Part shown: positions 1 to 64,000 of the stretch, piece by piece | Numbering within the stretch: position 1 is the stretch's first letter | Layout: the number at the start of each line of letters is the position of its first letter | Assembly: GCA_965153355.1 (NCBI GenBank) | Contig: OZ231126.1 | Coordinates: forward strand, 9,734,001 to 9,798,000 | Length of the DNA: 64,000 bases | Origin: Flaccisagitta enflata | Lineage: Eukaryota | Direction: 5' to 3' | Notes under the pieces: generated by a model | What the model was told of the DNA's origin: nothing | Databases searched by the model: none | Seen by the model: only the letters and a program-made list of their open reading frames with translations | Translations under genes and position numbers: made by a program

Positions 1-319
1 AATTGCGATCGGTTTTCGCATCACTGCTCCTGCCCAACCGTCCGCGACTGGATTGCCGTGTATCCGGCCTTGTTTTAGTCGCGTGCACGCGACTCGACAC
101 CCCGCTTTGTCCGCCCGTCGGTCGGTCGGTTGGTCGGTCTGTCACTTTTTACTTTTTTTTTATCAATTTAGTCATTTAGGAGTATACTGAGTCATTTTAA
201 GTCATTCTAAGTCATGCTAAGTCAATCTGTAAGTCTCGCACGCGACTTATAGGTGTTGGCCTTGTTTGTGACTAGCTATCTGAGACCTATCCCAAAACAG
301 CCCGCAGGGATTCACTTAC

Positions 320-12226
<11,907 letters not shown>

Positions 12227-12591
12227 TTTTAGGTCGGAAAATCTTAGATGCAAATACTAACATTAGGTGACAAGTTTGAAAATGAATCGAATGAGGATGA
12301 AGCTTCCCGTTTTACAGAGCTAGTCTTTTAAATGAGCAACGTTAATTGGGAATAGGATTATGATCGATGCGACTCTACCTAAGAAAATAATATTGTCAAT
12401 GCTTAAACAAAATCGCATTTGCAGAAACTACAATCATTCATCCGCTACTACTAACATTGAAAGGCTGTGCATTTGCATTATCAAGAGCAAGAATATTGGT
12501 AAGTCTCAAATATTTCCAGTATATTCAGTATACGCAGATGCTTTCTCTTCGAAATTAATTACGCATCTGCTCTGTGCAATTTACGTGGCAG

Positions 12592-13586
12592 TCATACTTT
12601 GATAAAATGGGAGAGCAACTCGCAGAAGAGATTTCGGCTCAGCACCGCTTTGGCTCTTCCGGTCTGCATCAGCTCGTCGAAGTTGGTTCCGAAGATGTTC
12701 TTGGCACGATTCATGAGGGTCTCGCTGTGGATCTTTTCAGCCACGATTAGAGCATCGACGACGTTGTCGGCGTTGATAGGCGCACCGGATTCACATTTCT
12801 GCTTCAGCTTTTCAACACCGTATTTGTCAGCGGCAACGAGCAAGTCCAACGAAACCTCGGCGAAATCTTTCGGCAGTGTGTCGGAGTAGAGGTACTGCAG
12901 CATGGCGCGGAAGACGACTGGTGTCACGTCGGGTACAATCACCTCGTTGGTGACGTTTTCCTTCGTTTCAGAGGCAAACATACGCTTGAAGTAATCAGAC
13001 CGGGCCGACAGAATGCCTTTGTGACCCTTGATTTTGTCACCTTGGACGACAAATGTGACATCCGCGTTTGGAGTAGATTCCAGTAAGTTGAGCAAGTCCG
13101 CGTGCAAAGTGGAGCCGCAGCTGCTAGATTCTTTGGCTGGTTGGGCGTCATTAGTTGGCGACACCTCGTAATCGATTCCACAAACGAATTTCCAGGTTTT
13201 TGCCTCCGTGGCGTGTAAGCTTTGGGCCACCCCCAACCACCATCAGATTTACCGGCTCCAAGGAGGTTGCTTTTTCCTGGCGTAGTCACGTTAACCAGGA
13301 TCGCTTCTTTGTCACCAATGAGCCTGAAGCGCAGCTTTAAAAATCTAACAGTCTTCGAAACGTTGACAACGTTGACGTAAAACGAAAGTTCCTTCTCTCC
13401 AAAACGGACTTCGAGAGAGAAGGTTGTGTGATCGGGATCATGACGGCAAAAGAACTCGGAGGACTTGACGGTTTTCTTTCCGGAAATCTTCGATGCGACA
13501 TCACGGATAGAGAGGGTATGTACAGTCCAGTAACGAGCCCAAGCTTGGGTTTCGGCGACTGAAGTGCTTTCCGCCAATTGGGACAT
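12592..13586 (-). pseudogene. MATH-BTB (SPOP-like) paralogue 1, intronless, single frameshift near 13207 (pseudogene or sequence error)
   Basis: MATH-like part MSQLAEST...GWGWPKAYTP is in one frame; EAKTWKFVCGIDYEV plus BTB (ADVTFVVQGDKIKGHKGILSARSDYFKRMF...LLVAADKYGVEKLKQKCE) is in another. The junction reads TAC ACG CCA CG GAG GCA with no intron signals. Confidence 0.75.
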
Positions 13587-13952
13587 CTTGTTGGAATTAC
13601 TGAGACGGACAATAAAACTGACAAAGGTGGAAAACATCAAATCGGACAAGACCTACATAATGATAAACGATTGTTGTGGAAAGGTATGTCAGCAACAGTT
13701 GAGGTTTTTGAAAGGTTAATGAGTCAGGTCGATTCAACTCTATCTACGAAAAATGACAAATATGGACATACAGGAATCAAACTCGCTATTCCTGTTCGAA
13801 AACGAACTACTCGTCTTTTAAGCAACTAGACAACAAAAGACTGTGCATTACTTAACAGTTGAGTTTACGGCAAGAGATGGTTCCATTACATCGTACGCAG
13901 ACACAAATCTCTGATTTTCACAATAACCGCGTTTTCGCATTCTTCGACAAAG

Positions 13953-15733
13953 TTAGAGTAACTTGAATAGCAGATTTTTGCTCAGCTCCGACTTGACTTT
14001 TTCGGACTGCATCAGGACACCGTAGCTGGCACCAAAGACATTCAGGGCACGCTTCATAAGGGACTCGCTGTTGATGCTTTCGGCCACCAGCAGAACGTCG
14101 ACAACATTGTCGGCGTTGATGGGCACATCAGATTCGCATTTCTGTTTCAGCTTCTCCGCTCCGTATTTGTCGGCGGCGACAAGCAATTCCAACGAAATCT
14201 CGGCGAAATCTTCTGGCAGTGTGTTGGAGTACAGGTACTGCAGCAAGGCGCGGAAGGCGACTGGTTTCACGTCGGGGACAATCACCTCGTTGGTGACGTT
14301 TTCCTTCATTTCAGAGGCGAACATTCGACGAAAGTATTCAGACCGGGCAGACATGATGGCTTTGTGACCTTTGATTTCGTCACCCTGGACGAAAAATGTA
14401 ACGTCTGCGTTGGAAGTTTCCTCCAATAGGCTGAGGAAGTCGGTCTGCAAAGTGGAGGTGGAGCCGCAGCTGCTGGATTCTTTTACCGGTTGGGCTTCAC
14501 TCGACGGTGACATCTCGTAGTTCTCGTACTCAAACCCACAGAAAACTCTCCATGACTTTGCCTCGGCGGAGTCTTCTGGCTGAAGCTCGTATAAGTATCT
14601 CCACCCCTCCCCTTCACCCTCTTTATGAATGGAGCCTTTTCGAATGGAGCCTTTCGATGACCAGGTTTTGCCTGCGATCAGTCCTTTGTCGCCGATGATA
14701 CTGACTTGCAGCTTTTGAAACCTTGCACTTTTTGAGGTGACAAAGACGAAAAAGGAAACATACCGTGCTCCATACTGGGTTGGAAAGATGGATTAATTCA
14801 ATTGAAAACAGCCATTTATATAGATTCTAATGTATCTAATAGGGTGGGGTCAGCTAAAAACTTATTAGCAACTTTTTAGCAACTCTTTAGCAGCTTTTTA
14901 GCATTTTTTTAGCACACATTTTCACTAAGGGGAACCGCTAAAAAATTTTTAGCATAAATTTTCCTGCTATAAAGTTTTTAGCACTTTTTAAAAGTGCTTG
15001 ACTGGTCAAGAATTGCTAAAACGAAAACTGCTAAAAGCCCAAAAATGCTAAAAAGTTTCAGGTTTGCCAAAAAAAAATGCTTCAAAAAGGATTGCTAAAA
15101 AATTACTAAAAAAAGAATTGCTGAAAAGATTTTAGCTAGAAACCTTTTTGTAAACAAACTTTTTTGCAAAAAAAAATCATATCAAAATGTTTTTAGCAAA
15201 ACACTTTAGCAAAAAAAGTTAAAGCAGGAATTTTTTAGCAATTATCTTTTTAGCATCAGACTTTTTAGCAAAAATGTCATTTGGCAAAAAACTTTTAGCA
15301 ACTTTTTAGCAAAAAACAAAGTTTTCTGCAGAAATAAAAGTGCTAAAATGCTGCTAAAATCTTTTTAGCACTCAAAAATCTAAGGGGAACCCTTCTGCTA
15401 AAAAGTTGCTAAAGTTTTTAGCGGACCCCACCCTGATCAAATGTTTCACTTTTGACAAAACACAGCGTTTCAAATAGCACATGAATGAACTTTTTTTTTA
15501 ATCCCTCTTACCAACTCTCTGCCAAACTCTACGCCAAAACAAAAGGTCGGTGATGCGGGATCGCGTCGACAAAAAAAGTCAAATGATACGACAGCTTCCT
15601 TCTCGGAAATTTTCGACGCGACTTCATCGATGCAATGGGTATGCTCTATCCAGTAACGAGGCCTTGGTTGAGTTTTTGCAAGAGAACTGCTTGCCGGAGT
15701 TTTGGACTTTTTTTTAAGAAAACAACTGAACAT
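13953..15733 (-). CDS. MATH-BTB (SPOP-like) paralogue 2, two exons (15733-15512, 14774-13953), about 347 aa
   Basis: Donor GAGTTG|GTAAGA and acceptor TTTCCAACCCAG|TAT are both phase 0. Exon 2 is open from YGARYVSFFVFV through SWRVFCGFEY into BTB (ADVTFFVQGDEIKGHKAIMSARSEYFRRMF, LLVAADKYGAEKLKQKCE). Confidence 0.85.
14841..15435. mobile_element. MITE with (C)AGGGTGGGGTC terminal inverted repeats and internal GCTAAAAA/TTTTTAGC repeats, inside the intron of MATH-BTB paralogue 2
   Basis: Left AGGGTGGGGTCAGCTAAAAACTTATTAGCAACTTTTTAGC; the right end reverse-complements to CAGGGTGGGGTCCGCTAAAAACTTTAGCAACTTTTTAGC. Confidence 0.8.
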
Positions 15734-15954
15734 CTTCTCGATCTAAAAGGCGACAAAATCATTCAAAACATGGATCCAAACTACTGGAGACTTCTTATTG
15801 CATAGTCTTATCCGCGGAGAGATAAATTGATAGCGAAACACGATTGCTGAAATTGAGAGCGCGTAGTCCGTTGATGAACATGTAATGGAGGAAAAAGGGA
15901 AAAACTGATCGAATAAGTAATAGACAGTATCACGCATTTTGTATAACAATCCAC

Positions 15955-16908
15955 TCATTCTTTAAAGAAAGACAGCAATTCGAAAAACAGACTTTTGCTC
16001 AACTTCTCCTTCGCCTCCTCCGATTGCATCATGAAGTCGAAGTTGGATTTGAAGACCTTCCTGGCGCGCACCATCAATCTCTTGCAATCGATCTTTTCCG
16101 CCATATTGAGAGCGTCGACGACATTGTTGACGTCGAGAGGCGCGTCTGATTCGCATTTCTGCTTCAGTTTTTTGACGCCGTATTTGTCGGCGGCGACGAG
16201 GAGATCTAACGAAACTTCGGCGAAATCTTTGGGCAGCGTATCGGAGTATAGAAACTGCAGCATAGCCCGGAAAACATTCGGTTTAAAGTCCGGCACTTTT
16301 ACCTCGTTGGACAAGCACTCCTGAGTGTCGGTTTTAAACATCTTTCGAAAGTAGTCGCATCGAGCGGAGTGGACGCCTTTGTGAGCCTTGATTCGTTCTC
16401 CCTGTACCACGAACGTGATGTCGGCGTTATCCTCCGTTTCGAGCAGCTTCAGCAGGTCCGTATGCAAGGTGGACTTTTTCGGCGCTGCCTCATCTTCTAG
16501 TTCGGCCTTTTCGATAACTTTGTATTCGATGTCGCAGAGAAATCTCCAGCTTGTTGCCATGTTGGCTTCCGTTGGTTTGAACAGGTCTTCTCCGGTGTAT
16601 GAATTAACTTTTAGCGTGTCGTTGGAATATTCTTTAAGGGCAAGTTTCTCTCCTGCCTCATTGAATAGTTTCAACGTGTAGTTTATCAGAACCGGTTTGT
16701 CCTTAACATGAAGATAGACGGAGAATTCGCCATCATTCAGTCCAAAGTCCAAAAACAACTTGAAATTTGGAGAGCGGGGGTCGTGTGGACAGAAAAACCA
16801 TTCGGTCTGTTCTTCAGCAAGGTTGGCAAACTTGTCTGCGATATCGAAAAGGGCGACGGTGTGAACGATCCTGTGCCAAACCCCAGCATTGGCACTATTT
16901 TCACCCAT
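15955..16908 (-). CDS. MATH-BTB (SPOP-like) paralogue 3, intronless, 317 aa
   Basis: Single ORF with a MATH-like N-terminus (FFCPHDP...FKLFLDFG...FSVYLHV) and BTB (ADITFVVQGERIKAHKGVHSARCDYFRKMF, LLVAADKYGVKKLKQKCE). Confidence 0.9.
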   Translation of the reverse strand: MGENSANAGVWHRIVHTVALFDIADKFANLAEEQTEWFFCPHDPRSPNFKLFLDFGLNDGEFSVYLHVKDKPVLINYTLKLFNEAGEKLALKEYSNDTLKVNSYTGEDLFKPTEANMATSWRFLCDIEYKVIEKAELEDEAAPKKSTLHTDLLKLLETEDNADITFVVQGERIKAHKGVHSARCDYFRKMFKTDTQECLSNEVKVPDFKPNVFRAMLQFLYSDTLPKDFAEVSLDLLVAADKYGVKKLKQKCESDAPLDVNNVVDALNMAEKIDCKRLMVRARKVFKSNFDFMMQSEEAKEKLSKSLFFELLSFFKE

Positions 16909-17158
16909 TTTTTGTGAGAGGTGACTTCTTATTTAGGTTAAGTAACCAAAGAATTATCAACTAGCGCCTAAAAGGAGAAAATAAAGATGACGATAAATAT
17001 CAAGTAGCAACAGCAGTAAAACAAATGTCACAGTGGAGGTAAGGCAGATCAGCAAGGGAGCGATTTCAACCGGGGAAACAACGAATCTTCACAGAACGGA
17101 CCATGACTACTAAATACCCTCATCAATCAGAGCCAACTTCGCGATATAGTTAAATCGA

Positions 17159-20100
17159 TTATGCCAAAAATTCCGTAGAAACAATCAAAAACGTGAAATC
17201 ACCAGTCCCAGCCTCCGCCACCGCTGATGCTTCCGCCTCCGCCATTGTCGATATTCCTCCATTCTTGACTCGCAAAATGCCAAATTCGAGCAGCGAAGGT
17301 CGACCTTTGGCAGTTTCAGCCACGAGGCGTTGTAAAGAGCGCTTCGTCGACTCAACGACCCGCTGGGCGCCTTGAAGGACGACTCCTGTTGGGTTGGAGA
17401 CGCTCGTCGACGAAGATTGAAAAGCGGAAGCGGCTCTTCCCCGTTGGCACTGACGAAACGATTGGAGGAGGAAAGAATTGTCGACTGAAACGTTGCGCAA
17501 TTCGCCGGTGGAGTCCTTTAAGGACAGGCTCAACGATGGGAAGAAACAAGGAGATAACATCGCGGAGGAGGAGCGAGGGAGGCTGCTCGCAGATTTGGGA
17601 TCGAGTAATGAACGAATCAACGGAGGAGGAGGAAGAGCGATATCTTCATGCGAGACAGCGGATCCCGCAGCGGAAGCCGCAGCGACGGAAGTGGCATTAC
17701 ATCCTTCCATCCACTGTGCACATTTGGGGCAAAATAAGGTGGCACCAACGACGTTTGGTAACGTCAATCTCAAATGCCTTAGAGTCGCCTTCGTCGCCAA
17801 TGTCAAACGTTTCTCCAAGATTGGATCGTTCGCCGCCGCTTGGTCGGTGGCGGCTGCTGCAGCGACTGCCGTGTCGGCGACCTCAAGGCCACTCATGCTC
17901 AGGTTCCCATCTTCGGCGTTAGCGACCAATTTTTGAGATTGAGTTCTGCCACCAATTGACGAGGAAGTCACGCACAAACTGCAAATTTAGTGAAGGTAAA
18001 GAGTGACTAGAATTTTGCTTTACAGTCAATCACTTTGGACGTGATGTTGAATTGTATTTCAAGTAATCGTGTATATATTTCATTTCACAAAGGCATATCT
18101 CTACACCTCTTCTTCCCTAAAATGTCAAAACTGACCTGTCCGCGGTGACGTCCTGATCTTCTGCGTTCAGGAACACCCGATTTTCGATGGCGGAATCACT
18201 GGCTTTCCATTTGACGCCGCCGCCGCCGCCAACGCCGTCGCTGATGCCATCATAAGTTGCATCAAGGCCGGCTTTGTGTTCATCGGTGGGATCGACGAGA
18301 GCGGTGGTAGTCAGCAGGACATGGTCAAGTGCAACGGAGTCGAGAGAATTCGCGTCGCGCTCCTGAGACTCGGTTATGACAGAAGAGGCGAAATGATGGG
18401 AAGAAAAGCGCAGTTCACAACTTTTGCATGCGAAAAACAAATCGCTCGGAAAAGGTTGTTGTTGTTGTTGCTGTGGTTGTTGTTGCGGTTGTTGTTGTTG
18501 TTGCTGTTCCTGCGATTGTTGTTCTTGTTCCGAGTGCTCGCCAAACTGTACCCCGGAAAGTGCGGCTTCGGTTTTAAAGAAAGCTCTGCCTAGTCTCGAG
18601 TGCATTCGAGGATCCGCGACTTCCGTCAGCCGGGAGAAAACCGCCGATGGGAGGAAAGACGGAGACAGGCGCGTGCAAGCTGGCAATGCGGGGGTGGCGG
18701 CGGTGGCGGGGGCGGCGGTGGCTGTGGGAGTGGTGGTATGAGTGGAACGCGGCTTTGGCGGTCGCGAGGCAACACGAGCGTCATTGGCCTTTGCAGAGGC
18801 TGAGGTTGTTGTTTGGACGCGAGAGTCAGTCGCTGTTTGGATGCGTGAATTAGTCGTTCGGATGCGATGTGGTTGATCATGGTTGGTTTTGGAAGTGCGT
18901 TCAGAGGGAATTGGTTCTGATGATGAAGGCGCCCTGATCGATATACAAATGAGTGAGTTTCCGCTTTCGGGAATGGACCAACCAGTTTAGTAATGGAAAA
19001 GTTTGAACTGTACGAACCAAACCTATGGTTACTGGCAATTTGAAACTGATGTTCAAGAACAGTAGAAGTTAGCAAAAACTAAAGATATTCATGTATCTGA
19101 AATCAAGTTTCGTTTATCCTATTTCATGATCGCAATAAAGACAGTACAGTATCAAAAATGCCATTAAATGGAGATAGAGATATGTTCAATAAATCACAGA
19201 ATGCTGCCTACCATCATCGTCAATTCCATCACAAAATGGTAACCATAACGAGTCATGGCACAATCAATCCATTCCCGAATGGACTTACTCATTGACGGGC
19301 TGCACATCCGTAGCGGAGTCAATTGCCGTAGCGGCAGCGGAGGCGTTGGTCCTTTCGACGTTATTGTCCACCCTTTTCTCATTTCCTGTGATGCGAGGGG
19401 CGTCTGTCGTCGTCGTTATCCCACCCTCGGAATTGGTCGTTTCCAGATTTGCTGTCTGTCCATTTTCTCTTTCCTCAGCCTCCTGGATTCTGCGCAAAAC
19501 GTCGTCATCGACGGCAGAGAAAGTGAAGGAGTGATCTCTGCGTCTACTGCCGCTGCTTACTGAATTAACGCTTGTTGCTGCCGCTTCTCCGCTTCCTCCC
19601 GCGACGCGAGACATGAGTTGCTGAGAGCCAATGGAGGAAAACGACGCGAGATCCGCCAAAGCGTTCAAGGAAGAGGAAGTTCCTACTCCAGAACCGACAG
19701 AACTGCCTTGACCATCTACTTCGGCTGTCGTCGTCGTCGTCGTCGTCGGACGCAGCACGCGAAGAGCATCTGCCAACCTCGTCTTCAGCGCCTCTCCGAT
19801 GGGATTTCCGTCTTGCAAAATGATCACTCCGCGTCCGAATCTCGTTCCCGATCTGAGATTGAGTTCGTGCATCGTCGGTCGGTGGTCGTTGGGATCGTAC
19901 ACGCGATGACGAGACACGTGTACGTTCTTGAGAAGCACGTGCGAACCGGGACGGACGAGGGTTGGCACGGAACGGGCGGAGGCATCGGCGTCATCGTTTA
20001 CACTATGGTTATCCTCATCGTTGTCATTATGCTGATCCTCGTCGGAGATTATCGAGTGCAAATGATTTTCCCAGACGACGACGTCGACGAGATGATATTT

Positions 20101-23100
20101 AACGGCGTCGTAAATCGGATGATGACGACGAATTGGACCTGTTCGGGAAGTTGGAATGCAGTCGAGGAGACGCTTGAATAAAAGATAGCCAGCAGAACAG
20201 GAGAGTACGATGCAAAGAAAGATTCCCAGACAACAAACAAGCGAAAGAAAGATAGAAAGAAAGAAAGACAAACGGCAAAGAAAGAAAGACAATGACAAAG
20301 AAAAAGACAAAAGAGACAAAGAAAGAAAGAAAGAAAGACAGAAAGAGAAAGAAAGGGAGAAAGAGAAAGGAAGACAGAAAGAGAAAGAAAGACAGAAAGA
20401 GAAAGAAGGAGAAAGAGAAAGAAAGGGAGAAAGACAAAGAAAGGGAGAAAGACAAAAAGAAATACAAAAAGAAAGACAGAAAGAAAGAAAAACAGAAAGA
20501 AAGAAAAACAGAAAGAAAGACAAAGAAAGAAAGACACAGACAAACAGAAAGAAAGAGAAGATGAAGTACCGAAATAGAAAAAGAAAAATAGAGAGACGAA
20601 ACAAAGCCAGTTTCTATCCAATTCAATCAACTGGCGTCGATGCTCTTTCAACCAGCAGCCCTTCACCTCGATTGGTTTCCGCCTCCAAGTTCATCTCCCA
20701 CATCGGCAGCGCGGCTTGAGTCCCGTCCCAAACACGCAACAGAGCGCAAAGACCCGGATTGACCACGCAAACATCGACCACTTGACAAGCAATGTCAACG
20801 AAAGCCGGAGATCGTAGACGGGAAATGGTCGTCAAGTAGGAGGGGGAGGAGGTTGAGGAAGGAGAAAGAGTCACAGAAGCGGATGTGGGATAAGAGGCGC
20901 CAACGACGGAAGGGAAGAAGCCGTAATCGCGCGCCCATTGACGCAAATCCTCCAAAGTTTCTCTCTCTTTGTCCGTCAAAGGAGAAAAGTTTGGCGTGGA
21001 GGAAAGCGGAATTGGCGGAGGCAACGTCAGTTCTGGCAGTTGGCCGTTGCTGCGCCACACCAAAGATCCGAAGCCGTGGCGCGAAGCGCAGCAACCCTGA
21101 AGACGGCCTTCTCTGTCCATTTGAATCTTGACTCTGAATGCGTGAGAGAGAAAAAGGACAAGCTGTACAAAATATATAAAACGACGATTTTAGAATTTCA
21201 CATGAGCTAGGTGAAAACGGAAAAAGTTGAAATCCCATTTTCTGAAACGTTCAAATCCTAACGTTGGAAACCCAATTTCATCTTTGATTAAAACCTGTGC
21301 ATCCTAATAATATCTCCTCTTTGTTCGATCCTGGGCAGCGTCTCTCTCGAAGCGGCGAAAGCGATACATCTCAGCTTTTCCTTTTCCACGTCGTTTGAAG
21401 ACACGTCGCAAATTCCGAAAGCCAAGGACCAATCACGACCGGAAGCCACCTTCTTGGCCGAATTGACGAACTCCACGACGCCGAAGAGGTTAACGGAAGT
21501 GTTGACGCTCAAATTGGCCACGCGCGTGTATGAAGACTCGACGACGCCGCCGGGACGAGGCGCCACCGTCGCAGTTGGAGGCGTTGGAGTGGTGTTGGAT
21601 GAAGCAGTACCGGAAGTGCGAGGGACAGGTGACTTTGACGTGGAGGCAGGACTGGGATGCCCGTTATTGGCGGAAGAAGAAGAAGGACCCACGTTAACAA
21701 CGTTGTTGGTCGGCGTAACAGGACGTGAATTAGAGCCGCCAGGAACTCGATGAAACGATTCGGCGGTGGGAAAAGCGGCGGGCCGAGACGTTGCGGCGTG
21801 GATAGATGGCGCGGTGGTGGTCGTCGTCGCGGTAGTGGTGGCAGTGACGGGATTGGCGGTCGTGGTGGTGGTCGTGGCGGCCGCCGCGGTGGTCATCGTT
21901 TCTTGCTCTTCAATGGGAGTAAGTGGCGGTCTTTTCGTCGTCTTCCTCATTCGCGGATGAAATGGCTCCGTTCTGGCAGATCGGCCATTGTTTTCTTCAT
22001 CACCGACTTCATCGACATCCGCGGCACTGGAGGCACTTACCGCGGCCACGTCGACGGCCTTAGGAATGGTTTCAGAGGCGGACTGTTGTTGTTGTTGTTG
22101 TTGCTTAGATGTCGGGGGATTGACGAGATTGAGTTGTTTGTAAGGCGGTTCTCGGTCTTCCTCATCGTCTTCCAAGATTAGATCGACCATTTTGCGTTTG
22201 CCACCTTTAGATCCTTTCCCTCCTCTGCCACCACTTTTACCACCATCGCTACCTCCTCCTCCTCCTCTTCCACCAGCATCCCCCGCCTGCGACGCTGGCA
22301 TTTGCGTCGACTGGGCCAGCGGATGTTGTTGCGACCATCCTCCTGCCTCGCAGACGCTGCCTATTTCGTCGTTGGCATCTTGGTTGTGTTCGACGACCCA
22401 GCCGCCGACGGCTTGAGTCCGCTCTTCGTCCGTCCGTTCGTATGTCTCACCGGGAACTCCCCAACCGAATTTGTCGGCGTCCAATCGAGCGCTTAAACTC
22501 TTCATCTGAATGAAACAAGAAGAATTGGGGTGAGTTCCTACGAATCTTAAGTTCCTTTTTCCAAGGGTAACTTTATGAGTGCATGATTTTTTTTCCCCGG
22601 AAACCTTCGATGGGACTTTAACTCGATCTTGGTTTTAGTGAACAGAAGGCAGTTGGGTAAAATGGTTCACCTCCTTTTTAGTTGCGGACACGCAACTCTA
22701 TAAGAAGCTTTGTCCGTCCGTCCGTCCGTCCATTGGTCCGTCATGGTGATTGAGTTGAAAAGTGCGAAAACGAGCGTTTTTTATACTTTTTGTGCATGTT
22801 TGAGTGTTGGAAGTGGGTTGGGGTGTGGATGGGGTTGAATGCCCCTGCCCACCCGTCCGCAATGATATATATACCCCGCGTCACTTGTTTAATTAGATAC
22901 TCTACAACCCTAGTAGAGCATCTTGTTTTTGATGAGGACAATTCATTCATTCATTATTTTTTTTTCTTTTCTTTTTTATGTAAAAATCTGAACAGTATCT
23001 GGGTCCGCGACGGAAGGGGGTTAAAGATCACCAATTCCGTAAGATCACTATGACCAAAAGATCGCTAACCCTGTAAGTTTGCCAAAACTATAAGTCTTTA

Positions 23101-25227
23101 CATTTAGAGCCGCCATACAAAGTTTCATGCAAATCCGTTGAAAAATGACAAAGTTATGCACGTTTTTCACTCCTAGGCTAGTAGGGTTGTTGGGTGGTAG
23201 GCTGGTTTAGATAAATAGTGTGCGTATGTTGAGTTCTTCCATTTAGAGACTCCATACCAAGTTTCAACCAATTTGGTTGAAAAATATCCAATTTATGTAA
23301 GTTTTTACTTTTAGGCCGGTAAGCTGGTTGGGTGGTAGGTTGGTTTGGCCGGTTAGCATGCTCAAACATAAATAAATCACATACATGTGTTGAGTTCTTC
23401 CATTTAGAGATTCCATACCAAATTTCAACCAAATTGGTTGAAAACGCCAAAGATATGCACATTTATCACTTTTTCGTTGGTAGGCTGGTTGGGTGGTAGG
23501 CTGGTTTGACAGGATAAATAGTGGGCATATGTTGAGTTCTTCCATTTAGAGACCCCATACCAAGTTTCAACCAAATTAGTTGAAAAATAACAAAGTTAAG
23601 CAAGTTTTTCACTTTTAGGCCGGTTGGCTGGTTGGGTGGTAGGTCGGTTTGGCCGGTTAGCATGCTCAAATGCATATAAATCACATACACATGTTGAGTA
23701 TTCCATTTAGAGACTCCATACCAAATTTCAACCAAATCGGTTGAAAAATGCCAAAGTTATGCATGTTTTTCACTTTTAGGCCAGTAGGCTGGTTGGGTGG
23801 TAGGCTGGTTTGACAGGATAAATAGTGCGCATATGTTGAGTTCTTCCATTTAGAGACCCCATACCAAGTTTCAACCAAATTAGTAGAAAAATGCCAAAGT
23901 TATGCAAGTTTTTCACTTTTAGGCCGGTTGGCTGGTTGGGTGGTAGGTCGGTTTGGCCGGTTAGCATGCTCAAATGCATATAATCATATACATATGTTGA
24001 GTCCTTCCATTTAGAGACTCCATACCAAATTTCAGCCAAATTGGTTGAAAAATGCTAAAGTTATGCACATTTTTCTCTTTCAGGCCGGTAGGCTGGTTGG
24101 GCCGGTTGGGTTGGTCGGATCACAAAAATCGGATAGGATGTAAAGCGCCTTAACCTAGTACAACTTCCCACCAAATATGAACCAAATCGGTCAAAGCATA
24201 AAAAAGTTATCCATTTTTTAAAATCCGTGACGACGACAACGACGACAACGACAACAACGACAACGACGACGACACCCACCCGCCTTGAATTATAGTCCGC
24301 GTCGGAATGATATTCCGTCGCGGACAAAAATCAATTGTTGACCCGTTCCATCCCATCACTGCCTACAATGGCAAGTACGCATTACCTGTTGCATGGTGAC
24401 GTGATAGAACTTGGATGTCTGTTTGGTGAAGAGGATTTCCTGCATGGGTTTGTCTTCGTGAGTCCATCTGCCTTCGAGTCTGGCGCAGTAGAAGTCGTTG
24501 ACGACGACGACGTCTCCCACTTTGACTTTGGAGGAGAAGTCGTTGATGAAGTCATCGCCGACGACGTTGAGGGTGATGCGGCGAGGAGGTCCAGGAGCCA
24601 ACACGCTCCACTCATCCAACGTCAATGTCTGAACGCGAGATTCAGCGCCCTCGGGAACCTAAACACACGAAAAAGGGACCCCATGACGAGGGGTGGTTGA
24701 AAACGTCGATCATATATGATGCACGTGAACACTAGTCATTAGCCAAGAATCAACATCGTCACCTACCTAAACAATCGCTACTCCTGATCACTAGGATTTC
24801 CAGCAGTCACAATTCAATCACCACAGTCACACCGAGTCACATATTTCCAGGAATCACACAAAGCACTGGCGAAACAAGCCTCCTTCTTCAGAAGCCACAG
24901 TCATCAGCTTTCTCTTGAGCGCGATAATTCGTGACATATGATCAGTGAATAGGACATAATCCCGTAACGCGCGATCTTTATCTCGAGTCGCGTGGATTCA
25001 CACCCTCACATCTTAGTTTCGGACCCTCTCGCGCAGAGAAACACCCTGAAATCGCAGATTCGCACCTGAGCGGCGTATTTCTTGAAGACGGTGCCTTGGA
25101 CGTAGCGCGTTTTATAGTCGGCTTCCGCCTTCAAATACTTGAAGAGAACCGGGAAGCAGCCTTCAGGCAACTCGCGGCGAATCCGCTCTTGAATCGCCAC
25201 ACGATCCACCGTCGCTTTGTTCACCAT
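17159..25227 (-). CDS. POT1: Protection of telomeres 1-like multi-OB protein; 7 exons (25227-25066, 24658-24386, 22505-21295, 21133-20667, 20138-19289, 18933-18136, 17978-17159), about 1526 aa
   Basis: OB1 YTRVANL..VNLFGVVEF..LRCIAFA..LPRIEQRGDIIRMHRVKIQ; OB2 FVDIACQVV..LLRVWDGT..VDVVVWENH..LRSGTRFGRGVIIL; C-terminal LFCPKC and LSLKDSTGEL. All six introns are GT-AG, and the exons sum to 4581 nt = 1527 codons including the stop. Confidence 0.85.
23110..24330. mobile_element. Interspersed element with tandem 120-180 bp units and a terminal hairpin, in POT1 intron 2 (Helentron/DINE-like)
   Basis: Repeated GAGTTCTTCCATTTAGAGACTCCATACCAA and GGTTGGGTGGTAGG blocks; ends GTCCGCGTCGGAATGATATTCCGTCGCGGACAAAAA. 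Confidence 0.6.
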
Positions 25228-25906
25228 TGTTCAAGCGTATATCAGCTTATGTTTATCGCCGATGGAGCTGGTGCTAATCCAATCTGATAGTCCTAGCTCA
25301 TTTCACATTCATATTTAGTTCCTTTTCCCCCGCCGTTTCCCTATCTGGAGATTTCCCTCATCGTTCTTCGTAATTCCTGCGATTATCATAATTTAAAATC
25401 GTTGAGAAGATTTAAATAACTCTGAAACGCAAGTTGAATTTTTGAATTTGTAATTTTGTAAATAATAAAATGAAGCTTGAACGTTAAATCAACAACACAA
25501 AGTCAGTTTTTTTTCTTACTTGATCACAACAAAAATCACATAAGTATTGTCATTAGTGCAGGCACGGGGAGCGTGAAAAAGAAATGTCAATTGAAAGTAG
25601 AAACGAGTTGTTACTTTCCAATTGCGGTTTATCAAATATATGATAAAGACTTAGATCAATTGGATAATTTCGAATAAATTTGTAGCAGTAATCTTAACAC
25701 TGATCGATATGTGATCGTGAAGGCTTGATGTGAAGGTGAGGGTTGAGTATATCAAGTGATTGTAGTAGCGTGGGTTTATTTGTAGGATTTGGTCACAATC
25801 GGGTAGGGGTGTTCCAAGGGTGATTTTTACCCTTGTACGAATGTAAGCCGAGGTTTATTTACCCTTGTACGAATGTAAGCCGAATGTGAAGAATGTTCTT
25901 GTTCTC

Positions 25907-26100
25907 TATGATAGGTGGAACAATATCCCTCACTATACCCAAACAAAGATATGGAAGAGGGCCATGTGAGCCCTCACTGACTAGCTACTACGCGCATCAC
26001 TCCTATATGATAGGTGGAACAATATCCCTCGCTATACCGTAACTGAAGTAAATGGAAGAGGGCCTTGTGTACCCTCACTGACTAGTTAAACCGCGCACCA
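25907..26100 (+). repeat. Tandem pair of a ~100-bp interspersed repeat
   Basis: TATGATAGGTGGAACAATATCCCTC..GAAGAGGGCC..CCCTCACTGACTAG occurs twice; a third copy lies near 63670-63765. Confidence 0.8.
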
Positions 26101-27740
26101 CACACACACATTTACAAACAGTTGTCACTGAAGCGTTTTACGCAGCGGCGACGCTGCGGGAAACGCGTCTTGACATTTTTGCTTCTGTGTAGATGTTTTC
26201 CCAGAATTAAAGATGCTGTTTTCAGCTGCGTGAACGCAACTATTACAGGCCTTTTTTTAGTGATTAAATTGGCAGAGCCAACCGGGCTCTCTCCTCACAA
26301 TTTTACAGAGCCCGATTGCAAAACAGCGAGCCCGGCAAAAAAACAATACAGGATGGAAGACTACCCAAATTGTGAGTAGGCGGGCAGGGATGGTCAGGAA
26401 ATTCGCTAGAAAACATATGGGCAGGGAAATTGACATTAAAATCACTTGTAAAGGCAAAAAAAAAAGTCACCGACCTAGAGAGCAACAGATCAACTTATGA
26501 ATGGACGGACCTACATACAGACAGACCAACAGATGGATGACCGCCCAAAATAGTGGTTTAAAGAGTAGCGTGCAAACAACAAGAAAAAACTGAACATTTT
26601 GCTCCTATTTTGAAAATATATGAACCTCATGACACTGTCATCTTTCGACGGTAATTTTCCATCTCTCGCATAATTGAAATAAATCGGTTTTAAAGAAAGC
26701 AAAACTCATCACATGCCAACTTTTTATACCATCAGTATTAGACGTATTTACATGAACAAAATGCGATGCTTTTCTTGTTGATCAATTTACATATAATGAG
26801 GTGACTGAGGTAGAAGAACATTTCAGTGACTATATTCTTTAGAATTGAGCTTTCTTTGTATGATTTTGCGACAAAGTTCCAATTCATTTGAGTTGAAAAC
26901 ATGGTTTCAATTTTGAGACAGCCAGCCGGGCTCAGAGTCAGCGAAACCAGAGAGCCCGACAGCAAAAGAGAGAGCCGCGGGCTCGCTCTAAAACAAGGCC
27001 TGGTTGGCAACTAAACCTTGCTCTGTATGTCCGGCTGTCATTCCATTTCTCTGTCACACTTTTGATTTAATCAATCTGTCACACTTTTGATTTAATCAAT
27101 CTGTCACACTTTTGATTTAATCAATCTGTCACACTTTTAATTTAATCAAATTTATTTCTTTTAGACATGTTAAACTAAGTCGTTCCAAGTCATAGTCATT
27201 TTAGTTAATTTTGTCATTTAAGTAAATTTTGTAATTGATATCAATTAACGTCAATTAAGGTCATTCACAGTTAATCCAAATGCTTTTTACTCATTTGGGG
27301 ATATTCTTGTCATTCTAAGGTATTTTTCGTCATTTTTAGATGCGTCATTGCTTCTCTATAATAGGCTTTGTCCGTTGGTTCGTCGGTCGATAAAGCATTC
27401 ATTAAAAACGTCTAATCATAAATAAGCTATTTAACACCTCGGATTTTGACAAGGCCGAATACACCGCTACTGAAGTCACATGCGAGTGGGAAGGGGTGGT
27501 GATAATCTAGTCATCCAAGGATCGCACATGGTCAGCGGTACCCGATGCCCTGCTGGAAGTGATCCAGTAAAGAAGTGGAGTGAGAGCAACGGCTCCAAAG
27601 GGCCGATGTCCTGTAGAACACCGGTGAATTTCGAGTCGCCCGACAGAAAACTCTCGATTTTCCCACTCTCTCTTGCTCGCGCTTGCACGCTCGTTTGTGT
27701 GTGTATGTGTGTGTGTGTGTGTTTGTGTGTGAGAGTGTGT

Positions 27741-27969
<229 letters not shown>

Positions 27970-28515
27970 ATCGACAGAAGAACATTTATTTTTCGAAATT
28001 GTTCCTGATAAATCAGCAAAATCAACTTGATTTAAGTGACAAAACCTTCGGAAGTATACTCGGCATTTAGCTAAAACATTTGTACAATCCGAAACAAGGG
28101 CCAAAACAAGAACATTTGTTGTTGTTTGCCCTCCAAGCCGAGCCCTTGGAACAACCCTACAATCGGGCATATCATTCGACAAGGTCAATCAGGTTAGGTC
28201 AGTCCAAATACTCGCTCGTTGCGTATGTTTACGATGATCGTTGCAATGTTTACACAGATGTCACCAGTAGTGTGAAGTTACAAATCTCAAATGCGGTATC
28301 ACAACGTCTTTAAGTCACCACGTTGACATCACAACAATCACTTAGCGAGAAAAGTGTCATACAGTTGCGGTGATCGTGTTTGAGTGGCCCACTTATCATC
28401 GGAAGAGAAACAGCGCGAGACAGATAAGTCGCGACATTATGCTAATTCTTGAAGCGTAAACTGAATAGACACGGGTTATAGCCGATCAAAGGCTAAATCC
28501 CGTATCGAAGGAAGA

Positions 28516-29409
28516 TCATATCAAGAACCACTTATTCCTGGTTGAGACGGCTTCTCTGCGAACGAGTCGCTTTTTGTCGTCGAGACATTTGCCCAATTCT
28601 CTCACGACAGTTTGTTTGTGTGGCATTAAAAGTGAGGGCGCCAATCCTCCCACCGGCGACGCCGTTAAGCCGTTGGGTGTGGAAGAGTCAGGGGCAGACG
28701 ACGCTGAGGAGACCATGGAACCTAGACAGCGTAAAGCGTGGGAACGAGCCTCCATCGAGGGTGATGCCTGATAGGAGTTAAATATAAAGCTTCTGTGATG
28801 ACCAATTATCACTTAATATCTGGCAAATGAAATTAATTCGCACGGTCAATCATTTGAAATCATTCAGAATTCATCCATTGATTCATTCATCCATTAATTC
28901 ATTCATTCATTCATTCATTCATTCATTCATTCATTCATTCATTCATTCATTCATTCATTCATGTCAATCCTTCCGCTAACATCTAACGGATGTAAGCGCA
29001 GCGGTCAAAACTACCGAGTTTCGATCATCGATAAATGAGCTCAGCTTTGATCTATGAATCCGACAAATTGTGTTAAGTCGATCAAACGACCGATCAATGA
29101 GGAAAGAGGGAAAGTGAATCGACAGAATATCCCTCACTCCAGTTTGCTAATAGGCGACTAACGAAGGTCGATCGGCGATTACCTTTGCGATTTGGACGAG
29201 CTTGGGAATGACGGCATCAGTATGAGAAGCCAAAGCCAGTGGAGACTCTTTCAGCAACAACTCCAAGCATGAGATCACAGACTTGTGTAACACAGCATCG
29301 TCGCCTGATAGGGACTGTAATGGGAAGTGAAATGGCAGTTATGTGAGAGACAGGAAGAAAGACAGACAAAGAAAGGCAGAAAGAAAGACAGAAAGAGAGA
29401 AAGAAAGAG

Positions 29410-29440
<31 letters not shown>

Positions 29441-29501
29441 GAGAAAGAGAGAAAGAGAGAAAGAGAGAAAGAAAGAAAGAAAGAAAGAGAAAAAGAAAGG
29501 C

Positions 29502-29583
<82 letters not shown>

Positions 29584-32500
29584 GCAAAAGAAAGAAAGAA
29601 CAAGGCCAAGTAGGCCAATAAGGTGCTACGTGTGGATCGTCTAACGAATGCGTTACCCAACCAACCAACCAACGGACACAGCCAGTTATAGAGGTGCTTT
29701 GTCGCACCTAAAAAGAAAGGCAGAAAAAAAGAAAGACAAATACACGAAGAAAGGAAAAGAGAGATAGAGAGAAAGAAAGACTGAGAAAGACTAGGAAGAA
29801 AAGGCTGAGAAAGATCGAAAGAAACTTAAAACTGTAATGAGATTGGAAAATGGAAATGACAAGTTCGGTTCAAAAAGGTCTCACCTTGACCAGAACCGGT
29901 AAAATACTCGGCAATTCCGATAGCAAAGCCTGTTGCGGCAAATAAGGAAGCATGGACGCGAGGGCATTGAGACGATGTTGCTCGCTCCTCTTCAAATCCT
30001 CCTCCTTCATTCTTCCTCTTCCTCCTCCATCTTCCTCATCATCGCCGTCTCTCTTCTTGGCGATCAAAGAAGGCACGGTTTGCAGGAAGAATCTTTGCTT
30101 GTACATTTTGCGAGAGATGGCGTGTTGGCGCACTGTGAAGACGTCTACGGCTTCAGCGAGAATCGTCACGAACCCGACGCGACTAATCATCGTTGACACG
30201 TCTTCGAGTTCGTTGGGTGTTGTCGTTGTTATTGATTTTGTTGTTTCTGTATTTGTTGGTGTTGCCGTTGTTAATTCTGATACTGTTGTTGTTGTTGTTG
30301 GCGTACTTTGCGCTGACGCTCCCTTTTTCTCCGATCTGCTTAACCACTGAATAAGCTGAGTAGTGAATTGTTTGGAGGCTCGATGACTACGAATGACGAG
30401 AGCCTTCGTGATCCAAATCCAAAGTCGAACTCCGTTTATGCAAATGAGATCATCATTATTATCATCATTGTCATCAGTTTCCATCGCCGAGTCGTCGGCT
30501 TCGTTCCCGGCGTCATTTCCGTTCTGACTCGGCCTCCTCGGCGCCGCGATGACGACGTCGACGATCTTGTCCAACGCCGCAGTCAAAGCGGCGTCGTTGT
30601 CAATTTTGTTGACGACGGCGGCGCTCAATTTGGCGGCGTCGATGGCGAGAGCGGCGTCTGTCTGCGGCGCCGCTGCCAGGCGGAAGACGGCGTCCAGGAA
30701 TTCGGAATCGGAAACGTGAATTTGATTTCCGCGCGGAAGCGAAGCGCCGATCGCCAGCAGAAGCGGGAACAAATCCCGACGGAAAATGTCACCAGGTGCT
30801 TCACCCAACATATGATGGCCCAATAAACCTGAGAACGAAAAATCGTCTTATTTTTGTTGTCATTTTTCTTCTTTCAAGTTAGCTATCATTAGTTGTCAGT
30901 GAGTAGGCAAATTTGGAGTAAAAAGGCTTTGAGCATTCAGAGACAGATTCGGTTTTTTACGTGGCAACATCTTAAGTTTTCCGTGCAATTTTTTCCAATA
31001 ATTCTGTTGTTTCACTGAGTATGCTGCAACTTTACCGATGCGAGATCAATACCATTGGTCATTTAACCGGTTTTCAATTAATTTAGGGAGTATAAAGCAT
31101 GCATAACACTTTAATTTTGCCACATTTCCGCTGCATAGCACAGTAAAGAACGATTTGTCAAATTTGGCGCTGTTCTGCACCACGACTTAACACTTACCAT
31201 GTGCCGTTAAAAACTCCTTTTTGTTAAAAACTGTCTTGTAAAGTTAATAAAAAGACCTTTTTAACGCTTTAAAACATCTAACAGAATGTTAAAAAGGTTT
31301 TTAACACACTTTTTAACAAAATGTTAAAAACCTTTTTAACTGGGTGTTAAAAACCTTTTTAACAAGTTAAAAACCTTTTTAACACGTTGTTAAAACAGTT
31401 TTTAACATGCTGTTAAAAACCTTTTTAACAAGCTGGTAAAAACCTTTTTAACAAGTTAAGAACCTTTTTAACAGGTTGGTAAAACAATTTTCAACACGCT
31501 GTTAAAAATCTGTTTAACAAGCTGCTAAAAACCTTTTTAACAAGCTATAAAAAAACTTTTTAACATGACTGTTGAATAAAAACAGTTTTAAACCTCTCAA
31601 AACGCCTTTAAAAACCTGTTTAACCACCATTTTTTACAGGGACCCTAGCTTTTTAACAGTTTTTAACAAGTCCCTGAAATAAAAGAGGGTCCCCGCTGTT
31701 AAAAACTGTTAAAAACCCGTTAAAAAATTTTTTAACGTTTGCCCCTCTGATTAAAGTTAAATGCGTGTTTACCTTTTGTTTCATTCCATTCGGCTATAGC
31801 CTCGTCTTGGTTCATGATTTCGACGACTTTCCTGATAAGCGCCGCTGCCCGTCTCACCACTTCCGGTCGGCGCAACCAAACAGTCGACTCCCAATCGTCG
31901 ATGAAAATAGACTTCACGCGCGGCAAAACCTGAACAGATGGTTCAGAGTGGGCAAAGCTAAGATGATATTTCGTTGTTTATCTTGGCGTCATATAGTTGT
32001 ATCCATTTCGGATACCGGTTCAGAAAGGAGTGTCTTGCGAGAGGGCAGGGGCAGCTATGAAATAGCAGGGGGCAGGGGCAATCATGTGGAGGGAGGGGGC
32101 AATCATGTGGAGGGCGTGGACAGTAATGTGGGTCAGCAGGGGCAGCAATGCTCGGCGACCCCGATTTCGGCCGACTTCGCGTCATCCCAAATGACACCCT
32201 CTTGTAGTCGTTCACCAGGCGACAATGAAAACCAACTTACTTTGTCCTTCAAGACTCGTTGATTGGCCGGATTGGAATCGATTCCTTTTTCGGCCAAACT
32301 GTCGAGACATTCCAAGAGGATGAGGCCGAGACAGGCGCCAGAGGAGGAAGAAGAGGAAGAGGAAACGGAAGAGGAAACGGAGGAGGAGGCGCCCTGTGTC
32401 TCGATGGCGGTCAAAAGTTTATCGGTGGCCAAAGCGAATCCTTGCGGCGTCACGCAACAACGACTCAACAACGAAGACAAATGAACAATGTTCACTGAAG

Positions 32501-35500
32501 GAGGACAACCTAGAGGGAGGAGGAAGAAAAAACCCAATAGTTAAGAATGGAAGAAGCCGAAATGAAGCTTAGAATGACAATATTTAGAGAGGGCAAGGAA
32601 GGAACATTTCGACTGTCCAATGAATTCACAGAGAAAGAGAAACGGCCATTCAGCTCAATTGTACAATGTTCACTAGTGCACTTACTTCTATCGCCGTCCA
32701 CTTGCATCGATCCGCCATCGAGTCCATTTCGCGACACCACCTCCGTCAAATGGTTCATCAGCAGCGGTAAAACCTGTCGCGATAAAGTTAAAACAACAAC
32801 GAACAATGTAACTGAACGGTGCTTTTTTACTGGACTGAAGTTGAGACTTGCATGAAATTTTCCCAAATCAAGTTATGAAAGAGGGACAATATCAATACTC
32901 AGCCCCTAACGTATCAGGATGACAGGCTTCGGAGCTCTCTATGATGTTAAATCCGGACCTATCAGAACTACCCTTCAACTTTCTTTAAAAACAATACCGC
33001 ACTGAGAATTATCATAGGATCTTAGCACATGGTAGCCTGACGCGCAATGAAGTAGTAAATCAACAGCATTAACATATTTACCTGAGCGTCGAAAATGCTT
33101 TCATCACTCATACCGCCTCCATCACCACCGCCACCGGCATCGATTTTTCCACTGCCACCGCCTACGCCACCAACGGGAATGAACGCCAATTTCCTGATGG
33201 CATCCGAGGCTCGACTTCGCACTTGCGGACTGGCGTGGAATACCGCGAGAGACACGATGGGCAAAACCGTTTTGGCGCGTGAATGTTCATCGCCGACGGC
33301 ATCGGGAAGACGCAGCCAACACTCGGCCAAGGATAAACCCAACAAACAAAGACGCTCGTCGCATTCGCCGGATAACGAAGCAGCCAGGATCTGATAAATG
33401 GAGTATACGATGCAAAAGATCGTGGTCTAAAGCATATGTCAAGTAGTCATAGATTTAGACAAAGATATACATCATGCAATAAAGTACACAATCCATTGAC
33501 AAATCCACGTACAGTTGAATCCCGCTCAAACGGACCCGCTTTTAACGATATTCCGCCCATAATAAATACCGATTCTTAGTCTTTGTTTATTTTCTTTATT
33601 GGCTGTAACAGAATTCTGTTAATAGCAAATAAAATTTTTTGATCCCCTGAAATCCGTTGGAGCGGGATTTAACTGTAACTGTATGTACTTTAACTGTATG
33701 TCGGGAGTCATGACCTAAACACGCACTCGCAAATCCTGGCATCTAAACATTTCCCACCTCCGCCACTGGTTCTCTAATGTCAACTAGTTCTCCCGACTCC
33801 TCTTGAAATCCTTGAAAAGTCGCCGTCAACTTGGACATCTTCGCCGTCGTGTCTTTGTTAGAGTCGCTTTTGTTGGCATCGGAAGGAGAAGGGAGAGATC
33901 GAGGAGGAACTTCCTCGATCGTGATGTCCGACAAAGCCAATGAAGGAACAGATGGCTCAGGTCCGTCTTTTAATGACATAAGTGAGATGGAGCCAGGAGG
34001 CGGAAAAAAGGAATCAGGTTAAGTTAGTTTAATGATAGGTGTAGGTTAAGGAAAGAATCCATGAATCCATGAATGCGTTTCGACGGACTGTTGCACCGGT
34101 AATAGGGGGAGGTGAGGTAAAATGGGTCTCCAACTTTATTCAGCCCTTGCATTAGTTTCAGGAAAATTTCTGTTTTAATCCAAAACTAGACACACTAAAA
34201 TATTCTTATCTTCCAAACTTGACTCATCTTATCCCAGGCGACCCACTTACCCCACACCCTTCATCTCAAAACATCTCAAAACTCAAGGTCGAATTGCATC
34301 TCACATCCACTTTATTTCCTCATTCTTACCACGAAGGGGGAGACTATTCTGATTGTCCACCAAAGTGGGTAGCGGGCTTACGTGATCGCACAACACGGTT
34401 AGGAAATTGGCGACGACTTCCACGATGGGACATCGAGAGTTCAATTGAGGACTCATCATAAATTGACGGTGAAGACTTGGAAAACAAGTTTGAATCACGC
34501 GAACAGTCACGAATAGCGAGCCTGTGGAATACGGAGGAGGGCGTGTAGTTGGGACTTGTGAGGTTATGGACTTAAAGATGGAAGTGTCTACGGAAATATT
34601 GAAGAGAAAGGCAATTTAGGGCCGAAATTACCTTTACAGAAGGCGATTAAGAATCTGGAGGCGGAATACATGAGACGATGCTGAGGTTCGTTCAAGTTCA
34701 CTCCGCACTCTTTCATGATCAAGGCAGTGAAGTGAGGAAGCAACTCGGGGAAGTCGTTACTAGATCGATCGTCTGGATGACAAAATTGGTAGGATGAAAT
34801 GGAGGAGGGAGGAAAGGAGGTAGAGGGAAATGAAGCGGGAGAAGAAAAGGAGAGAGATCAGAGAAGCGCGGGAAGAAGAAGAAGAAGAAGAAAGAGAGGA
34901 GAGAAAAGTGGTGAAAGTATGATAGGTGGAGGAAGTGGGAGAAGCGGAGGAGGAAGAGGCGGGGAGAGGTGAGGAGGAAGAAGTGGAGCAAGAAAAGGAG
35001 AAAGCTCAAGAGGAGTGATTATGGAAGAAACAGAGAAGAGAGCAAAAGAGGAATAAGAAAATCATGAAGGAGAACACAAGATTAAATGAGGAGATAACAG
35101 AAAACATAAGAGATATCAATGAAAAGAGAGAGTAAAACTACGGCCAAAACAGCAACTGTCAAATAAAGTTGGGTGGACATAAACAAATCACAAAAACAGC
35201 CCAACTCTTTAAAAACAACTTTTCTACCGGCGATGGTTCTAGCGAGCGCTGTAGCGGCTTCCTCGACGGCCTTCTGGACGGCATCGGAGGTGGTGGCGAA
35301 CATTTCTCTGCGCATGTCGTTGACGAGCAGCTCGAGATGTTCGCGAAGGCCTTTTGCGCCGAAAACGGCGGCGCCAGCGCTTAAGGTTTTTAACGCGTCA
35401 ACCTTGGCGCTGGTGGAAACAGAATGAGATTGGAGGTGAAGTTGTAAAGATGATAAAAGAGAGGTACAACGTAACCTACACAGCTTCCATGATGAAGGAT

Positions 35501-37054
35501 AACCAAATTGAAAGGCGTACAGACCTGGAAACGGAAATTCAGACAAACTCACCTATGAAGGTTCACATAAAGACACACACCTGGCTAAATCCGAGGATAA
35601 CTTTTCAATGAGCAGCGGTAGACAATATTGAGCGAACATCGGCGAAGCGATCATGGCTTTCTTCAACCCATCCACGAGTTTGTCTCGTGTGATTCCAAAA
35701 GGATCATTCTTAGGAGGATTGAAGTCGATCGGGAAATAACAAGCCACAACTTCGAAGGCGTCCTCGGCGAAGGTCGCCAAGGGGAATGTCTGGGAGATCT
35801 TCTCCGATAATTGGAAACATATCACCAAGTTACGGGGGTCCTGAGGCAGGGAAGATAAAAGAGAAAGGAAATGCGGTGATTCAAGCCCCTTGCGAAATAA
35901 TGTAAGGAATCTGTCGTCTGTGATGGTTCATACATCACATGATCAATGCGAGTCCCTAGACGCCCAAGAAGATGGCCTCAATTTTGATGTGGCCCAGTTA
36001 TGTTCTTTTGCAAAGCGGCTAATTCTGTTCCGTGCATTTGTTTTCCCTCTTTCCTTCTCATGTTCACCTTTTCCCCGTCCATGATTTGAATGAATCCATG
36101 TACGAAATTGGGTCCAAGTTGAGTTTGGATGGCAGGCAGATGGTTGGCCAATAAATTACGGAAAATGACATAAACGGAAAATCGATCAATTTGGGCCAAA
36201 GATTGAACGTCCAAATGCTCGAAGATGGACCGAAGTAAAGACAAACAATCATCCACCGACAGCCTGGTTACAGTGAGGAATAAGAGGAAGGGATTGAAAA
36301 TCCAAAAGGGCAATTTGTATTAGGCATGACGGTAAACTCATGGTATGTAAATGCGTGTCAAAATTGATCACCATTGCATCGCAACAACCCCGAAATCAGG
36401 GGAAGACGCGATATTTCTTCGGTAAAGTAGTGCGACGGACAAACATGCGAACGGTTTATTAGTTAGGCCAATTCTAATCAATCCATCAAGAGTCTGATTG
36501 TGTACAACCCTTACCGCGTGGACGCCGACAGCGCTCTCAATCCAAGCAAAGCGGCAGGCGCGACTAAATGGTGATCTTGAATTCGGGCCAAAAGGAATTG
36601 GAACAAATGCTTGATTTCTCCGTCCACGAGAGTCGCGTCGATCGCCAGTCGACCCAAAGTCAAGGACAACAGACGAACCGACTTGGAACGCACCAAAGGA
36701 TCCTTCGTGGAAATCGTAGGACCCAACGCCTCGATGAACTCCAAAAGCTTGATCTTCCCTGATTGGGAAAGGAGGAAGCTGCTATGTATGAAAAGCTGCA
36801 TGCACCTAAAACAATCGCAGCTGTGGCATCTTCAATGCAAATTTTCAATTCTCTATGAACGTACCCGAGGCGATGGGTGAGACGATTTCATCAACTGTCA
36901 CTTCGATGGTATTGTTTTTAACATCATTCGCGTTTGTCGTTGCCGCCACCGTGGGAGTGACGGCGGCGGCTGCAGCGGTCGTGAAAGAAGCGTCTCTTTG
37001 ATATTTCTCAATGTCAGCCGCCAACTTCGTCCGTAACTCTTCTTCATCCTCCAT
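28516..37054 (-). CDS. MMS19: MMS19 cytosolic Fe-S assembly component (HEAT repeats), multi-exon
   Basis: KLLEFIEALG..., VQSLAQIDRFSVY, GFIQIMDGEK|DPRNL, EDAFEVVACYFPIDF..PKNDPFGITR, LPLLIEKLSS, MYKQRFF, and C-terminal PHKQTVVRELGKCLDDKKRLVRREAVSTRNKWFLI followed by stop. Confidence 0.95.
31204..31749. mobile_element. MITE-like remnant of GTTAAAAA/TTTTTAAC repeats in an MMS19 intron
   Basis: Same design as the 14841 element; one end reads ...AACGTTTGCCCCTCTG, the other end is unclear. Confidence 0.5.
33512..33675. mobile_element. Tc1/mariner (pogo/Tigger-like) MITE
   Basis: TA|CAGTTGAATCCCGCTCAAACGGA ... TCCGTTGGAGCGGGATTTAACTG|TA. Confidence 0.8.
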
Positions 37055-38264
37055 CGCTAAGCTTTTATCAAGTAGTATTTAACGGGCCTTAATATGCTTT
37101 TCCGGGTGCAAAATCTGATCATTTTTTTTCTGGAAACAAAAATCAGGCCGGACATAAGACAAGGTACGTTAGTCGCATGCAGATGTAGCACAGATATGAA
37201 TCTTTACTACATTTCCAATTTGTAATTTGCAAAAGTACAGGAATCATTACTACATTTGCATCTTAATATCTTCTAAACCAAAAATCAGAATTTTCTAAAA
37301 TATGCAGGGAACCGGAAGCTTTAATTGATGTGTAGGAGTATATTTCCTGCATGCTTCTTTGTTTTCATTTTTCATGCTAAAAATCGTTTAAGCTTATCCT
37401 TATTTTACATGCCACGCTCTATAGCTCGTAGCCTTCCATCCCCTTTTAGTTATTGATTCGAGCATTAGTGGCTTTAAAGATATGGTAAATTAATAACTGC
37501 ATGAGAACCCTTACTAACATTACTATCTAGAGCAAAAGTATGAAAACAGTTTAGTTGTTGCATGATTTTTACAAAACATTTTTGAAAAAAAACCTCAAGA
37601 ATATATCAAATATCTAGTTTAACATCTCAAAGGTTCAACAAGTCATTGAGTATGGGTTTTTGAACATATTGAAAAAAATAAACGCATTATGTACCTTCCT
37701 TTCCATGAAAACTGTTATGGATCATTCTTTAGTCTATACTCTTTGTAGCTTTTTTTGCAACCACAATTCGGTCAATAAGATACAATGAGTCTATGGCGTT
37801 GTAGAAGGGATCAAAAACTAGATGAAAAAAGCTTCAAAATTACAGTCCCCGACTGGGGACTGTAATTTTTGAAGCTTTCTCGTTGCGTAAACGCAACTCG
37901 ATGAGATACAGGACAAGACAGCAATTTCAAGAAAAAAAAATATTCAATATTGTTTTAATGATGACATAACTTGATAATGATAACAATAGTGGATGATGAT
38001 AATGACAACAATGAATGATAATGACAACAAAAATCTAAGAAAAAAATAATCAAAAAAATCTCAAAAAAAATTTTCAAAAAAAAAATTTCAAAAAAAAAGA
38101 TTTTTTCAAAAAAAATTTTCAAAAAAAAATTTTCCAAAACAATTTTTTAAAAAATTTTAAAAAAAAATTTAAAAAAAAAAAACTTTTCCAAAAAAATTTT
38201 CCAAAAAATTTTTTTTTAAAATTTCAAAATTTTTTTTTCAAATTTAAAAAAAACTAAGTAGTCG

Positions 38265-39540
38265 AGGATGATGACAGTAGATGAAGATGATGACAGTAGA
38301 TGAAAATGATGACAGTAGATGAAGATGATGACAGTAGATGAAGATGATGACAGTAGTTGAAGATGATGAGAGTAGTTGAAGATGATGAGAGTAGTTGAAG
38401 ATGATGAGAGTAGTTGAAGATGATGAGAGTAGTTGAAGATGATGACAGTAGTTGAAGATGATGAGAGTAGTTGAAGATGATGACAGTAGTTGAAGATGAT
38501 GACAGTAGTTGAAGATGATGACAGTAGTTGAAGATGATGACAGTAGTTGAAGATGATGACAGTAGTTGAAGATGATGACAGTAGATGAAAATGATGACAG
38601 TAGTTGAAGATGATGACAGTAGTTGAAGATGATGACAGTAGTTGAAGATGATGACAGTAGTTGAAGATGATGACAGTAGATGAAAATGATGACAGTAGTT
38701 GAAGATGATGACAGAAGTTGAAGATGATAGTTGAAGTTGAAGACATATTGACAGTGGTTGAAGATGATGACAGAAGTTGAAGATGATGACAGTAGCTGAA
38801 GATGATGACAATAGTTGAAGATGATGACAGTAGTTGAAGATGATGACAGAATTGAAGATGATGACAGTAGTTGAAGATGATGACAGTAGCTGAAGATGAT
38901 GACAGTAGTTGAAGATGATGACAGTAGTTGAAGATGATGACAGAAGTTGAAGATGATGACAGAAGTTGAAGATGATGACAGTAGTTGAAGATGATGACAG
39001 TAGTTGAAGATGACAGAAGTTGAAGATGATGATGATGGTAGTTGAAGATGATGACAGTAGTTGAAGATGATGACAGAAGGAAGATGATGACAGAAGCTGA
39101 AGATGATGACAGTAGTTGAAGATGATGACAGTAGTTGAAGATGATGACAGTTGTTGAAGATGATGACAGTAGAAGATGATGACAGTAGTAGAAGATGATG
39201 AGTAGATAGTAAGTTGAAGACATGTAGTTGAAGATGATGACAGTAGTTGAAGATGATGACAGTAGAAGAAGATGATGACAGTAGTTGAAGATGATGACAG
39301 TAGATGAAGATGATGACAGTAGTAGAAGATGATGACAGTAGTAGAAGATGATGACAGTAGTAGAAGATGATGACAGTAGTTGAAGATGATGACAGTAGTT
39401 GAAGATGATGACAGTAGTTGAAGATGATGACAGTAGTAGAAGATGATGACAGTAGTAGAAGATGATGACAGTAGTTGAAGATGATGACAGTAGTTGAAGA
39501 TGATGACAGTAGTTGAAGATGATGACAGTAGTTGAAGATG
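38265..39540. repeat. 19-bp minisatellite GAAGATGATGACAGTAGTT
   Basis: About 1.3 kb of tandem copies inside element copy A. Confidence 0.95.
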
Positions 39541-40039
39541 AATCTTGAAATCCATGATGGCAAACCTAAAGAAAAATCAGAATGTAATAAATGAGCAAGT
39601 AAACAAATTCATCAACTCCAATCCTCTATACAAATCGCCTAAGTCCTAGTAACATATTACTACATTAATAAGCTTATATCTTATAAAGCAGACTTCAGAT
39701 TTAATTCGAATTTTGCAGGGGCAGTTCAATTAATATCCTTTACTTGTATACCAAATTGAAAAAGAATTCACATAACTTTGCTACCCTTTGCCTATGTAAA
39801 CTGCCTAAGTCATAGTAACATATTACTACATAAATAAGCTAATATCTTATAAACCAGACTTCAGATATAATTCGAATTTTGCAGGGGTTATTTATTTACT
39901 ACCCTCTACTTGTGTACCAAATTAGAAAAAAATTCACATACCTTTACCACCCTTTGCCTATGTAAATGGCCTAAGTCCTAGCAACATACTACTAGACAAA
40001 TTGAGAAATATCTCACTGTCTCCTGCGTTTCAAGCAAAA

Positions 40040-43000
40040 GTGTCAACCAAAGAGTCAACCAGGTCAACCAAATAGTCAACCAGGTCAACCAAAGAGTCAA
40101 CCAGGTCAACCAAACAGTCAACCAGGTCAACCAAACAATCAACCAGGTCAACCAAACAGTCAACCAGATCAACCAAATAGTCAACCACAGAGTCAACCAG
40201 GGAGCCAAGCAAAGAGTCAGCCAAGGAGTCAGCATGGAGTCAGCCAAGGAGTCAGCCAAGGAGTCAGCCAGGTCAACCAAATGTTAACCAAAGTGTCAAC
40301 CAAAGTGTCAACCTGAGAGTCAATGCAAAAGTATTTCCTAGACAACTGGTGGACACAAAAGCGAGTCAGCCAGAATGTAACTAGAGAGTCAACCAAAGTC
40401 TGAATATTTCAACTAGACCAGATTTCGGTTGACTTTTTGGTTGACTTTTGCTGACTTTTTGATATTTAAGTTGGATATTTTGGTTGACATTTATTGACAT
40501 TTTGGTTGACATTTTGGTTGACATTTTGGTTGACATTTTTTACATATTTGCTGACATTTTATGACATTTTGAATGACATTTTGGTTGACATTTTGGTTGA
40601 CATTTTGGTTGACTTTTTGGTTGACTTTTTGGTTGACTTTCTGGTTGACTTTCTGGTTGAATCTCTGGTTGACTTTTTCATTGACTCTCTGGTTGACTTT
40701 TTCATAGACTCTCTGGTTGACTTTCTGGTTGATTTTCTCATAGATTGTCTGGTTGACTTTCTGGTTGATTTTCTCTTAGATTGTCTGGTTGACAATGGTT
40801 GAATTTCTGGTTTTATCTCTCAAGGCTGTTTGGCTGACTCTGGTTGAGTTTCTCAAAGACTCCCTGGTTGACATTCTGGTTGACTCTTTGGTTGACTTCC
40901 TGGTTGAACCTCTGACTTTTACATAGACTCTCTGGTTGACTTTTTCATAGACTCTCTGGTTGACTTTTTCAAAGACTCTCTAGCTGACTACCTGGTTGAA
41001 TATTTTGTAGGCTCTCTGGTTGATTTTCTTATAGACTCACTATTTGACTGGTTGATTTTTGCATAGATTGTCTTGTTGACACTGGATACAATTATCAGTC
41101 TCTCTGGCTGAATTTCCCTTAGACTCACTGGTTGACTAAGGCTGCTGGGCTGCTGCTGGTTGATTTTTCTTAGGAGCCAATTTCATGATCCTGCTGCTGC
41201 TGTTCTATTATATAAGGGTATATATAAGGATGGTTGGGGCTATAAGGCAGGTTTAAAGGGGATTTATTACTGCAGCAGTCAAACAGCGCAGCAATAACAG
41301 ATGAGAACCTAAGTTAAGAAATGATTTGCTTGCAGCAGCCACAGCAGAGCAGGACTCGTTAATATTTTGGTTGACCATTTGGCTGACCATTTGGCTGACC
41401 TTTTGGGTGACTCCCTGGTTGACTCTCAGGTTTACTTTTTCATCGATTGTCTGGTTGCATCTTTGGTTTACATTCTGGTTGTATCTCTTATGGCTGTCTG
41501 GCTGACTCAGGTTGAGTTTCTCAAAGACTCCTTGGTTGACTTTATGGTTGACTTTGGTTGACCTTCTGGTTGACACTCTGGTTGACTTTCTGGTTGACAC
41601 TCTGGTTGACTTTCTGGTTGACTTTCTCATAGACTTTCTGGTTGACTTTTTGGTTGACTCTCTGGTTGACTGTCTCAGACTCTCTGGTTGACTTTCCCTT
41701 AGACTCACTGGTTGACTTTTTTATACTCTGGTTGACTTTTTCATCGACTCTCTGGTTGACTTTCTGGTTGATTTTCTCATAGATTCTCTGGTTGACTTTC
41801 TGGTTGATTTTCTCATAGACTCTCTGGTTGACTTTTGGGTTGACTCTCTGGTTGACTGTCTCAGACTGGTTGACTTTCTTATAGACGCTCTGGTTGACTT
41901 TCCCTTAGACTCACTGGTTGACTTTTTCATAGACTGGTTGAATTTCTGGTTGATTTTTTCATAGATTCTCTGGTTGACTTTCTGGTTGATTTTCTCTTAG
42001 ATTGTCTGGTTGACAATGGTTGACATTCTGGTTGTATCTCTCAAGGCTGTTTGGCTGACTCTGGTTGAGTTTCTCAAAGACTCCCTGGTTGACGTTCTGG
42101 TTGACTCTGGTTGACTTTTTGGTTGACTCTCTGGTTGACTTTTTCATAGACTCTGTGGTTGACTTTTTCAAAGACTCTAGCTGACTCCCTGGTTGATTAT
42201 TTTGTTGGCTCTCTGGTTGACTTTTTCAAAACTATCTAGCTGACTCCTTGGTTGATTATTTTGTAGGCTCTCTGGTTGATTTTCTTATAGACTCACAAGT
42301 TGACTGGTTGATTTTTGCATAGATTGTCTTGTTGACACTGGACACAATTATCAGTCTCTCTGGCTGAATTTTCCTTAGACTCACTGGTTGACAAAGGCTG
42401 CTGGGCTGCTGCTGGTTGATTTTTCCTTAGGAGCCAATTTCATAATTTGCTGCTGCTGCTGTCTATTATATTATAAGGGTAAATAAGGATGGTTGGGGCT
42501 ATAAGGCAGGGGTTTAAAGGGGTATTTACGCCGCAGCAGTCAAACAGCGCAGCAATAACAGATGATAACCTATGTTAAGAAATGATTTGCTTCCAGCAGC
42601 CACAGCAGAGCAGGACTCGTAAATATTTTGGCTGACCTTTTGGCTGACCTTTTGGCTGACCTTTTGGCTGACCTTTTGGCTGACCTTTTGGCTGACCTTT
42701 TGGCTGACCTTTTGGCTGACTGGCTGACTCCCTGGTCGACTCTCTGGTTTACTTTTTCATAGATTGTCTGGTTGAATCTTTGGTTGACATTGTGGTTGTA
42801 TCTCTTATGACTGTCTGGCTGACTCAGATTGAGTTTCTCAAAGACTCCCTGGTTGACTTTTTGGTTGACACTCTGGTTGACGGTCTCAGACTCTCTGGCT
42901 GACTTACTTATAGGCTCTCTGGTTGACTTTCCCTTAAGACTCACTGGCTGACTTTTTTATTGACTCTCTGGTTGACTTTTCATAGACTCTCTGGTTGACT

Positions 43001-43810
43001 TTTTCATAGACTCTCTGGTTGACTTTTTCATAGACTCTCTGGTTGACTTTTTCATAGACTCTCTGGGTGACTTTTTCATAGACTCTCTGGGTGACTTTTT
43101 TATAGACTCTCTGGGTGACTTTCTGGTTGATTTTCTCATAGCTTCTCTGGTTGACTTTCTGGTTGATTTTCTCTTAAATTGTCTGGTTGACAATGGTTGA
43201 CATCCTGGATTCATCTCTCAAGGCTGTTTAGCTGACTCTGGTTGAGTTTCTCAAAGACTCCCTGGTTGACTCTTTGGCTGACTCTTTGGCTGACTCTCTG
43301 GTTGACTTTTTCATAGACTCTGTGGTTGACTTTTTCAAAGATTCTCTAGCTGACTCCCTGGTTGAATATTTTGTAGGCTCTCTGGTTGATTTTCTTATAG
43401 ACTCACAAGTTGACTGGTTGATTTTTGCATAGATTGTCTTGTTAACACTGGACACAATTATCAGTCTCTCTGGCTGAATTTTCCTTAGACTCACTGGTTG
43501 ACAAAGGCTGCTGGGCTGCTGCTGGTTGATTTTTTCCTTAGGAGCCAATTTCATGATTTCCTGCTGCTGCTGTCTATTATATTATAAGGGTATATATCAG
43601 GATGGTTGGGGCTATAAGGCAGGGGTTTAAAGGGGGATTTACGCCGCAGCAGTCAAACAGCGCAGCAATAACAGATGAAAACCTAAGTTCAAAAACAGTT
43701 TGCTTGCAGCAGCCACAGCAGAGCAGGACTGGGTAATATTTTGGTTGACCTTTTGGCTGACCTTTTGGTTGACTCCCTGGTTGACTCTCTGGTTGACACC
43801 CTGGTTGACA
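40040..43810. repeat. GGTTGACT-core satellite with a ~1.2-kb higher-order repeat and an orientation switch near 40410
   Basis: GTCAACC units 40040-40395, then GGTTGAC units; the block CTGCTGCTG..TATAAGGG..GGATGGTTGGGGCTATAAGGCAGG recurs near 41190, 42450 and 43560. Confidence 0.9.
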
Positions 43811-44749
43811 AAACTATTTCCCAAACTCACATATTTGAGAAAGTTTCCTTTGGGCCACAGCGTGGTAGTCTTTATTGACATAACAGGTCTCACAAAATTA
43901 GGCAGAAAGAGATGAAAACCTGTTGTAAAAAACATTGGAAATTCAAATATAATCAATTCAAGCGATGTATATCAACAATTTATGTTCATTTCATCAACAT
44001 AATGCGAAAAATTCCCCAAAAAAGCAAACGGCTATCTCCTAATGAACATAATTATGCAAATTAGTGAATGGTCACCAAATTTGGGATTAACATATTTTTG
44101 TGATTGTTGACTCTCAACATCACCCTTGTGTTATCAGCTGTTGTCAATTTACGTGGCTTTCTTTCTAAATAACTGACCCTCCTACATCGACTAACTGCAT
44201 TGCTCAACAAATAACAGTTTTTTTGCATCCCACTTTCTTAAAATGACGGACTGTATAGGTCTTTCCCCATGAAACCTCTTTTCCATAGAAATCAGCAATA
44301 AACTGACGCCTCACTTTCAGTACAACACACTATCTCGCCCTTCATGCGGGGAAGTCGCCAACATCGCTTTTCTATGTCAAAGTACTAACTCTTTGCTATC
44401 TCCATGTCAAATTTCATCATGCTGAGGGCATTTTTACTATCTATATTGATCATTTTAATTTTCCGCCTAATTATGTGAGACCTGTTACTGATTGGTAGAT
44501 TCAATTTTGTCGTCTTTAATGGATTTATTGTCTTTTTGTGATAACCAGCCTCAGAAAGCAAGTACGAGCAGGGAAAGATCAACTTCTAATGGGGGTAGGT
44601 CTGCCAATTCTGACAGAGAAAGATTTATTTATTCTGATATGACAAGTTATGACTTGTATCCTTATTCAAGGCAGAGTTACAGGTAACTCAGCATTATTAT
44701 GCAGACTGAAAAAAAGAACCAGCAGGAAAGAGACACTGATTAATTTAAT

Positions 44750-45690
44750 TGGGATATTGGGAATGAGGGCTATTAGGCAACAGTTGGGATAAAAGAGAAC
44801 TAGGGTTTAGGTTGCATTTGGGGTAGCAGAATAAGAATTAGGCCTTAGTTGGAATAAATAGGGACAGTATAAAAAAATCTCGGCAGCAGTTAGGTTATGG
44901 GATTAGGGGATAAGGAAGCAATTGGATAAATAAGGGCGAGGGAAAAGGAGGCAGTTTGGATTACTTAGGGCAAGGGATAAGACAGCAGTTGGGATAAAAA
45001 GGATGAGGGGATTTAGCAGAAGTAGGGATATGGAGGGATAAGGGAATTTTAGGCAGCAGCTAGGATATAGTAGGATGAGGGGATAGAGAACAAGGGGGAT
45101 AGGTAGCAGTTGGGATGAAAGCAGACAAGGATATTGGGCTGCAGTGGTGATGTAAGAGAACAGGGGGTAAGGCAGCAGTGGGGATGTAAGAAAACAGGGG
45201 ATTGGGGCATTAGGCGGCAGTGGGGATGTAGGAGAATGGGGATTGGGCAGCAATAGGGATAAATAAGGATGAGAGGAATAGAAAGAAGTTAGGATGAGGA
45301 CATGGTTAGACAGCAAATGGGACAAAAGAGGACACAGGGATCAGGCAGCAGTTGGGGTAAGAAAGGACAAAGGGATCAGGCAGCAATTGGGGTAAGAAAG
45401 GACAAAGGGATCAGACAACAGTTGGGGTAAGAAAGGACCAAGGGATCAGGCAGCAGTTGGGGTAAGAAAGGACAAAGGGATCAGGCAGCAATGGGCATAA
45501 GGAAGGATGAAGGGATGATAGCAGCAGTTGAATGTAAAATCAAAAGTGATTTGAGGCAGCAGTTGGGAGAAAGGAGAATAAGAGGTTTCAGGGGAGAAAA
45601 TGAGGACAATGATTTGAGGCAGTTTGAAGCAGCAGTTTGGATAAAAGGATTAGAGGGCTAAGGAAGCAGTTAGGATCTGGGGTATCACTT
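44750..45690. repeat. Degenerate ~35-bp purine-rich tandem repeat
   Basis: GGGATCAGGCAGCAGTTGGGGTAAGAAAGGACAAA is near perfect at 45338-45490 and degenerate on both sides. Confidence 0.8.
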
Positions 45691-48600
45691 AAAATAGGGA
45701 AGATTTGTAAAGAAAAAGAGAACCAGGCAGTTGTTAAGAGCAAAGATGACATGAAACAAAGATCTAGGTAACACCCATACTTGGTTGACTTTTTTCTATA
45801 CATTTTGTTTGACTTATTCATCAGTAAAGACACAATTGCTGGTTGACTTACTTGGTTGACTTTTTGTTTGACTTTCCTGTATATATACTAGTTGACTGTC
45901 ACACAATCTGGTTGCAACTTGCTTATAATTCTCTATAGTAGAATCTTTTTTCAGGCGATCAAATGACAAGAAAAATTTTCATCCTTCATTACTGTTTGAA
46001 ATTCGTCATAACCTTTCCTAGAAACCACCTTTAGTCATTCCTCGGGATATTGGCGCTTAGTGAAGTGTAGCACGCCGGCAAATGCAAGTTTTCACTTAAT
46101 TATGCAAATCAGCATGTCGCTTACAAACTGATTAGATTGGTCCGTTAAATGGATTACTCTAGAGAGAAAAGATCACTTTACTGACCAACAGCTCCAAAAG
46201 AGAAAAATGAAACTGCTTCAATTTCGCAAACAAAAACTCGATTTTGTGACTGGAAAAAATAACACCAATGCTTTTCTTGAAATCATGACTTCTGGATGAT
46301 CTTTCAACAGCAAAGCAGGAATCAATTCCGTGACTTGGTCAATGTAACAAAGCCAGGGCACCACTACCCGCGACAACTTAATCACAACATCAGGATAAGT
46401 TGCTTTTCATAGTTACAATTGTTATCATAAATTAAAAATAATTTTTGAACGCTTAACCAAGTTTTTACTGGACCGATAACTTTTTTAGACAAAATGAATT
46501 TTAAACCTCTTTTCCTACTGCAACTGGGGTTTCCTGCATAAGAATTTTGGTGAGAACATCAGTTGTTTAAAACCGGTATCATTTTACTGAGATGTGTTAG
46601 TGCACAAGATGGGTTAGTGCACGAGAGTGCGCGGCCGCTTAAAGCAGAATTTTCTTGTGTAGGGACACACTAAAAGCCTTTTAAGATGGGACCTCGCGTT
46701 CTCGTGAAAGAGTCCGTCCGTCCATCCATATTTCTGTCCTTCCTTTCCTTCTATCTGTTCATCCATATGAAGAACTATATACAGGCCTGTAAATAAATAT
46801 CTTTATTTTTTGTGAAATATAATTCTATCCACTGATCTAGGTCATCTTTGCCCCCATCTTGCTGTATTATAAGTGTAAAACCTTTTGTTCAAAATGCGTA
46901 GCTAAGCATTTCTAATGAAATAGCTGCTCTGAAAAACATGGGGGGGGGGGAAATATACAAACCTACACACATGAGCAAATACACACACTCACTCATTATC
47001 ATACTAAAAAATCCCAGGTTTACAACTTTTTCCATTTGGCGATAGGCACCTTTATTTTTAAATGGATGAATAAATGTAATGAGTGGTTGAATGAAATGGA
47101 TGGACGGACAAACCTATGGAGGGCGATGGCAACCCTGACAAGAAATGCAGGATCACAATATCATTCCTGACAGGGGGGGAGGGGCGTCCAACCCCCATCC
47201 ACACCTCAACTACTAAATGTCATGTTGATTTATACGGCAAGACCTTAGTCTCTTAAGCACGTTTCAACAAAATGAGATAATGATTGCCCAATTTATTCTT
47301 CCTTTTCAATCAATCTTGACCAGTTCTGACCCTTTTTTTTTGGCCAGTTTGGCCAGTGCACATGGTCAAGGAACAAATTGTCAAAATGCACCAGCTGTAG
47401 TACCTAAACCCCCTGAGTCACCATACCAAATTTCAGGAGTCTAGGCGTTCAAAGGTAAAATTTGTTTCAACATTTTGACGATGAAGATGAAAACAATGAC
47501 AACAATGACACCAACGCCGACGATGGGTTTCAATGACATAAGTTGTCAATTAGTGTTTCCCTTGTCAATAGCTTGCAATACTGGAATGACTTTATAATAG
47601 TCAAAATTCCATATGAATGTCCCCGGCAACTTTCACTTTGTTTCCCCTATTGTCTTAAAGGGTCGGAAATAGGGTCATCTTCCCACATGACCAGATATGA
47701 TGGTATCAAGTGCGTTTGTTTTTTTCTTTTATTTTTTTTGAAATAGTAGAAAACATGCCAACGATGGTAAAACAAAAGCCCAATCCAACATCAATTGCTT
47801 CACAATGGAGTATGACATGATGAGCACATATGGGACAAAATAGAACATGGCAACTTAAAGCGTCAAAAATAGGGCTAGTCTGAAAAGGGGATAAGGAAAT
47901 TGTTCCGCCAATGTGTCAATCATATCAGCTGTCATCTTTGATCTACTAGGCCTATCTCATGGGGCCAGTACAGAAAAAACACTTTCAATCACTGAATAAA
48001 CCCCAGAAAAAATATTTTGGACTCACACGAAGAATCAATGGAATAAAAGCAATTTTGTTGAAACTTAAACTTTAGCTCCTGAGCGAGATTTCTAGCGTGA
48101 AAATTAAGACAGCCTTAATTTTTTTGCATTTATCTCAAATGAGCCACTTTAGAGATAATACCAGGTTTCCCATGGTATATTGAAAGTAAAACCGGGCAAT
48201 AAAATTAGCATTTCTCTCTGCTACATATTTGTTACACAATTTATAACCAAAACTGATTGTTGTTTTGAACAGAAAACACATGAAAATTGCAGTTATGGGG
48301 GGAAATTCAACTTAGTTGCGACCAAAGGTACAGCTTCTGGGTAGAAAATTGCTTAGTCAGTGTGATGCAGATCGATATGTTGTTCAGATTACCTGACTTT
48401 GTAGAGACATTTGTAGAGACATTTGTAGAGACATTTGTAGAGACATTTGTAGAGACATTTGTAGAGACATTTGTAGAGACATTTGTAGAGACATTTGTAG
48501 AGACATTTGTAGAGACATTTGTAGAGACATTTGTAGAGACATTTGTAGAGACATTTGTGGAGACATTTGTAGAGACATTTGTAGAGACATTTGTAGAGAC

Positions 48601-49464
48601 ATTTGTAGAGACATTTGTAGAGACATATGTAGAGACATTTGTGGAGACATTTGTAGAGACATTTGTAGAGACATGTGTAGAGACATGTGTAGAGACATGT
48701 GTAGAGATATTTGTAGAGATATTTGTAGAGATATTTGTAGAGATATTTGTAGAGATATTTGTAGAGATATTTGTAGAGATATTTGTAGAGATATTTGTAG
48801 AGATATTTGTAGAGATATTTGTAGAGATATTTGTAGAGATATTTGTAGAGATATTTGTAGAGATATTTGTAGAGATATTTGTAGAGATATTTGTAGATAT
48901 TTGTAGAGATATTTGTAGAGATTTGTAGAGATATTTGTGTATTTTATTTTGTAGAGATATTTGTAGAGATATTTGTAGAGATATTTGTAGAGATATTTGT
49001 AGAGATATTTGTAGAGATATTTGTAGAGATATATGTAGAGATATTTGTAGAGATATATATATCTACAAATATCTCTACAAATATCTCTACAAATATCTCT
49101 ACAAATATCTCTACAAATATCTCTACAAATATCTCTACAAATATCTCTACAAATATCTCTACAAATATCTCTACAAATTGTTAGTCGCGTCGACGCATAT
49201 CGTAAGACTTCGTTGCTTAGTTACCCGAGTGTAAACAAATAGACAATAGAAACATCGACTACCGAAGACACGACGAAGCGACGGAGAAGATATCAACTGG
49301 ACTTAGAAACTAAATTGCGTCTATACGATCGTGTAACCATCTTGACCGATTAAACCCGTTCATAAAGTTATCACGCCGTATTGAAGACGTAGGGCCGTAG
49401 GCATTAGGGCGATACTAGGGCATTAGGGGACCTGAAGAAGTCTGCGGGGACTCTAAACCTGACA

Positions 49465-49475
49465 TTACACGATCG
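49465..49475 (+). promoter_or_regulatory. Putative self-priming primer-binding site TTACACGATCG
   Basis: Immediately follows the 5' LTR, lacks the TGG of tRNA-type sites, and is the exact reverse complement of LTR positions 49326-49336 (CGATCGTGTAA). Confidence 0.65.
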
Positions 49476-50729
49476 CTATACAGCACGCGATTGGACGCTC
49501 AAGTGAAAAGGTCACTTGAGTGAGATTTTCTCTCTGGGGATAGGAAACCCAGAGGGGCGAACTAGAATTAACCTAATGCCTTTAGTCGCTCTTTTGCTAA
49601 CGGTCAATCGACTCGGAACACGGAAATTCTTCGAACGGAACCAAGAATCGATTTCTTCTCTGGAGCGACGTCAGAATAGAACCAACAAGGACTTATTGGC
49701 GCGATTCTCATTTGAAAAAGAGCGCGCTCCGACCATCGAACATTTGACGTCGATAGGAAATAAAGGATCATCGACGCCGAGTATTAACGGAACCGTTGCG
49801 TGCTTCGCATAGCAAAAGGTCCTGGGATTAGCCACTCCACATTGGGTAAAGAGGGCGAAAAGAAATAATCAACTTTTGCCATGTGAAGCACCCAAACGGA
49901 ACCGCGAATTGCTTAATCTTTAAGTACACTGAGGGGGGTGGGGTTTTCGGAACCAAGAATCGATTTCTTCTCTGGAGCGACGTCAGAATAGAACAACAAT
50001 ACTTATTGATTTTTTGAAAAAGAGCGCGCTTCGAACAAGACGGATAGGAAATAAAATCATGACGCCGACCCCCCTACCGCGCAATTTACTCCTAAGAAAC
50101 GCGCGCTACGAACTCGACCATCTCGACGTTGGTAACATAAGAACATTATTGCACTTTAGATCATCGTTTACCGTCATTAAGGATAAACCTTACTTGACAA
50201 TTGATTGAACCAAATTACGCGAAGTACTCGACGTTGTTTCATGTCCAAGCTTGAGTGATACTCAAGTGTATTTGATATTAATTTTTGCTGATTGCTCAGG
50301 GAAAACCTGAGCCGTCTTTTCTCTTAATTTGCTATCACCGAAAAATCACCGATCGCTCACCGCTCATTATCGCGCGATCAGAATATGAGGAACACTACCG
50401 AATAAAGAAAAAAGAAAATGCATTTCTGATTTGATTCACTGAATTGTGAACACAGAAGATGTCTCCCGTTTCCTCTGACTTGAACACACGAAGTAAAAAG
50501 CGTAACTAGTTGACAATTGTTGAACAGTACACGAAGAAAGGGAACTTTCTTTTGAGAACCACGCCGCATGCGTTACGAAAATTGACACTTGGGGATGTCT
50601 CAAGTGCTGAGAGATTCCGGAATGATTTACTTTGCGCATGGATCACATCGCGCGATTTTCGTTTTTGAGACATGAAAGAGGTTTCTCTTGTTTCTGAGTT
50701 ACTACTCAAGTAGATTTTTTCCCACGAAA

Positions 50730-52877
50730 ATGAATTCGGGACACAACCCCTCAGTCTCATTTACCTATGAACAGGCCTTACTTCACAATGAACAGTTAGC
50801 ACAAACATTGCTAAAGTATGTAGAGACTTCATTGGAAGGGCTCGAATCAAATTACTTCAAAGCCAAAAGACTCGATGATACACAGGCAAAAGTATCAACA
50901 AATAATTGCCGAAACATTTTGGAATCGAATTGTGCATATTTGAACCAGTTTCACTCTGAAGGGGTTTTTAGTGCTCAGACAAGCCAAAATATACAAAATG
51001 CAATCTCCACTATTCAAAGTGCCCTGTCCATTTACTCTGCCTTTCCGGAGTCAGAGACTATCCCTGACACTCGAAAAACTGAAGTTGAACTTGAACCTGT
51101 TTACGCTCAATGTGAACGAGACTCTGCCCAGAGAGATTCTCGGGCTAGAACATCAACTCCCCTCCCAACTAGTACCAATACATCAAACGAAACCCCACAT
51201 CATAGCCGCTCAGATCCGTGTGACAGTGGCAAAGCCCGAAGGAAACTTCGAGCCAAAAGCAAAACTTCTTGCCGCGCCATGGTCGGTACCCCCAAGGCTA
51301 ATGAAGCCAGACGTGAACAAATTAGAAACTTAGAGGCAAAGAGACTTGAATGGCGGCAAAAGGCTGAATTGGAAAGGCATGAATTTGAAAGCCGGTTTAA
51401 GGCTGATGACATTAATGAGGGTAGGGAAACCTACCCGAATGAAAAAAATCCTGAAGAAATTGTTGATGAATCTGGACCAAGAACCCCATTGACTATTGAA
51501 CCCCTTGCCCCTCTTTTGTCTTTAACCCAAGAGGGAAATGACCTCTTGTCAACAAACAAGGATGACCATGAACTGAAAACCGACTTCTTTGATGAGCCAG
51601 ATGCATCACTGACCTCGAATGAACCAGAATCTAATCCTGCCAATTTGAGCATCAAATCAAGCCAACTTCCCTTGACACTTGAACCTTCTTCTGTAGACCC
51701 TGACTCAGACCAGACGCTGACACCATCCCTTGATGTCAAGAATCCACCTCTTTATGTTGGGAGTCCACCCCTGGATGTCAAGAATCCACCCCTTGATGTA
51801 AAAAATCCACCCCTTGATGTTGAGAATCCACCTCTTGATGTCGATTATCCACCCCTTGATGTTGAGAACTCACCCCTTGGTGTTGAGAATCCACCCCCTT
51901 CTGTTGTTGGAGGAACTGATCGGACCCCCTTGGAAAATTCTCAAGTTGTGAATGGTCACACATTCACCTACAAAGAAAGATCATCTGAGTGTGATGCACA
52001 TTTGGACAAACTTGACACGCCAGAATCTGAGACGGTGGGGGTAGGAACTCACCAGATCTTGACAAAACCTTTGAAGCTTCCAGATCCCGACGTTGCGTGC
52101 AGAACCATGGGGAAAACCCATGGCGCAACCCTTCCAAGCAGTATTTTTCTGCTGAAACATGACATGGCCACTCTGACCCAAGGGTTAGAGCACCCTGAGG
52201 ACACTCGCAAGAGAGAGCCACCTGACTCTGGATCTGAACAAATCTTTGAAGGTCCACATCCTTCCGTTGATCATACATTGGAGGACACTGGAAGACCACC
52301 ACCTTTGAAATGGAAATCCATTTCAGGCATGAATACCAAAGATGGAACTCGTCACCACCGATGTGTGGAACTCGTCACCACAGATGCGCAGAACTCGTTG
52401 CCACAGATGCGCGGAACTCGTTGCCACGGACGCACGGAACTCATCGCCACGGACGCACGGAACTCATTGCCACGGACGCCCGGAACTCATCGCCACGGAC
52501 GCCCGGAACTCATCGCCAGGGACGCCGCGGATTTGCCAGACTCGGATGCCGCGGATTTGCCAGACTCGGACGCTGCGGATTCGCCAGACTCGGACGCTGC
52601 GGATTTGCCAGACTCGGACGCTGCGGATTTGCCAGACTTGCCAGACTCGGCTGCGGATTTGCCAGACTCGGACGCTGCGGATTCGCCGGACTTGGACGCT
52701 GCGGCTTTGCAAGACTTGGACGCTCCGGATTTGCAAAACTCGGACGCTGCAGATTCGCCGGACTCGGACCCTGCAGATTCGCCGGACTTGGACCCTGCAG
52801 ATTCGCCGGACTTGGACCCTGCAGATTCGCCGGACTCGGATGCTGCGGAATCGCCGGACTCGGACCCTGCGGATTAG
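50730..52877 (+). CDS. Unknown protein of the LTR element, about 715 aa: helical/coiled-coil N-terminus, then PPLDV(K/E)N and DSDAAD(L/S)P repeats
   Basis: Uninterrupted ORF (first ATG 50730) ending about 70 nt before the 3' LTR; no CCHC knuckle, protease or RT motif recognised. Confidence 0.65.
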   Translation: MNSGHNPSVSFTYEQALLHNEQLAQTLLKYVETSLEGLESNYFKAKRLDDTQAKVSTNNCRNILESNCAYLNQFHSEGVFSAQTSQNIQNAISTIQSALSIYSAFPESETIPDTRKTEVELEPVYAQCERDSAQRDSRARTSTPLPTSTNTSNETPHHSRSDPCDSGKARRKLRAKSKTSCRAMVGTPKANEARREQIRNLEAKRLEWRQKAELERHEFESRFKADDINEGRETYPNEKNPEEIVDESGPRTPLTIEPLAPLLSLTQEGNDLLSTNKDDHELKTDFFDEPDASLTSNEPESNPANLSIKSSQLPLTLEPSSVDPDSDQTLTPSLDVKNPPLYVGSPPLDVKNPPLDVKNPPLDVENPPLDVDYPPLDVENSPLGVENPPPSVVGGTDRTPLENSQVVNGHTFTYKERSSECDAHLDKLDTPESETVGVGTHQILTKPLKLPDPDVACRTMGKTHGATLPSSIFLLKHDMATLTQGLEHPEDTRKREPPDSGSEQIFEGPHPSVDHTLEDTGRPPPLKWKSISGMNTKDGTRHHRCVELVTTDAQNSLPQMRGTRCHGRTELIATDARNSLPRTPGTHRHGRPELIARDAADLPDSDAADLPDSDAADSPDSDAADLPDSDAADLPDLPDSAADLPDSDAADSPDLDAAALQDLDAPDLQNSDAADSPDSDPADSPDLDPADSPDLDPADSPDSDAAESPDSDPAD

Positions 52878-53728
52878 CCGGACTCAGACACCTGAACCAG
52901 GGAGTCGACGCTTGGAAGTTTGGACCAGACTACGCCTGTTCGGTGGGGGTGTTAGTCGCGTCGACGCATATCGTAAGACTTCGTTGCTTAGTTACCCGAG
53001 TGTAAACAAATAGACAATAGAAACATCGACTACCGAAGACACGACGAAGCAACAGAGAAGATATCAACTAGACTCAGAAACTAAATTGCGTCTATACGAT
53101 CGTGTAACCATCTTGACCGATTAAACCCGTTCATAAAGTTATCACGCCGTATTGAAGACGTAGGGCCGTAGGCATTAGGGCGATACTAGGGCATTAGGGG
53201 ACCTGAAGAAGTCTGCGGGGACTCTAAACCTGACACAAATATCTCTACAAATATCTCTACAAATATCTCTACAAATATCTCTACAAATATCTCTACAAAT
53301 ATCTCTACAAATATCTCTACAAATATCTCTACAAATATCTCTACAAATATCTCTACAAATATCTCTACAAATATCTCTACAAATATCTCTACAAATATCT
53401 CTACAAATATCTCTACAAATATCTCTACAAATATCTCTACAAATATCTCTACAAATACCTCTACAAATATCTCTACAAATATCTCTACAAATATCTCTAC
53501 AAATACCTCTACAAATACCTCTACAAATATCTCTACAAATATCTCTACAAATATCTCAACAGATATCTCTACAAATTTCAATACAAATATCTCTACAAAT
53601 ATCTCTACAAATTTCAATACAAATATCTCTACAAATATCCCTACAAATATCTCTACAAACCCAGGTAATCTGTGAAACAGATCCGTCCATATCGGACTGA
53701 CTGATCAACTTTCTAACCCAATGCAGTA

Positions 53729-54966
53729 CCGTCACACGGGGCTAATCGGGACACTTTTTTGAAATTCTTCTCTGTATCTTTGGTGTGCCCAGAGTTACGT
53801 ATCTGCAACTTACCCTTTCAGTAACCACTGATGAAGGGCTTTTTGCACACCACTAAACAAAATCCAAAATTAACCCCTTGGGGGAGTTTTGATTACAGAA
53901 AGGTGCTGTCCCTATTAGCCCCGTAGTGGGGCTGATAGGGACAGATATTCTTCTTTAGTTATACATCGCACAAAGGTTATATAATTGATGACTTTTTTAT
54001 GGAATGCTGTTAATAGAGTCTATCTAGGGACAATAGTACCAAAATTGCAGTGATAATCATATCGGATTCAGATTTTTCAGTATTTGTTTATTTTGTCTCT
54101 ATTAGCCCCAAAAACACAAAAACAAGGTCATTAGACCTAAGTCGCGTGCGTCGGCACTTTCAAAAAAGTCAGACAGACAGACAGACAAACAATTTTTTTT
54201 CAGAAAGACATTTGAAACGGCAGTTTACTGCACAAAGTTCCTTCTCTACCACTCAGAGGCATGAAAACGCTTTAAAAAGCCTTTAAAACAGTTTTGTGAC
54301 CGACGGACCGACCGACGGACCGACCGACCGACGGACCGACCGACCGACCGAAAAGTGGCTTATAGAGTCGCGTAGCACGCGACTAAAAAGCGGGGCTAAT
54401 GGGGACAGAACATATAAATATTAAAAATATCTAAACCCGGTCTGATCATTAATGTAATTCTGGTACTATTGTCATTAAATAGACTCTTTCAACAGTATTG
54501 CATGAAAAATTATTGATCATATGACCCTTAGCATAGTTTTACATAGTGTCCCGATTAGCCCCGTGTTTTTCAAAAATATTGATTATTTACATAATTTGAG
54601 TTTGTAAACAAACAAGTTCTTTCAAAAAATCCTCATGCATGGACCTTGGAGTTACTAACTACTTTAAGTTGAAGATACCAAGAGATCACACTGATCATTT
54701 CTTCCAGTGATGAGTAAGAGCGACAATTTTTAGGCTACGTCGATTTTTGATTTTTTCCATATTGTTTGCATTTCAACTTTAAAGTGATTTAAAACGGTTA
54801 TAAAACAACATAAACTGCTGTATGTCACCTTGAATTAACTAAATATTGGACAAATGATGATAGAAACAAAAAAAAGTTGACCGGGTTTGAATTAATACAT
54901 TGAGAACCATTTTTTAGTTTGCTGTCCCGATTAGCCCCTGCTGTCCCTATTAGCCCCGTGTGACGG
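53729..54966. mobile_element. Non-autonomous TIR transposon with TA target duplication, containing a nested short repeat (about 54110-54390)
   Basis: TA|CCGTCACACGGGGCTAATCGGGACA ... TGTCCCTATTAGCCCCGTGTGACGG|TA; internal copies of the GGGGCTAAT.GGGACA motif. Confidence 0.85.
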
Positions 54967-56125
54967 TACTTATGGTTTTAACTTAGTTGACTTTCCTCTA
55001 AACATTCTGGTTGACTTCCATATCAGCTTGGAAATACTTTCTGGTTGACTTATTTGGTTGACTTCTTTTATACTTTCAAGTTGACTTTCATATCAGCCAG
55101 GAGACACTTTCGGTTGACTTGTTTGGTTGACTTTCCTCTTAACATTCTGGTTGACTTCCATATCAGCTTGGAAATACCTTCTGGTTGACTTATTTGGTTG
55201 ACTTCTTTTGTGCATTCAAGTTGACTTTCATATCAGCCAGGAGACACTTTCGGTTGACTTATTTGGTTGACTTCTTTTATACATTCAAGTTGACTTTCAT
55301 ATCAGCCAGGAGACACTTTCGGTTGACTTGTTTGGTTGACTTTCATTTATACATTCTTGTTGACTGTCATATCAGAGTTTTGGTTGACTCCTTGGCTGAC
55401 TTTGTTCCCTACATTTTGGTTGACTCTCGTATCAGCCAGGAAATACTTTCCAGTTGACATATTAGATTCACTTCTTTGGTTGACTTTCTCCTATACAATC
55501 TGGTTGACTTATTTTATCAACTTGTTTGGTTGACGTTTTGGTTGACTATAAACTGGCTGACTCTCTTACACAATCTGGTTGACTTACGTATCAGCCAGGA
55601 GATACTTTCTAGCTTTTTAAGAGATTAAGTCCAGCGTGAGATATTCATCAATTTGTTCCCCCTACATAAATAAGCTAATATCTCATAAACCAGACTTCAG
55701 ATTTAATTCGAATTTTGCAGGGGTTGTTTATTTAGTACCCTATACTTGTATACCAAATTAAAAAAAAATTCATAAACTTTTACTACCCTCTACCTATGTA
55801 AACCACCAAAGTCCCAACTAAATATTACTACAAAAATAATAGGCAAAGGGTAGTAAAAGTTTATTAATTTTTCTGAAAATTGGTACACATGCTCCCATTG
55901 ACATAAAAATACCACTGGTAAAGTTTCATGAACTTCTGAAGTCTGGTTCAAAAGATATGAGAAGGTTTTAAACGAACAAACAACAGACAACGCATCACTG
56001 CTATCACATAGTCACCGACGAAAACTGTTCGTCGGGGACAAAAACATTCAATCTCTCTGAAAATGGTTTCATTACTCAGAGCAAAAATCTCAATGTAACA
56101 ATTTTGCCATTATTCAGTTGAGGTA

Positions 56126-58119
56126 CAGTGGGGTTCATGGAATAACAGCTTAAAATGGAGGAAGGTATTCAAGTACCTTAATTTCATTTGACAAATTTGA
56201 TATTTGAAATACAAGTTCTTCAATTGATGCTTTTGTTCCTGAGTTTTTCGGTTGCTGTAGAAACCAAATATTTCTTTCAAACCTCTACAGGGAATACCCC
56301 GCAAAGTGCCACCAAAGAAAACATCATATTTCAGCCTCTAGAAGAGATAATGAAATTCTGAATAAAGTTTTAAAAAGCTTTTTTAAACCGATTTTATGAG
56401 AAACAAAAAAAATAAACAACTTCAAAACTGTGTCTGTACTGTAGCATTGAAAAATTTTAAAAATGGCGAGGCACACATTTTCCTTTTTGGGGGTTTTGGA
56501 GTGGGTTTACTGATTTTGATAGAATTTCTCAACCTATTGAGCAAAAACTCCAGGGCTGGGCTTTAATGAAAGATATTTTGAAGTAGATTATGAATGCATA
56601 AAATAATCAGGCTGTAAATTTATGTATGATCAGCAATTTGCCTACCAGAGGCCAAAAACGACACTTTTGCTCTAGAAATCTCTATGAAAAATGTATAAAA
56701 TTGATAGAGATTTGATGGGAAACTCACAAAACTTTTCAGATACTAACTTTTTAAAAAGATAACTTCAATTAGAGACCGTTTCCAGTAGTATGGCACAATT
56801 TGTTGATAAATGGTAGAAAAAAAAATGAGTATTTTTTACTAATTTTTTGAGAAAAACTGATTTTTCTCAAAAATTGAGCATAATTCACTCATTCTGGGTC
56901 GGTTATTTTTTCAAAACCCAATTTGTTAGTTTAATACAGACAAAATCGGTTTGAAAGATCTTTCAGGAACTTTTTTCAGAATCAGATTATCATTTCTTGA
57001 AGCAGAAATATGACGTTTTCTTTGTTGGCACTTTGCGGGGTATTCCCTGTATAACTACTAGAATATCAATATTTTGACAAATATTATCAGGGAACATTGC
57101 TCAGATTTAAATTTGCCACAACTTTCCCACAGTATGACGCACTGAAAATTACCATAGAATTAGCTACCCAAGCCAGATGAATCATGATTTTCATAACATT
57201 AAATATGATGAAATTTTTTACTTGGGTGTCATTAATTAACATGTTAATAGGTATATTTTGCATAAAAAAACATTAACAAGTCAGTTCAAGTTTTGATTCA
57301 TGTATTCTATGGTCGAAAAACTAGACAAAGTGCAATGAAAATCCCACTTTGTTATTGTACCATGACCCACACAGAATTCCAAATTTGCATAGAAAACCTA
57401 AATCTCAACAAAATAGGAACATAGCGCGATCCCTAACTCAGTTACTGAGCGCGCTATGTTCTTGTTTCACGGAAATTTTGATTTTCTATGCAAATTTGGA
57501 ATTCTGTGTGAGCTCAAAATAAATCGATGTCAATAATTTCTTCACTTTTTCTCAACTTCATGGTCGAATTTCCTTCATTTCTTTTTCCCATTCTATTGTT
57601 TGGCAATAACAGATCATTTTTTTTACATAATTTAACATACAACAGTTTGGAAAAAAATAAAGCAGACATTGATAACATAGAAATGCTAATGCGATTGATT
57701 TGTTTGTCCAACGGGCAAATTTCTCTATCTTTAATTTCAGTGCGTCGTATGTTCTGTAAGAATATTGCTCGTTTGGCCGTTGCTAGGGGGCATCACACCT
57801 AGCAACCGCTAAATGATGCTCCCTAGCAACGGCCGAACGAGCAATATTCTTACAGAATATTCTTACAGAACATACTGTGGGGAAAGTTGCAGTATATTTA
57901 ATTCTGAGCAATGTTCCCTAATAAAATTTGTCAAAATATTAATATTCTAGTAATCATGAATGTTCGAAAAAAGAATTTTAGTTTCCATAGCAACCAAAAA
58001 ACTCAGGGACAAAAGCATTGATTGAACAACTTATATTTTAAAGATCATGTTTGTCAAATGAAATTAAGACACTTAAATACCTTCCTCCAGTTTAGGCTGT
58101 TATTCCACGAACCCCACTG
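56126..58119. mobile_element. Tc1/mariner-type non-autonomous element with long (~240 bp) TIRs
   Basis: TA|CAGTGGGGTTCATGGAATAACAGC ... GCTGTTATTCCACGAACCCCACTG|TA; arm homology resumes at 57057-57135 versus 57871-57953. Confidence 0.85.
56288..57049. mobile_element. TA-flanked MITE nested in the left arm of the 56126 element
   Basis: TA|CAGGGAATACCCCGCAAAGTGCCACCAAAGAAAAC ... GTTTTCTTTGTTGGCACTTTGCGGGGTATTCCCTG|TA. Confidence 0.85.
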
Positions 58120-59072
58120 TACCTGTTTTGTTTTGCTTGTCATTTCTAAACCGCTTGAGCTAGACAAATGCGGTCTGCCATATCAAGTCAGAAATTTGAA
58201 GAAGTTTTAAAATCTCACTGATTTCCATATACACTTGTTATTATAAACAGAGTTATGGCCAGGGGCGTATTTGAAGGGGCGTCAGGGTCAGGGTCAGGGT
58301 CTCATAAATGTTTCTAGCTGTAATACAATGCGGTTTTATGGGATTGATCTACAGAGCCTATTCATCCCCTTGGCCATTCATTTAGTTGTCTGGGTTGATG
58401 CCCTCGACCTTCTTCATCAGCCAAATTGATCTGAATCATTTTTCTTTTCCAAGTTTTCACCAAAAAATCGAAATTCTCTTTAAAAATGTCGGATGGAAAA
58501 CGAATCTGCTTCCACCCAAGAGGCGAGTACAAAGCTCAAAATGTGACAAAATTCTTGATAATAACTATTCCTCAGGTCATATGACAAAACATCATCCTTT
58601 GGCTTGTTAATGCTTTAGATAGTAAACATTTTACACTGTAGTAAAGCAAGACTTCCTTTAATATAATAACACAACAGTTACATTTAAAAGTAATACTATC
58701 TAAAAAACAGAAATGTTCTCGCATGTTTTGATGCATAGATTCTAAACAATTCAACTAATTTTGAAAAAAATCAGTGACCAAACTGTAGCCCTTCAAATTT
58801 CCAAGCGATCTGTGCAAACTGCGTGTCTCTATCTCAATGGGCTTGAAAGTTATTTCACTTTGAATGAAATTGTTCCTTTCTAAAGTTTCTTAAAACATGT
58901 TCCGCGGAATATAAACTTAAGAATTGAAAGCAAGAAAAACGTACTTCTGGTTGGCCGATCATGATGAAATTTTTACTGTAGTAGGACAAAGGTTTGGAAA
59001 CTCTTTGGTTCAAATTTCAGCACACTAGGCCGACTAGAAGTATGCATTTCATATTTTCTTTATGTGTGTGCT

Positions 59073-59422
59073 TTACGTCTATTTAAGCGCCCCAAGCTTC
59101 AACTATGGGACTCACCAATCTTACCACAGTGGAGGCTTGGTAAAAAAATATTCCATGCAAAATTTTGGGCCTCTGAGATAGCAGGAACCTTCGTTAGGGT
59201 GAGGTTGAAGTTTGTATTGAATAAGCATCGAAATCAATATTTCTATTATGCAAATTTTGTCTCTGCCATAGAATTCTATGGAAATTTCATTGTCACCCTA
59301 ACGAAGGTTCCTACTATGTCATAGGCCGAAAATTTTGCATGGAATATTTTTTTACCGAGCCTCAACTGTGGTAGGATCGGTGAGAGCCATAGTCGAAGTT
59401 TAGGGCGCTTTAAGTGACGTAG
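59073..59422. mobile_element. Nearly fully palindromic foldback MITE
   Basis: Arms of about 135 bp (TACGTC..AAGCGCCC..CCACAGT..TTCCATGCAAAATTT..AGGAACCTTCGTTAGGGTGA) mirrored on the right. Confidence 0.75.
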
Positions 59423-60152
59423 TGTGCTTTCCGCCTAAATTTGTCACAGCTGTCTGAAGGCCTGGTATGTCATCACTACAAAGTGCCTCTAGAAGCTTTA
59501 CAAATCGCTTCCCTGACAATGGGCAACCATAATTTAGCTAGAAGGAGCACACTCAAATATCGGTCAGTGGCTACCCGCTTTTATCCTTCCATTGGTTTGT
59601 TAAGGCAGCTTTCACAATAAACAAACCAAGCTGAAATCCATGATATGGTGGGCGATGAAGCATAGTTTCTTCCCACCAATCATTTCATCGATGATGAAAG
59701 CTGTTCCTAGACATCACATATTGTCCAACATACATCCTTCATACTCAAGATTTTGACAGGTTAGGTGGCTCAAATCAGTGCCAAAACAGCTCGTTTTTTT
59801 CAGTCACACATGTGTCACACTTCATATCGTCAGTATAAAAGACATGAAAAAATCGTCAGACACCCCCTTGCTTCGGTCATTTTTTTACATTTGTAATCAC
59901 TAAAGAAGCACCAAAAATTTGGTAACGATCGGCCGTCGTTTACTATGGAAAAATTTCACTCATAGTAAATTAGTCCGAAATGACAATTTGCCCGTTTTCA
60001 CACATAGCAGTATGCTATACCAAATTAATCATACTTCAAGGGCTGAATAAAAAAATGTTTTACCCCCATTTAGTAAAGACATGAAACAGTTTTCATGCCA
60101 AATTTCAGACCTTCATGTCAATTCTAGCCAGAGATATAAAAATAATGAACTA

Positions 60153-60374
60153 GTGACCGATTTTGTTAACACCCTGTTACGATCGCGTTACGCTGTGTAT
60201 CATAGTGGCTATCATAGTTTTCTTCTTCTCCCGGTGAAATTTTTTTAACATGATGTGAAAGGGCATCGAATTTTATGTCAGTAACCAAAATTTCAAGGCT
60301 TGCGCTTCAGCCGTTATAGAGAAATAAAAATCTTTATGCGTGGTATCAGTTATGGTGTTAACAAAATCGGTCAC
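60153..60374. mobile_element. Small MITE
   Basis: GTGACCGATTTTGTTAACACC ... GGTGTTAACAAAATCGGTCAC perfect 21-bp inverted termini. Confidence 0.7.
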
Positions 60375-60398
60375 CTTCTTTTCAGATCCTCAGTAAAT

Positions 60399-61908
<1,510 letters not shown>

Positions 61909-62008
61909 GTGCGCCAGCCGATGCGATTCTATTGGCCCTGTTTGAAGAGAAGATGGAAAAAGAAGAAGTGGAAAAAGAAAAAGAAAGAAGAGGAAGAAGA
62001 AAAAGAAA

Positions 62009-62039
<31 letters not shown>

Positions 62040-62123
62040 AGAAGAAGAATTCGAAGACAATAACGATGACAAAGACGACATTGATAACAATGTCAAAACT
62101 AATATGATGATGACGACGACGAC

Positions 62124-62155
<32 letters not shown>

Positions 62156-63184
62156 CGTCGATGATGAGGATGGTGATGAAAAAGACGACATTGATAACTA
62201 TTACAAAACTAATAAGACGATGACGACGATGATGACAACGACAACAACAACAACAACAACAACAACGCATCAACAAGAAAAAGAAACGAAAACGAAGTGG
62301 CTCACAAACCAAGTCGGACACTTTCTTTTCAGATCCTCGGTAAAGTGAGAAATAGGGCAGTATGTGGTCAGCGATACCCGTTGCCCTGTTTTGCATGATT
62401 GGGAATTGGAGTGAGAGGAAGCAGGGCAGCAGCCCCGAAGGGACCAAGTCCACAGGGGGACTTTTGTACCTCCATCCCTCAATCCGTCCCTCCCAGGCCC
62501 TCACAAGCCTGTAATCAGTGCTCACAGGTCTGAAATCTACCTTCTCAGGCCTGAAATCTGCCCTCACAGGCCTTGAATCTGAGAGGGCAGATTTAAGGCC
62601 TGAGTGGATAGATTTCAGACCTGAGAGAGCAGATTTCATGTCTGAAAGGGCAGATTCAAGGCCTGAGAGGGCAGATTTCAGGCCTGAGAGGTAAGATTTC
62701 AGGCCTTCGAGGGCGGATTTCAGGCCTGTGAGCGCCTGGGGGGACTGAAGAATGTACAGACAAACGAAAGTCCCCCTGTATTCTACAGGACTTAGTCCCC
62801 TTCAGGGCCGCTGCCCAAAAAGCGTGCAAGCCGATGCGATTCTATCGACCTAAACCCTAGGTATGAAGAGAAGGGAGAAGAGGAAGTAAAAGAATAAGAC
62901 CGGATACACGGCTACCCCAGTCGCGTGCGGGTGGGCAGGGGCAATGTTTTAGGTCACTTGATCATTTAGGCAGGAGCTGTGAGGCCAAAGACCACAAAAA
63001 CCCAAAAAAGTATAGTGTGAGGGACGGACCAACCAATGGACCGACCGAAAGTCCGACAGACCAACAAAGCGGGGTGAAGAATAGCGTAGCACACGACTAA
63101 AAAGAAAGAGAAGAAGAAGAAGAAGAAGAAGAAGAAGAAGAAGAATAAGAAGATGAAGAAGACGAAGAAGAAGAAGAAGAAGAA

Positions 63185-63216
<32 letters not shown>

Positions 63217-63376
63217 AGAAAAATATGAAGATGGTGACTATGAAGACAAATGCGAAGATGATATTGATGACAAAGATGACGATGATTACAATAATGATGA
63301 TAACTTAGACAATGATGACGACGATGATGATGACAATAAATAAGTCAAGAAAAAGAGGTTGGTAGGTTGTGCATGT

Positions 63377-63570
63377 TTTTTAGTCGCGTGCACGCAACTC
63401 TACAACCCGCTTTGTCCGTCGGTCGGTCGGTTGGTTGGTCAGTCACCCTTTACTTTTTTTATGATTTTATTTCTTTGACCTCACTGCTCCTGCCCAAATG
63501 GTCTGGTGACCTCAAATAGGCCCCTGCCCAACCGCACGCGACTTTGGTAGCTGTTATCCAGCCTTGTTTT
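63377..63570 (+). mobile_element. Short interspersed element family (TTTTAGTCGCGTGCACGCGACT...(GGTC)n...CCGGCCTTGTTT), DINE/HINE-like
   Basis: Terminal palindrome AGTCGCGTGCACGC(G/A)ACT, GTCC/GGTC microsatellite and T-rich flanks; relatives at 1-270, 2090-2150, 22675-22890, 54120-54390 and 62895-63103. Confidence 0.65.
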
Positions 63571-64000
63571 CTCAAGGTTTAATTCAAATGCCATAGCCCC
63601 ACTTACATTATTATACCTTCTTTTGTGACTATTTGATATATTCTTTCCATTCTACAACTCGGTATAAGTTAAACAATATCCCACACTATACCCAAACTGA
63701 AATAAACGGCAGAGGGCCTTGTGAGCCCTCACTGACTATTTAATAACTTATAACGCGCACCATTCCTAGTTTCCCTAGATAATGAAGAAAAATTTGAATC
63801 AATACATCTTGTGTTTTAGATTGCGATACAAGGACAGACAAGCAAACAGAAAGACAGGTAAACAGACAGAAAGAGAGGCTCACAACCAGATAAACTGAAG
63901 AGACTTGAGAAACATGGATTATTACATTTTGATTCGAAAATCTTTGAAAATCCTTCCATTTCCCTGCTCTCCTCCAGCTGTATCATCTTCTTCATCATCT

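What the first reader, a model, noticed from the sequence alone, without database searches (positions are those of the whole stretch)
22505..25227. POT1 carries an extra N-terminal RPA-like OB fold on a long disordered tether
Seen: two upstream exons (54 and 91 codons) splice in phase 0 onto the exon at 22505, whose ATG sits directly behind an acceptor (TTTCATTCAG|ATG). They encode RYVQGTVFKKY...TLTLDE...RITLNVVGDDFINDFSSKVKVGDVVVVNDF...EILFTKQTSKF, which by eye resembles RPA70/MEIOB-type ssDNA-binding OB folds. About 320 low-complexity residues follow before POT1 OB1. Known: vertebrate POT1 (634 aa in human) begins directly with OB1. Inference: a ~1526-aa POT1 with an added DNA- or protein-binding module, possibly a different telomere-capping architecture.
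Basis: partly seen in the sequence, partly recalled or inferred. Interest (0 to 1): 0.75.

Follow-up and report, generated by a model that had tools for sequence, protein, structure and literature searches.

The report
Ordinary four-OB POT1, long linker
This is the gene for the chromosome-end-capping protein POT1 of a marine animal; its 'extra' front domain is most likely the one that most animals are already known to carry and that humans and mice lost, and only its long flexible linker is somewhat unusual.

Summary
Seven minus-strand exons with GT-AG introns give a stop-free 1526-aa frame. It contains POT1 OB1 and OB2. The two upstream exons model as an OB fold.

The premise of novelty fails. 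A fourth, N-terminal OB fold (OB-N) is described for most animal POT1s, with primates and rodents as the exception (PMC8653790). Ustilago Pot1 has it too, with about 350 aa before OB1; there it binds Rad51 and not DNA (PMC9119445). The best structural match of this domain is a 771-aa chordate POT1 (TM 0.76; RPA-like rows 0.58-0.64). That the matched part is OB-N is inferred.

The 24386/22505 splice is not shown by RNA. Indirect support: the donor is conserved in 4 of 4 relative proteins, the 40 residues after the acceptor are 70% conserved against about 33% for the linker, and intron 2 is mostly interspersed repeats.

The mild variant is a 285-aa tether (213-281 aa in relatives) with short invariant motifs. 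No earlier scan note describes this. Verdict: new member of a known kind, low interest.

The parts
25066..25227 (-). Exon 1 (aa 1-54): start codon, N-terminal helices and first strand of the N-terminal OB domain
   Evidence: 43-48 of 54 identical in P0001-P0003; secondary structure from a low-confidence model
24659..25065 (-). Intron 1, 407 nt, GT-AG, phase 0
   Evidence: relatives' proteins run straight from exon 1 into exon 2
24386..24658 (-). Exon 2 (aa 55-145): core of the N-terminal OB fold (probable OB-N)
   Evidence: 73-76 of 91 identical in P0001-P0003
22506..24385 (-). Intron 2, 1880 nt, GT-AG, phase 0; the junction in question (not shown by RNA)
   Evidence: 531 nt remain without the large repeat; no AATAAA, one ATTAAA at 22893
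22982..24330 (.). 1349-nt interspersed repeat inside intron 2, with internal ~304-nt units and short inverted words near its ends; young non-autonomous element (class not tested)
   Evidence: 27 other full-length copies at 93-100% among 40 scored of 11931 candidates
22671..22890 (.). Second, shorter interspersed repeat in intron 2 (limits approximate)
   Evidence: blastn hits at 70-86% in several unrelated loci of the same genome
21295..22505 (-). Exon 3 (aa 146-549): conserved 40-aa block, tether, first half of OB1
   Evidence: PF02765 E 1.3e-12 at exon residues 327-404
22386..22505 (-). Conserved 40-aa block right behind the acceptor (aa 146-185), probably the tail of the N-terminal domain (inferred)
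   Evidence: 28 of 40 identical in each of P0008 and P0006, against 91 and 96 of 285 in the tether
21531..22385 (-). 285-aa low-complexity tether (aa 186-470) with short invariant motifs: PLAQSTQ (22322-22302), GKRK, EPPYKQLNL (22151-22125), FP..E.FH.VPG (21773-21738)
   Evidence: 73% of windows predicted unfolded, 12% bulky hydrophobic residues
20667..21133 (-). Exon 4: end of OB1, start of OB2
   Evidence: PF16686 E 3.9e-08
19289..20138 (-). Exon 5: rest of OB2, then low-complexity sequence
   Evidence: PF16686 E 9.2e-07; P0012 runs from exon 4 into exon 5 at the predicted joint
18136..18933 (-). Exon 6: low-complexity sequence and first CxxC (aa 1157)
17159..17978 (-). Exon 7: second CxxC (aa 1337), presumed C-terminal half of OB3, stop codon
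   Evidence: OB3 identity not confirmed

Best explanation
This is the animal's main POT1 gene in the ancestral four-OB layout: OB-N, tether, OB1, OB2, tether, split zinc-binding OB3. Shown: the open frame, OB1 and OB2, an OB fold in exons 1-2, and conservation of that domain. Inferred: exon 2 splices to exon 3, and the domain is the orthologue of the described OB-N. Mechanism, by analogy with characterised POT1s and not tested here: OB1-OB2 bind the single-stranded G-overhang (this genome is rich in TTAGGG arrays), OB3 anchors the protein to TPP1, and OB-N is a protein-docking module, not a DNA reader. As in Ustilago, where OB-N contributes to Rad51 binding, it would recruit or regulate recombination or replication factors at the telomere. 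The 285-aa tether lets it reach away from the bound DNA, and its short invariant motifs are probably further docking, nuclear-import or phosphorylation sites.
For: Frame and splice sites. POT1 Pfam hits; 1 strong PF02765 place of 14 in the genome. OB fold: VIA-align best Z 9.9 (rmsd 4.3, 97 aligned), 42 of 48161 chains at Z>=8, all top rows OB folds; 11 Foldseek hits at E<=0.001. Atlas: top feature hits are POT1 clusters (0.95, 182 of 256 shared); top structure hit is a 771-aa chordate POT1, TM 0.76 over 131 residues, in a part that is not named OB1, OB2 or the C-insert; the other nine rows are 0.58-0.64. Junction: 4 of 4 relative proteins stop resembling exon 2 at its donor and run into tails that begin with Val, as a GT donor read through would give (P0003 and P0007 are near-identical, so three independent tails). 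The first 40 aa of exon 3 are conserved almost like OB1. Intron 2 is mostly repeats. All 5 of 64 intron AGs that look like acceptors lie in the repeat. P0003 (exons 1-2) and P0005 (exon 3) both have a longest contig of 1821 nt, which would fit both with about 336 nt between. Literature: PMC8653790, PMC9119445. TTAGGG x5: 477 places against 3 control.
Against: No transcript across the junction was seen. No database protein found holds exon 2 and exon 3 in one chain; the relatives are short single-frame gene calls. No sequence similarity to any other animal's OB-N was found. The Atlas family PF29066 could not be named and might be OB3 instead of OB-N. My own model is weak (pLDDT 46, pTM 0.40), and in PDB searches RPA-type OB folds score above human POT1's DNA-binding domain (Z 9.1-9.9 against 7.7). 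The shared contig length is a coincidence argument; the contig was not seen. OB3 was not confirmed. The Met at 22505 is also present in P0004 and P0006.
Confidence: 0.84

Rival explanations
1. Both forms are made: the four-OB protein, and a three-OB protein that starts at the Met directly behind the acceptor at 22505 (internal start, alternative first exon or trans-splice acceptor). This does not exclude the best explanation.
For: The ATG sits directly behind the acceptor, and the same Met begins P0004 and the more distant P0006. A second ATG giving a three-OB isoform is suggested for cat POT1 (PMC8653790).
Against: P0008 is called from a Met three positions later. The relatives' starts come from gene callers that must begin at a start codon. 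Only about 310 nt of intron 2 are not repeat. Whether this animal trans-splices was not tested.
Confidence: 0.2
2. Exons 1-2 are a separate small OB-fold gene upstream of a three-OB POT1 that starts at 22505.
For: All database relatives are separate proteins: 175-179 aa for exons 1-2, and 300-451 aa for exon 3. There is one ATTAAA at 22893. A weak lone exon-2-like stretch exists elsewhere in the genome without OB1 nearby.
Against: The relatives' tails behind the donor are unrelated between the three lineages and 29-32 aa long, against 9 aa here, which is intron read-through. There is no AATAAA and no good acceptor outside the repeat. The domain's best structural match lies inside a POT1, and the order domain-then-OB1 is the known architecture.
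Confidence: 0.07
3. One reading: the exons are part of POT1, but the domain was newly gained in this lineage from an RPA70, MEIOB or similar gene, or by duplication of OB1.
For: No sequence hit to other animals' OB-N. RPA-type folds lead the PDB searches. Weak MEIOB_N hit, E 0.08-0.1.
Against: The Atlas ranks a chordate POT1 well above RPA-like proteins (TM 0.76 against 0.64 or less). The MEIOB score is under half the cut-off. The domain shows no profile similarity to the half of its own OB1 that lies in exon 3 (hhalign probability 0.1). Published OB-N models were themselves built on RPA70 OB-A, so an RPA likeness is expected for OB-N.
Confidence: 0.07

Closest known systems
Four-OB metazoan POT1 with OB-N (Myler et al. 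2021, PMC8653790)
   Same: N-terminal OB fold ahead of PF02765 and PF16686; cysteine pairs in the C-terminal part; invertebrate-type variable insert between them (180 aa between the two CxxC).
   Different: Much longer (1526 aa, against 771 aa for the chordate cluster). In that cluster OB-N must sit almost directly on OB1 (inferred from length); here 40 conserved plus 285 disordered residues intervene. Sequence too diverged for a direct hit. The linker lengths of the paper's invertebrates are in figures I could not see.
Ustilago maydis Pot1 (PMC9119445)
   Same: OB-N of about 120 aa within an extension of about 350 aa before OB1 (200-350 aa in basidiomycetes), so a long spacer has precedent. 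There OB-N shows no DNA binding, contributes to Rad51 binding, and its deletion shortens telomeres by about 200 bp.
   Different: Fungal. The extension here is 470 aa. Rad51 binding is untested here.
RPA70 (RPA1)
   Same: Four OB folds with an N-terminal OB ahead of the ssDNA-binding pair and a zinc-bearing C-terminal OB; proposed ancestor of POT1 (PMC8653790). Fold match Z 9.1 to 1fgu (rmsd 3.0, 95 aligned).
   Different: The DNA-binding pair here scores as POT1 and POT1PC; no RPA Pfam family was hit.
Primate and rodent three-OB POT1
   Same: OB1, OB2, C-terminal cysteines.

Membership tests
POT1 | OB1, PF02765, above cut-off | tested here: met
   48.2 bits against 29, E 1.3e-12
POT1 | OB2, PF16686, behind OB1 | tested here: met
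   33.8 and 29.3 bits against 27.2 in exons 4 and 5
POT1 | Split C-terminal OB3 with four zinc cysteines | tested here: inconclusive
   CxxC at 1157 and 1337; no OB Pfam or PDB sequence hit; single-sequence model unusable, pLDDT 37.7
POT1 | Binds telomeric G-strand ssDNA | not testable with these tools
   Only that the genome holds TTAGGG arrays; none at the 18 contig ends read
POT1 | Binds TPP1 through OB3 | not tested
   No TPP1 search was run
Four-OB POT1 (OB-N type) | N-terminal region folds as an OB fold | tested here: met
   Atlas model pTM 0.66 with OB matches; VIA Z up to 9.9 and Foldseek E 2.9e-4 on a weak model
Four-OB POT1 (OB-N type) | Domain is homologous to described OB-N | tested here: inconclusive
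   Best structural hit is PF29066 inside a 771-aa chordate POT1, TM 0.76; family name not held; no sequence hit
Four-OB POT1 (OB-N type) | OB-N and OB1 in one polypeptide | tested here: inconclusive
   Indirect support only; no RNA evidence
Four-OB POT1 (OB-N type) | OB-N binds protein (Rad51 in Ustilago), not ssDNA | not testable with these tools
   Bench assay needed; known only for UmPot1
MEIOB | PF24903 OB_MEIOB_N above cut-off | tested here: not met
   12.3-12.7 bits against 27
RPA70 | N-terminal domain specifically RPA70N-like (PF04057) | tested here: inconclusive
   No Pfam hit; Atlas feature score 0.81, a lead only; fold likeness shared by all OB folds

The most novel reading that the evidence does not exclude
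In this lineage of marine plankton animals POT1 has become a long scaffold. OB-N carries an extra conserved 40-aa element and hangs on a 210-285-aa tether whose invariant motifs (PLAQSTQ, EPPYKQLNL, FP..E.FH.VPG) dock partners not used by other POT1s. The conserved Met behind the acceptor may also switch between a four-OB and a three-OB isoform, a natural model for what OB-N does in animals.
Probability: 0.2. Interest if true: 0.4.

Novelty: new member of a known kind. Interest (0 to 1): 0.15.

Why it matters
It adds one more divergent animal POT1 to the four-OB pattern and fixes the annotation of this gene: predictors start it at 22505 and call the front exons separately. The function of animal OB-N was left open in PMC8653790, so conserved tether motifs are a modest lead, but this organism is not shown to be a better test system than a vertebrate that keeps OB-N.

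Tried and rejected
RNA: 22 runs were listed, with at most 0.21 of the words held. None could be laid on the gene, so they are no evidence and the junction stays open. Complex prediction of exons 1-2 with the first 45 aa of exon 3 was not available; no verdict.

Metagenome contig scans found no relative (162 and 94 pattern matches, 0 confirmed). The full HMMER scan gave 4 hits: P0003, P0009 (exon 1 read through), and P0010 and P0011, multi-stretch hits that I did not inspect. The exon-4 search gave 1 of 747 candidates, so no distant animal POT1 sequence was obtained. PDB sequence searches gave 0 hits for exon 7 and for the domain profile. PF29066 is not in the held Pfam.

My idea that the first 45 aa of exon 3 copy the C-terminal helix of OB1 was not supported: 1190 of 2000 shuffles scored as high. 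An FxxA, Rad51-type word in the tether (motif recalled) is not conserved in P0008 or P0006. The arthropod-type repeat TTAGG is at background (8 places against 9 control), so I dropped the idea that this extends OB-N to the arthropods that Myler et al. excluded; the phylum was not determined. No telomere array lay at 18 of 18 contig ends. The exon-7 model was unusable. My first seven-exon join had a one-base error at exon 4, corrected. The two earlier scan notes shown concern other POT1 genes and did not bear on this.
Full report
1. Observation. Exon 1 (25227-25066, 54 codons), exon 2 (24658-24386, 91 codons) and the acceptor-ATG at 22505 are as described. Seven exons give 1526 aa plus stop with six GT-AG introns. 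Pfam places POT1 OB1 at the end of exon 3 (E 1.3e-12) and OB2 in exons 4-5. This is the only strong PF02765 place of 14 in the genome. Two CxxC pairs (aa 1157, 1337) fit a split zinc-binding OB3, but OB3 itself was not confirmed. The genome holds 477 places of (TTAGGG)5 against 3 for the control pattern, so the canonical repeat is the likely substrate.

2. The upstream exons are real coding sequence. Three unnamed ENA proteins (3 of 86 candidates) carry exons 1 and 2 in one sequence, with 43-48 of 54 and 73-76 of 91 identities. That is as conserved as OB1 in relatives (60 of 78). The search with exon 2 found one other, weak place in the genome (E 8.4e-5).

3. They form an OB fold, and the best match is POT1. 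My own model of P0001 is weak (pLDDT 46), yet it matches OB folds: Foldseek gave 11 hits at E<=0.001, and VIA-align gave best Z 9.9, with RPA70 at 9.1 and human POT1's DNA-binding domain at 7.7. These searches do not separate OB families. The Atlas model (pTM 0.66) does better. By features the top hits are POT1 clusters (0.95). By structure the top hit is a 771-aa chordate POT1 (TM 0.76 over 131 residues, in a part assigned to PF29066), and the other nine rows are 0.58-0.64. PF29066 could not be named. OB3 is not excluded. No sequence-level hit to another animal's OB-N was found.

4. The junction. (a) In 4 of 4 relative proteins similarity ends at the exon-2 donor and continues into tails of 29-32 aa that begin with Val; two of the four are near-identical, so this is three independent tails. 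Here the read-through tail is 9 aa. (b) The first 40 residues behind the acceptor are 28 of 40 identical in both distant relatives, against 91 and 96 of 285 in the tether. (c) Intron 2 holds a 1349-nt repeat with 27 other full-length copies among 40 scored and a second repeat of about 220 nt; 531 nt remain without the first, like the other introns (157-528 nt). (d) There is no AATAAA, and one ATTAAA. All 5 of 64 AGs that resemble acceptors lie in the repeat. (e) P0003 (exons 1-2) and P0005 (exon 3) share a longest-contig length of 1821 nt, which would hold both with about 336 nt between; the contig was not seen. Against: no database protein spans the junction, and the Met at 22505 recurs in P0004 and P0006, so a shorter isoform is possible.

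5. The tether. Residues 186-470 have 12% bulky hydrophobic residues against about 30% in the domains, and 73% of windows are predicted unfolded. The length is 213, 268 and 281 aa in three relatives. Short motifs are invariant in 4 of 4 sequences (two of them near-identical): PLAQSTQ, GKRK, EPPYKQLNL and FP..E.FH.VPG. Their partners are unknown; reading them as docking, import or kinase sites is inference.

6. What is known. [quoted passage not shown] PMC9119445 (seen: listing, passages, section 6) reports OB-N in Ustilago Pot1 within about 350 aa before OB1, no DNA binding by OB-N, a share in Rad51 binding, and telomeres about 200 bp shorter on deletion. So both the domain and a long spacer have precedent. 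I found no statement on OB-N to OB1 linker length in animals in the passages returned for 'linker' or in the listings (listings only); Fig. 6 and supplement S7-S8 of PMC8653790 may show it.

7. Mechanism, committed (0.84 for the architecture; the functional steps rest on analogy). OB1-OB2 bind the G-overhang, OB3 binds TPP1, and OB-N on its tether docks a protein partner, most plausibly a recombination or replication factor as in Ustilago. It works like a four-OB POT1. Membership of POT1 is met for OB1 and OB2. Membership of the OB-N class is likely, with orthology and the splice left inconclusive.

8. Verdict. New member of a known kind; interest 0.15. The longer tether with conserved motifs is a modest lead. 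A side finding, a multicopy element of at least 19 kb carrying a RecQ-like helicase and a POT1-like OB exon, may deserve its own follow-up.

Noticed in passing
G000:C1:81428801-81448800 (L043-L044), C4:9992301-10012300 (L047-L048), also C3, C4, C6, C8, C9 (L015-L019, L035-L038, L041-L050); outside the window: A dispersed multicopy element, at least 18.9 kb shared between two copies, long blocks 91-99.9% identical among the 7 copies compared. It carries a RecQ-like helicase (DEAD E 1.8e-20, Helicase_C, RecQ_Zn_bind E 0.001), then a POT1-like OB exon (PF02765 31.4 bits, cut-off 29) and a Cys-rich frame, and an 1882-aa frame with no informative Pfam hit. More diverged relatives lie at L013 and L014. 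Ends and transposase were not found. One paper search gave 3 papers, none on this by title or abstract. Possibly more interesting than the finding itself.
   Followed up: partly
window 22982-24330: Young 1349-nt non-autonomous repeat with short inverted words near its ends and T/A-rich flanks; 11931 first-look candidates in the genome. The layout recalls Helentron-associated elements (recalled, not tested).
   Followed up: partly
L002 (G000:C1:102663251-102663487, -): Lone exon-2-like stretch, 34% identical over 99 aa to P0003 (local tblastn E 3e-12) in a 125-aa frame, with no exon-1-like or OB1-like match in the 16.5 kb read; probably a decayed duplicate.
   Followed up: partly
window 12592-16932 (-): Three tandem BTB genes that appear intronless (PF00651 E about 1e-23) and a short fragment near 15470-15742. 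The third copy is split over two overlapping frames (12939-13652 and 12592-13242): frameshift, small intron or assembly error.
   Followed up: no
window 11726-12256 (-) and 29870-30847 (-): The gene lies between an MMS19-like gene upstream (PF12460, E 5.9e-29) and an SMC-family ATPase downstream of the BTB cluster, both genome-maintenance genes on the same strand.
   Followed up: no
G000:C1:7.52-7.56 Mb and 109.7-111.3 Mb: Clusters of interstitial TTAGGG arrays, while none of the 18 contig ends read carries an array.
   Followed up: no
window 24659-25065 and 20139-20666: Relatives' proteins run through the positions of introns 1 and 4 (P0001-P0003, P0012), while other calls read into introns 2 and 3. 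This suggests intron gain here or loss there, if those are unspliced gene calls.
   Followed up: no

Follow-up and report, generated by a model that had tools for sequence, protein, structure and literature searches.

A retroelement that primes itself is independent of host tRNAs and escapes silencing based on tRNA fragments. To our knowledge, self-priming has been demonstrated only in fission yeast and is predicted in a few clades; for sushi-ichi and the vertebrate members of the Tf1/sushi group, it was reportedly predicted by Butler et al. in 2001 from complementarity between the LTR and the sequence that follows it. In Tf1, the RNA's first 11 bases are described as pairing with a site just after the LTR, the RNA being cut between bases 11 and 12 (PMC7175516, PMC5341516), and three duplexes around this site make up the so-called 'pretzel' (PMC10085805). 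Tf1 and Tf2 (Schizosaccharomyces pombe), together with Tj1, Tosmo and Tcry, are reported as self-primed Ty3/gypsy chromoviruses (PMC7175516, PMC4600332, PMC10085805, PMC5341516), and the Tf1/sushi group is reported from fungi, vertebrates and non-seed plants (PMC10085805). Plant Tcn1-clade chromoviruses and TAR-lineage Ty1/copia elements are computationally predicted self-primers, which indicates that the trait is not limited to one clade; the in-silico rule used calls for a complement of at least 10 bp in the 5' LTR, beginning 0-5 bp after the LTR (PMC6317226).

The locus described here lies in a 64-kb window, that is, the whole stretch of DNA that was analysed, in which positions 49179-53235 (4057 bp, + strand) form an LTR retrotransposon. 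Its two LTRs, identical at 282 of 286 positions and bearing TG..CA termini (TGTTAG...TGACA), differ at 49280, 49283, 49299 and 49304, and the 11-mer considered below is free of these mismatches. The register of the surrounding satellite picks up again beyond the element. The intact 5-bp duplication, the near-identical LTRs, the purine tract and the high copy depth point to a recent integrase-mediated insertion, and the element is a recently inserted, abundant, non-autonomous LTR retrotransposon with one orphan ORF and no pol. Within the segment that has no counterpart in the main form of the family, 49827-49895 corresponds to the 3' end of an unrelated repeat of very high abundance, with a depth of about 8e5 at 49842-49892, and the same segment contains a duplicate of 49636-49732. 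No further LTR pair was found elsewhere in the 64-kb window. Host genes in the window are BTB, POT1 and MMS19, and Pfam also returned TFIIA-like and MMS19_N; a search with MMS19 gave a single match, at 35%. These genes do not single out a taxon, nor do they establish the invertebrate host assumed in the first-pass annotation.

Features of the element, its leader and its borders, as positions in the window
Feature	Position	Strand	Basis or remark
Target-site duplication, left, CAAAT (5 bp)	49174-49178		within 12-bp satellite; same 5 nt at both ends
5' LTR, 286 bp	49179-49464	+	LTR-LTR comparison
LTR arm of imperfect extension, pairing with 49476-49492	49313-49325	+	-10.2 kcal/mol for extension alone
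Candidate self-primer CGATCGTGTAA, predicted to be RNA nt 1-11 under a Tf1-like mechanism	49326-49336	+	sequence
ATTAAA, candidate poly(A) signal, alternatively TATA-like box	49349-49354	+	sequence only
Predicted U5 stem-loop, U5-IR-like, ending 3 nt before the primer-binding site	49416-49461	+	-18.4 kcal/mol
Putative primer-binding site TTACACGATCG, adjoining the 5' LTR	49465-49475	+	exact reverse complement of 49326-49336
Leader arm of imperfect extension	49476-49492	+	folding
Strong leader hairpin, 11 pairs, loop of 5	49496-49522	+	folding; also seen in bacterial promoter/terminator scan
258-bp segment without counterpart in the family's main form	49818-50075	+	read-contig joint 49817->50076, depth 1569.8
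Single ORF, 715 aa, of no known family; acidic, proline-rich, with tandem repeats of 21, 23 and 24 nt	50730-52877	+	
Purine tract GGTGGGGG, adjoining the 3' LTR, candidate plus-strand primer site	52942-52949	+	sequence only
3' LTR, 286 bp	52950-53235	+	LTR-LTR comparison
Target-site duplication, right, CAAAT	53236-53240		sequence

A first-pass annotation of this DNA had described an LTR element without pol, and this description stands. Pfam assigned the ORF to no family (one sub-threshold match only), and RT, integrase (HHCC), CCHC and YxDD motifs were absent from all six frames of the element, in which the lone D[TS]G-type protease-like pattern, LDSGS, sits on the minus strand. PHROGs and a word-index protein search gave nothing for the ORF, and a PDB sequence search gave a single match with an E of 0.13. 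Against 1.84 billion representative proteins, phmmer returned 15 matches and no long relatives. Ten of the 15 are short fragments (103-254 aa, 51-76% identity), the seven looked up all coming from ENA contigs of about 1 kb, and the other five are longer proteins aligned only at the proline-rich repeats. To judge from the short relatives at 51-76% identity and the MNSG start common to them, the ORF is a real, diverging protein family. A bacterial MAG match from a genome-contig protein search (35%, low-complexity) was discarded as spurious, as were five metagenome loci matching a 19-nt LTR-end pattern, all of them 20-29 nt long and due to chance. Viral contigs, searched by the ORF protein and by DNA pattern, gave no match, and neither an autonomous partner nor any pol was found in the searches made.

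The central observation concerns the 11 nt that adjoin the 5' LTR, which are the exact reverse complement of an 11-mer within it. The claim goes back to the first-pass annotation and was borne out by direct reading, with the borders confirmed; so were four further pairs past a 1-nt bulge at C 49476, where TATA 49477-49480 pairs with TATA 49322-49325. Because these last four bases precede the proposed start (49326), they would fall outside a Tf1-type primer. In the 64-kb window the 11-mer is seen three times, in both LTRs (+) and at the post-LTR site (-), and the match, 11 of 11 at offset 0, lies within the published rule of at least 10 bp. According to RNAduplex and RNAfold, the duplex grows imperfectly to 49313-49336 with 49465-49492, and a competing local 7-bp hairpin is possible between 49470-49476 and 49487-49493. 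In the predicted ensemble the 11 pairs dominate, their mean pairing probability being 0.86-0.95 for RNA 5' ends from 49300 to 49326.

The element is multi-copy, and its sequence is present in organism A runs and in marine metagenomes (23 runs listed). Contigs of DNA run X1 add up to a depth of about 1,600-2,200 across the leader and of 4,000-20,000 across the LTR, and a contig of depth 1955.7 is identical to the window at 49441-49646, the junction of LTR and primer site. Whatever the primer, the putative primer site at this junction is the one that the successful family uses. Neither 11-mer holds a variant among the 40 variant rows listed, and two minor-subfamily contigs span the site. As for RNA, none of the 12,162,974 records of a raw poly(A) RNA run (X22) matched, a result that is no test of expression either way, and the metatranscriptome contigs (X8) match 50292-50467 as well as parts of the LTR, with nothing at 49485-49790. 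The runs aligned (X22, X1, X3 and X8) showed neither transcript starts or ends nor poly(A) loose ends.

It had been estimated at first that such an 11-mer match would arise by chance with a probability of 276/4^11 (about 1 in 15000, 7e-5), a figure that proved too optimistic because inverted repeats are common in the window. Dinucleotide-preserving shuffling of the LTR gave an exact complement of at least 11 nt, starting 0-5 nt behind it, 6 times in 5000, and a duplex as stable as the observed one (-26.3 kcal/mol) 21 times in 5000. As a natural background, an exact 11-nt complement lies within the 286 nt before 600 of the 63,684 window positions (0.94%). These positions fall into 36 clusters, mainly palindromic satellites and long inverted repeats, and only nine are isolated matches like that of the element. 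The 11-nt match exceeds chance, with p roughly 1e-4 to 1e-2. We weigh, as very unlikely, a reading in which the complement is pure chance and the priming site meaningless, the family having spread without reverse transcription, for example by recombination or segmental duplication. It draws on the facts that a single family in a single window is concerned, that the genome is rich in inverted repeats and that the match was noticed post hoc. It is opposed by a shuffle p of about 0.001-0.004, by the identical junction in the main family contig, and by the duplication, LTR identity, purine tract and depth that mark a recent integrase-mediated insertion.

The absence of a conventional tRNA site, also claimed at the outset for both orientations, was upheld. 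No TGG-type tRNA 3'-end site lies 0-5 nt after the 5' LTR, the first TGG being at 49492-49494, 27 nt beyond the LTR, and the element, read in the opposite orientation, has next to its LTR a pyrimidine run that is the purine tract's complement. The 64-kb window contains no tRNA genes. Rfam gave no match at the gathering threshold in the window and only noise at E>3 in the element itself; neither a hammerhead (retrozyme) nor a tRNA-like part was thus found there. The primer might still be a host RNA, such as a small RNA or part of a tRNA (an internal piece or a half, as in copia-type elements), with the LTR match as a coincidence or side effect; we regard this as rather unlikely. Half-tRNA primers that are TGG-free do exist (PMC6317226), bivalve non-autonomous LTR elements are described as having no canonical site and a likeness to central tRNA parts (PMC6934838), and an 11-nt inverted match has a background of up to 0.94% in the window. 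However, the match is perfect over 11 of 11 positions and directly adjoins the LTR, the 11-mer occurs nowhere else in the 64 kb, and Rfam is blank in the element. Moreover, by reasoning, the strand of such a primer would end in ...GTGTAA, which is unlike a CCA end or a T-loop and unlike the usual anticodon loop (U33, purine at 37).

The reading that we favour, with somewhat better than even confidence and on grounds of sequence, is that the element is a member of the known self-priming kind and would start its minus strand free of tRNA, as Tf1 does. In its favour count the exact 11-nt complement at offset 0, the lack of a TGG close to the LTR, the agreement with the published rule and with Tf1 in primer length and position, the copy number of a family that keeps this junction, and the fold of RNA 49300-49520 (z -3.51), which none of 200 shuffles equals. 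For it we infer a transcript start, a cleavage, a primer role for the 11-mer and an autonomous partner. Transcription would begin within the 5' LTR, at 49326 or a little upstream, and end past the ATTAAA (49349) in the 3' LTR. The RNA 5' end would then fold back, 49326-49336 pairing with 49465-49475, and a reverse transcriptase provided in trans would, with its RNase H, cut after A49336. The freed 3'-OH, paired with the first post-LTR base, would be extended through U5 and R, and plus-strand synthesis, begun at the purine tract (52942-52949), would copy the attached primer back into the site. Such copying back is proposed to account for the perfect match over exactly 11 nt between imperfect flanks, and it is supported by the report that about half of Tf1 cDNA bears a primer-binding site copied as single-stranded DNA (PMC11042837).

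The region of 49326 may plausibly represent the U3/R border, because the LTR's only ATTAAA, noted at 49349 from the beginning and indeed present, follows the 11-mer by 13 nt, and because LTR variants are found mostly upstream of 49306 (8 of 9 LTR variant places among the variants listed; Fisher p 0.014-0.037). This clustering agrees with the reported better conservation of R-U5 than of U3 (PMC3601003). If the ATTAAA acts as a poly(A) signal, it would imply an R region of about 40-50 nt.

Other results count against self-priming. The extension pairs bases upstream of 49326, which are missing from a Tf1-type RNA 5' end. An RNA whose first base is 49326 does not fold better than its shuffles, 17 of 200 of which do equally well (z -1.58), to which the 0.94% background adds. 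Only the central one of the three 'pretzel' duplexes of Tf1 appears clear in the folding models: the U5 stem-loop is weak (179 of 3000 shuffles as good), and no duplex is seen between the post-site sequence and the part of the LTR downstream of the primer, where 3000 of 3000 shuffles do equally well. The likeness to Tf1 drawn in the first-pass annotation holds for the primer length (11 nt) and position.

These results bear on a further explanation, in which the duplex of 49313-49336 with 49465-49492 would be a structural signal and not a primer, priming taking place otherwise or by the 3' copy. The duplex might mask the primer site, or the leader might pair with the U3/R junction of the 3' LTR and so circularise or dimerise the RNA, aiding strand transfer or packaging. 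Here the pairing beyond the 11-mer finds a natural place, as the bases missing from a Tf1-type 5' end do occur in the 3' LTR copy of the RNA, and an RNA that contains them (49300-49520) reaches a z of -3.51, with 0 of 200 shuffles folding equally well, versus the -1.58 obtained from 49326. The ATTAAA, taken as a TATA-like box, would place the start downstream of the 11-mer; in addition, the rival local hairpin lies at the site, and a minor-subfamily change, 49488 C>T, retains a G-U pair with 49317. We nevertheless hold the structural explanation to be unlikely. The extension alone is marginal against chance, being matched by 55 of 5000 shuffles and by 6.7% of the element's natural 20-mers; the subfamily change 49479 T>C breaks a pair, with no partner change among the variants listed; and mere masking of the site gives no account of the primer.

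Self-priming, the favoured reading, also has a bolder form that we consider improbable. A marine planktonic eukaryote, possibly an animal, might carry a tRNA-independent LTR lineage outside the published hosts (fungi, vertebrates, non-seed plants and some plant copia), active enough to spread a pol-less orphan-ORF passenger to high copy. Its geometry would be unlike that of Tf1, with an LTR-leader duplex of 24-28 nt across the U3/R border and a primer or cyclisation partner that may be supplied by the RNA's 3' LTR copy instead of its capped 5' end. The open-access literature searched yielded no account of an invertebrate LTR element that primes itself, and a clear case on a non-autonomous element of a marine eukaryote would widen the host range of self-priming. 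If the favoured reading is true, passengers must copy the primer and site of their partner as a pair, and this pair would provide a simple sequence signature for locating the partner. At present, self-priming here is an in-silico prediction from a single copy, a lead for repeat annotation and no new mechanism.

Among described systems, the element shares with LARD, TRIM and gag-only types (e.g., bivalve TRIMs) the possession of LTRs, a duplication and a purine tract, the lack of pol and the dependence on a partner (PMC6934838). Bivalve TRIMs also have no canonical tRNA site, and an LTR-complementary site is not reported for them (PMC6934838); unlike them, the element is 4 kb long and carries the 715-aa orphan ORF. 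Fungal GalEa copia elements, with their Conserved Hairpin Site, likewise have no tRNA site and a structure that immediately follows the 5' LTR. The GalEa site is described as 9 nt that are palindromic with the last LTR base, plus an inverse copy 12-41 bp downstream, with no LTR complement (PMC5445492). In the element, by contrast, it is the LTR that holds the complement, and the only local hairpin at the site, of 7 bp, is a different one; a GalEa-type hairpin site was rejected, as A-TTACACGAT is not palindromic and the inverse copy is absent from 49474-49530.

Tcn1-clade and TAR-lineage elements were called self-primed by the same purely computational rule to which the element conforms, but they are autonomous, from plants and classified by their proteins, whereas the element is pol-less. 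Sushi-ichi and the vertebrate Tf1/sushi members are reported to show the same kind of complementarity between LTR and post-LTR sequence as the element; membership of that group is a matter of pol phylogeny and chromodomain, and the element has neither. Compared with the Tf1-type elements, the element is without gag-pol, and the likeness rests on the LTR and leader, not on RT, RNase H or chromodomain. Its extra pairing, unlike that of Tf1, uses bases upstream of the putative primer, and its host is a marine eukaryote and not a fungus. What it has in common with the Tf1-type elements, as these are described, is a site adjoining the 5' LTR that complements 11 nt of its own LTR in place of a tRNA site, together with LTRs ending in CA and a purine tract that precedes the 3' LTR.

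A direct-repeat search of the window yields a single pair of 286-nt direct repeats (49179-49464 and 52950-53235), which start with TGTTAG, finish with TGACA and differ at four positions (49280, 49283, 49299 and 49304). The five bases CAAAT lie at both flanks (49174-49178 and 53236-53240), the insertion target is a 12-bp satellite whose register is picked up again past the element, and GGTGGGGG at 52942-52949 adjoins the 3' LTR. The element is a recent integrase-mediated insertion of an LTR retrotransposon. All four LTR-LTR differences fall inside 25 nt (49280-49304); three of them are G in the 5' LTR and A in the 3' LTR, and position 49280 is A in every contig of the DNA run X1. These differences may stem from clustered mutation or from a patch of another subfamily's sequence within the 5' LTR. 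The satellite, TTTGTAGAGATA (48398-49178 and 53235-53659), extends for 55 units, turns into its own reverse complement at ~49057 and carries on past the element, which is located in one arm of this palindromic array.

Main features of the window and their distinguishing marks
Feature	Position	Strand	Marks
LTR retrotransposon	49179-53235 (4057 bp)	+	repeats, CAAAT flanks, satellite register, GGTGGGGG
Only long ORF of the element	50730-52877 (715 aa)	+	acidic, proline-rich, part made of 21-, 23- and 24-nt tandem repeats
Host genes	12592-22634 and 29217-35552	minus	unusually long uninterrupted exons

Directly after the last LTR base, the candidate primer-binding site (TTACACGATCG, 49465-49475) is the exact reverse complement of an 11-mer in the LTR (49326-49336). 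This match had been reported in the first-pass annotation, and the TATA with TATA pairs that it described past a one-base bulge are likewise found, as is the ATTAAA motif that it noted (49349-49354). The 11-mer occurs three times in the 64-kb window, always within the element. Folding prolongs the pairing, imperfectly, to 49313-49336 with 49465-49492, including an 8-bp helix past the TATA pairs (AAUUGCGU with ACGCGAUU, one G-U pair); this long pairing between LTR and leader, the sequence following the 5' LTR, is new to this analysis.

The possibility that the complementarity reflects chance was weighed with two controls. Among 5000 dinucleotide-preserving shuffles of the LTR, six gave an exact complement of at least 11 nt starting 0-5 nt past the LTR, and 21 equalled or bettered the observed duplex energy of -26.3 kcal/mol. 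In the window itself, an exact 11-nt complement lies within the preceding 286 nt for 600 of 63,684 positions (0.94%), a background owed to the genome's abundance of palindromic satellites and long inverted repeats; these positions form 36 clusters, nine of which are isolated hits like the element's. The 11-nt complementarity is therefore above chance, though by less than had been claimed, the earlier estimate being too strong by either control. The extension on its own (49313-49325 with 49476-49492; -10.2 kcal/mol) is marginal, being matched by 55 of 5000 shuffles and by 6.7% of the element's natural 20-mers.

In RNA spanning 49300-49520 the long duplex is the backbone of the fold (z -3.51; 0/200 shuffles as good), and in RNA beginning exactly at 49326 the 11-bp helix is retained with an unremarkable total energy (z -1.58; 17/200). 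The 11 pairs have a mean pairing probability of 0.86-0.95 for 5' ends from 49300 to 49326; when the LTR is left out of the fold, the site can adopt a local 7-bp hairpin. A U5-IR-like stem-loop (49416-49461), stopping 3 nt ahead of the site, is weakly suggested (179/3000 shuffles as good), and no duplex of the post-site sequence with the LTR downstream of the primer was found (3000/3000 as good). A strong hairpin 3' of the extended duplex (49496-49522; 11 pairs, 5-nt loop) might serve as a signal for packaging or dimerisation.

The best reading of the element is predicted self-priming on a pol-less passenger, in the manner of the fission-yeast retrotransposon Tf1, which primes reverse transcription with the first 11 nt of its own RNA; we consider it, on balance, probable. 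The site has a complement of at least 10 bp in the LTR and lies 0-5 bp after it, the rule applied to predict self-priming plant elements (PMC6317226). Copying back of the primer would keep precisely a primer-length stretch perfect, which may explain the 11 perfect pairs beside the bulge, and from which we infer a transcript start at 49326. In Tf1, about half of the cDNA bears a single-stranded DNA copy of the site (PMC11042837). A host RNA might instead be the primer; the window holds no tRNA genes, and the reported lack of a TGG tRNA-type site is borne out, the nearest TGG lying 27 nt beyond the 5' LTR. Alternatively, the long duplex might be structural or serve cyclisation, the extra pairing involving bases upstream of 49326. 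Chance is the third rival.

The stretch is present in public DNA runs of one organism and in marine metagenomes and metatranscriptomes from nine studies, of which four runs were compared with the window. Summed contig depth in X1 is ~1,600-2,200 over the leader and 4,000-20,000 over the LTR, and the family is therefore multi-copy. One X1 contig (depth 1955.7) matches the window without a difference over the LTR/site junction (49441-49646), which two minor contigs also span, at depths of 116.6 and 108 and with 21 and 11 differences. Among 40 of the 56 variant rows, none affects either 11-mer; within the extension, 49488 C>T leaves its pairing with 49317 in place as G-U, and 49479 T>C loses the pair with 49323. 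Of the nine LTR variant places listed, all but one are upstream of 49306 (Fisher p 0.014-0.037), which fits a U3/R border near 49306-49326, since R-U5 is usually more conserved than U3 (PMC3601003). The poly(A) RNA run X22, the one run with raw RNA reads, has 0 of 12,162,974 raw records on the stretch and is uninformative for the transcript start. In metatranscriptomes, contigs map to portions of the LTR and to 50292-50467, with none in 49485-49790. Metagenome, viral and prokaryote-genome collections, when scanned, gave chance or spurious matches only.

Several contigs of one marine sample (DNA, X3; RNA, X8) agree with the LTR on just one side of 49331, a position inside the 11-mer, and differ from it on the other; they could represent LTR variants with another upstream half or an assembly branch at the CGATCG palindrome. 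Separately, the main family form lacks 258 bp at 49818-50075 (joint 49817->50076, depth 1569.8). An unrelated repeat, of summed X1 depth ~8e5 and without a second copy in the window, contributes its 3' end as the core of this segment (49827-49895); its other copies have a conserved upstream flank and diverse downstream flanks, as for a 5'-truncated SINE/LINE-type insertion.

The ORF has no Pfam family and no PHROGs match, and all frames of the element lack reverse transcriptase, integrase and zinc-knuckle motifs; the element is therefore non-autonomous, as the first-pass annotation had it. The minus strand holds a single protease-like match to the D[TS]G pattern (LDSGS), and the sole match of the ORF to solved structures has E 0.13. 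Searched in full with HMMER, 1.84 billion representatives yielded 15 matches, none a gag-pol fusion: ten are short fragments (103-254 aa, 51-76% identity), and the other five are longer proteins with similarity confined to the proline-rich repeats. The seven short relatives traced are all on ~1-kb ENA contigs, and an MNSG start is common to several. Four relatives begin MNS or MNP, a fifth (P0005) has an internal MNSG, and those on short metagenome contigs differ in internal deletions. The orphan ORF is a real protein family, and looks like a modular, fast-evolving one carried by the element. Two of the host ORFs contain a BTB domain, two more (439 and 405 aa) make up a POT1-like telomere-binding gene, and MMS19 is also present. 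The closest MMS19 relative found has just 35% identity, which indicates sparse coverage of the host lineage by the protein library.

Self-priming has been demonstrated in fission-yeast elements and predicted for the Tf1/sushi group of fungi, vertebrates and non-seed plants (PMC10085805) and for plant TAR copia elements (PMC6317226); in the open-access literature searched we found no report of a self-primed invertebrate LTR element. The Conserved Hairpin Site of fungal GalEa, defined by a palindrome and a nearby inverse copy (PMC5445492), does not fit, because both are absent here. Site length and position are the same as in Tf1. Tf1 requires a three-duplex 'pretzel' (PMC10085805), whereas only the central duplex is clear in the element; this and the pairing upstream of 49326 count against full equivalence, and an element without pol cannot be assigned to the Tf1/sushi group. 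Non-autonomous elements of bivalves also have no tRNA site and, unlike the present element, are described without an LTR complement (PMC6934838).
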